A stretch of 62,135 bases of DNA from Verrucomicrobiota bacterium (GCA_041181065.1 JBEGQI010000116.1:1-62135), one strand, 5' to 3'; counted from the first letter of the stretch, positions 1 through 62,135 are shown. The notes: a model not told the origin generated them from the sequence alone. Numbers and translations are program-made.

Positions 1-136
1 TGACGAGTTGAATCCGCCGCTCAAGATAAGGGGCTACGCCCGCCTTCCACCAGAACCTTGAGTGGAAGCAAAACAACAAACCGAAACCACCGGAAACCAT
101 CTCATCTAAAGTGGTATGACCGTTGGGGGCCAATCA
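1..136 (+). mobile_element. Right end of a probable IS3-family (IS407-like) insertion sequence, truncated by window start
   Basis: Ends CTCATCTAAAGTGGTATGACCGTTGGGGGCCAATCA (terminal CA after a G run), preceded by GGGCTACGCCC, both resembling IS3/IS407 right ends as I recall them; A-rich composition switches to high-GC3 coding sequence at 137. Confidence 0.65.
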
Positions 137-831
137 CCGGCTTCAACCAGAGTTTCCGCAGCTTGATTCCGGAGAGCGTTGCGGGTCTTGTGGCAGGAAC
201 AGAATTTGAGACGGCAGCAGTCGGATTCGATCAATCGCTGCCCACCGGGACTTGGTTCGGCATCGAGGCGGAGTGGCTGACATCCAGCGGCGATCGCTCC
301 GTCGGCACGCTCACGAATTCCATCCCGTTCATCCCGCTGCCCGATTCGCCGGGGAGCACGCGCCAAACGCTCGACTTCCGCGAGCGCAATCTGTCCGTTT
401 ACGCCGCGCAGTTGCTGGGCGACAACTTCTCGCTCAGCGCGCGCTATCGCTTGAGTGAAGCGGAATTGACCGGGCGCTTTCCTGAACTGCCCGACACCAC
501 GATCAACTTGAATCTGCTCGAGCAAGACCAGCGGGCGTTGCTGCATCAGGTTTCGCTGACGGCGAATTACCATCATCGCAGCGGCGTGTTCGCGCAGTGG
601 GAATCGGTCTGGTATCGGCAAAGCAACTCTGGTTACACGCCGGCACTCGCGGACGAAAGCTTCTGGCAGCACAACGTCATGCTCGGCTACCGCTTCCCGC
701 GTCGTCAGGCCGAAGTGCGCGTGGGGTTGTTGAATCTGACTGATGAAGATTACCGGTTGAATCCGCTGAACCTCCACGCTGATCTCCCTCGCGGCCGCAC
801 GGTCGCGGTGAGTTTGCGGCTGAACTTCTAA
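137..831 (+). pseudogene. 3' part of a TonB-dependent receptor-like outer-membrane beta-barrel gene, interrupted by the IS
   Basis: Amphipathic beta strands, LLNLTDEDY motif and C-terminal ...VSLRLNF (terminal Phe); the first 26 codons of ORF 58..831 come from the IS end. Confidence 0.65.
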
Positions 832-1589
832 CGCCCGCCGCGCCGTTGGGCGAGTAGCCACTCGTAGAACTTCGGGTTGTTGTAAGTCTCCGTCCACGAG
901 TTGTGCTCGGCTTCGGGATAGACGGTGAGCTTCACGTTCTGGTGTCCCACACGCGTCTTGAGGAAGCTGACCATGCGCTCGGATTCGACCAGTGGCACGA
1001 CCGGGTCCTTCGCGCCGTGAAACGCCCAAATCGGCAGCGCGCGCAACGCGGCTTCGTGCTCCGGCCCGGCCAGCACCATGTCGATGAGGTTGCCGCCGCC
1101 GCAGATCGGCGCGATGGCCGCGAATTTCTCCGGGTATTTCACGCCCAAACTCCACGTGCCGAACCCGCCCATGCTCAGGCCGGTCACGTAGATGCGGTTC
1201 GTGTCCACGGCATGCTGCGCGGTGACATGCGCCAGCAACTGCATCAACGCATCGGCGTCCCAACGCTGGTTCTCCGGGCATTGCGGCGCGACGATGATGA
1301 ACGGGAAGTTCGTGCCGCGCTTCACGAGGCTCATCGGGCCGTGGATGGCGACGCGTTGCACATCGGTGCCGCGCTCGCCGGCGCCGTGCAGGAAGAGCAT
1401 CAACGGCTGGCGCTCACCCGGCTTCGCTGCGGTTTCCGGCGGCAGATAGAGCAAATACTTCAACTCGCCGCCGCGCTGGCTTTGCCAATTGAAACTGCTG
1501 GCGGTGACGGGCGGGTTCGTGGATTGGGCTTGGGCGTGCATGGTGAAACAGAAGGCGAGTGCCGCCAGGATCGGGGTTGGCGTTTTCAT
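828..1589 (-). CDS. Secreted alpha/beta hydrolase (predicted peptidase / carboxylesterase)
   Basis: Signal peptide from MKTPTP, FLHGAGERG, nucleophile GLSMGG, FHGAKD, EAEHNSW. Confidence 0.85.
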   Translation of the reverse strand: MKTPTPILAALAFCFTMHAQAQSTNPPVTASSFNWQSQRGGELKYLLYLPPETAAKPGERQPLMLFLHGAGERGTDVQRVAIHGPMSLVKRGTNFPFIIVAPQCPENQRWDADALMQLLAHVTAQHAVDTNRIYVTGLSMGGFGTWSLGVKYPEKFAAIAPICGGGNLIDMVLAGPEHEAALRALPIWAFHGAKDPVVPLVESERMVSFLKTRVGHQNVKLTVYPEAEHNSWTETYNNPKFYEWLLAQRRGGR

Positions 1590-1630
1590 GGGAACTTTCA
1601 GACCGCTGCGCGACAAAATGCCGCGCTGAG

Positions 1631-2602
1631 TCACATCATCTTCAACTTCGGCAAATCTTGCGAATCCACCAAGCCGACAGGTTGCCCCTTCGCGTTCACG
1701 ACGATCAAGTCGTCGATGTTGCGCTCGTTGAAGATCTTCAACGCCTCGACCGCCAGCGCGGTGTCGCGCACGGTGATCGGCTTCGGCGTCATCACGGATT
1801 TGAGCGGGCGGCTAAGCAGATCGTTGTCGGCGGACATGCGGCGGCGGAAATCGCCGTCGGTGAAGACGCCGGCCAGCTTCCCGCGTTTGTCCACGACCGC
1901 GAGGCTGCCGGACTTGGCCTTGGTCATGACGAAGAGCGCCTCCTTCACCGTGAGCGATTCAGGCGCCACGGCATTGCGATCGCCGCTGCGCATGATCTCG
2001 CCGACGCGCAACAGCAGCGCGCGGCCGATCGCGCCGCTCGGATGATACTTGGCGTAATCGCTCTGCTTGAAGCCGCGCGCCTGCAACACCGCCATCGCCA
2101 GCGCGTCGCCCATCACGAGCGTGGCCGTCGTGCTGGCCGTGGGCGCGAGGTTGAACGGGCACGCCTCCTTCGGCACGCGGACGTTCAGGACCACGTCGCT
2201 GTGCTTGGCGAGCGACGACTTCACGACGCCGGTCAGGGAAATGATTTTGACGGAGAACCGTTTGATGGCCGGAAGCAGGTTCAACAATTCCTCGGACTCG
2301 CCGGAGTAACTGAGTGCAAGGATCACGTCGCCGTCGCTGATGATGCCGAGGTCGCCATGCAACGCGTCCACGCTGTCGAGAACGACGCTGGTGGAGCCGG
2401 TGCTGGTGAGTGTGGCGGCGATCTTGCGTCCGACGGCACCGGATTTGCCGATGCCGACGACGACGACCTTGCCGCGATTGCGAAGGGCGCTGGCAACGAT
2501 CTCCACGGCGTTCTCGAATTGCTCGTCGAGCTGCGCGCGGACGGCGCGGACGGCGGCGAGTTCGATGTCGAAGACTTCGCGAGCTTTGGCAACGTGGCTC
2601 AT
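1631..2602 (-). CDS. kdsD: Arabinose-5-phosphate isomerase (KpsF/GutQ family, SIS + CBS)
   Basis: GIGKSG, ALHGDLG, SYSGES, EACPFNLAPTASTT, HPSGAIG and a C-terminal CBS pair. Confidence 0.93.
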   Translation of the reverse strand: MSHVAKAREVFDIELAAVRAVRAQLDEQFENAVEIVASALRNRGKVVVVGIGKSGAVGRKIAATLTSTGSTSVVLDSVDALHGDLGIISDGDVILALSYSGESEELLNLLPAIKRFSVKIISLTGVVKSSLAKHSDVVLNVRVPKEACPFNLAPTASTTATLVMGDALAMAVLQARGFKQSDYAKYHPSGAIGRALLLRVGEIMRSGDRNAVAPESLTVKEALFVMTKAKSGSLAVVDKRGKLAGVFTDGDFRRRMSADNDLLSRPLKSVMTPKPITVRDTALAVEALKIFNERNIDDLIVVNAKGQPVGLVDSQDLPKLKMM

Positions 2603-2608
2603 GGGGCG

Positions 2609-2637
2609 AGGATGTTGCGAAGGCGCGGCGAATTCAA
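2609..2637 (-). promoter_or_regulatory. Sigma70-like promoter giving a probably leaderless kdsD transcript
   Basis: TTGAAT-N17-CATCCT, 6 nt before the ATG. Confidence 0.45.
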
Positions 2638-2685
2638 CCGCAGATTAACCATGCGACGCCTGCTGGCTGGCAAGCTTAGCGCCCG

Positions 2686-3747
2686 TTACTCCGCGTTCGG
2701 ATACGAGCCGAGCACTTTCACAAAGCTGCAATGCTGCTTGAGTTGATCGATGGCCTTGGCGACGCGCGCGTCGGTCTGGTGGCCGTCGCAATCGACGAAG
2801 AAGTAGTATTCCCAAGCCTTCCGCTTGCTCGGACGCGACTCAATCTTCGTCATGTTTATGCGGTAACGACGAAACGGAGCGAGCGAGCGATGCAGCGCGC
2901 CCACCGCATCCTTGATGCTGAACATCAGGCTGGTGCGGTCATTGCCAGTGGCGGGCGGGCATTTACGGCCCAACACGAGGAAGCGCGTGGCGTTGGCGGA
3001 GTTGTCCTGGATGTCCTGTTCCAGCACGGTCAGGCCATATTGCGCGGCGGCCAGTGCGCCGCCGATGGCGCCGGCTTTTTTATCGTTCGCCGCAAGTTCA
3101 GCGGAGCGGGCGTTGGATGAAGTCTCGATGATTTCGGCTTGCGGAAACTTCTTGCTGATCCAGATGCGGCATTGCGCGAGGGATTGCGGATGGACGTAAA
3201 GTTTCTGGATGTGCTCGCGCGTGACGCGGCTCATCAGGCATTGCTGGATAGGCAGGACGATCTGCGCGACGACCTTGAGTTCGCTGTCGGCGAACATGTC
3301 GAGCGTGTGGGTGACGACGCCCTCGGTGGAATTTTCCACAGGGACCACGCCATATTCCGCGCGCCCACGGCCGACGTCAGCGAAAACGTCTGCGATGGTT
3401 TTTTGCGATGAGTAGGTGAGGCTGGAGCCAAATTTCTTGATGGCTGCCTGATGCGTGAACGTCGCTTCCGGCCCGAGATACGCGATGGTCATGCTCTTCT
3501 CGACGGAGAGCGCGCTCGACATGATCTCGCGGTAGATGGCGCGGATGGAGTCGTTCGTGATGGGGCCATCGTTGAGCTTGCAGACGCGGCTGAAGACGGC
3601 GAGCTCGCGGTGCGGCGCGTAGATCTCCTCGCCGTTCTTGCGCTTCAAGTGGCCAATTTCGAGGACGTGCTTGGTCCGCTCGTTGAGCAAACGGACAATC
3701 TGGGCGTCGAGCGCGTCAATGGCTTTGCGATGTTCGGGGATGTTCAC
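2686..3747 (-). CDS. pheA: Chorismate mutase / prephenate dehydratase
   Basis: N-terminal CM domain, YLGPEATF, PVENSTEG, TRFLVLG, ACT domain INMTKIESRP. Confidence 0.96.
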   Translation of the reverse strand: MNIPEHRKAIDALDAQIVRLLNERTKHVLEIGHLKRKNGEEIYAPHRELAVFSRVCKLNDGPITNDSIRAIYREIMSSALSVEKSMTIAYLGPEATFTHQAAIKKFGSSLTYSSQKTIADVFADVGRGRAEYGVVPVENSTEGVVTHTLDMFADSELKVVAQIVLPIQQCLMSRVTREHIQKLYVHPQSLAQCRIWISKKFPQAEIIETSSNARSAELAANDKKAGAIGGALAAAQYGLTVLEQDIQDNSANATRFLVLGRKCPPATGNDRTSLMFSIKDAVGALHRSLAPFRRYRINMTKIESRPSKRKAWEYYFFVDCDGHQTDARVAKAIDQLKQHCSFVKVLGSYPNAE

Positions 3748-3764
3748 GCGGCGTGCAAAACGGG

Positions 3765-4478
3765 TTAAGCGGGCGGCGGATTTTCGGCCGGAGGTTCAGC
3801 GGGCTGCGCTTCGGGAGCGGCGGCTTCCGCAGGATTCTTGTCGAGCGCGAGTTGCTCCGGCGGCACGGTGGCCAAGCCGGCTTCCGCAGTGGTTAGCGGC
3901 GGCTTTTCGATTGGCAGGCGGCGCAGCTCATCGGCGGCGGGCAGATCTTCCAATGCGCGCAGACCGAAGTATTCGAGGAACAGCGGCGTCGTGGCGTAAA
4001 GCGCCGGACGACCGACGACTTCCGCACGGCCCACTTGCTCAACGATGCCGCGTTCAAGGAGCGTCTGCATCACGCCATCCACGGCGACGCCGCGCACTTG
4101 CTCGATCTCAGCACGCGTCAACGGCTGGCGATAGGCGATGATGGCGAGCGTTTCAAGGGCCGGCTGCGAGAGCCGCGGCGGACGGGCCTTGTGGCCGACG
4201 AGCGCCTTGAGCCAGGGAGCGTAATCAGGTTGCGAGACGAATTGCCACGCGCCGGCGACGCATGCGAGCCGGTAGCTGCGCGCGGCTTGCTCGTGCTCAA
4301 TCGCAAGCTGTTGGAGCGCGGCTTCGAGTTCCGCTTCCTTTACCTTGCGTAGGGAACGAACGGATTCGTCGCCTTCGGCGTGTTCCGTCGCGCCAGCGAA
4401 GACGTCGCGCAGTTCGCGCGTCGAGAGCGGTTTCTGCGCGGCGAACAGCAGCGCTTCGAGAATGAATTTCAACTCCAT
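3765..4478 (-). CDS. scpB: SMC-Scp complex subunit ScpB
   Basis: LEALLFA, LSQPALETLAIIAYRQP, RAEIEQVRGV, GRP..Y.TT..FLEYFGL; start taken at MELKFI. Confidence 0.95.
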   Translation of the reverse strand: MELKFILEALLFAAQKPLSTRELRDVFAGATEHAEGDESVRSLRKVKEAELEAALQQLAIEHEQAARSYRLACVAGAWQFVSQPDYAPWLKALVGHKARPPRLSQPALETLAIIAYRQPLTRAEIEQVRGVAVDGVMQTLLERGIVEQVGRAEVVGRPALYATTPLFLEYFGLRALEDLPAADELRRLPIEKPPLTTAEAGLATVPPEQLALDKNPAEAAAPEAQPAEPPAENPPPA

Positions 4479-4480
4479 CG

Positions 4481-5284
4481 TTAAGCGGTTTGAGTGCTGG
4501 CCTGGTCGAGTTCCCAAGCCTTGTTGTCAGCATTCGGCTCCATCACCGGACCGGCATTGGTCTGGAGGCCGCGGCCCAATTCGATGTCGCCGAACTCCTC
4601 GGGCTGCAGCGCAACGAGGACTTTGAGCCGGATCAATTCCAACATGGCGAGAAAGGTCACCACGACCTCCGTGCGGCTGGTGGCATCGGCGAACAACTCG
4701 GAAAACTTGATGCTGGGCGCGGCGGAAATGCGGCGGCGCAACAATTCGATCTTCTCGCTGACGGAATATTTGTCCTCGAAGATGTCGCGCAGATCTTCCT
4801 TTTCGGAGAAGCGCTTGAGGATATTGCTGACAGCATTGACGAGATCGAAGATGGACGCCTCGGTCTTGGCCGCGGGGTCACGTTCGAATTCAAGCTTGGG
4901 CGGCAGGCGCGGGAAGATGCCTTCCTGGCGCAGTTCCAGTTCCTGCAACTTCGCAGCGGCGTCCTTGAACTTCTTGTATTCGACCAGCTGACGGATGAGT
5001 TCCCAGCGCGGATCTTCGCCGTCTTCTTCGCCTTCAGCCTCGACTTGTTGCTCCTTCGGCAGAAGTTCGCGGCTCTTGATATACATCAACGTGGCGGCCA
5101 TGACGAGGAACTCGCCGGCAACCTCGAGATCCAGCAGGCGCATGGTCTCGATATATTCGATGAACTTGGATGCGAGCTGGGTGAGGTTGACCTCGTAAAT
5201 GTCAACCTCCTCCTTCTTGATGAGATAAAGAAGGAGGTCGAGCGGACCCTCAAAAACTTCAAATTGGACTTTGTATTCGGGCAT
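4481..5284 (-). CDS. scpA: Segregation and condensation protein ScpA
   Basis: FEGPLDLLLYLI, EFLVMAATL..IKSR.LLP, VVTFLAMLELIR. Confidence 0.95.
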   Translation of the reverse strand: MPEYKVQFEVFEGPLDLLLYLIKKEEVDIYEVNLTQLASKFIEYIETMRLLDLEVAGEFLVMAATLMYIKSRELLPKEQQVEAEGEEDGEDPRWELIRQLVEYKKFKDAAAKLQELELRQEGIFPRLPPKLEFERDPAAKTEASIFDLVNAVSNILKRFSEKEDLRDIFEDKYSVSEKIELLRRRISAAPSIKFSELFADATSRTEVVVTFLAMLELIRLKVLVALQPEEFGDIELGRGLQTNAGPVMEPNADNKAWELDQASTQTA

Positions 5285-5314
5285 CAGCGTCCGGTCTGGT
5301 TTACGGGACCGCAG

Positions 5315-5343
5315 ATGCTAAGCAGGGGGCGTCGGGGTTGCAA
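5315..5343 (-). promoter_or_regulatory. Sigma70-like promoter of scpA-scpB-pheA
   Basis: TTGCAA-N17-TAGCAT. Confidence 0.55.
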
Positions 5344-5396
5344 TGTTGGAAGGATACCCGGCTGGCGAGTCCCCAATTCATGTGGTGACTGACATG

Positions 5397-5424
5397 TTGA
5401 CATAGCCGGGGCGAGGGCTACCAT
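5397..5424 (+). promoter_or_regulatory. Sigma70-like promoter upstream of a candidate sRNA
   Basis: TTGACA-N16-TACCAT. Confidence 0.6.
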
Positions 5425-5430
5425 GGTCAC

Positions 5431-5508
5431 AGTTCGAGTGGTAGCACGTTTCTTCAGCGGGGTTCCCCACCCCCACCTCCTTGGCGTCTGCCACTCGAAC
5501 CCTTTTTT
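5431..5508 (+). ncRNA. Candidate ~78 nt hairpin sRNA
   Basis: Starts about 7 nt after a near-consensus promoter; GTTCGAGTGGTAG (5432-5444) pairs with CTGCCACTCGAAC (5488-5500); ends in T6; C-rich loop contains CACCTCCTT. Confidence 0.5.
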
Positions 5509-5524
5509 CCAGCCGCCGTGGGGC

Positions 5525-5553
5525 TTGACGCTCTGCTGGCGGCTGACTACTGT
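5525..5553 (+). promoter_or_regulatory. Sigma70-like promoter of tRNA-Asp
   Basis: TTGACG-N17-TACTGT followed by a GC-rich discriminator. Confidence 0.65.
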
Positions 5554-5566
5554 TTGCGCCCCTTGC

Positions 5567-5643
5567 GGGGGTGTAGCTCAATTGGTTAGAGCGCTGCCCT
5601 GTCACGGCAGAGGTTACGGGTTCGAGCCCCGCCACTCCCGCCA
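5567..5643 (+). tRNA. tRNA-Asp (GTC)
   Basis: Cloverleaf: acceptor GGGGGTG/CACTCCC, anticodon arm CTGCC-CTGTCAC-GGCAG, T-loop TTCGAGC, discriminator G, encoded CCA. Confidence 0.97.
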
Positions 5644-5694
5644 CTTTCCCGCAATGTGTGAACACGGCCATCGGCGGCAACTTTCTGCCTTGAA

Positions 5695-7289
5695 TTAGTT
5701 GCCCGTTCTGGCCGATGGGAAATTTGTCCCCCTCAACGGCTGCCAGCTCCCGTTTCCTTCATCAAGGTATCGCACCCCGTTTACCTCGGTATATTTTAAG
5801 CGCTGTTGCCAATGCCCCCCGGACAAGTCCCGCTTGGCTTCCAAGCAACCGGGCTTTTCACCAGCCAATGGAAGCTTTGCATCCACCAGCGATTCACTCA
5901 ACACCCGTCCGTCGAGGGGCTGCGGAGGAGTGATACCCATCAACCAAAGCAGCGTGGGGGCTACGTCCACATTTCCAGAGGCGAGTGTGGAAACCAAACC
6001 GGACCGGAAATCGGGGCCTGACGCGACGGCGGTGTTATGCAAATCGGTCGGGCTGAGCGTAACGTGCATGCCACTGCCAGGCTGGTAGTCGTTGTAGCCA
6101 TCATTGAAGATAGCAACTTGAGGATGGGTAGAAGACAAAACCGACATCTTCCAGGCTGAAGCGACCAATACATCCGGAGCGGTCGAGGAATTCAACATGG
6201 CCGCGGAAAGCGGAAAGGTTCCTGGCAAACCGTCGCGCGTAAAGATCACGCCCGAAGGTTTGCGCTGTTGCAACGCTCGCACGACTCTTTCAACGACAAG
6301 CGGCGGTCTGCCTACAATGTAAAGAAGCACAGAGCCACCATTGCCCACCACCACCACATCGCCATTTTGCGGCGGGACCTTCCATACCGATTGCGCGTTA
6401 AGCCCCATCCCAAGCAGTTCCTTGGTCACCGACTCATTCTCACCAATCGTTGAAAACCCATGGTCCGAGACCACTACGATGTCCGTCTCCGCCCGAATTC
6501 CGCGCCGGTCCAGTTCCCGCAGCAACGTTGCGAGCCGCGCATCACTGCCCTTGATGGCTGCCAGCGCTTCAGGCGAACCGGGCCCGTGCTGATGCTGCGA
6601 AGCGTCGGGCTCGCTCAGCCAGAGCACCGAGTAGCGTGGAACGACATTGGCCCAAAACTCCTCCGTCAAGCACCGCACCGCCCACTGGTCACGCCCCGTG
6701 TTTGGTGATGCCGCCACCGGAAACGAACCGAGTCGGTTCGTCAGCACGGGTAACAAGGTTTCAGGCAATGCGCCCGTCGCGAACCACACCGGATTCGCCG
6801 ACGACGAACGCTCCCGCCGGTCGTGTAGCAGCGCAACCGGTTTGGACCCTACGACCGCTGTCTGCTGACCGTTGGACTGCACCAGTTCCGCAACGGTAGG
6901 CACGCCAAGATACTTGCCACCGGACAATTCATCTCCCCGCCGCACAACGGATAACGCCTCGGCGCCCACAAAGCTGAGCGGCGAAATTTCAGGGCGGTAT
7001 TCTTTGTTGGCCATCACGCCACTTCGACGGGGGAAAACGCCGGTGGCCAGCACGGTGCCATTCACCTCGGTCGCTGTGGGAAAACGCTGTGATGATTGGC
7101 GAACCAAACTCCATTGCTGCGCAGCGAGCACAACGTCGGCGTCAGTTCCGGCGAGACAAAATCCGGCCGCATGCCATCCCAGACGACGAGCACGAAATAC
7201 TTTGCGCGTCCGACAGCTTGAACCGAAGCCGGGGCTGCGAACGTGAAGAACAGGAGAAACGCGCTGACAAGGACAGAATTAAGCTGCAT
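5695..7289 (-). pseudogene. Alkaline phosphatase superfamily (nucleotide pyrophosphatase/phosphodiesterase) gene with a frameshift near 7077-7085
   Basis: ORF 7062..7289 carries the signal peptide, VVWDGMRPD and FANHHSVFP; the frame of 5695..7131 continues TATEVNG...EPDASQH...SDHGF; adding one base joins them. Confidence 0.85.
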
Positions 7290-7367
7290 TGCGCGTTGTG
7301 ATGCCGATTACCACGACAAAAGTAAAGCCCGGGGCAGTGACAGATCCATGGCCCCTTGCAGAAGAAT

Positions 7368-7396
7368 TTGCCGCGCGCGTCCGGCAGCCCTAAAAT
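7368..7396 (+). promoter_or_regulatory. Sigma70-like promoter of rmlA
   Basis: TTGCCG-N17-TAAAAT, 11 nt before the ATG. Confidence 0.55.
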
Positions 7397-7407
7397 CACG
7401 GCAATCT

Positions 7408-8292
7408 ATGAAAGGCATCATCCTCGCCGGTGGCGCAGGCACGCGATTGCATCCGCTTACCCAGGCGGTCAGCAAGCAGTTGCTGCCCGTATATGACAAG
7501 CCGATGATTTACTACCCGATGAGCGTGCTGATGCTCGCAGGCTTGCGCGAAGTGCTCATCATTTCAACACCGCACGACCTGCCGCAATTCCGCCGTCTGT
7601 TCGGGACTGGGGCGCAGCTTGGAATGAAGATTCAATATGCCGAACAACCGCGCCCGGAAGGCCTCGCACAAGCCTTCCACATCGGGCGCGAGTTTCTCGC
7701 GGGCGAGCCTGCCTGCTTGATTCTGGGCGACAATCTCTTCTACGGCACCGGCTTTACCCCCACGCTGCAACGGCTCTCCCAGCTGCAAAAGGGCGCGACG
7801 GTTTTTGCATATTATGTGCGCGACCCGGAGCGATTCGGCGTGGTTGAATTCGATGCGAAGACCGGCAAGGCCATCTCGATGGAGGAGAAACCCCAGAAGC
7901 CGAAGACAAATTTCGCCGTGCCGGGGCTCTACTTTTACGATGCGAAGGTTTGCGAGTTCGCGGCCGGACTAAAACCGGGCGCGCGCGGCGAACTGGAAAT
8001 CACCGATCTCAACCGCATCTACCTCGAACGCGGCGAACTGCAGGTTGAGAAGCTCGGGCGCGGGTTTGCGTGGCTCGATACCGGCACGCACCGCAGTCTG
8101 ATTGAGGCGGCAAATTTCATCGAGGCCATCGAGGAGCGACAAGGCCTAAAGATCGCGTGCCTCGAAGAGATCGCGTGGGAGAACAACTGGATTGACGACG
8201 CGCAAATCGAACGCACGGCCCAAGAAATGGGGAAAAGCAACTACGGGAATTACCTCAGGTTCCTGCTGCAGTCACGCGGCGAGGGCCGCTGA
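7408..8292 (+). CDS. rmlA: Glucose-1-phosphate thymidylyltransferase
   Basis: [53 protein letters not shown]. Confidence 0.97.
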
Positions 8293-8343
8293 CCGCCTCA
8301 ATTCTTACTGGCGCTCGGCGCGGGTTGCGATTTACTGACCACA

Positions 8344-9369
8344 ATGAATCTTCTCGTCACAGGCGGCGCCGGCTTCATCGGCTCCAATCTAATCCGACAT
8401 ATTCTCGGGCAGCCGGAGACCAAAGCCGTGGTGAATCTCGACTGCCTTACCTACGCGGGACATCCGGAAAACATCACCGACTTCGCAAGAAATCCACAAT
8501 ACCGATTTGAGCGCGTGGACCTGCGCGATAAAGCCGCCGTCCGCAGTGTCGTTCAAAAACACAAGATCACGCATGTTCTGCACCTCGCGGCGGAAAGTCA
8601 CGTGGACCGCTCAATCGAAGGGCCGGGTGATTTCATCCAGACGAACATTGTCGGCACGTTCAATCTGCTTGAAGCTTGTCGCGAAGCCTGGCTGGGGGCG
8701 CCGGGCGCCGACGGCAAGTTCCGCTTCCATCACGTTTCCACGGACGAAGTTTACGGCTCGCTCGGCCCGACCGGATATTTCGTCGAATCGACCCCCTATG
8801 CGCCAAATTCGCCTTACTCGGCGAGCAAGGCTTCAAGCGACATGCTGGTGCGTGCCTATCATCACACTTATGGCTTGCCGGCGGTTATCACCAATTGCTC
8901 GAACAACTACGGCCCATATCAATTCCCGGAAAAACTTATCCCGGTCGTCATCCAGAGTGTGCTGGCGCGCAAACCGATTCCGGTCTACGGCGATGGGATG
9001 AACGTGCGTGACTGGCTTTACGTCGGGGACCACGTGGCCGCGTTGTGGCGCGTTTTGAACACCGGCAAGAACGGAGAAACCTACAATATTGGCGGTAACA
9101 ACGAATGGCCAAACATTCGCATCGTGGAGTTGATTTGTGATTTGGTGGATGAGCTGGCGCCAAAGCTCGGCGGGAATTCCCGCGCGTTGATCACCTTTGT
9201 GAAAGACCGGCCGGGCCATGACCGCCGATACGCCATCGATGCTTCCAAGTTGGCGAAGGAATTGGGCTGGCTGCCGGCTTATACTTTCGAGCGCGGCATC
9301 CGTGAAACGGTGCAGTGGTATTTGAACAATCAGGCCTGGGTGCAGACTGTCTTGCAGCCACGTGGCTAG
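8344..9369 (+). CDS. rmlB: dTDP-glucose 4,6-dehydratase
   Basis: [41 protein letters not shown]. Confidence 0.97.
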
Positions 9370-9379
9370 CGCTCCCAAC

Positions 9380-9931
9380 TCAGTGAACCTTCAGCCGGTA
9401 ATAGCGTGATTTAAGCGTCGCGCTCTGCACATCCTGATATTCCGTCCACGAGTAAGCGGTGGCGACACCTGTCTGCCAGATGGTTGTCCAGTTCTTCATA
9501 TCGGTGGAGGCTTGAAGTTCATACCATTTTCCGGGCGCGGCAGGGAATTGGACACGTTTCAGGCTCGTGGCATTGGTTCCTGTCACAAGTTTTATCGGCA
9601 CACGCAACGTAATCCCCACTTCAACAGACGGTGTGCTCTCCACGCCGGCTGCATTATATGCGGTGACTGAAAACCCGTAGTGCAATCCCTCCTTCAAGCC
9701 GCCAACCGGAGCGCGCGTGTTGGGTCCCACATCCACACGAGTCCTATTCGTGGCATTTTCCTCCCGCACGTAAACACAGTAGCCGGTCACAGTTGAGTCA
9801 GAGCTGGACCGCCACGCCAGCGTGACTGTCTGCTCCGCCAGACAAGCGCTGGTGATGAAAAATACCAGCGTCGCGCACCATAATGCGAGCGAGCCTGATT
9901 TTCTGGTTCGACTAAGTTTGTTCAAATCCAC
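9380..9931 (-). CDS. Secreted fibronectin type III domain protein with C-terminal W...W...YYRL module
   Basis: Signal peptide; FN3 pattern VTLAW...GY.VY...GLKEG..Y.FSVTAYN..G.ES; tail YELQASTDMKNW...SRYYRL. Confidence 0.75.
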   Translation of the reverse strand: MDLNKLSRTRKSGSLALWCATLVFFITSACLAEQTVTLAWRSSSDSTVTGYCVYVREENATNRTRVDVGPNTRAPVGGLKEGLHYGFSVTAYNAAGVESTPSVEVGITLRVPIKLVTGTNATSLKRVQFPAAPGKWYELQASTDMKNWTTIWQTGVATAYSWTEYQDVQSATLKSRYYRLKVH

Positions 9932-10545
9932 GGTAATGCTTGAAACGCACGATCACTCGCTGAGGCACTGCCGTGAAAGACACCGTGAGGACTCAAGGAA
10001 CCGAACGTCCAATGACCATCACTACCGCTTCCGCCCACTGCACCATCTGCTTTCCGAAACTGCGTTTTGGTTTTGCCCGCGCCAACATCCCGGGGGAAAA
10101 TCCGGGCTATTACTGCGTCGAGCGCCGGGAAAATAATGGGGCCCGATTCATCTGCAAGTGTCAGTTATTCCCAAACGCGAAGGAAATCTGCCGGCAAAAA
10201 AAACTTCTGGAGGATTCTCGTTGCGAGACAACCATTTGCACCGAGCGGCGTAGATTGATTCGGAACATTTAATTTTCATTCATGTTCGCCACCATCGCCG
10301 ATTTGAAAATCGGAACGTTACAGAAACAGAAATCTCAACCGAAAATCCGCAATGCGTAAGTGAATCAAAAAGCCGCTGTGCAAAAAATACCCGGGCACAC
10401 AACTCCAATGGCGGCCAAAAAAGTGAACATCCCGTCCACAGCATTTATCGAACACAGCATCCCAACAACTGGCATTCAGACAAACCTGGTGATCACAGCC
10501 GTAAATGTAGACGGATATTAACGACGGATTTGAAATTGCCGTCTT

Positions 10546-10574
10546 TTGACAAGCCTAGAGCCTGGGCGCACACT
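10546..10574 (+). promoter_or_regulatory. Sigma70-like promoter of the small ORF and amrB
   Basis: TTGACA-N17-CACACT. Confidence 0.5.
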
Positions 10575-10585
10575 ATTTCAGATTC

Positions 10586-10747
10586 ATGAACTCTGGCCCA
10601 CGATTTGGTCGTCTCACCCTCGATTCAAATCAGGCAGCTATACTGGCAGCAAACACACGGCCCGGTCAGCTTAGGCGAATTGAAGGTGACAAGGTTCTCT
10701 GCGGAAGCATTGCCACTCGCAAACCCCAGCGAGTTGAACTCCACTAA
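10586..10747 (+). pseudogene. 53-aa ORF, possible internally deleted relic of AmmeMemoRadiSam radical SAM gene amrS
   Basis: MNSGPRFGRLTLDSNQAAILAANTRPGQLRRIEGDKVLCGSIATRKPQRVELH; stops 3 nt before the amrB ATG; below the ORF-track length cutoff. Confidence 0.4.
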
Positions 10748-10750
10748 ATC

Positions 10751-11560
10751 ATGAGCGCCTGCCGCTTCAAATGTGTTCGCCAACCCGCCGTCGCCGGCTT
10801 GTTTTACCCAGCCGACGCCGACGAACTGCGCCGGCTTGTGCATTTCAGCCTCGCTGCCGCAATGCGGTTTGATGAGCCCAATGGAATAACGAAGGCATTG
10901 GTGCTGCCACATGCCGGGCTCATCTACTCCGGCCCGGTCGCTGGAACCGGTTACAAACTGCTCGAAAAGGACCGTGACGCAGTGCGGCGGATCATCCTGC
11001 TCGGACCATCCCACCGGGTCGCGTTTGATGGATTGGCACTGAGCGAAGCGGCCGCCTTCACTACGCCCTTGGGAGAAATTCCGATTGATGAGGAGGGCAC
11101 TGCGGCCGCTCTTCTGGTGCCCGGAGTCTGCCGTATGGAAGCGGCTCACGCACGAGAGCACTCGCTTGAGATGCAGCTGCCGTTTTTGCAAACCGTGCTT
11201 GGTCACTTCACCCTCGTGCCGATGGTCGTAGGCGAAACGAACGAAACCCAGCTGAATGCCGTGCTGGAAAAACTTTGGGGCGGACCGGAGACGCGCATCA
11301 TCGTCAGCTCTGACTTGAGTCACTTCCACAATTATCGGACAGCACGCCAGCTCGACCAGAAAACCGCTGCGCAGGTCGAGGCGCTTGAATCCGTAACCCC
11401 TGAACAAGCCTGCGGTGCCAATCCACTGAACGGCCTACTGCGTGCCGCACGTAATCACAAACTCACCGCACGAACGCTCGACCTCCGTAATTCCGGCGAT
11501 ACTACGGGGAATCGATCCCGCGTGGTGGGTTATGGGGCATTCGCCTTTTTGGAGGATTGA
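10751..11560 (+). CDS. amrB: AmmeMemoRadiSam system protein B (MEMO1 family)
   Basis: RQPAVAGLFYP, PHAG..YSG, GPSH, EHSLEMQLPFLQ, SSDLSH, ACG, NSGD, VVGY. Confidence 0.93.
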   Translation: MSACRFKCVRQPAVAGLFYPADADELRRLVHFSLAAAMRFDEPNGITKALVLPHAGLIYSGPVAGTGYKLLEKDRDAVRRIILLGPSHRVAFDGLALSEAAAFTTPLGEIPIDEEGTAAALLVPGVCRMEAAHAREHSLEMQLPFLQTVLGHFTLVPMVVGETNETQLNAVLEKLWGGPETRIIVSSDLSHFHNYRTARQLDQKTAAQVEALESVTPEQACGANPLNGLLRAARNHKLTARTLDLRNSGDTTGNRSRVVGYGAFAFLED

Positions 11561-11575
11561 ACCGCATTAAAACAA

Positions 11576-11604
11576 AACGCGCCTTCCAAATCGGAAGACG
11601 CGTT
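11576..11604 (-). terminator. Intrinsic terminator after secG (convergent with amrB)
   Basis: AACGCGCCTTCC-AAATC-GGAAGACGCGTT hairpin with a T-rich tail on the minus strand. Confidence 0.55.
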
Positions 11605-11623
11605 CGTGAAGATGGTGTCCGCT

Positions 11624-12031
11624 TTACTTTGCCGGAGTTTGCGCGGGAGCAGTCGTCGGAGCGGCGCCTGGAGTCGTGGCTGGCGCAGGAGCAGGAGATG
11701 TTCCTGACGGCTGGGTCACAGGCTCGCCGGGCAACTTGCTGGCCTCCTCTTGAATGTTGGCACCGATGGCGGCCGCACGGCCCTTTGCACCGTAATGCGT
11801 TTGCAGGAATCCGGTGAGCAGGGCGAGGCCGAAGAACGCGATGGCAAACCACTTCGTGGCTTTCGTAAGCACGTTGCCGGAACCAGCGCCGAACAATGCA
11901 TCCGTCGCGCCGCCGCCGAAGGCCACGCCGATGCCCGCTTCCTTCTTCGGAAGCTGGATGAGCACAAGCAGGATCAACGCGATGCAGACCAGCACCATCG
12001 CGAGCATCAAGAGACCAATGATGAATGACAT
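11624..12031 (-). CDS. secG: Preprotein translocase subunit SecG
   Basis: LILLVLIQ...G.G.AFGGG...LFG, two TM segments, located after tpiA. Confidence 0.92.
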   Translation of the reverse strand: MSFIIGLLMLAMVLVCIALILLVLIQLPKKEAGIGVAFGGGATDALFGAGSGNVLTKATKWFAIAFFGLALLTGFLQTHYGAKGRAAAIGANIQEEASKLPGEPVTQPSGTSPAPAPATTPGAAPTTAPAQTPAK

Positions 12032-12053
12032 AACAGTATTTCGATTAACTCAG

Positions 12054-12818
12054 TTAGATTGAGTTGCGGATTATATCAGCAAAGCTGCGGGATTCAAGTG
12101 CCGCGCCACCAACCAAGGCGCCATCCACATCGGGCTGCCCCATCAACTCCTTGGCGTTGTTGGGCTTGACGCTCCCGCCGTATTGGATACGAACCTTCTT
12201 CGCAGTGGCCTCGTCGAACATGTTGGCGAGAACTTTGCGGATGAACGCATGCGCGTCCTGAGCCTGCTGCGTTGTGGCAGTCTTGCCCGTGCCGATCGCC
12301 CAAACGGGTTCGTAGGCCACCACGGTGTCGGCCATCTGTTCCTTGGTCAAGCCGGCGAGGCTGCCGCGCGTCTGCGTTTCGAGCACCTGTTCCATCTGGC
12401 CGCCCTCGCGCTCCGCGAGCGTTTCGCCGATGCACACGATGGGCTTCAAGTTCGCCGCATGGACAGCTGCCGCCTTCTTGGCGATCAACGCATCCGCCTC
12501 CTTCTGATACTGGCGACGCTCGCTGTGACCGAGGATAACGTAGCGCGTGGAAAACTCCTTGAGCATGCCGGCACAAACCTCGCCGGTGAACGCGCCAAAG
12601 TTGTTTTCGCTCATGTTCTGCGCGGCGAGCCGGATGTTGGAATCGATGATCGCCTTGCCGACGGACTCCAACGCCGTGAAGGGCGGTGCGACCACGATGT
12701 CCACTTCCTTCACGTTCGCGAGTTCGCGTTTGAGGTCTTCCACGAGGGCCAGCGCCTCGGCGACCGTTTTGTTCATCTTCCAGTTACCGGCAATGATCAG
12801 CTTGCGTTCTTTGTTCAT
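12054..12818 (-). CDS. tpiA: Triosephosphate isomerase
   Basis: AGNWKMN, GHSERR, AYEPVWAIGTG, YGGSV, LVGGA. Confidence 0.98.
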   Translation of the reverse strand: MNKERKLIIAGNWKMNKTVAEALALVEDLKRELANVKEVDIVVAPPFTALESVGKAIIDSNIRLAAQNMSENNFGAFTGEVCAGMLKEFSTRYVILGHSERRQYQKEADALIAKKAAAVHAANLKPIVCIGETLAEREGGQMEQVLETQTRGSLAGLTKEQMADTVVAYEPVWAIGTGKTATTQQAQDAHAFIRKVLANMFDEATAKKVRIQYGGSVKPNNAKELMGQPDVDGALVGGAALESRSFADIIRNSI

Positions 12819-12844
12819 GGGAATGTTCTAAAATATTTTTGAAA

Positions 12845-14089
12845 TCACTTCTCGCTCAACGCCGCCACACCGGGCAGCACCTTGCCTTCGAGGAACTCCA
12901 GCGACGCGCCGCCGCCGGTCGAGGTGTGCGACACTTTCTTGTCCGCACCGAATTTCTTCGCCGCCGTCGCCGTGTCGCCACCACCAACCACCGTCGTCGC
13001 CCCACTTGCGGTCGCCGCGACGATCGCATCGGCCATGGCTTTCGTGGCCTTCTCGAAGGACGGGAATTCAAACACGCCGGGGGGTCCGTTCCAGATGATG
13101 GTCTTCGCACGCGCGATGACGGCACCGAATTGCTTCGTGGTTTCAGGGCCGACATCCAAACCCTGCCAACCAGCAGCGATGCCGGTGTTCAGCGTCGCCA
13201 AACCCACTTTCGCGTCCGGCGCGAACTTGTCGGCCGTGACCCAATCCACAGGCAGATGCAACTTCTTGCCCTTGTCCGCGGCCTTCTTCAAAAGCTCAGG
13301 CACGATCTTCGCGCCTTCGGGATCGTAGATGGAATCGCCGATGGCCATGTTGTCGCGCACCTTGAGGAATGTGTAAGCCATGCCGCCGCCGATGATGATT
13401 TCGTCCGCCTTGTCGAGCAGGTTGCTGATGAGCTGAATCTTGTCCGCGACCTTCGCACCGCCAAGGATCGCCAGCAACGGACGCTTCGGGTTGTCGAGCA
13501 CCGCGCCGAACGCATCCAATTCCTTCTTCATCAGGTAACCGCACGCGCGCTGGGGGAGCTGCACGCCCGTCATTGAGCTGTGATCGCGATGCGCCGTGCC
13601 GAATGCGTCGTTGATGTAAACATCGCCGAGCCTCGTGAGGCTCGCGCGGAATGCCTTCACCTTGGCCGGTTCGGCGGCCAGCTTCGTGCCGTCTTCGAGC
13701 TTCACCTTGCCCTCTTCCTCGATGTGGAAGCGGAGGTTTTCCAAAAGGATTACGTCGCCGGCCTTGGCCTTCGCGCAAGTGGCTTCGACTTCCGCGCCGA
13801 CGCAGTCGTTAAGGAATTGCACCGGCTTGCCGAGCAGCTTCTGGAGCGCTTCAGCCACGGGCTTAAGGGAAAATTTCTCGATGCGCTTGCCATCGGGACG
13901 ACCGAGATGGCTCATGAGGATGACCGCGGCGCCCTTGTCCAAGGCGTATTTGATTGTCGGCAATGCCGCCTCGATGCGCTTGGTGTTGGTGATCGCGCCG
14001 GTGACTTTGTCCTGCGGGACGTTGAAGTCCACGCGGATCAGGGCGCGCTTGCCCTTCAATTCGACATCTTCGATGAACAGTTTGGCCAT
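12845..14089 (-). CDS. pgk: Phosphoglycerate kinase (eukaryote-like sequence type)
   Basis: [53 protein letters not shown]. Confidence 0.98.
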
Positions 14090-14152
14090 ATCAGGAATTC
14101 AAGTTCGGGTTCGGATACAACTCTCTCAAAAGCCCTGAAAACAGGGCACGCC

Positions 14153-14180
14153 AGCTTATCGGAAGCGGGAGGTGAGTCAA
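14153..14180 (-). promoter_or_regulatory. Sigma70-like promoter of pgk-tpiA-secG
   Basis: TTGACT-N16-TAAGCT. Confidence 0.5.
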
Positions 14181-14246
14181 AACGGAAGTGGTGCGCAAGC
14201 AAACCCAGAAGTGTTCGCTAACCATCAGATGAGCCGGCCCGATGCC

Positions 14247-15575
14247 TCAACGGCTTGAAGCTTCATCCAGCGCCAGCACCTTCAATGCTGCGATCGCCGC
14301 CTTGCGCACGGATTCATCCTTATCTTCGGCCGCCCCCCGCAGTCCAATGAACAAATTCCGCTGACTGGCCTTGTCCACGTGAAAGCGGGCCAGCATTTCA
14401 CAAGTCATCCGCCGCGTTGCAACATCCTCAAATCGTAATCCCTCGATCAATGCATTGGCATTTACCGCGTCGCGGACATCGTTATTGGCCAGCGCAACCG
14501 CCAGCCAGAATCGGACCTCACGATCTTCGTTCTGCAACAACCCGACGCGCAGATTAACCAGCACATCTGCCGGAGCTTCGCGAACGGTGGCTAGCGACCT
14601 TGCAGCCTGACGCCGCTTCTCAACCTCCGCCGCACGCAAGTCGTATAACAACTCGGGCAATTTGTCCGACGCCATCACAGCGGGCGCATTTGTCTTCTCC
14701 ACTGGCTTTTCAACAACCGGCGGTGCGACGGGATTGGAAACTGCAATTACATTTGTCGCGACTGGCAATGCCACCGGAGCGGGCGGGGAGGTTGGCGCAG
14801 GAACCGGAGCTGGGACGGGCACGGGCACTGCTATAGGCGGCGGCACCGGAGCAGGCGCAGGAGCCGGCGGCGGCACAACTACGGTCGCGCGTAGCGGTGC
14901 TGGCTTGGGCGGCGGTGCGACGTTTGTTTCAACGGGCTTTGCCGTTTCAACCGGCGCCGGCACTGAAACCTCCTGCGACTCCGAAGCTAAAACCGGCTCA
15001 GGCTGAACCGAAACTTTCCCAGGCCTGTTCACCGTCAATTTCCAAACCACCGCCCCGAGCACCGCCACCAGCACAACCCCAAACACGACCGCCATCGTGC
15101 GCGAGCGGCCGCTGCGAACGGATGTTTGTTTCGGTTTGGCGGGCGCTGCCGCTTTGGCTGGCACCGGACGCAGACGCGAGGTTTTGGCTTTGGCTGAAAG
15201 CAATGAGGTGTCTGACTTTGATCGGCCGCCATCAGGTGACGACATCGGTTTTGGCGGCAGATAAGGCGCCCCTCCAACCAGAGCGGATGGCTGCGACCAG
15301 AACACCGCCGAGACATCGCCGAGCCGCAGCACGTCGCCGTCTTGCAGCTGGGCTTGCGTGACGGACTGACCGTTGAGTTTGGTGCCGCTCGCCGAGCCAG
15401 GATCGTTGAGCACAAAACCTTCTGCACGGCGCGCGATCTCCACGTGCAACGGCGCCACAGAAGGCGTATCGAGCACGATGGTGTTGTTGGCTGCGCGACC
15501 GATGGTGAACGAATCGACCAGCAACACATGCTCCGCCGGCGGGAAGCCGGGTATTTGAATCATCAGCGTAGGCAT
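14247..15575 (-). CDS. FHA-domain membrane protein with Pro-rich linker and C-terminal HEAT repeats
   Basis: FHA-like TIGR...N...H...D.GS..GT.LNG, one TM (VVFGVVLVAVLGAVVW), PAP-rich linker, HEAT-like EDREVRFW and DKDESVRKAA. Confidence 0.8.
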   Translation of the reverse strand: MPTLMIQIPGFPPAEHVLLVDSFTIGRAANNTIVLDTPSVAPLHVEIARRAEGFVLNDPGSASGTKLNGQSVTQAQLQDGDVLRLGDVSAVFWSQPSALVGGAPYLPPKPMSSPDGGRSKSDTSLLSAKAKTSRLRPVPAKAAAPAKPKQTSVRSGRSRTMAVVFGVVLVAVLGAVVWKLTVNRPGKVSVQPEPVLASESQEVSVPAPVETAKPVETNVAPPPKPAPLRATVVVPPPAPAPAPVPPPIAVPVPVPAPVPAPTSPPAPVALPVATNVIAVSNPVAPPVVEKPVEKTNAPAVMASDKLPELLYDLRAAEVEKRRQAARSLATVREAPADVLVNLRVGLLQNEDREVRFWLAVALANNDVRDAVNANALIEGLRFEDVATRRMTCEMLARFHVDKASQRNLFIGLRGAAEDKDESVRKAAIAALKVLALDEASSR

Positions 15576-15626
15576 GTTCGCACGAACGAGACGAGCCTAA
15601 CGGATTCGCTGATCAAAAAACAGGAA

Positions 15627-16367
15627 TTAACCAAAGGCCCCAAACAAGGCCCGCAACTCCTCGTCCACCTGCGAGGCGTCCGCGAGGGTGTGGGCGATCT
15701 CGTCGCGCAACAGCTCGCGGTAGCGCTTCCGCAACCGATGCGCCGCCACGCGCACCGCACCTTCATCCATACCGAGCGACTTGGCGACCTCCGCGTGTGG
15801 AACGGCGCCTTTGCCGGAGGTGAGAAATATTTTGAGCTGCTCGAATTGCGCCGCCTTGCCGTCCGCCGCGCACTCGGCGCGCAACCGCTCGATCACCTGC
15901 GCCAGCAATGCCACCGCCCATTCGCGGTCGAAGGCCTTGTCCGGACTCGGTTCATTCGTGGCGGCGACTTGGAACTTCGTATCCGCCGTTTCCCAATCGA
16001 GCGACAACACGGTGTCGCCACCGCCGCGCTTGAGGCGTTGGGATTTCTTCCATTCGTTCGCGAGGAAGTTTTTTAGCGATGCCAGCAGGAAAGCGCGAAA
16101 GCGCCCGCGCTCCGCGCTCAGGCCGGCGAGATAATTCTTGGCGAGAAACCGCGCAAAGAACGCCTGCACCAAATCTTCAGCGTCTTCCTTGGCGTGCCCG
16201 CGACGGCGGACGTAGGCGTAAAGCGGGAACCAGTAGGCGCGGCACAATTCCTCCAGTGCACGATCAGAGTGAGGCGTGGTCTTGTTGCCCGCCGCGAGCA
16301 CGACCGTCCAACGCGTCGTGGCGAAGATATCGCCCGGCGCGGACGAAGAATGAGATTCAGTCGGCAT
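15627..16367 (-). CDS. ECF-type sigma-70 factor, kinase-associated PVC type
   Basis: FATTRWTVV, LCRAYWFPLYAYVRRRG, DAEDLVQAFF, RGRFRAFL, region-4 HTH AVRVAAHRLRKRY. Confidence 0.9.
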   Translation of the reverse strand: MPTESHSSSAPGDIFATTRWTVVLAAGNKTTPHSDRALEELCRAYWFPLYAYVRRRGHAKEDAEDLVQAFFARFLAKNYLAGLSAERGRFRAFLLASLKNFLANEWKKSQRLKRGGGDTVLSLDWETADTKFQVAATNEPSPDKAFDREWAVALLAQVIERLRAECAADGKAAQFEQLKIFLTSGKGAVPHAEVAKSLGMDEGAVRVAAHRLRKRYRELLRDEIAHTLADASQVDEELRALFGAFG

Positions 16368-16370
16368 GAT

Positions 16371-16450
16371 TTAACCGCAGAGAACGCAAAGGACGCAAAG
16401 AGGGAAACAGTTCCTCCGCCAGAATCAATCTCTGCGTTCTCTGCGGTTAA
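16371..16450. repeat. Intergenic palindromic element with 9-nt periodic arms
   Basis: Perfect 18-bp IR TTAACCGCAGAGAACGCA (16371-16388) / TGCGTTCTCTGCGGTTAA (16433-16450). Confidence 0.85.
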
Positions 16451-16459
16451 GTTAGGTTC

Positions 16460-19159
16460 TCACTTTGCCAATTCTTTGATTAGATCGCCGCGCGTCGTGA
16501 ACGCCGTGACTAGCTTAGCCAGTTCCAGCGCGTCATTGCGCCGGCCCGCCATGACCAACTGCCGGGCGCAGTTCACGATGGCTTCGTCGCGCGTCGTGAA
16601 CGCGGTAATCCTCTGGAGGGCGGTGCGGGTGTTCACCAAATCCTCGGCACGCGCGGCATCAGCGGCGATGGCGGCGAGCACTTCATCACGATCGGTGAAC
16701 GCCACGATGCTGTTGGCTGCGTTGAGCCGGGCTTTCAGGTCAGCAGCAATGATCTCCTTGGAGATGAAAGTGTTGGTAGGCGCCTGGATTTGGCCAAGCT
16801 TTAGAAGGGTGAAGATTTCCACTTTGAAGGATTCGTTCAGCTTCGGGCCGTAATCAAACCCTCCAGTTATTGCGTTGCTCGTAACTGAATCAAATGAGTA
16901 GTAAAACCGGCGATACCAACCTGGAGTCACCACAACCTCTCGCCTGGCTTGACTTGCGAGAGAGGTGTTCAGTTTTTCATTTGAACGGAAAAACGTAAGA
17001 CTGAAGCCGTCAGCGGATGGCCCCGGCCAGACCTCTGCCCGAGGCTGAGCCCACTCAATTTTAAAATCGCCCGGAAAACGATTGCTGGGGATTTGATACT
17101 CGAGTTGATAATTCGTAAGCGAGTGGCTTGCAGCGAATGCTCCGTTTGTAGCGGCAACCATACGCGCGTTTGGAAAATACTTGAAAATCAGTGCGGCAGC
17201 TTTGTTGGTCATGAATTGAAAAGCGTCCTCGCCCGCCTCGTCCACAACCGACTGTGTAGCCTCTGTTGGAACGCGTTTGAACACCTTGGGTGAATCGTTT
17301 TGGAACGACGCGGTATCATCCTTGTAGCGGAGGCTGACGCGATTGGGATTATCGTTTGTTGCCTGCAGGATCATTGCCTTCAATCGATCGCCATGAGCCT
17401 TCAATTGATCGTTTAACGCCTTGCTGGCGGCGCCATTTTTTTCAAATTCCTGCCGCCACTTTTCCTGCAGGGCTTCCTGTTCAGCAAATGCCGCTTCGGC
17501 CTCCGTGCCCCGCACCAGTTGTTTGACCCTTTGTCCCATTTTCTGGATTTCGCGCGCGAACGCCTGAACGTTGGTTTTTTCTGACAGGTCTTTGCCTGCA
17601 AACGCTGGCGCATCCTTCAGGTTGTCCATGGCCAAAACCAATTGAGCGGCTTCGATTGGAATAGGTTTGAAACTCTTTGGCGAATTGTCTGGCGAGCTCG
17701 AGTCATCGGCTACCGGGCTGAGCAACTTGTAGCGGATGCTGACGCTGTTCGGGTTCTCGCTGAAGCTGGTGATTTGCAGGACGCCTTGGTCGCCGTTGCG
17801 CGTGCGGAAGGCCCACGCGATGGATTGCCCGGCATTGTCGCGCATCGTCAACGTTCGGGTCGCGGTCGGGTAGGGCCACGACTTCGCTTCTTCGCGGAGC
17901 GCGCCCAACACGGCCTCGGGCGTAATGGCACCCCAAGCGTTCGGATATGCCGGGCTGATCTTGGCCACGAGCATGTCCACGGATTCGAGGCCCGCCTCTT
18001 GAATGTGCTGGTTCGTGAGGGTGAACCACGGGCGCACATCCACGAATTGTTTCCGCATCCAAGCGAACTCATCGGGCTGGAACTCCGCCGTGTTCGTCAT
18101 CCGGCGCAGCGTCATGACGGCGCTGTTATCGAGGCGCATGAAATGGATGCGGCGCTCGCGAGCATCGGCTTGGTTCAAGCTGCGGGAAGACTCGATGCGA
18201 AAGAATGGCTTCGTCGGTTGGGCGGGTTGAGCTTGTTGCGCTGCGCGCGCCCGGGATTCGGCCATTTGTTCTTCGGCGCGGGCGCGAGCTTCCGCCATCT
18301 GCTGCTCCGCACGACCGCGGGCATTCTCGATTTGCTCCTGCTGCTGTCGGGCATCGTGGTTCTGCACAACCACACGCTCACTTCCAAAGGACCAAAACAA
18401 TCCACCCGCCAGAAGGACTAGTAGGACAACACCGGCAAGTGCGGCGACGCCACAACCCACCGCCAGTGCGCCACCCGTGCCGGCAGTTTTTTTGCGACTC
18501 AGGAAAATAACCAAGCCAACGACTGCCGCAAGCACCACCAGAACGATTCCAACCAACAAGATTGAGGCCCAAGAAAACATCATGTGCGGCTGCGGTCCCG
18601 CTGACATCGAGCGCGGCATGAAGGCAAATCGGAGCGCCACGAATCCCAAAACCAGTAGCACGACCAACCCGATGATGCCTGCGCAACCAAGCGCGAAGAT
18701 GCGCAAGATGGAACTGCCGCCGGATTGCCTTGAGCCATCCATCAGCGGTGGCGTGCCGCTAGCGGGATTCACCTTGCGCCAGACGTAGCGGACGATCATC
18801 ACATCCAGCAGGGCAATCACGGGCAGTGACAACAGCAAGACGAGGATGCTGCTGGGGACACCGCGTGCGCCAGCAAGGGCGCCACCGAAGAGGCATACAA
18901 GCGTGAAGACTGCCAGGCCGACGACGAAGTCCAGCGCCAGCAAAGGCAGAAACAAACCCGCAAAAACGGCGAGCCCCATGCCATGGAGCTTCCCGGATGA
19001 TCGGCGAATCTGGCCGACAGCCACCCAGCCGAGGATTGTTGCCGCGATCAAGGACGCAATGGTGATCACCGAAATGGCGGTGAACACCAACTTCCCCGAG
19101 CTGATTATCTGGAAGAGGGCAAACATCGGGGTGGCCTGAGGCAGAAGGTGGTTATGCAT
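16460..19159 (-). CDS. Membrane/extracellular C-terminal part of the Ser/Thr kinase (multi-TM plus mosaic domains)
   Basis: In frame with the kinase, 3 codons after its TGA; TILGWVAVGQIRRS motif, several TM helices, coiled coil, GVLQITSFSENPNSVSIRYK. Confidence 0.75.
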   Translation of the reverse strand: MHNHLLPQATPMFALFQIISSGKLVFTAISVITIASLIAATILGWVAVGQIRRSSGKLHGMGLAVFAGLFLPLLALDFVVGLAVFTLVCLFGGALAGARGVPSSILVLLLSLPVIALLDVMIVRYVWRKVNPASGTPPLMDGSRQSGGSSILRIFALGCAGIIGLVVLLVLGFVALRFAFMPRSMSAGPQPHMMFSWASILLVGIVLVVLAAVVGLVIFLSRKKTAGTGGALAVGCGVAALAGVVLLVLLAGGLFWSFGSERVVVQNHDARQQQEQIENARGRAEQQMAEARARAEEQMAESRARAAQQAQPAQPTKPFFRIESSRSLNQADARERRIHFMRLDNSAVMTLRRMTNTAEFQPDEFAWMRKQFVDVRPWFTLTNQHIQEAGLESVDMLVAKISPAYPNAWGAITPEAVLGALREEAKSWPYPTATRTLTMRDNAGQSIAWAFRTRNGDQGVLQITSFSENPNSVSIRYKLLSPVADDSSSPDNSPKSFKPIPIEAAQLVLAMDNLKDAPAFAGKDLSEKTNVQAFAREIQKMGQRVKQLVRGTEAEAAFAEQEALQEKWRQEFEKNGAASKALNDQLKAHGDRLKAMILQATNDNPNRVSLRYKDDTASFQNDSPKVFKRVPTEATQSVVDEAGEDAFQFMTNKAAALIFKYFPNARMVAATNGAFAASHSLTNYQLEYQIPSNRFPGDFKIEWAQPRAEVWPGPSADGFSLTFFRSNEKLNTSLASQARREVVVTPGWYRRFYYSFDSVTSNAITGGFDYGPKLNESFKVEIFTLLKLGQIQAPTNTFISKEIIAADLKARLNAANSIVAFTDRDEVLAAIAADAARAEDLVNTRTALQRITAFTTRDEAIVNCARQLVMAGRRNDALELAKLVTAFTTRGDLIKELAK

Positions 19160-19168
19160 GTTCGTTCC

Positions 19169-20335
19169 TCAGGCTACGGTTAAGAGCAGAACCAACATGC
19201 CCATGATTCCAACGCCGGCGCATACCGCTGCCGCGATGGCTACCGGCGAGTATCGCGAAGGCACATTGTCCTGGGCTGGCGCGCCGAAGCGCTGAATTCT
19301 CGGCGGCGCGCCCGCGACTGCTTGTTCCGCACCCGGCGTGGAAACAATCGTCTCCACCTGCGTCTTGAGCACGCTGGCTTGTTGGAAGCGCAACTCAGGT
19401 TTCTTCTCCAATGCCCGCAGCACCACTTCGTCGAGGCGCACGTCGATGGCGACTTTCTTCGATGGTGGTTCGATACGTTTGCCGGGCAGCTCGCCGGTGA
19501 GCATCTGGTAGAACACCACGCCGAGCGCGTAGATGTCCGCGCGATGGTCCACTTCGCCCGGTGCTTGAATCTGCTCCGGCGACATGTATTGCGGCGTGCC
19601 CATGACGCGGTTGGCGTCGGTGATGTTTTCGGCGGCGGCTTGCGATTGTAGAACTCCACCTCCTTGGGTGATTGAATCGTCACAAACCGCCGCCATGATC
19701 TTGGCCAGGCCGAAGTCCGCGACCTTCACGCGGCCCCGGCGGTCCATCAAAATGTTCTCGGGCTTGATGTCGCGGTGCACGATGCCTTGGTCGTGTGCGA
19801 ATTGGAGCGCGTCGCAGATCTGCGGCACGATTGCCAGCGCTTCGTGCGGCGAGATGCGCCCACGCTGCATGAGCTGGCGCAGGTTCACGCCATCCACGAA
19901 TTCCATGAAGAAGAAGTAAAGCCCCTCAGCCTTGCCGAATTCGAACAACGTCACGATGCCGGGATGATTCAGCTTGGCCAACGCCTTGGCTTCGCGCGCG
20001 AAACGCTCAGCAAACGCAGGATCGTTGCCGATGCCGGGCGGGAGAATCTTCAGCGCGACGAGGCGGTCGAGCTGCTTCTGTCGCGCCTTGTAAACAGCGC
20101 CCATGCCGCCTTTGCCGATGAGTTCGAGGATTTCCAGCTGCGGAAACAGCGGCGCAATCTCCACCGCGGACGGCGGCGTGAAGGTCGGTTGCTTGCCATC
20201 GGTGACGGTGTCCTCGGTCGCGCCCGCTTGCAGCAGACAGGCAGGGCAAAGCCCGCCGAGCGCATCGGGCGCAAGCGGCGAGCCGCATTGTGGACATTTG
20301 CCTGCCATGTTCGGGTTGAACTTCACTGTGTCCAT
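19169..20335 (-). CDS. Hanks-type Ser/Thr protein kinase with N-terminal Zn ribbon
   Basis: CPQCG...[47 protein letters not shown]. Confidence 0.95.
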
Positions 20336-20384
20336 GCCCAACCCAGAAGCAAAGCCGCGAATTCGTTACAGGAAAAAGTAAGCG

Positions 20385-22028
20385 CTATTTCGCCGGCATT
20401 GGCGCACCAAGCAGCGTGATGTTCTCCAGTTTGAACGGCACGGTAAACGTCTGCAACTGGTCGAAGACTTCGGCGACCAACTTGCCGTTTGCAGGAAAGG
20501 TTCCCTTGATTTCGTAGGTGAAGGTATAGCTGTTGCCGCCACCACCCCAGCCGCGTTGATCGAGCTCCGTTTTATTTCCATCAACCACCAGATACACCGC
20601 CTTCAGCGCGTCCTTGTTGACCTTCAACTTGAGCTCCAGTTGCTGTGTTCCCTTCTGCCAACCGTCCTTGATGGATTGGATTTTTGCGCCGAGTTCGCCG
20701 CCTTGAGCGTCCGCCTTTAGTTCGGTGAATCCAAGGTCAACTTCCTTCGAGCCGCCGGCCACGCTGTATTCCAAATGCCCGCTCAACTCCTTCAACCCTT
20801 TCACGCCGGGCCCGGGCGGATTCAACTCCACTTCCAGCACGGCGCCCGACTTGTCTTTCGTGAGCTTTGGAAAGCTGAAGCGTCGATTCCACTCGGACTT
20901 TGGCAAAAGATCGGAGCCGTCGTCCGCGATTGCGGAATCCAGCCCGCTCTTGTCCGTGATACCGAGCACACTGCCGGGCAATTCGGCGAGCAATGCGAGC
21001 GTATAGCCCGCATCGTAGTTGAATGGCCGCACCTCGCGCTGTTTGTCGGTTTCGCTCACGAGCCGCACGCCCACTACCTTGATGCTTTTCAACTCACCGC
21101 CTTTCGCCGGCGCTGCCACTTCGACCGGGCTGGCGCCCAACTGCTTCTTGATCTTCACGAACTCTGTTTTTGCCGCCGCGACTTCAGTCGCATAATCAAA
21201 GGCCGATTTGCCACCGCTGATTATGGCCCGGACCGGCGCCTTGCTGCCGAACATCACCGCCGCCATTTCATCGTCCATGTCCGGTTTATCCGGGCTACCA
21301 GCGTTGCCAAGGTTCTTCATGGCCCACACGTCGTCGTTCACAAGCTTGTCCATCGCCTCAACCATCTTGGCGCCATCGAACTTCAGGCCCAGCGAGCCGT
21401 TGGGGTCCTTGGTGAAGTTGGAGCTCTCCGCGACCTTTCCTGGCAGATGGAACGTCACCTCATGCTTCATCGCTCCCAAGATGCCGTTCATCATTGGTTT
21501 CATCTGCTGGAATCCGGCGCGTTCCTCCGCCAGCTTTTTCTTCCGCTCCTCAGGCGTGAGTTTTGAGTAATCCACTTTCTTCTTCTCCATCCGGAAGCCC
21601 TCCTTCTCACCGCTGGAATCACCCTTGTTCGTGCGCAAGGTGAGCACGCCGCCGTCGGCGGTCTTGTTCCAGTCAAACTCCAGCATCGTCTGGTTCGGCA
21701 GGTCGAGTTGCGAGAGCGCCTTGAAATACGCAGTGCCCTTGAAATACATCCGGCCATCGTCGAGCCGCTTGAAGCTCACGTCGCGCCACGCCTCGACTCC
21801 TTTCGCCTCCTCGACGATCTTGGCGACGGCTTCTTTGAGCGCCGCCTCGGCGCTCTCATTCTCGCCGCCCAGGTTCATGGACTGAAAGCTCGTCTCGTGA
21901 ACCACCTTGCCCGAGCCGTCGGGATTGAGCGTGAAGTCGTCCTTCGTATCGAAGCAGCCCGAGAGCAAAGTGGCCGCAGCCACGGCGATGACAGCGTTGA
22001 GAATCCTTGCGTGCATGATTTTCTTCAT
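20385..22028 (-). CDS. Lipoprotein of unknown function
   Basis: Lipobox LSGC followed by TLNPDGSG; strong codon bias. Confidence 0.8.
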   Translation of the reverse strand: MKKIMHARILNAVIAVAAATLLSGCFDTKDDFTLNPDGSGKVVHETSFQSMNLGGENESAEAALKEAVAKIVEEAKGVEAWRDVSFKRLDDGRMYFKGTAYFKALSQLDLPNQTMLEFDWNKTADGGVLTLRTNKGDSSGEKEGFRMEKKKVDYSKLTPEERKKKLAEERAGFQQMKPMMNGILGAMKHEVTFHLPGKVAESSNFTKDPNGSLGLKFDGAKMVEAMDKLVNDDVWAMKNLGNAGSPDKPDMDDEMAAVMFGSKAPVRAIISGGKSAFDYATEVAAAKTEFVKIKKQLGASPVEVAAPAKGGELKSIKVVGVRLVSETDKQREVRPFNYDAGYTLALLAELPGSVLGITDKSGLDSAIADDGSDLLPKSEWNRRFSFPKLTKDKSGAVLEVELNPPGPGVKGLKELSGHLEYSVAGGSKEVDLGFTELKADAQGGELGAKIQSIKDGWQKGTQQLELKLKVNKDALKAVYLVVDGNKTELDQRGWGGGGNSYTFTYEIKGTFPANGKLVAEVFDQLQTFTVPFKLENITLLGAPMPAK

Positions 22029-22106
22029 GCCCTAGTAAACGGAAGTTTACCTGCGAACCACAATTACAAACTCATGACGAGTTTCCAACCGGACGAAAGA
22101 AGACTT

Positions 22107-22493
22107 TCAGCCATTTTGCTTGCGATGCTCAGCGAGAAGTTTTTGAAACTCGGCTTCGCGGACTTCGGGCGGGCGCACCTCGTCGCGATGTTTGCGGAAC
22201 CAAAAAACAATGGCTACCCAGGCGCGCAAGTTCAGATGGGTGCCCAACGTCACGAGAGCAACAAAAAGACAAACGTTTTTCGGATTCCGAATCACAGTCA
22301 AATCCGCTGCCACCCACGCAAACGCCCAACCAAGTGGAAACGAAAGTGCCTGAGGGACAAGTTCGGAAAGCTGCCTGTAGTTACCCTCTTCGATCGAGTA
22401 TCCGAAGCAAAACGCCGCGATGATGAGCAAGGCGATGGTGATCCACCCTTGCGGCGTAGCAAATTTCAACCGTCGTGCTCGCTGGGAGTTCAT
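22107..22493 (-). CDS. Hypothetical small membrane protein
   Basis: 128-aa ORF filling the gap, with about three hydrophobic segments. Confidence 0.55.
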   Translation of the reverse strand: MNSQRARRLKFATPQGWITIALLIIAAFCFGYSIEEGNYRQLSELVPQALSFPLGWAFAWVAADLTVIRNPKNVCLFVALVTLGTHLNLRAWVAIVFWFRKHRDEVRPPEVREAEFQKLLAEHRKQNG

Positions 22494-22529
22494 GGAGACT
22501 GCCCGAGCATAATCCTAACCTTCAGCCTT

Positions 22530-23297
22530 TCAAGCCCGCCCAGCGTAGATGGTGTGAATCTGAGCGAGCACCTCGGGCTTGAGGCCGTTCTGAGCGAGGA
22601 TTTCGCAGAGGCGCGGGACTTCGGCTTCGTTGTGATATTCCATGATGATGGCGCCGATCTTCCCGAGCACGTCGGGCGAGGCCGCTTCGAGGATGGGTAG
22701 CTCGCTGCCTTCGCAATCCATCTTCAACAAGTCGCAGCGCTTAACGCCGCAATGCTGGAACAGCTCGTTGATGCCGACCGTTTTCACCGTGAGCGACTCG
22801 CCCTTCGCCTGACTCAAGCTGCACCCGGAATCGTCGCCGGGCGTGAAGTAGAGCGTGGCAGAACCGGATTTATCCGAAACCGCCGCAAGATGCGGCGTCA
22901 CGCGATGGCCAGGATTCAAGGCCAGATTCCGATTCAACTGTTCCAGATTGTTGGGAAACGGTTCGAACGCGTGGATGACGGCGTTGCGATTCATCGAGGC
23001 GGCATAGACGGCGAACAATCCCACGTTCGCGCCGACATCAATCACCACCTGCGCTTTGCGGACGTCGTCATTGACGCGCGAGTAGATGCCGAAGACGAAA
23101 ATCTCGAGGAAGATCCACCAGTCGGACGCGCCGCCACGCAATTCACAGCCGCAGCCGGACGAAGTGCGGAGCGTATAAGGCCCGCGCTTGCGGCCCATCG
23201 CGTCAGCCGCCAGCCGCGTCCACCCGCGCACGCCGAAGACCAGCTTCGGGATGGCGGACGCGCGCCGCAACGCGCCTTTGATGAATCCTGCTCTCAT
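22530..23297 (-). CDS. FkbM-family methyltransferase
   Basis: IDVGANVG, AFEP, LLKMDCEGSE, IIMEYH. Confidence 0.9.
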   Translation of the reverse strand: MRAGFIKGALRRASAIPKLVFGVRGWTRLAADAMGRKRGPYTLRTSSGCGCELRGGASDWWIFLEIFVFGIYSRVNDDVRKAQVVIDVGANVGLFAVYAASMNRNAVIHAFEPFPNNLEQLNRNLALNPGHRVTPHLAAVSDKSGSATLYFTPGDDSGCSLSQAKGESLTVKTVGINELFQHCGVKRCDLLKMDCEGSELPILEAASPDVLGKIGAIIMEYHNEAEVPRLCEILAQNGLKPEVLAQIHTIYAGRA

Positions 23298-23367
23298 GCG
23301 GGCGAAGTTATCGGCGGGGGAATTTGGCTTGTCAACGAAATCAACCTTCGTGAGCTTGTTTCAACTC

Positions 23368-24351
23368 ATGGCCAAGCGCGCTTTAATCACGGGCATCACG
23401 GGGCAGGACGGCTCCTATCTCACGGAGTTGCTCCTCGAACAGGGTTACATCGTGCACGGCCTGGTCCGCCGCACCAGCAGCCTCGACCGCTCGCGCCTGA
23501 ACCATCTCTACACCGACCCCGCCATCTACAACCAGCGGCTGTTCCTGCATTACGCCGACCTCGATGATCCGACCACGATGCGCCGCACGCTGACAAAGGT
23601 GGTGCCGGAGGAAATCTACCATCTCGCCGGGCAAAGCCATGTCGGCCTGAGCTTCGAGATCCCGGAATCGACGTGTGAGATGACGGCCATGGGCACATTG
23701 CGCCTGCTCGAAATGATCCGCGACCTGCCGACGCCCCCGAAACTTTTCCATGCCTCGTCGAGTGAGATCTTTGGTCAGCCTGAAAAACTGCCGCAGGATG
23801 AATCCACCCCGATGGCACCGGCGACGCCTTATGGTTGCGCGAAGGCGTTCGCGACGCAGATGATCGGCGTATACCGAAAGGCCTACGGGTTGTTCTGCTG
23901 CAACGGAATCCTCTACAACCACGAATCCCCGCGGCGCGGCGAAAATTTCGTGACGCAAAAGATTTGCTTAGCCGCTGCTGCGATCAAAGAAGGCCACCAG
24001 AAGGAACTTTCGCTGGGCAGCATGGATGCGCAGCGTGACTGGGGCGACGCGCGCGATTATGTGCGCGGCATGTGGCTCACACTTCAACAGCCCAAGCCGG
24101 ATGATTACATCTTCGCGACCGGCGAACTCCACTCGGTCCGTGACGTGGTGGAAACCGCATTCAAAGCCGTCGGGCTCGACTGGCAAAAGTTTGTGAAGCA
24201 AGACCCGCGTTTCATGCGGCCGGAAGAACCGACGCGGCTTGTGGGAAATCCAGCGAAAGCCGAGCGCGTGCTGGGCTGGAAACGGACTTCGAGCTTTGAG
24301 AAGCTCATCACCGACATGACGCTGAAAGCGCTGCGCGAGACTACGGCTTAA
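23368..24351 (+). CDS. gmd: GDP-mannose 4,6-dehydratase
   Basis: ALITGITGQDGSYL, QSHV..SF, YGCAK, NHESPRRGENFVT.KI, RDWG.A.DYV. Confidence 0.92.
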   Translation: MAKRALITGITGQDGSYLTELLLEQGYIVHGLVRRTSSLDRSRLNHLYTDPAIYNQRLFLHYADLDDPTTMRRTLTKVVPEEIYHLAGQSHVGLSFEIPESTCEMTAMGTLRLLEMIRDLPTPPKLFHASSSEIFGQPEKLPQDESTPMAPATPYGCAKAFATQMIGVYRKAYGLFCCNGILYNHESPRRGENFVTQKICLAAAAIKEGHQKELSLGSMDAQRDWGDARDYVRGMWLTLQQPKPDDYIFATGELHSVRDVVETAFKAVGLDWQKFVKQDPRFMRPEEPTRLVGNPAKAERVLGWKRTSSFEKLITDMTLKALRETTA

Positions 24352-25435
24352 CCACGCCTTCCAGCACGGCAATCGTCTGTCGGGCGCATTTCTCCCAAGT
24401 GAACGTCCGCGCGTGCGCGGCGTTGCGTTCGATGAGTTCGCGACGTTTGGCCGGGTCCAGTGTAATCATTCGCTGCATCTTCGACGCGATGTCGCCGATG
24501 TCCGCCGGATTCACCAGCCATTCATCATTCAGCATCAACTCCGGCAGCGAACTGGTGTTCGAAGTGATGACCGGTGTGCCGCAAGCCATCGCCTCGACAA
24601 CAGGAAAGCCGAAGCCTTCGTAGAACGACGGGTAGATCAAAAACTCCGCGTGATGGTAAAGGTTGATGAGCTGCTGGTCGTCCGCGTAACCGAACAGCTG
24701 GACGCGATCACTCAAACCGAGTGACGCGGCGAGATCGACGACCTCCTGCCGTTGCACGTCGTCAATCAGCCCGGCGATGACGTATTTCAAGGTGGTCTGC
24801 TTGGCAAAGGTCGCGAAAGCCCGCAACGCCCCGAGCACGTTCTTGCGCTTGGGATGTGTGGTGATGGAGAAGAAATATTTTTCCGTGATCAGCCGCTCAC
24901 CAACGTGCTTTGCGCCTTCAATGAACTGATCGCCCACGCCAAGATGCACGACGTGGATCTTGTCGGCAGGTGTGTTGTAGAACTTGATGATGTCGCGCTT
25001 CGTGTTGTGCGAGTCCGCGATGATGGCATCCGCCAGCTTAAGCGAACGCGGGATCTGCAGCCGGTAGTAAAGTTTGTGCTGCCAGCCGTATTGCTGCGGC
25101 AGCACGCGCGTGGCGAGGTCGTGAAAGGTCACGACGTATTTTACGCCGGGCAGCTTGCGCAAAGGCAGGATGTGCGCGGGCGCGTGATAGACATCCACCT
25201 TCGAACGGCAGATGAGACGCTGGACGCGGAAACAATCGAACTGCGCGGCGCCGAACAATCCAGGCGCCGCCGGTTCAACCAGCGTGGTGCCCAGCGTCTT
25301 ACGGTCGCTGGTCTGGAAGAACAGATACTCGTTGCGCACATCGAGTTCGAGGCACTTGCGGAACAAATACGCGACGTAGTTTGGCACGCCGGTGCCGCGT
25401 TCGAGGATGTATCGTGAATTGACGCCGATCTTCAC
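24341..25435 (-). CDS. GT4 glycosyltransferase
   Basis: TFHDL, KRKN, YPSFYEGFGFPVVEAMACGTPV, SLPE. Confidence 0.92.
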   Translation of the reverse strand: MKIGVNSRYILERGTGVPNYVAYLFRKCLELDVRNEYLFFQTSDRKTLGTTLVEPAAPGLFGAAQFDCFRVQRLICRSKVDVYHAPAHILPLRKLPGVKYVVTFHDLATRVLPQQYGWQHKLYYRLQIPRSLKLADAIIADSHNTKRDIIKFYNTPADKIHVVHLGVGDQFIEGAKHVGERLITEKYFFSITTHPKRKNVLGALRAFATFAKQTTLKYVIAGLIDDVQRQEVVDLAASLGLSDRVQLFGYADDQQLINLYHHAEFLIYPSFYEGFGFPVVEAMACGTPVITSNTSSLPELMLNDEWLVNPADIGDIASKMQRMITLDPAKRRELIERNAAHARTFTWEKCARQTIAVLEGVVKP

Positions 25436-25447
25436 GCGAAGTTCGGG

Positions 25448-28186
25448 TTAAGTCGTCTTGGCTTGAGTGGCATCGGATTTGGGCCGGCTGATGACCACAT
25501 AGCCGATAAGCAACAACGTTACAGCGATGCCGCCGAGCGTGATGTTCAACGCGCCCGCCGGGAGGCGGAACGTATAAACAACCGTGTGCTGGCCGGGCAC
25601 AAGCTTCACGCCGCGCATGAAGAAATTGGCTTTCAACAACTCCGCAGGCTGACCGTCCACGGTGACTTTCCAGTTCTCATCGTAACGGTCGTTGAGCAGC
25701 AGGATGGCGGGCTCCGTCACGTTGGCGGCAATCTCGACGCGCTTCGGTTTGTAGCCTTTGATCTCGACCGTGCCGGCGGAGATGTTCGTGCTGGTGCCGG
25801 GCGCAAGCTTGTCACTCATCACAATAACGGATTTATGCGGGTCGAACGACGCCTCGAAGAGGTTGCTGAGGATGAGCGATTCGTTCGTGCTGACGGTCCA
25901 GTTTGCATAAAGGCTGGCGCGGGGCAGTGCACCACGGAATTCGCCGATGGCATTGGCGCCATTGGGATTCGCGACCGCAGTGAGGTGTTCAAGCTTCGAT
26001 GTTTCGCGCAGACCCGGTTTCGGCGCGATATCGAAAGGCAGCTTCACGGCAAAGCGCCGTTGCACAGGGTCAATTTGCTGGTTCAGCATTTCAAAAATGG
26101 CTGCCGGACCGATGAGGTATCGGGTATTCGTCAGTTCCCAGCGGCGCAGCAAGCCCTCGTTCTGGTGCGCGCGCCAGGCGGATTCAAAGGCGGCGATGTC
26201 CTTGGGCGGGCGGGGCATTTGAATGACGTCCAACGACTGGATGTTGCGGTAGAGAAAGTGGTGTTGCGTCCATTCGATGCGATACATCTGGTTCAGCAGA
26301 TCGAACTGCTCCGGCATCGGGAACGGCAGCGCGGCGACGCGGTTCTCGTAAGGATGTGCAGAAAGGAATTCGATGACGGGGTTTTTGACGGCCAGGTCAT
26401 ATTTTTGGATGTAGTCCCAGTGGATGATGAAGTGGCTGCCGGCCCGTCCGAGGTCAAAAATCGTGAAGCCACCGAGCAGAAGACCAAACCACTTTGCACG
26501 CGTCCCGCTGAACGATCCACTCATGGTCAGAAACAACAATCCGATCGCCACGGCCAGCAGGACCACAAACACCCACGTGGACTCAATACTAAAAGTAGCG
26601 ATGGTCTTGCCAATTTTGCCCGGGAAGCCAACGACTGCGAGGAACGACTCCAACTTGGGCTGCGAGCCGGTATAAATGAAGGCGCCAAACAAAGCCGCGC
26701 CGAATAGCAGCAAGCTACCCATGACCCAGCCACGATCCGGGCCGCCCAACTCACCCAGCCAGCGAAACAGCCCGCGCGGAGTTACGCCAGGTGCAACGAC
26801 ATGGCGCTTCCAGAGACCGTTCAATCCATAGGCGAAAATGATGACCAGCGCAAAGTTGACGATGTAGAGAAACTTAGTCGGGTTGCGACTGACAGAGAGA
26901 AATTTTGATATTGGGGCAAGGCCGTATTTTACAGCCTCACCAACATATGGCATCTCGCTGAGGATTGGGACATAACCGTTGTAGATACACTTGTATAAAC
27001 CGGAGAATCGTCCCCATGACATGAGCAACGCCACGATGGCCACGACGAGCCAGAAGCCGATCAACTTGCGCTCCTGCGGTGAGTAGATGGAATCCTTCCG
27101 GCGCGCGGCCATGGTCACCGCCCAAGCGCCGACCAGCAACACCAGCACGCCCGTGTAACCCAGCGTGCCGGAGAATCGCGCCATCGCCTGCGGCGGCGGC
27201 CCTTTGCGTCCGTCGGCCAGATAGCCGTCCCACACAGGGTCGCTGCCAATCATGCCCCAGTAATTCGCGCCTTCGGGCGAATCAAGCCGGTAACCAAAGA
27301 TGCCGGGAACGGCCAGCGTAATGGTTTCCTTGGGCGGAAGGCTCCATTGTGTGGCCCATTGATAGTTGGCGGCTTTGCTCTGCTCCTTGTCCGCATCTTC
27401 AACGACAGAGACGTTCTTGATCGAGGAGCCAATCAAACCCGTAACAGACTGGAACGAAATAAACCCGGCCATGGCGGCGATTACGGCGACGCGAACGCCG
27501 CCGCCGATCAAGCGCCCCGCCACTGAGCCTTCCCGGTCGGTCAGCGCGTGAAAGATCACAAACGCCGCCACAATGACGCTAAACATGGCCCCGATGTCTG
27601 ATGCCTCGATGACGTTGACGCCCACCGCCATTCCAGCAAGCGCGATGAGCGCCCACTTGCGGAGCATCTTGGCTTCGGACTGCGCCAACACGACAAGTCC
27701 CATCGCAAGCATCGCCATACCGAAGGCTGTCGAATGAGGCGCAACGCCCCAGCAAGCGTCTGAGAGGAAGCATGTGTTCAAGGTGGCAGCCGTTGAGCCG
27801 ATCAGGCACGCGGCAGGTGCAAAGCCGAGCCGACGAAAAAAGAACCACGCGCCGATGCCCAAAACGAGTAGGCAAATGGGCGTGATGAATTTGGAATACC
27901 ACACCGCCCCCATGGCCATCCACAGGAATGACCAGATGCCCACCGGCGTATTGCCAGCGCTGTAACCAGTGGAGTTGAGGTCGATCCATTGGCCGGTGAT
28001 CCCGTCCTTGGGGTTCATCTGGTCGGCCATCAAAGCGCCGAGCGGACCGTCGTTGGAAAAATGCACGACACCCGGGAGGAAACTCTTCCAAAACAGGACG
28101 CTCAGCAGCAGGATCAAAAACACTGCTGCCGCCCAAAATTTGGCGCCAATCTGCAATGGGGCGCCCTGCGAATTGCCAGTCTTCAT
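25448..28186 (-). CDS. YfhO-like polytopic membrane protein (putative GT-C glycosyltransferase)
   Basis: More than ten TM helices and YfhO-like tail LLLND.Y..NWKVTVDG...AN..MRGV.L.PG.H.V. Confidence 0.75.
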   Translation of the reverse strand: MKTGNSQGAPLQIGAKFWAAAVFLILLLSVLFWKSFLPGVVHFSNDGPLGALMADQMNPKDGITGQWIDLNSTGYSAGNTPVGIWSFLWMAMGAVWYSKFITPICLLVLGIGAWFFFRRLGFAPAACLIGSTAATLNTCFLSDACWGVAPHSTAFGMAMLAMGLVVLAQSEAKMLRKWALIALAGMAVGVNVIEASDIGAMFSVIVAAFVIFHALTDREGSVAGRLIGGGVRVAVIAAMAGFISFQSVTGLIGSSIKNVSVVEDADKEQSKAANYQWATQWSLPPKETITLAVPGIFGYRLDSPEGANYWGMIGSDPVWDGYLADGRKGPPPQAMARFSGTLGYTGVLVLLVGAWAVTMAARRKDSIYSPQERKLIGFWLVVAIVALLMSWGRFSGLYKCIYNGYVPILSEMPYVGEAVKYGLAPISKFLSVSRNPTKFLYIVNFALVIIFAYGLNGLWKRHVVAPGVTPRGLFRWLGELGGPDRGWVMGSLLLFGAALFGAFIYTGSQPKLESFLAVVGFPGKIGKTIATFSIESTWVFVVLLAVAIGLLFLTMSGSFSGTRAKWFGLLLGGFTIFDLGRAGSHFIIHWDYIQKYDLAVKNPVIEFLSAHPYENRVAALPFPMPEQFDLLNQMYRIEWTQHHFLYRNIQSLDVIQMPRPPKDIAAFESAWRAHQNEGLLRRWELTNTRYLIGPAAIFEMLNQQIDPVQRRFAVKLPFDIAPKPGLRETSKLEHLTAVANPNGANAIGEFRGALPRASLYANWTVSTNESLILSNLFEASFDPHKSVIVMSDKLAPGTSTNISAGTVEIKGYKPKRVEIAANVTEPAILLLNDRYDENWKVTVDGQPAELLKANFFMRGVKLVPGQHTVVYTFRLPAGALNITLGGIAVTLLLIGYVVISRPKSDATQAKTT

Positions 28187-28225
28187 TATAAAAATCGGTG
28201 ATTACTCCAACGACCGCAGGTCAAA

Positions 28226-29047
28226 TCAGCGCCGCCAGCCGCCATACAGCGCGCCAGGCTTCGCATCCTCGGCCGAATACACGGAATCCTTGGACTTTGT
28301 GGCGCACACCACCACGGTATGAGCCCACGAAGGGAAGTAAGTCGCTAGCCAGGACCAATACTCGCCGATCACCGGCAGGTAAAACGCACTTCCCAGAGCC
28401 TTGGAAAAGCTGAAGCCGTTATTGTTCAAAACCATTTTGATGGTTTTAAGCGTGAAGTCGCGGTAGTGCGGCGCACGGTAACGCGCGGCATACATCGGCG
28501 GAAGGTCGAAGATTAGCAACATGCCGATGCCAAGGGCGGTGCGGACGTTCGGGTAAGTTAGCACTAAGGTGCCGCCGGGCTTCAGCACCCGATTGATTTC
28601 TGCCATGAGCCAGTCAGTGTCCACTTGATGCTCGATGGTCTCACCACAGAAAACGACGTCAAAGGTCTTGTCCGGATACGGCATCGGGCCGCTTTCCACA
28701 TCGTGGACTACGGCCTTCATGCCGATTTTGTTGGCGCGGGTTACCAACTCCTCGTTGATCTCGACGCCGTGGATTTCGTGCTTGTTTGCGTGGCACGCAA
28801 GCACGGTGCCGTTACCGCAGCCGATATCCAGAATCTTCCTTCCCGTAGGCATCTCGCCTATGAGTTGACGCACCTTCTCGATGCGCGGTCCCTCAAAGAC
28901 GTAGCCCTCATGATAGGCGCCAACGCCGGCAATTCGTTGTTGTTCAGCTGGTGTCATTGTGTTTTGGGCAAATCTGCCCGCGTATTTTGCAAGATAAAGG
29001 ACGAATGCCTTCTTGAAATCAAGCTTCCGTCCGAGTTTGGCTCCCAT
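28226..29047 (-). CDS. Class I SAM-dependent methyltransferase
   Basis: ILDIGCGNG, FDVVFCGETIEH, RVLKPGG; start uncertain. Confidence 0.88.
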   Translation of the reverse strand: MGAKLGRKLDFKKAFVLYLAKYAGRFAQNTMTPAEQQRIAGVGAYHEGYVFEGPRIEKVRQLIGEMPTGRKILDIGCGNGTVLACHANKHEIHGVEINEELVTRANKIGMKAVVHDVESGPMPYPDKTFDVVFCGETIEHQVDTDWLMAEINRVLKPGGTLVLTYPNVRTALGIGMLLIFDLPPMYAARYRAPHYRDFTLKTIKMVLNNNGFSFSKALGSAFYLPVIGEYWSWLATYFPSWAHTVVVCATKSKDSVYSAEDAKPGALYGGWRR

Positions 29048-29142
29048 GGAGGCATTGAGTTCATGGAACAACGCTTGCGCGAGGCAGAACACCAACACAT
29101 AATTACGGCTCCTTTTGGAACTTTGAAAACGCAAACTAAGTT

Positions 29143-30132
<990 letters not shown>

Positions 30133-30152
30133 AGATAAACCGATTTCGACGC

Positions 30153-30182
30153 AGGGCGGACGCGATGGCGTCCGCCCTTTTT
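30153..30182 (+). terminator. Intrinsic terminator after mdh
   Basis: AGGGCGGACGC-GATG-GCGTCCGCCCT followed by a T run. Confidence 0.85.
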
Positions 30183-30537
30183 GTTTGGAGGAACAACAAA
30201 AGGCCCGGGCCAGCACGGGGCCTCAACGACGAGCGACAACGCATGACCCCGGTCGACGCGCAAGGCGCCGACCGGGGCGGGTTGGTGGGGCGGAGAATGC
30301 GGGCGACTTTGAAACTGGACGTGACGTTGGTTTGCATCATGGAGCCTTTCAATTGTGTCGTCCGGTTCAGTAACGGGAGAAGCCGTCACACACCAGGAGG
30401 ATCGGCTTTGCCCTGCATCCGCTAACCGGCGCAGAACCTGCCGAACCGGACTTTGTTCACCGGTTACTTGGGCAAGCCGACAGAAAGGTGTCGGGGAGAA
30501 ATAAAAAAATGTTTCGACCAGGCGCACGACCGAATGC

Positions 30538-31398
30538 TTACGGGGCAAACGGCTTGTTCGGATCGCAGCGGTCGAATTCCTTTTGCCAGTCGCCCGGTTC
30601 AGCGAGCAATCCGCCCACCATGTGCGTGCCCACCGACGGCACTGGAATCCACAACGTGTAGCGACGTCCAAAGAGATGCTGCCGCCAGTTGAACCACCAC
30701 GCGCACGCCAGGCTGTAGCCACGGAATGGAAAGATGAACGGTTGAGTCAGCAACGTCCACGGATTCAAGACATGCTGCTTCGTCAGGCTCAGCCACATGC
30801 CAGCGTCGGTGTTCTTCTTCGCGTAGCTCATCAGCGTCGGCATGGTTTCGATGAGGGTGCCTTTGCGCGCCATGAAGCTGCACACCGTGCCGTTTTGAGT
30901 TTTCCAGACCTGCCCGCCCTCGACCTTGATGCGCTGCTTGTGCAGATGAAAGTCGTGCTTGTAGAAATCGGGATGGTCGTAAGGTGAGCAAAAATCCGCG
31001 TCCGGATGATGCCGCATGAAATCCACCAGCTTGTGGAACGCGCCGGGGTAATACACGTAGTCATCCTCAGCGAGATAAACCAAATCAGAATCTTCCTGCT
31101 GGGAAAGAATCTCCAGTTGCTTGGCGAACGTCGCGCAATTGCCGGCCTTCGGGCAGCGGACAAGCACGAGGTCCTCGGGCGCAAACAATGAAGTGAAGAG
31201 CTCTTCGTATTCCGGCGGGCAGGTGTCGAGGATGGCCCACACTTTCACTTTGAGCGAACCGAGGCCGAGCTTGAAGGAGCGCAGGCACATGCGCGCCAGC
31301 TTGAGTTTATCGTCGGCGTAGATGGGCGGTTTGGCGCGGGAGACGCCCGGATAGATCCGGTAGGCGACGGCCAAATCGTAACGCTTCGATGTGCTCAT
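30538..31398 (-). CDS. Putative GT-A (GT2-like) glycosyltransferase
   Basis: DLVYLAEDDY acidic motif, SPYDHPD.Y; lies in a glycan gene run. Confidence 0.65.
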   Translation of the reverse strand: MSTSKRYDLAVAYRIYPGVSRAKPPIYADDKLKLARMCLRSFKLGLGSLKVKVWAILDTCPPEYEELFTSLFAPEDLVLVRCPKAGNCATFAKQLEILSQQEDSDLVYLAEDDYVYYPGAFHKLVDFMRHHPDADFCSPYDHPDFYKHDFHLHKQRIKVEGGQVWKTQNGTVCSFMARKGTLIETMPTLMSYAKKNTDAGMWLSLTKQHVLNPWTLLTQPFIFPFRGYSLACAWWFNWRQHLFGRRYTLWIPVPSVGTHMVGGLLAEPGDWQKEFDRCDPNKPFAP

Positions 31399-31426
31399 GT
31401 GCGGCAGATGCTACGGGCGCGGGTCA

Positions 31427-31460
31427 AAAAGCGGAAATTGAAAATTGGGAAAGCGGAAGC
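31427..31460. repeat. Short degenerate 7-nt tandem repeat
   Basis: AAAAGCG GAAATTG AAAATTG GGAAAGC GGAAGC in the intergenic space. Confidence 0.45.
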
Positions 31461-31465
31461 ACTAA

Positions 31466-32461
31466 CTACTTCAGTTTCTGGTCTGGCTTCAGGTTCGCCA
31501 CCAGTTTGGCATCGCCCCGATTCATTCGATACGTCCAAACACCCCACGCAGCGCCGAGCACACTGCCGTAACAAGCAGGGATGTGCCAAAGCCAGCGCAC
31601 GTCGCCGTCGCCAAGCAATCCACGCAGCGTGTGCCAAAGCGGGCCGATGATTGAAACGCAATACACGCCCGCCAACCACAACGGCACCGGCGGTTTCTCT
31701 TTCATCCAGTTCACCGGCATGGATTCCTGGACGCGGAGGAAATGCACGGTGGCGCGGCGACGCTTCTGGATGAAGTTCCAGAGCGTCGTGATGTAGTAGT
31801 GATGCACGCCGCGGTCGCGGATGCGCAGCCACTCGCGTTTGCCAGCTCGCATGAGGAACATCGCCACGTGCGTGTCCTGAAATTTTTCGTCCGCCTTGAC
31901 GGATTCGAGGTCTGCCCGGCGAAACAGGAATCCGTTTGCACCCAGTGGATACGAGAATGATCCGTCCGGCAGGGTCCAACGCTCGACCTCTCCATCCCGC
32001 TTGATCAGCCTTGGGTTCACTGCCATCAGCCAGCACAACGGATCGCTGATGTGCAGCAGATGGGTTAGGTATGCGCAAAGCGAAGTCATCTTTGCTGACG
32101 GCGGGTAGTTGGCTTCAACGCCTAGCGCTTGCGCGTTCGCTGCGAGCGCCTGCACCGCTAATTCGAGGTAATCGGGGTGCGTCAGTTCGTTGTCCGCATC
32201 CACGAAGAGGACGTATTCGCCCTTGGCCTGCGCGAGCGCGACGCGCTTGCTCTCCTCCATGTTCTTACTCGCACGGTCATCGATGACGATGGCGCCGAAC
32301 TTTCGACTGATGTCCTGCGTGCCATCCTTTGAGCCGCCGTCCGCGAGCAGAATTTCATAACGGTCGCGCGAATACGTCTGCCGCGTGATGGAACTGAGGC
32401 AGTTTTCTAGCAACGCCGCCGCGTTGAGCGTCGGCATGATGATGCTGACAAAAGGCTGCAT
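31466..32461 (-). CDS. GT2 glycosyltransferase
   Basis: VSIIMPTLN, DGGSKDGT, GEYVLFVDAD. Confidence 0.92.
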   Translation of the reverse strand: MQPFVSIIMPTLNAAALLENCLSSITRQTYSRDRYEILLADGGSKDGTQDISRKFGAIVIDDRASKNMEESKRVALAQAKGEYVLFVDADNELTHPDYLELAVQALAANAQALGVEANYPPSAKMTSLCAYLTHLLHISDPLCWLMAVNPRLIKRDGEVERWTLPDGSFSYPLGANGFLFRRADLESVKADEKFQDTHVAMFLMRAGKREWLRIRDRGVHHYYITTLWNFIQKRRRATVHFLRVQESMPVNWMKEKPPVPLWLAGVYCVSIIGPLWHTLRGLLGDGDVRWLWHIPACYGSVLGAAWGVWTYRMNRGDAKLVANLKPDQKLK

Positions 32462-32468
32462 CGCTCGC

Positions 32469-33212
32469 TCAGGCGGGTTTTCGCGCTTCCATCACGATGG
32501 TTTCATAAACCTTCGCTTCCCAACCGGGGCCGAAGCTCTCGAGGTTCTGGTAGACGGGGTCCGTGCTCTTGCAAACTTCGCAACGAACGACATCCCTGAA
32601 GCCGACGCGTTCAAATGCCAGCTTCAACGTCTGCTCGTCGTAGAGGAATTTGTGCCCCCAATTGCGCACGGCGTTGTTGAGGACGAAGCACTCGTTGTAA
32701 ACGCCGATGTCCGCCAATGAATGATCCACGCAATGCTTGATGTAATGCTTTTGCTCTTCCGTTTGCGGGCGGTTGTAAAGGCTGATGACTTTCATCAAGT
32801 CCGGGCAGGCGATGCGGATCTTGCCACCGGGCTTCAATACGCGAAAGCTCTCGCGCAAAAGATTCTGTCCTTCCTTGAATGTCAGATGCTCAAACAGATG
32901 CTCGGAAAAGACGTAGTCGAACTGTGCGTCGTCGATGGGAAACGGTCGTGTCACATCCAAAAAGCAGGGCGACTTGAAGACCAGCGAGCAATCGGTGTTG
33001 AGCCAGCCTTCCATCAGCTTGAGACCACTGCCGAGCTGCAGTTTTCGGACGGAGTGAGTCGCAACATATTCGCGCACGATGCGGCGGCGGCGAAAAGCCG
33101 TTAGCCCCTTCGCCTTTTGAAGCAGCAACTGAACGACTTTGCCTTGGTTGAAAAGAATCTCGCTCGATTCAGCCTTGGCCGTCAGGCGTTCGTAGATTTT
33201 CTGGAAGCTCAT
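32469..33212 (-). CDS. SAM-dependent methyltransferase
   Basis: LQLGSG, GWLNTD, FDYVFSEHLFEH, RVLKPGG.IRIACPD. Confidence 0.88.
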   Translation of the reverse strand: MSFQKIYERLTAKAESSEILFNQGKVVQLLLQKAKGLTAFRRRRIVREYVATHSVRKLQLGSGLKLMEGWLNTDCSLVFKSPCFLDVTRPFPIDDAQFDYVFSEHLFEHLTFKEGQNLLRESFRVLKPGGKIRIACPDLMKVISLYNRPQTEEQKHYIKHCVDHSLADIGVYNECFVLNNAVRNWGHKFLYDEQTLKLAFERVGFRDVVRCEVCKSTDPVYQNLESFGPGWEAKVYETIVMEARKPA

Positions 33213-33276
33213 GGTGGCAATGGTCGGGCTTTGTAGCGGCTGTGATACGGACGTTCAAGGTGCAAATCGAACGGAA

Positions 33277-34041
33277 CTACTTGCCCGTCGCTGTGGGCTT
33301 CTTGGCTTTTAGAATGAGATAGTGCCCACGATTTGTGAACACGCCCTCCAGCATCTTGCTCAAACCGTCAGGCAGCGGCAGCAAGCTGATGCTGCGCGCC
33401 TCAATATCTACAAAGCCGCTCCAAGCAAACAGCTCCCGCGCTTGCCGGACGGTCAAGATCCGAATGTGACCGGACACGCCGGCGAATGCCGGATGATCAA
33501 TCGGCAACGGCTCGGACGTCGGCTTGTCATAGTGCAAGCCGAGCGGATTGCCGAGGTAGCGTCCACAAGTCTGCATCAGGGAGAACGGTGTGTATCCCAT
33601 GAACAGCGCGAAGCAGTTGAGCCAACTGCACAGATTCTCCGTGGCAATGACTACGGTGCCGCCGGGTTTCAACACCCGGAACGCTTCATCGGCAAACAGT
33701 CGGCAGTTATGCACGTGTTCAATGACCTGCGAGCTGTGAACGACATCAAAGTGATTGCTCTCAAACGGCCAGCGTCCGTTCAGGTCAAATCCGTGCACCT
33801 TGAAACCGCGCGCCTCCGCTTTCTTGACCAACTCCGGTGCGCCTTCCACGCCCACCAGTTCACGCGGCTTATTTTTTATGTATTTGAACAGCATGCTGCC
33901 GTCGCCGCAGCCGACATCGAGCAGGCTGTCCGGGTTCAGGTTGACCGCGGTCATACCTGCCCAATCGTCCGAACGGTTGGCCCCAAGGTGCCGCGACGTG
34001 GCAACGATGCTCTGCAACTTTTTGATGATGAAATTGGCCAT
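33277..34041 (-). CDS. Class I SAM-dependent methyltransferase
   Basis: LLDVGCGDG, FDVVHSSQVIEH, RVLKPGG; start taken at MANFII. Confidence 0.88.
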   Translation of the reverse strand: MANFIIKKLQSIVATSRHLGANRSDDWAGMTAVNLNPDSLLDVGCGDGSMLFKYIKNKPRELVGVEGAPELVKKAEARGFKVHGFDLNGRWPFESNHFDVVHSSQVIEHVHNCRLFADEAFRVLKPGGTVVIATENLCSWLNCFALFMGYTPFSLMQTCGRYLGNPLGLHYDKPTSEPLPIDHPAFAGVSGHIRILTVRQARELFAWSGFVDIEARSISLLPLPDGLSKMLEGVFTNRGHYLILKAKKPTATGK

Positions 34042-34168
34042 GTGAAACGCTCGCCAGTCTGTAACAGGAAGCCACCACCCCTGCAAACCCGAATCCGGAC
34101 GTGCACACCACGACACTGGCAAAAATTCTGGCGAGCCCGTCGCCGCCAGACTAGTTTGGCGACCATTC

Positions 34169-35143
34169 ATGAAGACCTTCTTCATCACCGGCGCCGCCGG
34201 TTTCATCGGCAGCAGCATCGTTGATCGTCTACTAGCCGACGGCAAGACCGTCGTGGGCTGGGATAATTTTTCCACAGGACAGGAACCGTTCGTCGCGAAC
34301 GCGCTGAAGCATCCGAACTTCAATCTCATCCGCGGCGACAATCTGGATCTCGCTGCGCTCAACAAAGCCATGGCTGGCTGCGACACCGTGCTGCATCTCG
34401 CCGCGAACGCCGATGTGCGCTTCGGCCTGAATCATCCGCGAAAGGATCTGGAGCAAAACACGATTGCCACCTTCAACGTCCTCGAAGCGATGCGCGCCAA
34501 CGGCATCAAGCGCATCGCGTTCAGCTCCACGGGCAGCACCTACGGCGAGGCCGAGATCATCCCGACGCCCGAGGACGCGCCGTTCCCCATCCAAACCTCG
34601 CTCTACGCAGCGTCCAAGGTCGCAGGCGAGACGCTCATCCACAGCTACTGCGAAGGTTTCGGTTTCGAGGGTTACATCTTCCGTTTCGTGTCGATTCTTG
34701 GCGAGCGTTATACGCACGGCCACGTCTTCGATTTCTATAAGCAGCTCGCCGAACATCCTGATCATCTCCGCGTGCTCGGCGACGGCACGCAGCGCAAGAG
34801 CTACCTCTACGTCGGCGACTGCGTGAACGCCATCCTGCACGTGATGAACGCCGGCACCGCGCTCAAGGCGAAGCATCGCGTGGAAGTTTACAACCTCGGC
34901 TGCGACGAATACGTGCAGGTCAACGACTCCATCCGTTTCATCTGCGGTGCGCTCGGCCTCAAGCCCAAGCTCGAATACACCGGCGGCAACAAAGGCTGGG
35001 TCGGCGACAATCCGTTCATCTTCCTCGACACGAAAAAAATCCGCGCCACCGGCTGGAAAACGACGCTCACGATTGAACAAGGTATCGTCCGCACGCTCGA
35101 ATGGTTGCAGGCGAACAAGTGGGTTTACGAAACGCGGAAGTAA
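34169..35143 (+). CDS. NAD-dependent nucleotide-sugar epimerase (LmbM-like by context)
   Basis: GAAGFIG, LAANADVR, YAASK extended-SDR motifs. Confidence 0.88.
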   Translation: MKTFFITGAAGFIGSSIVDRLLADGKTVVGWDNFSTGQEPFVANALKHPNFNLIRGDNLDLAALNKAMAGCDTVLHLAANADVRFGLNHPRKDLEQNTIATFNVLEAMRANGIKRIAFSSTGSTYGEAEIIPTPEDAPFPIQTSLYAASKVAGETLIHSYCEGFGFEGYIFRFVSILGERYTHGHVFDFYKQLAEHPDHLRVLGDGTQRKSYLYVGDCVNAILHVMNAGTALKAKHRVEVYNLGCDEYVQVNDSIRFICGALGLKPKLEYTGGNKGWVGDNPFIFLDTKKIRATGWKTTLTIEQGIVRTLEWLQANKWVYETRK

Positions 35144-35151
35144 CTGGAGAT

Positions 35152-35236
35152 TTCTTACTCTTAATCTTACTCCTAATCTTAATCTGCTCCGGCGGAATAA
35201 GGAGATTGAGAGAAAGATTACGATTAAGATTAAGAA
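35152..35236. repeat. Palindromic element built from 6-nt tandem repeats
   Basis: (CTTACT/CTTAAT)n left arm and (AAGATT)n right arm are reverse complements; AT-rich in a GC-rich operon. Confidence 0.8.
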
Positions 35237-35243
35237 CTGACGA

Positions 35244-36512
35244 ATGAACATCACCGTCCTCGGCCTCTGGCATCTTGGCAGCGTCACCGCCGCCTGCTGC
35301 GCGAAACACTTTCGCGTCACCGGGCTCGACTTCGACGCGTCCACCATCGCCAAGCTGAGCAGCGGCAAGGCGCCGTTGTTTGAGCCGGGCTTGGATGATT
35401 TGATTGCTGCCGGGATTACCGCGAAGAGTCTCTCCTTCACCACAGACGCCGCCGCCGCTTGCGCGACTGCCGACATCCTTTGGCTCTGCTACGACACCCC
35501 GGTGAACGAAGATGACGTGTCTGATGTGGATTTCGTCCTCGGCAACTTACGCCGCGCCTTGCCCCATCTGCCCAAGGGCGCCCTCGTGTTGATCTCATCG
35601 CAACTCCCCGTCGGCACGTGCGCGAAGTTGGAAGTGGAGTTCCAGCAATTCCACTTCGCCTGCTCGCCGGAAAATCTGCGCCTTGGCAAAGCCATCGACG
35701 TGTTCTGTCAGGCGGATCGCTTCATCGTCGGCATCCGCGATGACGCCAAGCGCGCGTTGCTCGAAAAACTTTTTGCGCCGTTCACCTCGCAAGTCATCTT
35801 CATGCGCACGGAATCAGCCGAGATGGTGAAGCATGCGCTAAACTCCTTCCTCGCGGTTAGCGTTACGTTCATCAACGAGATCGCCCGCCTCTGCGAACAC
35901 GTTGGCGCCGACGCGAAGGAAGTTTCCGCCGGCCTCAAGAGCGACATCCGCATCGGACCAAAAGCGTATCTCGGACCGGGCGGTCCGTTCGCTGGCGGCA
36001 CACTCGCGCGCGACGTCGTCACGCTGACACAATTGGCGGCGGCCAAGAACGAAGCCGTCACGCTCATCCCCGCCATCAAGCAAAGCAACGACGGCCATCG
36101 CCGCTGGGTGTTCAACCGCCTGCGCTCACGACTTGGCGAACTGCGCGGCAAGACCGTCGCCGTGCTTGGGCTCACTTATAAGACCGGCACCGACACGCTG
36201 CGCCGCAGTTCGGCGGTCGAGTTGTGCGAAGCTTTGCTGAAAGCCGGTTGCGCCGTGCGCGCCTTTGATCCGGTGGTGAAGCGGATGCCAGCGGAACTAG
36301 GCGCGGTGACCCTCGCAAGTTCGGTGGCCGAGGCGATTCGTGGCGTGGATGCGGCGGCAGTTTGCACCGAGTGGCCGGAGTTCCGGCAGGCGAACTGGGC
36401 CGAGGCCGTCGCGGCCATGCACGGGCGCGTCATCGTGGACGCCAACCGATTTCTGGAAAAGGAATTGAAAGGCGCCGCGGGCGTCGAGCATCTTTCCGTC
36501 GGACGCAAATGA
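35244..36512 (+). CDS. UDP-glucose/GDP-mannose dehydrogenase family protein lacking the catalytic Cys (LmbL-like)
   Basis: GLWHLG, DTPV, SPENLR.G, SAEMVK...N, LGLTYK..TD.LR.S; FAGGTLARD replaces FGGSC.PKD. Confidence 0.85.
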   Translation: MNITVLGLWHLGSVTAACCAKHFRVTGLDFDASTIAKLSSGKAPLFEPGLDDLIAAGITAKSLSFTTDAAAACATADILWLCYDTPVNEDDVSDVDFVLGNLRRALPHLPKGALVLISSQLPVGTCAKLEVEFQQFHFACSPENLRLGKAIDVFCQADRFIVGIRDDAKRALLEKLFAPFTSQVIFMRTESAEMVKHALNSFLAVSVTFINEIARLCEHVGADAKEVSAGLKSDIRIGPKAYLGPGGPFAGGTLARDVVTLTQLAAAKNEAVTLIPAIKQSNDGHRRWVFNRLRSRLGELRGKTVAVLGLTYKTGTDTLRRSSAVELCEALLKAGCAVRAFDPVVKRMPAELGAVTLASSVAEAIRGVDAAAVCTEWPEFRQANWAEAVAAMHGRVIVDANRFLEKELKGAAGVEHLSVGRK

Positions 36513-36594
36513 AGACACGAATTCCACGAATTAACACTAATTCCAGAGTGGCGCTGGCTTACTTCATTCGTGAGAATTCGTGCAATTCGTGTCT
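36513..36594. repeat. Palindromic element with ~9-10 nt periodic arms
   Basis: AGACACGAATT...AATTCGTGTCT IR with three CACGAATT-like units per arm, filling the intergenic gap exactly. Confidence 0.85.
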
Positions 36595-37458
36595 ATGAAA
36601 CTCAAAGGTCTCAACGCCCTTATCACCGGCGGCAGTCAGGGCCTCGGCAAATCCATCGCCGAGCATTATCTCCGCGAGGGCGCGAATGTTGTCCTCTGCG
36701 CGCGCAACGCCAAGGAACTCGCCGCCACGCGCGACGAACTCGCCAAGCTCGCGGGTGCCGGCCAGAAAGTTCTCGCCAAGTCCTGCGACGTTTCCTCCGA
36801 GGCGCAAGTCAACGAACTGGTCGCCTACACGCTCGCTGAGCTTGGCTCGCTGCACGCCCTCGTGTTGAACGCCGGCGTTTACGGCCCGATGGGCCCGACC
36901 GAATCGGTGGACCTCGCCGAGTGGCGACGCGCCATCGACATCAATCTCTTCGGGGTGCTTCTGCCGTGTCGTGCGGTGATGCCGCACTTCAAACAGGCCA
37001 AGCGCGGCAAGATCGTTATCCTCAGCGGTGGCGGTGCGACGAACCCGTTGCCAAACATCAGCTCCTATGCCGCGTCCAAGGCTGCGGTCGTGCGCTTGAT
37101 GGAAACGCTCGCTGAGGAATTGAAGGCGTTCAACGTGGACGTGAATGCCATCGCACCCGGTGCGCTCGCGACCCGTCTCGTGGACGAAGTTCTCGCCGCC
37201 GGACCGGATAAAGTCGGCGCCGCATTTTTCGAGAAGAACAAGCAGTGGAAAGAAAAGGGCGCGACGCCACTGCATCTGGGCGCAGGTCTCGCAGTGTATC
37301 TTGCGAGCGCGGAAAGCAACGGCATCACCGGTCGGCTCATCAGTGCGCAGTGGGATCCGTGGGCCACGCTGCACACGCATCGCGAGCAATTGCAGAAGAG
37401 CGACATCTATTGCCTCCGCCGCATCGTGCCCGAGGACCGCGGCCAAAAATGGAGTTGA
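36595..37458 (+). CDS. SDR family oxidoreductase
   Basis: TGGSQGLG, LNAG, YAASK, VNAIAPG. Confidence 0.9.
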   Translation: MKLKGLNALITGGSQGLGKSIAEHYLREGANVVLCARNAKELAATRDELAKLAGAGQKVLAKSCDVSSEAQVNELVAYTLAELGSLHALVLNAGVYGPMGPTESVDLAEWRRAIDINLFGVLLPCRAVMPHFKQAKRGKIVILSGGGATNPLPNISSYAASKAAVVRLMETLAEELKAFNVDVNAIAPGALATRLVDEVLAAGPDKVGAAFFEKNKQWKEKGATPLHLGAGLAVYLASAESNGITGRLISAQWDPWATLHTHREQLQKSDIYCLRRIVPEDRGQKWS

Positions 37459-37462
37459 ATCA

Positions 37463-38443
37463 ATGAGCTTTCGCGTTGCCATGATCGGTTGCGGCCTCAT
37501 CGGCCAGAAGCGGTTGAACAACCTGCCGCCCGGTAGCGTGACCGTGGCGTGCGACTTGAATCTCGACCGCGCCAAGAAGCTCGCTGCACAAAGCCTCGGC
37601 TGCATCGCGACGGATTCCGTCGAGCAAGCTGTGACTTCGTCGAATGTGGACGTGGTGATGATCGCCACGCTGAATTCCACGCTCGCCCCCGTCGCCATGC
37701 AAGCGGTGCAAGCGGGCAAGCATGTCCTCGTCGAAAAGCCGGCAGGCATCACGGTGGCGGAACTGGAAAAGCTGCAGGCGCTCGCCGCCAAGCACGGCGT
37801 GCTGGTTCGCACGGGCTACAATCACCGTTATCACCCGGCGTGCTTGAAGGCGTTGGAGATTTTCCACAGCGGCGCGCTTGGGCCGATGATGTTTGTGCGC
37901 GGTCGCTACGGTCAGGGCGGGCGCATCGGTTACGATAAGGAATGGCGCGCGGACCCGAAGCTTTCCGGCGGCGGCGAACTAATTGACCAAGGCGTCCATC
38001 TCATCGACCTCGCGGGCATTTTCCTTGGCGAGTTCACGACGGTTGAAGGCCACGTGGCAACTTACTTCTGGAACATGCCCGTGGACGACAACGCGTTTCT
38101 CAGCCTGCGCAACGCCATCGGCAACACCGCTTGGTTGCAGGTCAGTTGTTCTGAGTGGAAGAACATGTTCAGCCTCGAAATCTACGGGCGCGACGGGAAG
38201 CTGCATTGGGAAGGCCTCGGCGGCAGCTACGGCCTGGAGCGGCTCACCTACTACAAGATGCTCCCGCAGATGGGCCCGCCCGAAACGACCGTGTGGGAAT
38301 TCCCACGAGGCGACGAATCATGGAAGATCGAGATGGCGGAGTTCGCCGAGGACATCCGGCTCAAACGCACGCCGGTGCCGGGATTGAAGGAAGCCATTGC
38401 GGCGCTCGTCGTCGTCGAAAAGATTTACGGTAAACGCAAATAA
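37463..38443 (+). CDS. Gfo/Idh/MocA oxidoreductase (LmbZ-like by context)
   Basis: IGCGLIG, GKHVLVEKP, GGGELIDQGVH. Confidence 0.9.
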   Translation: MSFRVAMIGCGLIGQKRLNNLPPGSVTVACDLNLDRAKKLAAQSLGCIATDSVEQAVTSSNVDVVMIATLNSTLAPVAMQAVQAGKHVLVEKPAGITVAELEKLQALAAKHGVLVRTGYNHRYHPACLKALEIFHSGALGPMMFVRGRYGQGGRIGYDKEWRADPKLSGGGELIDQGVHLIDLAGIFLGEFTTVEGHVATYFWNMPVDDNAFLSLRNAIGNTAWLQVSCSEWKNMFSLEIYGRDGKLHWEGLGGSYGLERLTYYKMLPQMGPPETTVWEFPRGDESWKIEMAEFAEDIRLKRTPVPGLKEAIAALVVVEKIYGKRK

Positions 38444-38454
38444 CGGAATCGAAC

Positions 38455-39435
38455 ATGATCATCGCGCGTTCCCCACTTCGCATTAGCCTTGGCGGCGGCG
38501 GCACGGATTTGCCGTCGTATTACGAGCAGCACACTGGCTTCCTTATCGCGGCAGCCATCGACAAATATGTCTACATCACGCTGCACGACACTTTCGTCGC
38601 CGACTTGATCGTGAAGTATTCCAAGCTCGAACGCGTGCCGGACGCGGGTCGGTTGGAACATCCCATCATCCGCGAGGCGATGGCGTTGCTGGGGATCAAG
38701 GGCCAGTCCATGGAACTCACTTCGATGGCGGACATCCCCGCCGGCACGGGGCTGGGTTCCTCGGGCAGCTTCACCACGGCGCTGCTCAAGGCGCTGCATG
38801 CATGGAAAAAGAATCTCGTTCACCCCGCCGAACTCGCCGAGCAGGCGTGCGACATCGAGTTGAACCGGCTGCATGAACCCATCGGCAAGCAGGATCAATA
38901 CATCGCGGCTTACGGCGGCATCACGTGCTTCAAGTTCCTGCCCGGCGGTAAGGTCGAGGCGTGGCCGTTAAAGATTTCCGAGGAGACGCTCTACAATCTT
39001 GAGGACAACCTGCTGCTGTTCTTCACGGGTTACTCGCGTTCGGCGTCAGCGATCCTCAAGGAGCAGGACTCGAAGAGCAAAGCCGCCGATTCCTCGATGA
39101 TCGAGAATCTGCATTTCGTGAAGGACCTCGGTTTCCAGAGTCAGCGCGCGCTGGAGACGGGTAACCTGAACGAGTTCGCGCGGCTGATGGACGTGCATTG
39201 GCAGCGGAAGAAGGAACGCTCCGGCGGTATGAGCAACGCGAAGATCAACGAGTGGTATGACCTCGCGATGGCGAACGGCGCGCTCGGCGGAAAGCTCATC
39301 GGCGCGGGTGGCGGCGGCTTCCTGATGTTCTATGCCGACGACAAGACGAAGCTGCGTCACGCGATGCGCGGCGCGGGCCTGAAGGAAGTGCGCTTCCGCT
39401 TCGACTTCGAGGGGACCAAGCTGCTGAACTCGTGA
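38455..39435 (+). CDS. hddA: GHMP sugar-phosphate kinase (HddA/LmbP-like)
   Basis: PLRISLGGGGTD, P.GTGLGSS, GKQDQY, GGKLIGAGGGGF. Confidence 0.85.
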   Translation: MIIARSPLRISLGGGGTDLPSYYEQHTGFLIAAAIDKYVYITLHDTFVADLIVKYSKLERVPDAGRLEHPIIREAMALLGIKGQSMELTSMADIPAGTGLGSSGSFTTALLKALHAWKKNLVHPAELAEQACDIELNRLHEPIGKQDQYIAAYGGITCFKFLPGGKVEAWPLKISEETLYNLEDNLLLFFTGYSRSASAILKEQDSKSKAADSSMIENLHFVKDLGFQSQRALETGNLNEFARLMDVHWQRKKERSGGMSNAKINEWYDLAMANGALGGKLIGAGGGGFLMFYADDKTKLRHAMRGAGLKEVRFRFDFEGTKLLNS

Positions 39436-39487
39436 GCGCGCGAATCAAACGCCAGAATTGTAATTGTTCCCAATTGCCAGCGACGGC

Positions 39488-39931
39488 ATGAATGGCGCCG
39501 TGAAAAAATCATTCGTCCGTTTGCACTGGGTTGTTGTTCTCGTTCTGAGCGTCGTGGTTTGTGTTTCGCAGAGCGCTGAAAAGGATTCAACGACCAACGC
39601 TCCCGCTCCGGCAGTATGCGCTTCCTGTCACGGCACGCAGAAGTGCAAGCAGTGCAAGGGTTCTGGTCAGACGGAATGCCAGAGCTGCAAGGGCACAGGA
39701 AAAGAACGGGAACGTTGCACACGCTGCGGCGGTAGCGGGCGCATCTCAGAAACTAAGACGACTCGCTCTTTCGGAGTGACCCGCCGATCAACGACCTCGA
39801 GGTCCTGCACCAATTGTAGCGGGAGGGGTTATCGGGAGAAAAACTGCAACCAGTGCGGCGGTGACGGAAAAGTGACCTGCACCAAATGCAAGGGCCACAA
39901 AGAATGTCCCGTTTGCAAACCCAAGACTTGA
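39488..39931 (+). CDS. Secreted or membrane-anchored Cys-rich protein with DnaJ-type CxxCxGxG zinc-finger repeats
   Basis: Hydrophobic N-terminus, eight CxxC motifs, no J domain; stop overlaps the next ATG (TGATG). Confidence 0.75.
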   Translation: MNGAVKKSFVRLHWVVVLVLSVVVCVSQSAEKDSTTNAPAPAVCASCHGTQKCKQCKGSGQTECQSCKGTGKERERCTRCGGSGRISETKTTRSFGVTRRSTTSRSCTNCSGRGYREKNCNQCGGDGKVTCTKCKGHKECPVCKPKT

Positions 39932-40641
39932 TGAACCTGTCGAACATTCCCGTAGCGCTCCTCGCCGGCGGCCTCGCCACACGACTCCGGCCCATCACCG
40001 AGAAAGTCCCAAAGGTGCTGGTGCCCGTTGCGGGCAAGCCGTTCCTTGCGCACCAGCTTGAACTGCTGCACGGGCAGGGAATCCGCCGTGTGGTGCTGTG
40101 CCTCGGGCATCTCGGCGAAATGGTCGTGCAAGAGTTCGGCGACGGCGCCGCGTATGACATGCAGCTCGAATACTCCTTCGACGGCCCCAAGCTTCTGGGC
40201 ACGGGCGGGGCGTTGCGGCAGGCGTTGCCGAAGCTCGGGCGCGAGTTCTTCGTGCTCTACGGCGATTCGTATCTGACCTGCCCGTTCGCGCCCATCGCGG
40301 AGTTCTTTGAGCGCAGCGGCAAGGCGGGTTTGATGACGGTGTATCGCAATGAAGGGCTTTACGACACGAGCAACGTTGTCTTCCGCGATGGGGAGATCGC
40401 CGTTTACGACAAGAAGGTGAAGCTGCCCGAGATGCGGCACATTGATTACGGCTTGAGCCTGTTTCGCGCCGATGTGTTCGAGAAATATCCCGCCGATGAG
40501 AAGTTCGATCTCGCCGATGTGATGACGAAGCTCGTCACGGAGAAACAGCTCGCGGGATACGAAGTGCCGGAGCGGTTTTACGAAATCGGCTCGCACGACG
40601 GGCTGGCGGAATTGGAAGGCTTGTTAAGCAAGCGCGCTTGA
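39931..40641 (+). CDS. Sugar-1-phosphate nucleotidyltransferase (HddC/LmbO-like)
   Basis: LLAGGLATRL.P, PK.L..V.G.PF, LGTGGAL, YGDSY, FYEIG. Confidence 0.88.
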   Translation: MNLSNIPVALLAGGLATRLRPITEKVPKVLVPVAGKPFLAHQLELLHGQGIRRVVLCLGHLGEMVVQEFGDGAAYDMQLEYSFDGPKLLGTGGALRQALPKLGREFFVLYGDSYLTCPFAPIAEFFERSGKAGLMTVYRNEGLYDTSNVVFRDGEIAVYDKKVKLPEMRHIDYGLSLFRADVFEKYPADEKFDLADVMTKLVTEKQLAGYEVPERFYEIGSHDGLAELEGLLSKRA

Positions 40642-40692
40642 ATCAACAATTTCGGGCTTCAACTCGGGCGGCGTCCCGTGTTTCATCTGGGC

Positions 40693-41289
40693 ATGACATT
40701 CGCCCAGCAGTTTCTCAACGAAGTCCAGCAGGTCACGGCCAAAATCGACGCCAACGCCATCGAGAAGATGGTGGATGCTCTCGCCGCCGTGCGCGAACGC
40801 GGCGGGCGTTTGTTCATCCTCGGCGTCGGCGGCAGCGCGGGCAACGCGGGCCACGCCGTGAATGATTTCCGCAAGATCTGCGGCTTCGAAGCCTACGCGC
40901 CGACGGACAACGTCTCCGAACTCACCGCGCGCACCAATGACGAAGGCTGGGCGACGATCTTCGCCGAATGGCTCAAGGGCAGTCGCATCAGCGCGAAGGA
41001 CGGCCTGCTCATCTTCTCCGTTGGCGGTGGTAACCTGGAAAAGAATGTCAGCCCGAATCTCGTCAGCGCGATCCAAGTCGCCAAGCAAGTCGGCGCAACC
41101 GTCACCGGCATCGTGGGCCGCGACGGCGGTTACACGGCGAAGGAAGCCAATGCCTGCGTCATCGTGCCCACGGTGAATCCCGACCACGTCACGCCGCACT
41201 CGGAGGCGTTTCAAGCCGTCGTGTGGCACCTGTTCGTCTCGCATCCCAAGCTCAAGGCGAAGGCCACGAAGTGGGAAAGCACGAAGTGA
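40693..41289 (+). CDS. SIS-domain phosphosugar isomerase (GmhA/LmbN-like)
   Basis: GVGGSAGNAGH...D, TARTND, SPNLV.A, HSE.FQ..VWH. Confidence 0.85.
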   Translation: MTFAQQFLNEVQQVTAKIDANAIEKMVDALAAVRERGGRLFILGVGGSAGNAGHAVNDFRKICGFEAYAPTDNVSELTARTNDEGWATIFAEWLKGSRISAKDGLLIFSVGGGNLEKNVSPNLVSAIQVAKQVGATVTGIVGRDGGYTAKEANACVIVPTVNPDHVTPHSEAFQAVVWHLFVSHPKLKAKATKWESTK

Positions 41290-41834
41290 AGCGCGCTGTC
41301 TTTCTTGATCGCGATGGCGTAATCAATCGCGCCCTTGAGCGCGACGGCAAACCGTATCCGCCCACGAGTCTGGCTGAGTTTGAAATCCTTCCCGGCGTGG
41401 CCGAGGCTTGCGCTAAGTTGAAGCACGCCGGGTTTCTTCTCGTCGTCGCCACCAATCAACCTGATGTCGGCCGCGGCACGCTGGCGCAGTCGGTCGTTGA
41501 TTCGATTCACGCGCACATGGCGAAGGTTCTGCCGATCGACCGCGTGGAAGTGTGTTTTCATCCGGGCAAAGGCGCATCGGACTGCGATTGTCGCAAGCCG
41601 AAGCCCGGCATGTTGCTGCGCGCCGCCCGCGAACTGGGCATCGACCTCGCGCAAAGCTGGATGGTCGGTGACCGTTGGCGCGACGTGGATTGCGGGCATG
41701 CTGCCGGTTGCCGGACGGTGTTCATTGATTACAGTTACGATGAAGTGCTGCGGCAGAAGCCAGACTACAAAGTGAAGAATCTGGCCGAGGCGGCGGAAGT
41801 CATCCTTGACGCCACCAAAGCTTCCGGCGTTTGA
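41286..41834 (+). CDS. gmhB: HAD bisphosphate phosphatase (GmhB/LmbK-like)
   Basis: FLDRDGVIN, TNQ, CDCRKPKPGM, MVGDR..D; GTG start overlaps the upstream stop. Confidence 0.88.
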   Translation: MKRAVFLDRDGVINRALERDGKPYPPTSLAEFEILPGVAEACAKLKHAGFLLVVATNQPDVGRGTLAQSVVDSIHAHMAKVLPIDRVEVCFHPGKGASDCDCRKPKPGMLLRAARELGIDLAQSWMVGDRWRDVDCGHAAGCRTVFIDYSYDEVLRQKPDYKVKNLAEAAEVILDATKASGV

Positions 41835-41858
41835 TGACGGCCAACAATTCACCAATTT

Positions 41859-42581
41859 ATGTCCAAATCCCTCAAAGACCTCAAAGTCCACATCTACGCT
41901 GACGGCGCCGACAAGGCGGGCATGCTCAGCCTTTACGCGAACCCGCTCATCAAAGGTTTGACCACCAACCCGTCGCTGATGAAGAAGGCGGGCATCACGG
42001 ATTTCGAGGCGTTCGCCAAGGACATCCTCCAAACGATCAAGGACAAGCCGATCTCGCTCGAAGTCTTCACCGACGACCTCACCGAAATGAAGCGGCAGGC
42101 GTTGAAGATCACCAAGTGGGCACCGAATGTTTACACCAAGATTCCGATCACCAACAATCAGGGCGTTTCCTGTCTGCCCCTCATCAAGGAACTCGCGGCG
42201 TCCGGCGTGAAGCTCAACATCACCGCGTTGCTCACGCTTGAACAAGTCGTGGGCGTCGAAGCCGCGCTCACTAAGGACGTGCCGAGCGTGGTGTCCGTTT
42301 TCGCCGGCCGCATCGCTGACACCGGCGTGGACCCGATGCCGATGATGCGCGCGTGCAGCGCCATTCTCGCAAATCAACCCAAGGCCGAATTGCTCTGGGC
42401 CAGCGTGCGCGAAGTGTTGAACATCTTCCAAGCCGATGAGTGCGGCTGCAAGATCGTCACGGTGCCGCATGACATTCTGGCCAAGGCCATCAAGATGGTG
42501 GGCACGGATTTGACGGCCCTCTCGCTGGACACGGTAAAGATGTTCTCTGCGGATGCGCAGGCGGCGGGTTACAAACTTTGA
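41859..42581 (+). CDS. Transaldolase family protein (LmbR-like by context)
   Basis: YADGAD, TTNPSL, YTKIP, SVFAGR..D, LWASVR. Confidence 0.88.
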   Translation: MSKSLKDLKVHIYADGADKAGMLSLYANPLIKGLTTNPSLMKKAGITDFEAFAKDILQTIKDKPISLEVFTDDLTEMKRQALKITKWAPNVYTKIPITNNQGVSCLPLIKELAASGVKLNITALLTLEQVVGVEAALTKDVPSVVSVFAGRIADTGVDPMPMMRACSAILANQPKAELLWASVREVLNIFQADECGCKIVTVPHDILAKAIKMVGTDLTALSLDTVKMFSADAQAAGYKL

Positions 42582-42600
42582 AGTTTCCGGAACGGATCAC

Positions 42601-42630
42601 AAACGCGCGGGGTGCAAACTCCGCGCGTTT
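42601..42630. terminator. Bidirectional terminator between convergent operons
   Basis: AAACGCGCGGGG-TGCAAA-CTCCGCGCGTTT hairpin. Confidence 0.75.
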
Positions 42631-43721
42631 TACTTTTGGTCGAGCACTTCAAGGACGGCGGTGAGCACATCGTCCACTTTCACCGCTTCCATGATCCGGC
42701 GCAGTTCCTCTTCGGTGCCACGGATGCCTTTGCCGTCGTAGCGGTAGTAATCCAGGTTGCGACCGTGCACCGCCGGGTTCTTCACCAACCGGTATGGGCG
42801 GCCGTAGGGTTCCAGCGTCGGGCCGAACGCCATGGATTCGATCAACACCTGCTTGGGAACCTTCATCGCGGCGGCAAAGTGCATCATGGCGTTGTCTACG
42901 CTCAGGAAGACTTCGCAGTGCTTCATCAACGCAGCAGCTTCGCGGATGCTGCGCGTCTTGGGCGCGATGAGATTCGGATGCGCGGCTTCGGCGAGGATGC
43001 GGGCGTTCTCCTCTTTTTCTTCGGGTCCGCCGAACAGAACGACAGTCACACCAGGTCGCGCAGATGTGAGCTTCTTGATGACGCCGATGAAATTCTCCAC
43101 GGGCCAGCGCTTCATGCGCAGGTTCTTCGTCTTGCCCGAGCCAACGTGAATGCCGACCACGCGTCGTCCGGCGAGCTTGTTCTCGTCCGCGATGCGTTGG
43201 GCAGTCTCGATTTCTTCCGTCGTCAGGAACAATTCATACGCACGCTCCTTGGGCGTCACATTTTTCCCGAGCAACGAGAGCAACTGCAGATTGTTGTCCG
43301 CCGAATGGATATCGTAATCCTGCGGCAAGCTGCGCGTGATGAGGAGTTCGTCGAGGAAGTTTGAGTTGTCGTAGGTGTGGCTGAGCCGTTGCTTTGCGCC
43401 GATGATGCGGGCGACCACGCGGTATTCGATCTTGCTCTGCGGATGCGTATTGATCGAAACGTCGTAACGCTCCTTGCGCAGGCCGAACATGAACTTCAAG
43501 AACGCCGGCGCGCCGACTTCGAAGGAATTGCACTGGTGCACGCGGCGCAAATGCGGGTTGCCTGCCAGTAAATCACGCGAGGCGGCCCAGAACACCAGCG
43601 CGTCGATCTCGGCGCCGGGATAGCACGCGCGCAATTCACGGAGCAGCGGCGTGGCGATGAGCGCGTCGCCGATGCCCGCGAGCGCGATGACGAGGATTTT
43701 TTTGGGTTCCGACTTCGACAC
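42630..43721 (-). CDS. GT9 (heptosyltransferase-like) glycosyltransferase
   Basis: IGDALIATP, KRWP.E.F, SVDNAMMHFAAA. Confidence 0.88.
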   Translation of the reverse strand: MSKSEPKKILVIALAGIGDALIATPLLRELRACYPGAEIDALVFWAASRDLLAGNPHLRRVHQCNSFEVGAPAFLKFMFGLRKERYDVSINTHPQSKIEYRVVARIIGAKQRLSHTYDNSNFLDELLITRSLPQDYDIHSADNNLQLLSLLGKNVTPKERAYELFLTTEEIETAQRIADENKLAGRRVVGIHVGSGKTKNLRMKRWPVENFIGVIKKLTSARPGVTVVLFGGPEEKEENARILAEAAHPNLIAPKTRSIREAAALMKHCEVFLSVDNAMMHFAAAMKVPKQVLIESMAFGPTLEPYGRPYRLVKNPAVHGRNLDYYRYDGKGIRGTEEELRRIMEAVKVDDVLTAVLEVLDQK

Positions 43722-43729
43722 AGTTGACG

Positions 43730-44215
43730 TCAGAGCTTGGCGATCTTCGCCAGGATCGAGGTGGTCGAGCGTCCGGGCACGACCGGCAGGATGACAATCT
43801 TGCCGCCCACCGACTCCACGAGGCGACGCTCATCCTGATTGAGCGTGTCAATCGTGTAATCGCCGCCCTTCACATAGATGTCGGGCTGGGCGCGCTCCAA
43901 GAAGCGCAGCGCGGTCTTCTCGGCGTAGATGCAAACAGCCGAAACACTTTCCACCGAGGCCAGCACCAGCGCGCGGTCGGTTTCCTGATTCACCGGGCGG
44001 CTGTCGCCCTTGAGTTCACGCACGCTGGCATCGCTGTTCACGCCGACGAGCAGCGCATCGCCTTCGCGACGCGCGCATTCGAGATACGTCACGTGGCCGA
44101 GGTGCAGCAGGTCAAAGCAGCCGTTCGTGACGACGAGCCGCCGGCCGGTCTTGCGAAAGCTCTCCCGCCACTGCGGCAGATTTTCCCAAGTGATGAGTTT
44201 CTCCCGGAAGTTCAC
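43730..44215 (-). CDS. rfaE2: Heptose 1-phosphate adenylyltransferase (standalone HldE domain II)
   Basis: TNGCFDLLHLGH, VGVNSDASV..LKG..RP, VKGGDY, STT. Confidence 0.9.
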   Translation of the reverse strand: MNFREKLITWENLPQWRESFRKTGRRLVVTNGCFDLLHLGHVTYLECARREGDALLVGVNSDASVRELKGDSRPVNQETDRALVLASVESVSAVCIYAEKTALRFLERAQPDIYVKGGDYTIDTLNQDERRLVESVGGKIVILPVVPGRSTTSILAKIAKL

Positions 44216-44221
44216 GGCGTG

Positions 44222-44249
44222 ATTTTGCGCGAGGGCACCGCGTTGGCAA
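44222..44249 (-). promoter_or_regulatory. Sigma70-like promoter, probably leaderless rfaE2 transcript
   Basis: TTGCCA-N16-CAAAAT, 6 nt before the GTG. Confidence 0.45.
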
Positions 44250-44334
44250 CACCCATTTAACCGGCGGTTCGCATTCCGCCTTGCGCGCCGGGCGAATTTG
44301 CGGACATCCTCACCCGAACCTAACGAATACGATT

Positions 44335-45105
44335 ATGGGATCACTCACTGGCAAACTCGGCATTGTTTTCGGCGTCGCCAACAAACGCTCCATCGCTTGG
44401 GCCATCGCGCAGGCGTGGGCCAAGGAAGGCGCGAAGCTCGCGTTCACCTATCAGGGCGAACGCCTCAAGGATAACGTGGAAGAACTCGCCGGCACGTTCG
44501 GCGCCGACACGCTCATCATGCCGTGCGACGTCACGAAGGATGAGGACATCGCCCGTGTGTTCGCCGAGGTTGGGCAAAAGTTTGGCAAGCTGCATCTGAT
44601 GCTGCACTCCGTGGCGTTCGCACCCAAGGCGGCGCTCGAAGGCGAGTTCGTGAACACCGACCGCGAAGCCTTTCGCGTGGCGCACGATGTCAGCGCGTAT
44701 TCGTTGATCGCACTGTCGCGCGCCGCCGCACCGCTGATGACCGAAGGCGGCAGCATCGTGGCGATGAGCTACTACGGCGCGGAGAAAGTTGTGCCGCATT
44801 ACAACGTCATGGGCGTCGCGAAAGCCGCGCTCGAATGCAGCACGCGTTATCTCGCCTACGATTTGGGTCCGAAAAAGATCCGCGTGAACTGCATCAGCGC
44901 GGGTCCGGTCAACACGCTGGCTGCGCGTGGCATCGCCGGTTTCACCGAGATGCTCAAGGTTTATGAACAGAAGTCGCCGCTTAAGCGCAATCTCGTGCCC
45001 GAAGAACTCGGCGCCACTGGGGCGTTCCTCGCCAGCGATGGCGCGGCATGCATCACGGGCCAAGTGATCTACGTGGACGGCGGTTACTCCATCATGGGCA
45101 TGTGA
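44335..45105 (+). CDS. fabI: Enoyl-ACP reductase
   Basis: GVANKRSIAWAIA, SAYSL, YNVMGVAKAALE, ISAGPVNTLAA. Confidence 0.96.
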   Translation: MGSLTGKLGIVFGVANKRSIAWAIAQAWAKEGAKLAFTYQGERLKDNVEELAGTFGADTLIMPCDVTKDEDIARVFAEVGQKFGKLHLMLHSVAFAPKAALEGEFVNTDREAFRVAHDVSAYSLIALSRAAAPLMTEGGSIVAMSYYGAEKVVPHYNVMGVAKAALECSTRYLAYDLGPKKIRVNCISAGPVNTLAARGIAGFTEMLKVYEQKSPLKRNLVPEELGATGAFLASDGAACITGQVIYVDGGYSIMGM

Positions 45106-46364
45106 GCGCCAAGCCGCGCCAACCGGCCGGATTAGACTTCGGCCATCCGCCCGAAACTCTCCGCTTCTGGAAGCGCCTCGTTCGCGAGGCGCTTCGCATT
45201 TCCGGCAGCACACCGCTCTACGTCTTCTCAGCCAAACCTGTGGCTCAGCGCATTGCTGAACTGGATTCGGCGTTCGCAGATTCGAAATTGCCAATCCGCC
45301 ATTGGCTTTCGTGCAAGACGCAGCCCATCCCGGTGCTGTTGCGCTGGTGGCGCGAGCGCGGCGGCGACATCGAAGTGGTCAGCGAATTCGAACTGCGCGC
45401 CGCTTTGACTGAGGGTTACACGCCGGACCGAATCCTCGTCAACGGACCTGCCAAGCATCATTGGCTGCCCAAGCTTCCGTTGCGCGGACTGTCCGTGAAT
45501 TTTGATTCCGCGAATGAACTCAACGCACTCCTGCCACTAGCGAAGACGCTAGGCTGGCGAGTTGGTCTCCGCATTTGCACAAGTCAGGAATTTGATCCGG
45601 AGAACCCGAAGCTTCCGACGCAGTTTGCTTTCACGCCGGAGGAAGCAAAAGCTGCCCTGCTAAAAATAAAACGGGCCGGTGTTGCGGTGGAGATCGTCCA
45701 CTTTCACCTGCGCACCAACGTCGCGTCACCGGCCATCTACGAACGCGCGATCCAAGAAGTCGCCGATGTCTGCCAAGCTGCGGGCGTCAGTCCCAAGTTT
45801 CTTGATGTGGGCGGTGGTTTGCCGCCGCGACACACCCGCTCGCGTTCTGGAGACGGGTTCGACGCAGGTTGGCGTGACTTGCGAGAATTTGCCGCGATGC
45901 TGAGCCGCTCCACCAAACTCTTCCCCGGTCTGCAAGAAATCTGGCTGGAGAACGGGCGCTTCGTCAGCGCGGGCAGCGGTGTGTTGGTCACGAAGGTTCT
46001 CGATGTGAAGGAGCGCCGCGGACTCCGCCAACTCATCTGCGATGGCGGTCGCACGATGAATGCGCTCGTCTCGAACTGGGAGCAGCACGAACTGCTCACG
46101 TTGCCCGAACACAAGGGCCCACGCACACTGACAGCGGTGTGCGGACCAACGTGCATGGCATTTGATCAACTGGCCTTGCGTCCGTTGCCGCGCGCGATCC
46201 GCCCGGGCGACCAGCTGATCTGGATGGAAGCGGGCGCGTATCACATCCCTTGGGAGACGCGCTTTTCGCACGGGCACGCTGCGGTTGCGTGGCACGACGA
46301 GCGCGGCTTACGCATCGCCCGCGAACGTCAGGACTTCGAAGATTGGTGGGGCTCCTGGGCTTAA
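45102..46364 (+). CDS. PLP-dependent fold-type III decarboxylase (divergent LysA/ODC family)
   Basis: TPLYVF, SCKTQ (PLP Lys), VVSEFE, NGPAK, HFHL, LDVGGG, ENGR, GPTC..FD, GAY. Confidence 0.8.
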   Translation: MSAKPRQPAGLDFGHPPETLRFWKRLVREALRISGSTPLYVFSAKPVAQRIAELDSAFADSKLPIRHWLSCKTQPIPVLLRWWRERGGDIEVVSEFELRAALTEGYTPDRILVNGPAKHHWLPKLPLRGLSVNFDSANELNALLPLAKTLGWRVGLRICTSQEFDPENPKLPTQFAFTPEEAKAALLKIKRAGVAVEIVHFHLRTNVASPAIYERAIQEVADVCQAAGVSPKFLDVGGGLPPRHTRSRSGDGFDAGWRDLREFAAMLSRSTKLFPGLQEIWLENGRFVSAGSGVLVTKVLDVKERRGLRQLICDGGRTMNALVSNWEQHELLTLPEHKGPRTLTAVCGPTCMAFDQLALRPLPRAIRPGDQLIWMEAGAYHIPWETRFSHGHAAVAWHDERGLRIARERQDFEDWWGSWA

Positions 46365-47578
46365 GGCTCGGCTGAATTTGATTCCACTGTAGGTGGCGGA
46401 ATCAACGCCTTCGCGGCATCCAAGAATGGTGCCGCCGCATTCAAATCATCGTGGATGCGATGCACCCACGCTTCGCCCCAGAATAGATTACAACTCGTCT
46501 GCGCACGCAGCATGCGCCAACGGGCTTGTTCGAGTTCACGGTGGAAGGCGGCTTTGCCGAACTTCGCGTCTTTTGCCTTGGCTTCGGTGGCGTGCAGGTC
46601 GGCACTGAAGGCGTGAAGGCGTTGGAGTGCGTCCTTTTGCGACTGCGAGCCGGTCCATTGCAGGAAATCCACGCCGTGATGCCAGCCGGTGTTCCACGCC
46701 CCGGCGCGGACGGTCACTTCGCCGTGCGCGCCGTGTTCGTTGAGGTAATCGTGGATGAAGGTGGGCGTCACGCCGGTCTCGCCGCGCAGATTGCGGTCGA
46801 GCAATTCGCGGTAGCAGACATACCAGAAATTTCCCTTCTCGCTTGTGTTGCGGAACCAACCGCCGTTGTCGCCGTCGGTGGCGGTGAGCACGAGCGGCGG
46901 GAAATTGCAGTGCTTCGTGCGTTCGTGCAGTTCGTGGATGAACCAGCCGGCGTCCATGCCGGAAAGTTGCGCGTCGGACAATTCGCGGTCGCGCACGACG
47001 ACGATGATCTCCTCGCCGCCGTAACGCGCGATGTGCGGTCGGTAGCGGAGTTCCTCCCAACGCATTTCGCCGACGGGCTCGACGTGGTGGCTGTCCACCA
47101 TGACGTAGCGGTAGCCCATGCGCTTGAGCAGCGGGATGAGTTCCATGCAGAAGCCCATCTCGGACGGCCAGAACCCGTGGAAATCTTTCCGCCAAAAAAC
47201 GTGCTCCGCGATGCCGCGCCAGCGTTTGAGATGTTCGTCGCGGTCCGCGGCGGGAATCAGCGCGAGCACGGGATGATAAAAACCGGTGCCGAGGACATCG
47301 AAGAGCTTCTTGTTCTGGAGGTGCCAGAGGAGTTCGCCGCATTTGACGATGCCGAAGACGCGTTCCTGGAACGCCGGATCAATCAACGTCTCCAGCAGCG
47401 TGCCGGACATGGCGAGGTGGACGCGCGCGACGTCTTCGTAGCCCCACAACGCGCGCGGCATGCGGTCGAGCGCCCAGAGGATTTCCTTGGCCTCCCACTC
47501 GTTGTTATCGAGGAGCCACTGCAAATTGCCGGGCGGCTGGTGCAGGTTCAGCGTGAGGGCGTGGTAGATTTTGCGCAT
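46361..47578 (-). CDS. GH57 family alpha-glucan-active enzyme
   Basis: N-terminal LHQP, nucleophile region GFWPSEM, acid/base region TDGDN. Confidence 0.85.
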   Translation of the reverse strand: MRKIYHALTLNLHQPPGNLQWLLDNNEWEAKEILWALDRMPRALWGYEDVARVHLAMSGTLLETLIDPAFQERVFGIVKCGELLWHLQNKKLFDVLGTGFYHPVLALIPAADRDEHLKRWRGIAEHVFWRKDFHGFWPSEMGFCMELIPLLKRMGYRYVMVDSHHVEPVGEMRWEELRYRPHIARYGGEEIIVVVRDRELSDAQLSGMDAGWFIHELHERTKHCNFPPLVLTATDGDNGGWFRNTSEKGNFWYVCYRELLDRNLRGETGVTPTFIHDYLNEHGAHGEVTVRAGAWNTGWHHGVDFLQWTGSQSQKDALQRLHAFSADLHATEAKAKDAKFGKAAFHRELEQARWRMLRAQTSCNLFWGEAWVHRIHDDLNAAAPFLDAAKALIPPPTVESNSAEP

Positions 47579-47600
47579 GGGTTAAATATGAAAAGAACTA

Positions 47601-47841
47601 TTAACCACGGATGGACACAGATGAACACGGATGCGAAGCCCAACGGGCTTCAACATGAATAGCCGTGGGTGCCAACCCACGGAACCAGCACCACGAAAAT
47701 GTCCCCGGCCCTGAAGGGGCTAAACAATGTTCAATCTGTTGCCACAACCAAAGGGGCGACCCCTTCAGGGTCAAATGAATGATTGGCGCGCGTGCCCGTG
47801 GGTTGCACCCACGGCTATTCATATTTGTCCCCTTCGGGGAC
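47601..47841. repeat. Composite repeat: periodic half-element plus nested palindromic REP/MITE-like element
   Basis: TTAACCACGGATGGACACAGATGAACACGGAT, then IR 47655-47682 / 47796-47822, inner IR 47707-47719 / 47760-47772 and terminal hairpins. Confidence 0.8.
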
Positions 47842-47913
47842 GAAGTGCTTGGCTCAAGCCGAGCAGGAAAACGAGATGAGGTTTTTGATGTTCCGCTCAT
47901 CACACCCACCTCG

Positions 47914-50157
47914 TCATTTTTTTGCCGCTTCAACCTTCTCCACCGGCGCGGGCTTGAACAGGAAGAACATCGCGGTCATGCCGGGCAACGTCAGATCCAC
48001 CGCGTGCGCACGACCATCCCATTTGACGGCCTGCGTCTTCACCGGTTCCAGATGGCCTTCGCCCCCGCCACCGTAACGTTTTGAATTCGTGTTCAGCACC
48101 TCGACCCACAGCCCGTCGCGCGGCACGCCGACGCGGTAATGCGGGCGCGGCACGGGCGTCATGTTCGCCACGACGAGCAGGATTTCCTCGGGCTTGGTGC
48201 CGTGGCGCACGAAGCTGATGACGCTGTTGTTGCCGTCGTTGTTGTTGATCCACTGAAACGCCTGATGGTCGTAGTCGGACGCGGGCAGGAAGGCGTGTTC
48301 GGTGTAGAAACGGTTCAAGTCCGCGACGAGCAGGCGGGTGCCTTCGTGGTCCATGTATTGCAACAGGTGCCAGTCGAGACTGCGGTCATAGGCCCATTCG
48401 TTGGACTGGCCGAATTCGCTGCCCATGAAGAGCGTTTTCTTGCCGGGCCACGCCCACATCCACGCGTAGAGCACGCGGAGCTGCTTCGCTTTGTCGGGGA
48501 TGTGGTCGGCGGCCATCTTGAGCAGCATGGATTTCTTTCCGTGCACCACCTCGTCGTGCGAGAAGGTCATCATGAACTTCTCGGTGTTCTGATATATCAT
48601 CCCGAACGTGAGCTGGTTGTGGTGGTATTTCCGGTGGATGGGGTCCTTCTTGAAATACTCCAGCGTGTCGTGCATCCAGCCCATGTTCCATTTGAGGTCG
48701 AAGCCGAGACCGTTCTCCTTCGCGGGCTTCGAGACGCCGCCCCACGCGGTGGATTCCTCGGCGATCATCAACGCGCCGGGGAAATATTGGTGCACGGTCG
48801 TGTTCGCGTAGCGGAGAAAGTCGATCGCGTCGAGGTTCTCGCGGCCGCCATATTTGTTGGGGATCCACTGGCCGGCCTTGCGTGAGTAATCGAGATACAG
48901 CATCGACGCCACGGCATCCACGCGCAGGCCGTCGATGTGATAACGGTCCAGCCAGGTCATCGCGCTGCCGAGCAGGAAGCAGCGCACTTCGGGGCGGCTG
49001 TAATTGAAGATGAGCGTGCCCCAGTCCTGATGCTCGCCCTGGCGCGGGTCTTGGTGTTCGTAAAGGTGTGTGCCGTCGAAGTGCGCGAGCGCGAAGAAGT
49101 CCTTCGGAAAATGCGCGGGCACCCAGTCGAGAATCACGCCGATGCCGTGCTGGTGGAGCGTGTCCACGAGGAACATGAAATCCTGCGGCGTGCCGTAACG
49201 ATGCGTGGGCGCGTAAAAACCGGTGACCTGATAACCCCACGAGCCGTCGAAGGGAAATTCCGAGAGCGGCATGAACTCGACGTGCGTGAAGCCCATCTCC
49301 TTGACGTAGGCAACGAGTTCCTTGGCAAGTTCGCGGTAAGTGAGCGGGCGGTTGCCGTCATCGGCGCTGCGCCGCCACGAGCCGAGATGCACTTCATACA
49401 CGAGCATCGGCTCTTTCAGCCAATCGGTCTTGGCACGCTTCTCCATCCAGGCCTTGTCGTTCCACTGGTAGTTGTCCACGTCCCAGATGACGGAGGCGTT
49501 GTTCGGCGGGCTTTCGAAATAGGAGCCGTAAGGATCGGTCTTGAGGCGCATCGCGCCTTTGCGCGGGACGATCTCGTATTTGTAGAGCTTTCCCGCATCA
49601 AGGCCGGGGATGAAAATTTCCCACACGCCGGAGTTGCCGAGCGAACGCATCGGCAGATAACGCCCGTCCCAATTGCAGAACTCGCCCACGACGGAAACGC
49701 GCAGCGCGTTCGGCGCCCAGACGGCGAACGACACGCCTTTCACGCCGTCGATGGTGCGGAGATGCGCGCCGAGTTTCTGATACACGCGATGCTCTGTGCC
49801 TTCGTTGAAGAGGTAGAGGTCCTGCTGGCTGAGCGTCGGAAGGAAGCTGTAAGGATCGAAGAATTGCCGGATGTCGCCGCTGCCTTTCTCGACGCGCAGG
49901 CGATAGCGGAAGACCTCAGCTTGATCCGGGATGAACACTTCGAAGAGCCCGAGCGCATCGATTTTCTCCATCGCGTAGCGTTGCTCCGGCGTGCTGCGGT
50001 CGTCCACGACTTCGCACGACTTGGCGTCCTGCACGAGCGCGCGCACGACGAGGCCGCGCTGGCCGTTGTGCGTGATCGGGTGCATGCCGAGCAGCGCATG
50101 CGGTTGCCCGTGCTGGCCCTTCACCAACTCATCCACTTCTTTTCGTGTCGCGATCAT
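47914..50157 (-). CDS. glgB: 1,4-alpha-glucan branching enzyme (GH13_9)
   Basis: FAVWAPNA, YEVHLGSW, SWGYQ, DWVPAHF, GLRVDAVASMLY, IAEEST, SHDEVVHGK. Confidence 0.97.
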   Translation of the reverse strand: MIATRKEVDELVKGQHGQPHALLGMHPITHNGQRGLVVRALVQDAKSCEVVDDRSTPEQRYAMEKIDALGLFEVFIPDQAEVFRYRLRVEKGSGDIRQFFDPYSFLPTLSQQDLYLFNEGTEHRVYQKLGAHLRTIDGVKGVSFAVWAPNALRVSVVGEFCNWDGRYLPMRSLGNSGVWEIFIPGLDAGKLYKYEIVPRKGAMRLKTDPYGSYFESPPNNASVIWDVDNYQWNDKAWMEKRAKTDWLKEPMLVYEVHLGSWRRSADDGNRPLTYRELAKELVAYVKEMGFTHVEFMPLSEFPFDGSWGYQVTGFYAPTHRYGTPQDFMFLVDTLHQHGIGVILDWVPAHFPKDFFALAHFDGTHLYEHQDPRQGEHQDWGTLIFNYSRPEVRCFLLGSAMTWLDRYHIDGLRVDAVASMLYLDYSRKAGQWIPNKYGGRENLDAIDFLRYANTTVHQYFPGALMIAEESTAWGGVSKPAKENGLGFDLKWNMGWMHDTLEYFKKDPIHRKYHHNQLTFGMIYQNTEKFMMTFSHDEVVHGKKSMLLKMAADHIPDKAKQLRVLYAWMWAWPGKKTLFMGSEFGQSNEWAYDRSLDWHLLQYMDHEGTRLLVADLNRFYTEHAFLPASDYDHQAFQWINNNDGNNSVISFVRHGTKPEEILLVVANMTPVPRPHYRVGVPRDGLWVEVLNTNSKRYGGGGEGHLEPVKTQAVKWDGRAHAVDLTLPGMTAMFFLFKPAPVEKVEAAKK

Positions 50158-50164
50158 GTGTGTC

Positions 50165-52222
50165 CTATTTCGCCCGGATGTAATCGTAAATGTTCAGGTA
50201 ATGCTGGCCCGGATGGTTCCACGAATAATCCGAGCGCATCGCGTTCAACATCAGATGCCGGAAATGATCCGGATACTGGTAATAGCAGGCGATGGCGCGG
50301 TTCAAGCCGGACTCCATGCCCACGTTGTCTGCGTGCTCAAACACGTAGCCGTTGCGCTCGTGTAACGGCCGGCTCGAATGATCTTTGTCGAACACCGTGT
50401 CCACGAGCCCGCCGACCGCGCGCACGATCGGCACCGTGCCGTAGCGCATCGCGATGAGCTGCGTCAGGCCGCACGGCTCATATTTGCTCGGGACGATTAT
50501 CATGTCTGCGCCCGCGTAGATGAGCCGCGCCAGTTCTTCGTTGTAACCGATCTCGAGATGGCAATCCGGGCTGTCGTTCAAGTGATGCTTCAAGCCGAGG
50601 AAATGGTCGTTGATGCCTTTCTCCGGACTGTTGCCGAGCAGCACGAATTGCGCGCGGTTGTTCAACGAGTGGAAGATCGCGTGGCGGACGAGCTCCAATC
50701 CCTTCTGCTGGTCGAGCCGCCCGATGAACGCGACGATGGGCTTTTCGTTGTCCGCGAGCCAGAAGCGGCCCCGCAACGCGCGTTTATTGACGTATTTCTT
50801 CTCGATGCTGTCCGCGTTGTAATGGGCCGGGATGTGTGGGTCCGTCTCCGGATTGAACTGCTCGAAGTCGAGCCCGTTCAACACGCCGCCATATTTGCAC
50901 TGATGGATGTGCAACGTCGGTTCGAGACCGAAGCCCTGCCCGCCGTCCTTCGCCTCCCACGCATGTCGCGGCGAAACCGTCGTGACGAAGTTCGAGTAAA
51001 CGATGCCGCCCTTCATCAAATTGATCGCATGATGGTTGTTATTGTCGCGCAGGCGGTCGTAATGGAAGAAGTATTCCGGCCGGTTCAACCCCGTGGCGCG
51101 CAGGATGTGTTCGCCCGTCGTGCCTTGATGGCGGAAGTTGTGGATCGTGAAACACGCGCGCGAGTGGCGCATGCCGAGGTGTTGATACATCTCGTAAAGC
51201 AGCACCGGCACCAGCGCCGTCTGCCAGTCGTGACAATGGATGACATCCGGGTGTTTACCCGTCTTCAGCATGAACTCCAGCGCCGCGCGACAGAAGAACG
51301 CGAAGCGCAGCACGTCGTCGTTCTGGCCGTAGTAAACGCCGCGATTGAAAAAATTGTCCGCCGAGTGTGGGTCGATGAAGAAACATTTCCGCCCGTGCAC
51401 GAACCCGAACCACACGCTCGTGTTGATCACGCCGCCATACCACGGCACCTGAAGATTCTCATACGTCTTCGTCAGACCCCAGATGTGGTCATAACGCATG
51501 TTGTTGTATTTCGGGAGGATGATCTCCACGGCGTTGCCGCGCATCTCGAGTTCGCGGGCGAGGCCATAGACCACGTCGCCCAAGCCGCCGACTTTCGCGA
51601 CGGGCGCAAGTTCGGGCGAGATCATCATCACGAACATGGGAGCCACCGAGGGCCGCGGCGGGGCGGGCGCTTCAGCCACGGGGGCCGCATCCTTCGCCTT
51701 TTCGTCCGGCAACTTCAACTCCGGAACTTCCTTGATGACCTTCTCCTCCGAAACGGGCTCTGCCTTGGGTGGCGGCGGCACAACAGGCGCGGGTGCTTTC
51801 GGCGGAACGGGCTTGGCCTCGGGCGCAATTTTCGCTGGGACCGGAGCGACAACGGGTTTCGGCTCGGGCTTCACTTCAACTTTCGCCGGAGTGACGGCCG
51901 CAGCGACCGGCTTTGGCGGCACGGGCACAACCGGTTTCGCCTCAACCTTCACTTCCGCCTTCGGCGCAGCCACAGCAGGCGCGGACGTCGTGGGCTGGGC
52001 CGGTTCCTTGGGGTGAATCACGGCTTCCAACAGGTCGCCCAGACTGTTCAAGCCCGCAACCGGAGCCGCAGGTGCCACAGGTGCTGGCGGAACGGGCGTC
52101 GGTGCTGGAGCTGACGCGGCGGGTTCCGCAGGCTTGATGGCCTCGGGTTTTGCCGGAGCAGAAATAGTTGGGGCGGGTTGCGCCGGTTGAGCCGGCAGCT
52201 TGGGCGAGCGTTTCTTGGCCAT
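50165..52222 (-). CDS. glgA: Glycogen/starch synthase (GT5, GlgA2/SSIII-IV type) with 195-aa Pro/Ala-rich N-terminal extension
   Basis: KVGGLGDV, HCHDWQT, TIHN..HQG, RL..QKG, EPCGLTQLIAMRYG; catalytic domain starts near 51637. Confidence 0.93.
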   Translation of the reverse strand: MAKKRSPKLPAQPAQPAPTISAPAKPEAIKPAEPAASAPAPTPVPPAPVAPAAPVAGLNSLGDLLEAVIHPKEPAQPTTSAPAVAAPKAEVKVEAKPVVPVPPKPVAAAVTPAKVEVKPEPKPVVAPVPAKIAPEAKPVPPKAPAPVVPPPPKAEPVSEEKVIKEVPELKLPDEKAKDAAPVAEAPAPPRPSVAPMFVMMISPELAPVAKVGGLGDVVYGLARELEMRGNAVEIILPKYNNMRYDHIWGLTKTYENLQVPWYGGVINTSVWFGFVHGRKCFFIDPHSADNFFNRGVYYGQNDDVLRFAFFCRAALEFMLKTGKHPDVIHCHDWQTALVPVLLYEMYQHLGMRHSRACFTIHNFRHQGTTGEHILRATGLNRPEYFFHYDRLRDNNNHHAINLMKGGIVYSNFVTTVSPRHAWEAKDGGQGFGLEPTLHIHQCKYGGVLNGLDFEQFNPETDPHIPAHYNADSIEKKYVNKRALRGRFWLADNEKPIVAFIGRLDQQKGLELVRHAIFHSLNNRAQFVLLGNSPEKGINDHFLGLKHHLNDSPDCHLEIGYNEELARLIYAGADMIIVPSKYEPCGLTQLIAMRYGTVPIVRAVGGLVDTVFDKDHSSRPLHERNGYVFEHADNVGMESGLNRAIACYYQYPDHFRHLMLNAMRSDYSWNHPGQHYLNIYDYIRAK

Positions 52223-52410
52223 ATCGCTGGCGCGCGCGAAGGTTCGTCGCTTACGCCGTTCGAATGCTAATCCGCGCCGCACTCCGGCCCAAACAAAAAC
52301 TGCGCGCGCATCAAAAATCTTTCGCGTCCGCCGCGACACGATGAACAAATCGACGCGCCGCGAGGGAGAAATGGATTGCGCCGCCCGTCGCTGCCACTTA
52401 CCAATCGTTC

Positions 52411-55400
52411 GTGCTGGATACGCTCACGAAAAATCCGCCTGCGCCGACGGTCTCCGTCGAGAAGCGCAGCGTCGGCTCTGATGTCGAAGTTGTCGTTCGC
52501 CTCACGGGTGCGGGCAACGTCATCCTGCATTGGGGCGTCGCCGCGCGGAAGCCCGGTCAGTGGCAGGCGCCGCCGGAATCGGCTTGGCCCGCCGGCACCA
52601 AACTCTTCAACAAGCAAGCGGTGCAAACGCCGTTCCCTGCTGGCGCTGGCGAACGCACCCTCACGCTTCGCTTCAACGAAGCCGAGGCGCCGCGCTTCTT
52701 GGTTTACGTTCTGTTCCACGCCGACACGAACCGCTGGGACAACAACGGCGGCAAAGATTTTTGGGTTCAACTCGTTGAACGCTCCGCCAGCGCGCTGCCG
52801 CTTTCCGCGATGCAGGAACGCATCGTGGACGGCGAGATGGGGCCGCACGGCTGGACGTTGATGCACCGGTTCAACCTGTGTCACGAGTTGATCGACGAAG
52901 CCCGCGATGCGCGTGAGGCGTGGGCGACGTTGTTCGTCTGGCTGCGTTACTCGGCCATCCGCCAGCTCGACTGGCAGCGCAATTACAACACCAAGCCGCG
53001 CGAGCTTTCCCATGCTCAGGACCGCCTCACGGCGCGGCTTGCCACGGCGTTCATCCAGCAGCCCGCCAATCGCGATCTCATTCGCGCGATGCTTGCGGGC
53101 CTCGGGCGCGGCGGTGACGGCCAGCGCATCCGCGACGAAATCCTGCAGATCATGCATCGCCACCACATCAAGGAGGTCGGTGGCACGTGGATGGAGCAAT
53201 GGCATCAGAAGCTGCACAACAACACGACGCCTGACGACGTCGTCATCTGCGAGGCGTATCTGGCGTTCCTGCACGCGAACGGCGACCGAAGTCGATATCA
53301 CGAGACGTTGCTCGCGGGCGGCGTCACCAAGGAACGGCTCGCCAGCTTCGAACGTCCCATCAACACCGAACCCGAGTGGCATCCGCACCTGAAGGAAGGT
53401 TTGCTGCATGACTTCGGCAATTACCTTGTGGTGCTCAAGTCCGTTCACTCCGGCACGGATTTGTTCACGGCCATCAATGCCGGCGGCCACCTGCTCGACA
53501 GCGGTGCGCGCGACACGCTCGGCCGGCTGCTGCACAATTTCCAGAACCCGCACGTCAGCGTGACCGATCTCGTCAGCGGCATCACAAACGTCCGCAAGTC
53601 GCTGCATGCACGGCTGAATCACGAAGGCAACGCGGGCCTTGTGAAGGAATTGCTCTATCTTGATCTGGCGCTGGAACAGGCGTTGCGCACGGTCATCGAA
53701 CGCGCGATCCACTCCGGTTTCAGCGGCGAGCAATTGTTGGAACTCATCGCGCGCGCGGGGGGAGAAAATCTCCAGCTCGTCGTCCGTTGCGAGGAGTTGA
53801 ACCAATGCCAGCGCGAATGGCAGCGGCTCCCGGCGGAGCAGCGCTTCAGCCCCGATTGGGCGTTGCACGCGAAGGCAGCGCTTGATCGGTTGCGCCGCGC
53901 GGTCGAGGGCCAGATTGATTCCGCCTATCAACTGCTGCAGCCGAAGGCCGAGGCGCTCGGCAAGGCGTTCAACGCCGACGAATGGGTGGTGAAGCTGTTC
54001 TCTGAGGAAGTCGTGCGCGGCCAATCGGTGTTCCTGCTCTCGATGCTCATCCATCATTTCGACCCCGTGCTGCGCAAACAGGCGAAGCTCGGCGATTGGC
54101 AGGTCATCAGCCCGAGCAGCGCGGTGGGCGAGGTGCTGTTCGTCGAATCGTTCCGCACGGTTCAGGGCCAGCGTTTCGAGCGGCCCACGATCATCGTGGC
54201 GGAAAAAGTGTTCGGCGACGAAGAGCCGCCCGAGGGCGTGCGGGCTGTAATCACGCCGAGTTCCGTGGATCTCGTGTCGCATGTCGCCGTGCGGGCGCGC
54301 AATGCGAACCTGCTTTTCGCAACGTGCTACGACCGCACCACGTTCGACAAATTGAAGGCAACCCAAGGCAGCACGATCGAACTCAAAGTCAGCGCGACGG
54401 GCGATGTGTTATTCGGCGAAGCGAAAGCGAAGATCGGCAAAACAGCGGCGCGCGCCGCGCCGCCTTCCACGGCCAAAGTCGCTGCGGCCAAACCTTCGCT
54501 CGATGTGCTCACGATGGCGGAGTTCGCAAAAGGGCGCGTCGGTGGAAAGTCGTGGCACTTGAAGGAACTCAGCGCGAAGCTGCCGGACTGGTTGCACACG
54601 CCGCGCTCGGTGGCGTTGCCGTTCGGCGTGTTCGACGCTGTGCTGGCGGAAAAGGCAAACGCAGCCATGGCCAAGCGTTATCGCAGCTTGGTGGATGGAT
54701 TGTCCGACAAGCCCGAGGCGAAGCTGGCGGAGATCCGCGCAAGCTTGCTGGAGCTGGAAATCCCGGCGGCGTTGCAGACGAAGATTCAGGCCGCGATGAA
54801 ACAGGCAGGCCTGCCTGCAGCGAAGGATTGGTCCGTCGCCGCCCAGCGCATCAAACAAGTCTGGGCCTCGAAATGGAACGACCGTGCCTTCTTCAGCCGC
54901 CAAGCGCGCAGCTTCCCGCACGACGCCGTCCAGATGGCGGTGTTGATCCAGGAAGTCGTCGAAGCCGAGTTCGCTTTCGTCATCCACACGGTGAATCCAT
55001 TCAACGGCAATCGAAACGAAGTTTACGCCGAGGTCGTGCTGGGCTTGGGCGAGACGCTCGTGGGCAATTATCCCGGGCGCGCACTAAGTTTTGTCTGCCC
55101 GAAAAAGGGCGGGGCGCCGACGGTGCTCGCGTATCCGAGCAAGAGCGTCGGCCTGTTCGGCGGTGGATTGATTTTCCGCTCCGACTCGAACGCGGAAGAC
55201 CTCGAAGGCTACGCGGGCGCGGGCCTTTACGACAGCGTGCTGGCGGAGGAGCCGCGTGAGTTGACGCTCGATTACACGCATCAAACGCTCGTCTGGGACG
55301 GGGCGAAGCGTGCGGACTTGCTCTCGAAAGTTGCGCGCATCGGCGAAGCAGTGGAAGATGCGTTCGGCGCGCCGCAGGACATCGAGGGCGCGTTCGTGAA

Positions 55401-55449
55401 CGGGAAATTTTTCGTGGTCCAGACGCGGCCACAGGTGGGACTGACATGA
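52411..55449 (+). CDS. Alpha-glucan, water dikinase (plant GWD/R1 homologue) with N-terminal CBM45-like module
   Basis: LHWGV...W..PP...W.NN.G.DF; RQLDWQRNYNTKPRELSHAQDRLT; GQRIRDEIL; WHQKLHNNTTPDDVVIC; phospho-His LVSHVAVRARN; EDLEGYAGAGLYDS; QDIEG; VQTRPQ. Confidence 0.9.
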   Translation: MLDTLTKNPPAPTVSVEKRSVGSDVEVVVRLTGAGNVILHWGVAARKPGQWQAPPESAWPAGTKLFNKQAVQTPFPAGAGERTLTLRFNEAEAPRFLVYVLFHADTNRWDNNGGKDFWVQLVERSASALPLSAMQERIVDGEMGPHGWTLMHRFNLCHELIDEARDAREAWATLFVWLRYSAIRQLDWQRNYNTKPRELSHAQDRLTARLATAFIQQPANRDLIRAMLAGLGRGGDGQRIRDEILQIMHRHHIKEVGGTWMEQWHQKLHNNTTPDDVVICEAYLAFLHANGDRSRYHETLLAGGVTKERLASFERPINTEPEWHPHLKEGLLHDFGNYLVVLKSVHSGTDLFTAINAGGHLLDSGARDTLGRLLHNFQNPHVSVTDLVSGITNVRKSLHARLNHEGNAGLVKELLYLDLALEQALRTVIERAIHSGFSGEQLLELIARAGGENLQLVVRCEELNQCQREWQRLPAEQRFSPDWALHAKAALDRLRRAVEGQIDSAYQLLQPKAEALGKAFNADEWVVKLFSEEVVRGQSVFLLSMLIHHFDPVLRKQAKLGDWQVISPSSAVGEVLFVESFRTVQGQRFERPTIIVAEKVFGDEEPPEGVRAVITPSSVDLVSHVAVRARNANLLFATCYDRTTFDKLKATQGSTIELKVSATGDVLFGEAKAKIGKTAARAAPPSTAKVAAAKPSLDVLTMAEFAKGRVGGKSWHLKELSAKLPDWLHTPRSVALPFGVFDAVLAEKANAAMAKRYRSLVDGLSDKPEAKLAEIRASLLELEIPAALQTKIQAAMKQAGLPAAKDWSVAAQRIKQVWASKWNDRAFFSRQARSFPHDAVQMAVLIQEVVEAEFAFVIHTVNPFNGNRNEVYAEVVLGLGETLVGNYPGRALSFVCPKKGGAPTVLAYPSKSVGLFGGGLIFRSDSNAEDLEGYAGAGLYDSVLAEEPRELTLDYTHQTLVWDGAKRADLLSKVARIGEAVEDAFGAPQDIEGAFVNGKFFVVQTRPQVGLT

Positions 55450-56282
55450 GCAACATCCGCATCGGCAATCAAACGGCTTACTCCGCACGCTCCGTGCTGG
55501 AGCCGTTCGAGTTTGCCGTCGCGCAGGGCTTCACGGCGTTCGAGTTCTTCCCCGACCGCGGTTATCTCGGCGTGGGCGGCTGGGCTGAGACGGACTTGGA
55601 TGCGCAAGCACGACGGCAGATCCGCGACCTCGCGCACGACAACGACATCGTGCTCACGATGCACGCGCCGCTGCCTTTTAATCCGCTGAAGCATCCTGAG
55701 GACGGCCGGCTCTACAGCTCGGTCGAATTCGCTCACGACATCGGCGCGGTGCTGTTGAACCTGCACCTCGACATCGGCGAAGGCCCGGCGCGTTTTGTGG
55801 AGGCGCTCGAACCGACGCTGCGGCTCACCGCGCAATCCTGCCTCAAGCTCGCCATCGAGAACACCGTCTGGACCGGCCCCGAGGATTTCAATGCCGTGTT
55901 CCGGCACTTGCGCGAACGGACCGATCTCCCGACGAAGCACGTCGGCATGTGCTTCGATCTCGGGCACGCAAATCTTTACGGCGCGACGCAGAACAATTAC
56001 TGGCGTTACCTCGACACGCTGTCCGCCGACGTGCGCGTGAATCACCTGCATCTGCACGAGAACTCCGGCGACCGCGACAGCCACCTGCCTTTGTTCACCG
56101 GCCCGGCGCGCAACAACGCCACCGGCATCGCGGGCATGTTGAATCGCGTGCGCCGCCGCGGGTTCGACGGTTGCATCATCCTCGAGCAATGGCCGTCGCC
56201 CGCCACGTTGCTGGTGAACGCTCGCGACGGATTGGTGAATTTGCTGCACGTCGCGCCCGCCGTGGAACCACTTCCCGCATGA
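55446..56282 (+). CDS. Xylose-isomerase-like / AP-endonuclease-2 TIM-barrel metalloprotein
   Basis: AIEN, FDLGHA, HLHEN, DSHLP, ILE metal-ligand pattern; ATGA overlaps with both neighbours. Confidence 0.85.
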   Translation: MSNIRIGNQTAYSARSVLEPFEFAVAQGFTAFEFFPDRGYLGVGGWAETDLDAQARRQIRDLAHDNDIVLTMHAPLPFNPLKHPEDGRLYSSVEFAHDIGAVLLNLHLDIGEGPARFVEALEPTLRLTAQSCLKLAIENTVWTGPEDFNAVFRHLRERTDLPTKHVGMCFDLGHANLYGATQNNYWRYLDTLSADVRVNHLHLHENSGDRDSHLPLFTGPARNNATGIAGMLNRVRRRGFDGCIILEQWPSPATLLVNARDGLVNLLHVAPAVEPLPA

Positions 56283-57553
56283 TCATCTACAATCTGTTCC
56301 CGCTGTTGACCGGCAAAGTCCGGGAGTGGACGCCGCACCTGCAACGCGCTGCCGATCTCGGCTTCGACTGGGTGTTCATCAATCCGATCCACTATCCCGG
56401 CTATTCGGGCAGCCTGTATTCTGTGAAGGATTACTTCAGCATGAACCCGCTGTTCGTGGACGGCACCACGCCGCGCACGCAGGCGGCGGAGTTCAAGCGG
56501 ATGACGAAAGAGGCGAAGAAGCTAGGCCTCAAACTCATGGTGGACCTCGTCGTCAGCCATTGCGCGTTCGACTCGGAGCTGATCGCAGAGCATCCAAAAT
56601 GGTTCAAGCACGAGAACGGCAAGATCGCGCATCCGTGGTGCATGGAGGGACAGAAGAAAGTCGTCTGGAAGGACCTCGCGCAATTCGACCACAAGCACAC
56701 GCCGGACAAGGAAGGGCTTTACCAATATCTCTTCAAGGTCGTGACCCATCTCATCGGGCTCGGCATCGAGGGTTTTCGCTGCGACGCGGCGTATCAGGTG
56801 CCCGAGGCGTTCTGGAAGCGGCTCATCGCCGAGACGAAGCGCATGCATCCCAAGGTGGTTTTCCTCGCCGAGACGCTCGGTTGCTCGCCAATGGAGACCG
56901 CGCAGACGGCGAAGTCCGGCTTCGAATACATCTTCAACAGCGCGAAATGGTGGGACTTCGGCAGCCCGTGGTTGCTGGAGCAATACAACCTCACGCGCAA
57001 CGTAGCGAAGTCGGTGAGCTTTCCCGAAAGTCACGACACGCCGCGGCTCATGGAGGAATTCGGCGGCGACGTGGAAGCCGTGAAGCGGCAATATCTGTTC
57101 AACGCGCTGTTCTCCGCCGGCGTGATGATGCCCATCGGCTTCGAGTTCGGGTTCCGCAAACAGACGCACGTCGTCAACTCGCGCCCAACCGACTGGGAGC
57201 AGACCGGCATCGACCTGACCGGCTTCATCAAGAGCGTCAACCGCATCAAGCGCGAGAACCCCGTCTTTTTGGAAGATGCGCCCACCGAGGTGCTTTACTC
57301 CGACAACCCGAACCTACTCTATCTCTGGAAAGGTTCGCTCGGCGCGAAGCAGGAGGCGTTGATCATCCTCAACAAGGATCGTTGGAACAAACAACACTTC
57401 CGCACGCACAACCTTTACACGGCGATCCAAAGCGAAGGCCCGTTGTTCGACGTGTCGCCGGAATTCCCGCTCGAATATCTGCCGACGCCCTACGAATACG
57501 GGCTGCGGCCCAGCCAGGTCATCGTCTTGGTGACGAAGCCGGGGAGCGGCTGA
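56279..57553 (+). CDS. GH13 alpha-amylase family glucan hydrolase/transferase
   Basis: DLVVSH, GFRCDAAY (nucleophile), FLAET (acid/base), ESHDT; start MIIYNLFP. Confidence 0.9.
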   Translation: MIIYNLFPLLTGKVREWTPHLQRAADLGFDWVFINPIHYPGYSGSLYSVKDYFSMNPLFVDGTTPRTQAAEFKRMTKEAKKLGLKLMVDLVVSHCAFDSELIAEHPKWFKHENGKIAHPWCMEGQKKVVWKDLAQFDHKHTPDKEGLYQYLFKVVTHLIGLGIEGFRCDAAYQVPEAFWKRLIAETKRMHPKVVFLAETLGCSPMETAQTAKSGFEYIFNSAKWWDFGSPWLLEQYNLTRNVAKSVSFPESHDTPRLMEEFGGDVEAVKRQYLFNALFSAGVMMPIGFEFGFRKQTHVVNSRPTDWEQTGIDLTGFIKSVNRIKRENPVFLEDAPTEVLYSDNPNLLYLWKGSLGAKQEALIILNKDRWNKQHFRTHNLYTAIQSEGPLFDVSPEFPLEYLPTPYEYGLRPSQVIVLVTKPGSG

Positions 57554-57596
57554 AGCTTCCGGGAACATGTTTCCGGCTGGCGCCTCTTAAGGGAGC

Positions 57597-58259
57597 ATGT
57601 TTGTTGGATCGTCTAACGCAAATAGGCGGCGGGTGATTCCGGTCATCTTGGCGTGCCTTGCGTGCTTGAAGGCGTCCGCCGTCAATGTGACGAACCAAGT
57701 CAGCGCCAGCGGCACGACCGCCTTCATCATCAACGGGGCGAGCAATCCCACGCTTACGCTGACCCGTGGGGTCACCTACGTGTTTGTGCTAACGGGCTTG
57801 TCCCTGCACCCGTTTTACATCAAGACGAATCTGACCACGACTTCGGGCGGTCAGTGGACCAACGGCGTGGTCAACAACGGCTCCACCAGCGCGAACGTGC
57901 TGTTCACGGTGCCGGTCACACCGCTGCCTCCCGCACTCACGAACACACTCTTTTATCATTGCGGCAACCACCTTGGCATGGGCGGAAAGCTGGCCATCGT
58001 GGATCCAATCGGGCCGTCGCAAGTGAAGATCGTTTACATCGTGGTCAGCAACAACGTCGTCATCCAATCGACGGGAACGAACACTTGGGGAGTGACGCCC
58101 TTTTGCAATTGTGATTTGAAGACCACCAACTGGGTGCCGATCCCGGCTTTCACGAACACCTTCGCTGCCGGAACAAATACAACCACGTTTCCGCGGCCCG
58201 ACCCGATTTGCGGTTCGAACCAACCGGCGTTCTTCCGCATCCGGCAGCAGTTTCCCTGA
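57597..58259 (+). CDS. Secreted protein with cupredoxin-like domain and C-terminal FFRI module
   Basis: Signal peptide, NPTLTL.RG.TY.F, HPF, YHCGNHLGMGG; tail W...FFRI. Confidence 0.65.
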   Translation: MFVGSSNANRRRVIPVILACLACLKASAVNVTNQVSASGTTAFIINGASNPTLTLTRGVTYVFVLTGLSLHPFYIKTNLTTTSGGQWTNGVVNNGSTSANVLFTVPVTPLPPALTNTLFYHCGNHLGMGGKLAIVDPIGPSQVKIVYIVVSNNVVIQSTGTNTWGVTPFCNCDLKTTNWVPIPAFTNTFAAGTNTTTFPRPDPICGSNQPAFFRIRQQFP

Positions 58260-58262
58260 GCA

Positions 58263-59426
58263 TTACTTCGTCGCCACAGTCACATCGACTGGCGACGCCA
58301 GCCCTTGCGCAGATTCTTCGACGTATTTCTTCCACGCCTCAGCGCTGGTGATGTGGCCAGCTTTATCCCACGCGAATCCGGCCCAGTAAGAGAGGGTGTC
58401 GCCCGGCGCGAGTTTGGCAAGAACGAGGTTGTTCAGCTTGTCGTCGGTCTGCTTCACGAATGACTTCGGATCCACGACCACGGCAACGCCCTGTTTGCCG
58501 CCGTTCTTCTCGACGTTCTGCCAGCTCAACAACCAGCCGTTCGCGGGGTTCGCTTCGACTTGTTCGCCGGAAACTTTCTTGAGACCGATGCCAGCGGTCA
58601 GCGTCTGCGTCTGGCCGGGGCGGGTGAATTGCTTGAAGCCGCTCTCGAAGTGGTCGAGTTGCGAGCCGGCGTCGAGCGAGACGCGCTTCACTTCGCTGAC
58701 GCTGATGCCGTTCACGTTGAACGGTTCGTAGACGAGTTCGAACACCACGCGGATGGGGCCGTTCGCGAGCACGCGGGAGTTCACGAAGTTGCGCGAGGTC
58801 CAGAGTTTGTCGTCAGCCCAGAGCCCGATGCCGCCGCAACCGCGGCTCGCGCCGGCGGAGTAATAGTCCGCGCCTTCGCCGTTGTCCTCGTGGTAATGAT
58901 CGGCGAGATACCAGTCGTTGATGACCATGCGCGGCGTGCGCTTGGACCAGATGTCGATGGTGCTGCTGGAGAGCGGTTCACCTTCCCAAGTTTCGAGCGC
59001 CTTGCCGTAGGTGCGATGCGCGATGCGGTCGTTCTCCCACGCGAAGTCATCGAAGCGCTCGCGCACAAAACGGCCGAAGGCCTTGAACTGGTCCTTGCTG
59101 AACTCCTGCTTCTTGCCCGTGGTCAGGGTGAAGGTCTTCGTCTCGTTCGCGGCAAAGTCCGCCTGGAAGATGACGATGTCCGCCTTGTGATACGCGTCGT
59201 AATCGGTGTCCACGGCCTGCGCGATCAACTCCTTGCCGGCGGAATCCTTCACGTGAACGGTTCCGAAATCTTTGGCGCCGAGCGGCTCAAGTTGCTTCGC
59301 AGTCAACTCGATGGTCTGGCACGCGCGGGCGAGCGGCAGTTTGTTGACGGCGGTGACGGTGAGTTGCGCGGAGCTGCCGGCCAGCGGCAGGGCGAGAACG
59401 AACGCGAGGAGTGTCGTGGATTTCAT
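58263..59426 (-). CDS. DUF4861-like secreted protein (often near pectin-degradation genes)
   Basis: Signal peptide, ERFDDFAWEND.IAHR.YG, IDIWSK, YH.D.GEG.D.Y..G.SRG.GG. Confidence 0.75.
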   Translation of the reverse strand: MKSTTLLAFVLALPLAGSSAQLTVTAVNKLPLARACQTIELTAKQLEPLGAKDFGTVHVKDSAGKELIAQAVDTDYDAYHKADIVIFQADFAANETKTFTLTTGKKQEFSKDQFKAFGRFVRERFDDFAWENDRIAHRTYGKALETWEGEPLSSSTIDIWSKRTPRMVINDWYLADHYHEDNGEGADYYSAGASRGCGGIGLWADDKLWTSRNFVNSRVLANGPIRVVFELVYEPFNVNGISVSEVKRVSLDAGSQLDHFESGFKQFTRPGQTQTLTAGIGLKKVSGEQVEANPANGWLLSWQNVEKNGGKQGVAVVVDPKSFVKQTDDKLNNLVLAKLAPGDTLSYWAGFAWDKAGHITSAEAWKKYVEESAQGLASPVDVTVATK

Positions 59427-59451
59427 GGGTGCGATTGTGCGAGTTGGACGC

Positions 59452-60741
59452 TTACTTTTCCAGTCCCTTCACGTCGGCGGCTTTGACGGTGATGGGCTGG
59501 CCCTTCTTGGGGGTGATCTTCACGTTCTTCAACTCGACGTTTTTGGCGTTACGGATCTCTAACCCGGTTTGTTCGGCGGTGATGTCTATGTTTTCGAGCT
59601 GCACATTCTCCAGATGGCTCTCCGGCAGACCCACGATCACGCCGGCGGCTTTACTGCTGGTGCCTTTCACGTTCCGCAGGACGATGTTTCGATACTTCGG
59701 CGTCGTGGCGGTGACGGGCTTCGCCTCGTCGGCCTCAGGGATGCGCGGGTAATAGCTCGTGATGGTGATGGCGCCGCGCACGTTCTTCATCGTGATGTTC
59801 TCGCAGACGAAACCGTCCACCAAGCCGCCGCGCTTGCGGTCGGACTTGATTCGGATGCCGTTGTCGGTCTCCTCGAAGCTCACGTTGCGGACCACAACAT
59901 TTTTAACGCCGCCCTCCGTCTCGCTACCGATGCTCATGCCGTGGCCGTGCTTGAACACGCAATCCACGATGGCGATGTTCTCGCAGGCAAACTCGCGGCC
60001 CTCGACCTTCTTGCCGGACTTGATGGCGATGTTGTCGTCGCCAACGTCGATGAAGCAGTTCGTCACGGTGACGTTGCGGCTGATGCTCGGGTCGATGGCG
60101 TCGGTGTTCGCGGCGCGTTCGGGTGCGATGATCTTGATGCCTTCGATCCAGACGTTCTCGCACTCAGTCGGCACGAGGTGGAACTTGGGTGAATTCTGGA
60201 TCGTGATGCCCGCGATGCGAAGGTTCGTGATGCGCGTGGGCACGATGAGATTGGGCCGCGGCAGCGTGAAGCCGGAAACCTTGCGGCGCGCTTCCTCGGC
60301 GGCCTCCCACCACACGGAGCCATTGCCTTCGATGGTGCCTTTGCCGGTGATGGTCACATCGGTGCCGTCTTTGATGCTGAGGAACGGATTGAAATCTCCG
60401 CCGCTCTTGGCCGCCAACCAGTCGCCGCTGCCGGACTTGAGGAACAGCGATTGGTTTGTGGACGCAGCGAGCGTGGCGCCTTCCTCCAAGCGCACGGTGA
60501 TCTTGTCGCCCTTCAACACGAGCGGCGCGCTGACGTAGTTGCCCGCGGGGAACACAATCGTGCCGCCGCCTTTCTTGACGGAGTCGAACGCCTTTTGAAT
60601 CGCCGCGGTGTCGAGCGTTTGGCCGTCGCCCTTGGCGCCGAGATCGCGGACGTTTAACACAACTTCGGAGGCATGGGCGTTAAGGTTGAGAATCAGCGCG
60701 GTGCCCAGCAGCAGCGCGAGTGGGGATTTGGTTTTATTCAT
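59452..60741 (-). CDS. GH28 polygalacturonase family protein
   Basis: GAKGDG..LDT.AIQ.A, NTD, GDD, GHG.SIGS, RIK motifs. Confidence 0.93.
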   Translation of the reverse strand: MNKTKSPLALLLGTALILNLNAHASEVVLNVRDLGAKGDGQTLDTAAIQKAFDSVKKGGGTIVFPAGNYVSAPLVLKGDKITVRLEEGATLAASTNQSLFLKSGSGDWLAAKSGGDFNPFLSIKDGTDVTITGKGTIEGNGSVWWEAAEEARRKVSGFTLPRPNLIVPTRITNLRIAGITIQNSPKFHLVPTECENVWIEGIKIIAPERAANTDAIDPSISRNVTVTNCFIDVGDDNIAIKSGKKVEGREFACENIAIVDCVFKHGHGMSIGSETEGGVKNVVVRNVSFEETDNGIRIKSDRKRGGLVDGFVCENITMKNVRGAITITSYYPRIPEADEAKPVTATTPKYRNIVLRNVKGTSSKAAGVIVGLPESHLENVQLENIDITAEQTGLEIRNAKNVELKNVKITPKKGQPITVKAADVKGLEK

Positions 60742-62135
60742 GGGGTGATCGGGATGTTTGCGGAAATGGGGCGTTCGCCGACGAGCATCTTGGTTCCTTC
60801 AGCGGTCAGGCGCAGATACCAGTCGGTCGGCAGGTCGTCGTAAGTGACCCAATGGCCCTGCGTCGGCGGTGTGTTGCTGACTTTGAAGATGGCCGTGCCT
60901 TCGTCCACTTCGTCGAACATCGCCACATAGGCCATGTCGAAGCCGAGCTGCTTGGCGTCGTAAAATTGTCTCCAAAGAAAATTCCCGCCGAGCCGCGGGA
61001 TAAGCGACGTGCCGGGTGCGAGTTGCTGCAAGTTGTCCCAACTGAAACCGGGATAGATCACGGGCAGATACTTCATGCCCGCGTTTGTCGCGGCCTGAAA
61101 ATCGGCAAGCCAGTAGCCGGTGCTCGCGAACTTGTTCGTGCCGCTGGTCGAGTAATTGCCGACGTTCCACGGGGAAATGACGTCAAAGCGGCGCCAGACA
61201 TTCGACCAACCTGCGGTCGTGTCCGTGCGCCACCACCATTGGCAACCGCCGACGAGCGTCACGGGCTGGAGGTCATTCGTCTTGAACCAGCTGATGATCT
61301 GATGCGCGAGGTTCGTGGACATGCGGTCGGTGAAGAATCCCCAGACCATCAACACGGGCTTACCGCCTTCGTGCAGATAGCGCGGGTCCGCCGGCACGCC
61401 GCTCTGCACGAGCGAACGCCAGTCGTTCGTGAGCGTGGCGAATAGCGTGTTCGTCGGCGCGCCGGACATGTCGTAAGTGAGCGCGAGCGCGCGGCCCGTG
61501 CGGTTCGCGGCGGCGCGGGCGTGGTTCAGCACGTTGGTCATCCACGGGCGTCCGTTGATATCGGTGACGAAGCGCTGGACGTAAACGCCGTCGATGCCGT
61601 GCTCAAGCATCCAGTCGAAGTGGCGGCTGACCGTGTTGGAATTTTGCGAGCTGAATAATTGCGCCTGCCCGCCGCCGGGATACGTGAAGCTGCCCGCGAC
61701 GAACTTTTCACCCGCCGAATATTCCGCAAGGTCCGGCCACATCTCGAACGTGACGGTGTTCGTTGTGATCTGGTTCGGGTCGCGACTCCAGTGGATCCAC
61801 GTGGTGCCGCCGTCGCCGAGCGCACGGAACCAGCCTTGATACCCGCACATCACCTTCTTCCGCATCGTGGTGGCGTCCACGGTTTGATTCAGCCGGAAGA
61901 AGCGCGAGGCATTGGTCGTCGCATTCGTGTGCGGATTGGTCGCATTGGTCAATGTGAACCAACCGGCAGTGGAGTTCGTGGAAGTTTCGAGCGCGCCGCG
62001 ACCATTCCAATACACGGCGATGTCGTTTGGGTTGATCGGCGTAGCGGCGAGATGGGAATTAGGTGCGGCGGTGGCGACAACGGTGAGGACCGCGGCTGCC
62101 CCCCGCCGCAGCGGCAACGAAGCAAACCAGGCGAC
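60738..62135 (-). CDS. GH71/GH99-like glycoside hydrolase, 5' end outside the window
   Basis: CGYQGWF, RHF.WM..HGIDG..VQRF, PGFSW.N, YVAMFDEVDEGTAI; frame stays open to the window end. Confidence 0.75.
   Translation of the reverse strand, partial: VAWFASLPLRRGAAAVLTVVATAAPNSHLAATPINPNDIAVYWNGRGALETSTNSTAGWFTLTNATNPHTNATTNASRFFRLNQTVDATTMRKKVMCGYQGWFRALGDGGTTWIHWSRDPNQITTNTVTFEMWPDLAEYSAGEKFVAGSFTYPGGGQAQLFSSQNSNTVSRHFDWMLEHGIDGVYVQRFVTDINGRPWMTNVLNHARAAANRTGRALALTYDMSGAPTNTLFATLTNDWRSLVQSGVPADPRYLHEGGKPVLMVWGFFTDRMSTNLAHQIISWFKTNDLQPVTLVGGCQWWWRTDTTAGWSNVWRRFDVISPWNVGNYSTSGTNKFASTGYWLADFQAATNAGMKYLPVIYPGFSWDNLQQLAPGTSLIPRLGGNFLWRQFYDAKQLGFDMAYVAMFDEVDEGTAIFKVSNTPPTQGHWVTYDDLPTDWYLRLTAEGTKMLVGERPISANIPITP

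Follow-up and report, generated by a model that had tools for sequence, protein, structure and literature searches.

A conserved transaldolase cassette in a verrucomicrobial glycan locus combines lincosamide-type sugar enzyme families with a reductase in place of the aminotransferase

Does a gene cassette embedded in a surface-glycan locus of a verrucomicrobium serve to make an activated eight-carbon sugar, by a chemistry that is familiar from the lincosamide antibiotics, or does it make a variant of the common bacterial heptoses? The locus lies on a stretch of 62,135 nucleotides, which as a whole is referred to here as the window. The original prediction had named nine enzyme families in one co-directional run, and profile searches (Pfam and NCBIfam) recovered every one of them, all on the + strand and within exactly 34169-42581; a tenth open reading frame inside the run, at 39488-39931 (+), had been overlooked.

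34169..35143, +: g1, extended-SDR NAD-dependent sugar-nucleotide epimerase (PF01370, 168.8 bits; family of LmbM)
35244..36512, +: g2, UGDH-fold NAD dehydrogenase that lacks the catalytic Cys (three UDPG_MGDP_dh domains; family of LmbL)
36580..37458, +: g3, classical SDR, presumed ketoreductase (adh_short, 184.5 bits)
37463..38443, +: g4, Gfo/Idh/MocA NAD(P) oxidoreductase (PF01408, PF22725, PF02894; family of LmbZ/CcbZ)
38455..39435, +: g5, GHMP-family anomeric sugar kinase (GHMP_kinases_N and C; family of LmbP and HddA)
39488..39931, +: g6, small secreted Cys-rich protein with CxxCxGxG repeats (from the translation)
39931..40641, +: g7, sugar-1-phosphate nucleotidyltransferase (PF00483 NTP_transferase; family of LmbO and HddC)
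40678..41289, +: g8, divergent SIS ketose-phosphate isomerase (SIS_2; family of the LmbN isomerase domain and GmhA)
41223..41834, +: g9, HAD-IIIA sugar-bisphosphate phosphatase (below-cut-off matches to GmhB models; family of LmbK and GmhB)
41859..42581, +: g10, short (type 3B-like) transaldolase (TIGR02134; same role as LmbR)
42601..42630, no strand: hairpin of terminator type where the transaldolase and GT9 genes converge (13 pairs including 8 G-C, followed by a T-run)

This run is a real functional unit. In the best 80 of 583 loci with a relative of the transaldolase, taken from contigs with one genome per species, all nine genes were found together in 11 loci and eight of them in five further loci, and the gene order of the window recurs in nine of the 11 complete loci, within about 7.7 kb. 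Together with phyletic profiles that coincide across 40 relatives, this puts the arrangement far beyond chance. Near the transaldolase, the same 80 loci have genes for the SIS isomerase (64 loci), the HAD phosphatase (63), the kinase (49) and the nucleotidyltransferase (48), as well as the tailoring genes for the Gfo protein (26, the most frequently linked of these), the epimerase (20), the SDR (16) and the UGDH-like protein (14); epimerase, UGDH-like and Gfo genes as a set are syntenic in 14 of the 80 loci and co-inherited in 5/5 genomes by a family-level test. These loci include Opitutaceae, Gammaproteobacteria, Bradyrhizobium, Rhodospirillaceae, Pelagibacteraceae, Deltaproteobacteria and Methylococcales, and the cassette occurs in Verrucomicrobiota, Pseudomonadota, Acidobacteriota, Planctomycetota, Elusimicrobiota, candidate phyla, rhizobial plasmids and Lawsonia. 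Rhizobium jaguaris pRCCGE525c carries all nine genes in unchanged order, and all nine families are present on plasmid 3 of Lawsonia intracellularis.

Inheritance within the 40 relatives follows the same pattern. Transaldolase and SIS orthologs occur in the identical nine genomes; the kinase g5 is found in eight of these, always with the transaldolase, and the epimerase g1 in six (73-89% identity), every one with the transaldolase module. Orthologs of g2, g3 (63-91% identity) and g4 (70-89%) share the identical five relatives, all of which have the transaldolase-isomerase pair; the other 31, among them both members of the same genus (completeness 96% and 94%), yielded no cassette orthologs. Three genomes (G018, G020 and G021) have retained the set jointly even though its genes lie on several contigs. 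Where only the HAD and transaldolase genes adjoin each other, the genome encodes SIS and kinase orthologs at other sites in 5/5 cases, and the same holds for four of five genomes with a lone-transaldolase locus, including Chthoniobacter flavus. A hairpin with a T-run at 42601-42630 ends the run 3' of the transaldolase, although terminator-like sites overall show no excess (11 versus 13.7 expected from shuffles). The small open reading frame g6 encodes 147 amino acids, which include a signal peptide and repeats of the form CxxCxGxG; its stop codon overlaps the start of g7 as TGATG, and its weak Pfam match to DnaJ_CXXCXGXG (26.6 bits) is under the cut-off. With tblastn it had no counterpart in related loci; we regard it as an insertion specific to this genome, whose membership of the pathway is doubtful.

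What might such a unit produce? To our knowledge, the only biochemical precedent for a sequence of transaldolase, SIS isomerase, kinase, phosphatase and nucleotidyltransferase is the C8 route to lincomycin. We lean, with modest confidence, towards a lincosamide-type NDP-octose pathway with oxidative and reductive tailoring, which provides a sugar for an envelope glycan. In lincomycin biosynthesis, as covered by excerpts of PMC5854111, PMC4351081 and PMC12945683, the latter two with a table of Lmb gene roles, LmbR forms octulose-8-phosphate from ribose-5-phosphate and either fructose-6-phosphate or sedoheptulose-7-phosphate. By analogy with LmbR, g10 would transfer a dihydroxyacetone unit from one of these two donors to ribose-5-phosphate, giving octulose-8-phosphate, which g8 may convert into the aldose-8-phosphate (as LmbN); g5 would then phosphorylate C1 (as LmbP), g9 would remove the terminal phosphate (as LmbK) and g7 would form the NDP-octose (as LmbO). 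More tentatively, g1, g2 and g4 could turn the side chain into a keto intermediate by oxidation, perhaps with dehydration, and g3 might reduce this intermediate at the point where lincosamide producers transaminate. An NDP-8-deoxy-octose is a plausible product, on this weaker part of the analogy. Transfer to the envelope would probably be the task of the variable transferases of the locus; one possible route would run from a GT2 via polyprenyl phosphate as carrier to a large membrane transferase of the YfhO type, along with O-methylation. With Lmb-type enzyme families but a reductase for the aminotransferase, the operon thus probably produces a long-chain cell-surface sugar that is as yet undescribed.

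The original prediction had the sugar made for the neighbouring glycosyltransferases, a part that needs correction for the adjacent GT9 gene. The flanking genes are:

25448..34386, -: variable glycan genes of the context region, including unknown ORFs (Pfam)
25448..28186, -: YfhO-like membrane protein, 912 aa (Pfam)
28226..29134, 32469..33212 and 33277..34386, -: three SAM methyltransferases (Pfam)
29143..30132, +: malate dehydrogenase gene (Pfam)
31466..32461, -: GT2 (Pfam)
42630..43721, -: GT9 heptosyltransferase-family gene (PF01075)
43730..44215, -: RfaE domain-II heptose-1-phosphate adenylyltransferase (TIGR02199, 181.2 bits versus a cut-off of 181.5)

The GT9 gene pairs with RfaE domain II, and this pair, which also flanks the transaldolase in seven other verrucomicrobial loci, probably represents the ADP-heptose core pathway; GT9 does not look like a transferase of the cassette's own. 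The remaining transferases and methyltransferases of the neighbourhood show no conserved association with the cassette: by tblastn, only the YfhO-like gene (38% identity in L021, 31% in L071) and GT2 (52% in L018) have counterparts beside other cassettes, and GT2 and the methyltransferases of the window show no orthology to those beside the cassettes of other phyla. At L038, another YfhO-family protein adjoins the transaldolase.

A second reading, which we consider less likely, is that of a modified NDP-heptose: the transaldolase would supply sedoheptulose-7-phosphate, the isomerase, kinase, phosphatase and nucleotidyltransferase would act like GmhA, HddA, GmhB and HddC, and the heptose would be epimerised or oxidised by the four redox enzymes. 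Among named models, those that best match g5, g7, g8 and g9 are indeed heptose enzymes, yet all scores stay below the NCBIfam cut-offs: g8 reaches 45.8 bits on GmhA (TIGR00441; cut-off 209.45), g5 172.7 bits on HddA (NF049969; 600), g9 131.4 and 91.8 bits on GmhB models (178 and 149.6) and g7 87.3 bits on HddC (300), along with 112 bits on MurU (250) and 87.6 on mannose-1-phosphate guanylyltransferase (440). The cassette was thus rightly predicted to differ from a plain GDP-heptose set, and its isomerase with about 46 bits also contrasts with two other GmhA-like paralogs in the genome, which score 172-186 bits on the GmhA model. In favour of a heptose, a GT9 heptosyltransferase-family gene adjoins the cassette here and in the seven other loci, and a second cassette type has an HldE-like kinase/adenylyltransferase. 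Heptoses are, moreover, well known in glycans, and no report of a linear octose in a bacterial glycan was found in the literature searched.

The transaldolase itself bears on both readings. With 314.2 bits, g10 exceeds the TIGR02134 cut-off (281.95), and its Schiff-base lysine K94 (VKIP/TKIP) and TTNP motif are invariant in 10/10 aligned sequences; the acceptor is not fixed by the sequences, and erythrose-4-phosphate in this role would give sedoheptulose-7-phosphate. It is also the sole TAL_FSA gene found in this assembly (G000) and in G004 and G020, a point for the heptose reading, so it may serve the pentose-phosphate pathway there as well. However, a long canonical transaldolase is kept alongside the cassette in five of the nine cassette-bearing relatives, where the cassette enzyme is therefore no stand-in for a missing one, and sedoheptulose-7-phosphate comes from transketolase anyway. 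Furthermore, the ADP-heptose genes of the order occur without the cassette transaldolase (RfaE-I in 38 of 41 genomes versus the transaldolase in 10 of 41, G000 counted), whereas every kinase or SIS ortholog found in the 40 relatives is accompanied by it. Of 20 representatives checked for natural fusions of the g8 SIS subfamily, seven are SIS-HAD, two SIS-NTP_transferase and one transaldolase-SIS (P0200), and the last of these argues that the product of the transaldolase is the substrate of the isomerase. The g10 family also occurs in other contexts, for instance on a Streptomyces plasmid, and there are copies on Staphylococcus and lactobacillus plasmids (47-52% identity).

Since the sequences leave the acceptor unfixed and transaldolases take several aldose phosphates, the chain length could also differ from eight, for instance with a hexose-6-phosphate yielding nonulose-9-phosphate, or the product could be a soluble metabolite instead of a surface glycan, in line with flanking transferases that are not conserved with the cassette. 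We regard this as improbable. In several phyla, the genes around cassettes include those for GT2, GT4, Wzz, initiating transferases, and YfhO or TMEM260-like proteins, and the lincomycin pathway, as described in excerpts of PMC5854111 and PMC4351081, is a C8 route and the sole precedent known to us.

For g1, the best NCBIfam models, GalE and RmlB, score far under their cut-offs; the YxxxK motif can be read in its sequence, and the dehydratase D-E pair is absent. The protein g2 scores 306 bits on TIGR03026, and alignment to 3gg2, 4a7p and 2y0e places Thr254 at the position of the nucleophilic Cys, with the equivalents of K196, N200 and D257 kept. The catalytic Cys of GGxCxxKD, characteristic of four-electron UDP-glucose/GDP-mannose 6-dehydrogenases, is absent from all 17 cassette copies, in each of which the motif GGTL(A/L/P)RD has Thr instead; in the second cassette type, this position is Asn (5/5). 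A housekeeping UGDH paralog (G000:C244) retains GGSCFPKD. Because Thr replaces the catalytic Cys in 17/17 copies, g2 is not a uronic-acid synthase: judged from this motif, ordinary synthesis of UDP-glucuronate by g2 is excluded, and the loss fits a two-electron dehydrogenase, e.g. a partner of the LmbL type. That the cassette merely consists of two unrelated modules side by side, an epimerase and UGDH of the UDP-glucuronate type next to a separate heptose module, is thereby largely refuted and highly improbable: g2 does resemble UDP-glucose dehydrogenase (265 bits with TuaD, 248 bits with 3gg2) and its orthologs bear this label in databases, but it has lost the Cys, a separate Cys-bearing paralog exists in this genome and most relatives, and g1-g4 are confined to genomes with the transaldolase module and syntenic with it across phyla.

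The classical SDR g3 is a conserved and integral member of the cassette, as follows from its position in most complete loci, with the UGDH-like gene on one side and the Gfo gene on the other, and from a phyletic profile that is the same as theirs; both TGxxxGxG and YxxxK are present. The expectation that it stands in place of an aminotransferase was supported: DegT (PF01041) has no match on the contig of the window, the three strong matches of the genome lying on C106 and C229, and complete cassettes leave no space for such a gene. Variant cassettes do have DegT inside or beside them (L049, L038, L099 and L100), which fits a keto intermediate open to either reduction or amination. For g4, whose likely start at 37463 is M107 of a longer open reading frame, the closest PDB structures are those of sugar dehydrogenases, inositol dehydrogenases and a sugar 3-ketoreductase, with a WbpB-like protein also among the matches. 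Many loci carry the Gfo gene as their sole tailoring gene, and Rhodoblastus is without a UGDH-like gene; with a tailoring set so variable, a two-enzyme dehydration of the LmbL/LmbZ type is not obligatory, and as ring hydroxyls are oxidised by Gfo enzymes too, an 8-deoxy product does not necessarily follow.

Taken together, and tentatively enough that we would not quite call it an even prospect, linear C8 sugars (an NDP-8-deoxy-octose here, amino-octoses in the DegT variants) may represent a widespread building block of envelopes that has gone unnoticed, with a mobile cassette from which the sugar half of the lincosamides would have been recruited, i.e. out of a primary glycan pathway by an exchange of ketoreductase for aminotransferase. 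If so, linear eight-carbon sugars would be a so far unnoticed and widespread component of bacterial envelopes, and an antibiotic sugar pathway would derive from primary glycan synthesis.

Among the closest known systems is the sugar pathway by which Streptomyces lincolnensis and S. caelestis make their lincosamides. Eight of its steps match the cassette one for one by enzyme family (transaldolase, SIS, GHMP kinase, HAD, nucleotidyltransferase, extended-SDR epimerase, UGDH-fold and Gfo/Idh/MocA), and both have a dedicated transaldolase inside the cluster; the predicted parallel with LmbR/N/P/K/O/M/L/Z is thus real in terms of family membership and gene content. Where lincosamide producers have the DegT aminotransferase LmbS/CcbS, the cassette has its conserved classical SDR; unlike in the lincosamide pathway, neither the isomerase nor the Gfo protein has a carrier-protein domain, and the amino-acid, thiol and resistance genes of the antibiotic cluster are lacking. 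The host also differs, a verrucomicrobium with the cassette in a glycan locus and spread over many phyla as opposed to an antibiotic cluster. No Streptomyces locus is among the best 80 of 583 transaldolase relatives, the PDB matches of the cassette proteins include no Lmb sugar enzymes, and no protein named LmbR appears among the 120 matches listed for the Streptomyces plasmid transaldolase as query.

The GDP-D-glycero-alpha-D-manno-heptose pathway of S-layer and capsule loci (GmhA, HddA, GmhB, HddC) shares the four activation families and their logical order with the cassette, which differs by its transaldolase in the operon and by tailoring with a Cys-less UGDH-fold protein, a Gfo protein and a classical SDR. 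The 6-deoxyheptose routes known to us, a point against a modified heptose, use extended-SDR 4,6-dehydratases (and reductases) and not a pair of UGDH-like and Gfo proteins. With the ADP-L-glycero-beta-D-manno-heptose pathway of LPS cores (GmhA, HldE/RfaE, GmhB, GT9), the cassette has the SIS isomerase and HAD-IIIA phosphatase in common, and the second cassette type (L021, L073, L085) also the HldE-like bifunctional kinase/adenylyltransferase. This genome, however, has a separate ADP-heptose set of GmhA-like, RfaE-I, GmhB-like and RfaE-II genes, located on C98, C106 or C320, and C235 as well as at 42630-44215 (-) of the window, and the pathway is near-universal in the order, with RfaE-I in 38/41 genomes whether the cassette is present or not, whereas the cassette is patchy. 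The known pairing of Gfo and DegT proteins in WbpB/WbpE is matched, as a family-level resemblance, by the variant cassette L049. Finally, three-component periplasmic glycosylation, likewise a resemblance at family level, operates with a GT2, a flippase and a GtrC/ArnT/YfhO-type transferase, and it is GT2 and large membrane proteins, YfhO-like, TMEM260-like or unassigned, that recur beside these cassettes.

The host assembly (G000; 3.97 Mb, 93% complete) carries the cassette as ten tightly spaced genes on the + strand at 34169-42581, on a contig whose proteins have their closest named relatives in Verrucomicrobia and Limisphaerales MAGs. Pfam and NCBIfam assignment confirmed the nine enzyme families of the original prediction as a single co-directional run, but the predicted gene list had overlooked a small tenth gene, g6.

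Genes of the cassette, in order (g1-g5 and g7-g10 with Pfam/NCBIfam assignments)
g1, + strand: extended-SDR epimerase
g2, + strand: UDP-glucose/GDP-mannose dehydrogenase-fold (UGDH-like) protein with three domains
g3, + strand: classical SDR
g4, start at 37463, + strand: Gfo/Idh/MocA oxidoreductase
g5, + strand: GHMP kinase
g6, 39488-39931, + strand: 147-aa protein with a signal peptide and DnaJ-type CxxCxGxG repeats
g7, + strand: nucleotidyltransferase
g8, + strand: SIS isomerase
g9, + strand: HAD-IIIA phosphatase
g10, + strand: transaldolase, 240 aa (TIGR02134, 314.2 bits, above the cut-off of 281.95)

For g4, the most probable start codon is M107 in the long open reading frame (position 37463, four bases past the g3 stop codon). 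The product of g6 has five or six CxxC/CxxCxGxG zinc-finger-like repeats; the gene sits between those for the kinase and the nucleotidyltransferase, its stop codon overlaps the start of g7 (TGATG) and, because no counterpart was found in any related locus searched, it is read as an insertion confined to this genome. On the 3' side of the transaldolase gene there is a strong hairpin with a T-run after it (42601-42630).

Three independent lines of evidence, i.e. synteny, co-inheritance and gene fusions, show that the cassette is one unit. With an alignment of ten transaldolases as query, 583 relatives were obtained from a contig set with one genome per species, and the loci of the 80 most similar ones, which are not a random sample, were compared using identity and coverage cut-offs of our own choosing. 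The SIS gene is present in 64 of these loci, the HAD gene in 63, the kinase gene in 49 and the nucleotidyltransferase gene in 48, with tailoring genes following at 26 (Gfo), 20 (epimerase), 16 (SDR) and 14 (UGDH-like). If only the loci flanked by 8 kb or more on each side (39) are counted, the corresponding numbers are 36, 32, 30 and 26 and, for the tailoring genes, 16, 13, 9 and 7. All nine genes occur together in 11 of the 80 loci and eight genes in 5 more; nine of the 11 complete loci keep exactly the gene order of the window over a span of about 7.7 kb. Taken from the database records, the taxon labels of complete loci include Opitutaceae and other Verrucomicrobia, a gammaproteobacterium, a Bradyrhizobium MAG, Rhodospirillaceae, a Pelagibacteraceae single-cell genome, a deltaproteobacterium and Methylococcales, to which the eight-gene loci add Thermoanaerobaculia, Elusimicrobia and Polyangiales. 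In a plasmid collection, the nine genes were found in the same order, with 50-71% identity, on pRCCGE525c of Rhizobium jaguaris CCGE525, and the nine cassette families were also detected, under generic RefSeq names only, on plasmid 3 of Lawsonia intracellularis (L113, NC_008014.1 10937-31638). In this intracellular pig pathogen, an LPG_synthase_TM-like gene and two genes for hypothetical proteins of about 1090 aa are interspersed among the cassette genes.

Co-inheritance was followed in 40 relatives of the same order with E-value cut-offs chosen by us; many of these genomes are incomplete MAGs, in which 'not found' does not equal absent. Nine relatives have the transaldolase (55% identity or more, plus one fragment), and the SIS gene is found in these same nine; eight of them also have the kinase and six the epimerase, and the UGDH-like, SDR and Gfo genes are found in exactly the same five genomes. 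No orthologs of these seven genes were found in the other 31 relatives, and the genomes without cassette orthologs include both members of the same genus (96% and 94% complete). Even where the cassette genes are scattered over several contigs (G018, G020 and G021), they are retained together. Similarly, where only the HAD and transaldolase genes are adjacent, SIS and kinase orthologs are located elsewhere in all five genomes, and for lone-transaldolase loci the SIS ortholog is elsewhere in four of five genomes, including that of Chthoniobacter flavus Ellin428. Finally, among 20 representatives checked from the SIS subfamily (460 representatives at E <=1e-30), the SIS domain is fused to HAD in seven, to a nucleotidyltransferase in two and to a transaldolase of the g10 family in one (P0200).

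An important question is whether this unit produces an octose or a heptose. Sequences alone leave this choice unsettled, but on balance we lean towards an octose. To our knowledge, the succession of transaldolase, SIS isomerase, kinase, phosphatase and nucleotidyltransferase has its sole biochemical precedent in the lincomycin route. In that route, LmbR transfers a C3 unit from fructose-6-phosphate or sedoheptulose-7-phosphate (S7P) to ribose-5-phosphate, which yields the octulose-8-phosphate that LmbN isomerises (PMC5854111). From there, the route continues with the epimerase LmbM, the dehydrogenase LmbL, the oxidoreductase LmbZ/CcbZ and the aminotransferase LmbS/CcbS (PMC4351081, PMC12945683).

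A cassette transaldolase that makes S7P would instead provide a modified heptose, which we regard as the less likely product. No genome found to have the SIS and kinase genes lacks the cassette transaldolase. The ADP-heptose pathway of the order, found in 38 of its 41 genomes with or without the cassette, runs without this enzyme. In addition, the cassette isomerase is far from GmhA, with g8 scoring 46 bits against the GmhA model versus 172-186 bits for two GmhA-like paralogs in G000. More generally, the activation enzymes all score far below the curated cut-offs of the GmhA, HddA, GmhB and HddC models and thus are not members of the GDP-heptose equivalog families. Elsewhere in G000, a GmhB-like gene adjoins kdsB, and an RfaE domain-I kinase scores above its cut-off. 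One of the GmhA-like paralogs (contig C320; L103, 1756-4810) adjoins a gene for an HK97-type prohead protease/major capsid fusion and may be carried by a prophage. The window itself also contains a gene pair next to the cassette:

42630-43721, - strand: GT9 gene, convergent with the cassette
43730-44215, - strand: RfaE domain-II (heptose-1-phosphate adenylyltransferase) gene, directly upstream of the GT9 gene

This pair, which adjoins the transaldolase gene in seven other verrucomicrobial loci (L028, L030, L042, L045, L046, L048 and L053), is best read as part of the ADP-heptose pathway for the LPS core.

Three observations speak against an octose: members of the transaldolase family occur in unrelated contexts, our literature search did not find a linear octose in bacterial glycans, and three carriers (G000, G004 and G020) were found to have no transaldolase other than that of the cassette. 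Because of the latter, it may also serve central metabolism in these three, and for G000 itself may be a housekeeping enzyme. As a general explanation, however, a plain housekeeping function is rejected by the patchy distribution of the gene and by the presence of a long canonical transaldolase in five of the nine carriers (G017, G018, G021, G024 and G033), which also argues against S7P as the product. The two relatives of the same genus, G001 and G002, have a long canonical transaldolase without the cassette; G000 shows the reverse, with no canonical transaldolase found, either because it was displaced or because it falls into a part that the 93%-complete assembly may lack.

In a HMMER alignment with three solved UGDHs, Thr254 of g2 takes the position of the cysteine nucleophile, whereas the equivalents of the Lys, Asn and Asp residues are kept. 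The motif reads GGTL(A/L/P)RD in all 17 cassette copies of g2 and GGNLERD in all five copies of a second cassette type, while GGSC is kept in the other G000 paralog (on contig C244) and in two non-cassette homologs. This Cys-bearing paralog is about 30% identical to g2 and present in most relatives. With Thr in place of the nucleophile throughout the cassette copies, an ordinary UDP-glucose dehydrogenase is rejected; because the thiol is absent, g2 would be expected to perform a two-electron alcohol oxidation instead of the four-electron oxidation by which the family forms uronic acids. Current annotation labels (UDP-glucose 6-dehydrogenase, galactokinase, D-sedoheptulose 7-phosphate isomerase and transaldolase) conceal the unit, and the dehydrogenase at least is misnamed.

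LmbL and CcbZ reportedly, in work from 2020, perform a 6,8-dehydration jointly, generating a 6-keto-8-deoxy intermediate that is then transaminated. The Cys-less dehydrogenase, Gfo partner and ketoreductase of the cassette could carry out the same chemistry but end it in reduction, which would give an 8-deoxy-octose, a specific product that we propose with low confidence. By chemical reasoning, such a 6,8-dehydration would require a three-carbon exocyclic chain, which a heptose does not have. The tailoring set is modular: Gfo is the sole tailoring gene in many Opitutaceae loci, and the UGDH-like gene is missing in Rhodoblastus and in a Legionellales MAG. Locus L049 (37-10741), also without a UGDH-like gene, has the order epimerase, SDR, DegT aminotransferase, Gfo, kinase, transferase, SIS, HAD and transaldolase. 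In a type-B cassette (L021, L073 and L085), SIS, HAD and transaldolase are accompanied by two epimerases, an HldE-like kinase/adenylyltransferase, Gfo and the Asn-variant dehydrogenase. The DegT variants support a keto intermediate open to reduction or amination, whatever the position of its keto group.

The sugar had been predicted to serve neighbouring glycosyltransferases in a surface-glycan locus. Its neighbours in the window are three methyltransferases, a GT2, a 912-aa YfhO-like membrane protein, a GT4, a GDP-mannose 4,6-dehydratase and an FkbM methyltransferase. In other phyla, the genes next to cassettes encode GT2, SAM methyltransferases, LPG_synthase_TM-like proteins, Wzz, an initiating sugar transferase and YfhO-like, TMEM260-like or unassigned 530-700-aa proteins. 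Because such glycan-type families recur beside cassettes, a surface-glycan role is likely. GT2, methyltransferases and large membrane proteins recur at the family level only: a search of the related loci for a transferase or methyltransferase that consistently accompanies the cassette found none, and orthologs of the GT2 and methyltransferases in the window were not found next to cassettes in other phyla. Of the neighbouring glycosyltransferases, GT9 is thus best assigned to the ADP-heptose pathway, and GT2 is not conserved with the cassette. Hypothetically, the sugar would be delivered as a polyprenyl-phosphate sugar to a GT-C-type transferase. Other parts of the window include an alpha-glucan water dikinase-like protein (52411-55449, +; GWD1 phosphohistidine domain, PPDK_N, Ig_N_CWD1), i.e. 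an enzyme that phosphorylates glucans as in plants but here belongs to a bacterial glycogen cluster (46361-55449), together with GlgB, a GH57 enzyme and a glycogen/starch synthase of 727 aa. At 14247-20341 (-), an FHA/HEAT-repeat protein, an ECF-type sigma factor, an 899-aa protein without family and a Ser/Thr protein kinase are encoded.

Among the 80 most similar transaldolase loci, there was no actinomycete producer locus. Plasmid p3211-1 of Streptomyces sp. 3211 (L111, 17468-21427) encodes a transaldolase of the same family (47% identity) next to an MFS transporter, a D-arabinono-1,4-lactone oxidase, an HxpB-like phosphatase and many transposases; this is not a lincosamide cluster but a different use of the transaldolase. 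With this enzyme as query, no LmbR-named protein was seen among the matches listed (at least 120, mostly actinobacterial and metagenomic), and no LmbN-named protein was among the best 150 of 4730 SIS matches in a representative set. SIS matches of 280-313 aa with an N-terminal extension, considered as LmbN candidates, were HAD or transferase fusions or fragments. PDB searches with g2, g4 and g10 returned generic family members only, as did an ESM Atlas look-up with g2 (generic UGDH-family clusters). A full-text literature search, in which most subscription journals were not covered, retrieved no description of the cassette outside lincosamide clusters.

If the product is indeed an octose, the transaldolase-based C8 route would not be peculiar to lincosamide antibiotics but a common envelope-glycan pathway of soil, freshwater, marine and host-associated bacteria. 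It would introduce a new monosaccharide class into bacterial glycobiology, suggest an evolutionary origin for the lincosamine pathway and provide enzymes for octose nucleotides (the Cys-less UGDH-fold dehydrogenase, its Gfo partner and the ketoreductase). Should it be a heptose, the cassette would still be a new set of enzymes, with a wide distribution, for the tailoring of NDP-heptoses. The question is directly testable because the cassette spans many phyla, occurs on plasmids and has carriers in culture (Rhizobium jaguaris CCGE525, Rhodoblastus sphagnicola DSM 16996 and Chthoniobacter flavus Ellin428).

That an SDR replaces the aminotransferase, as anticipated, holds: the SDR gene is in the cassette, and no DegT gene is present on this contig. 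Overall, the cassette lacks the aminotransferase, one defining feature of the lincosamide sugar pathway, and has the SDR in its place; with eight of the nine families, in a match at the family level, it resembles the front and middle of that pathway.
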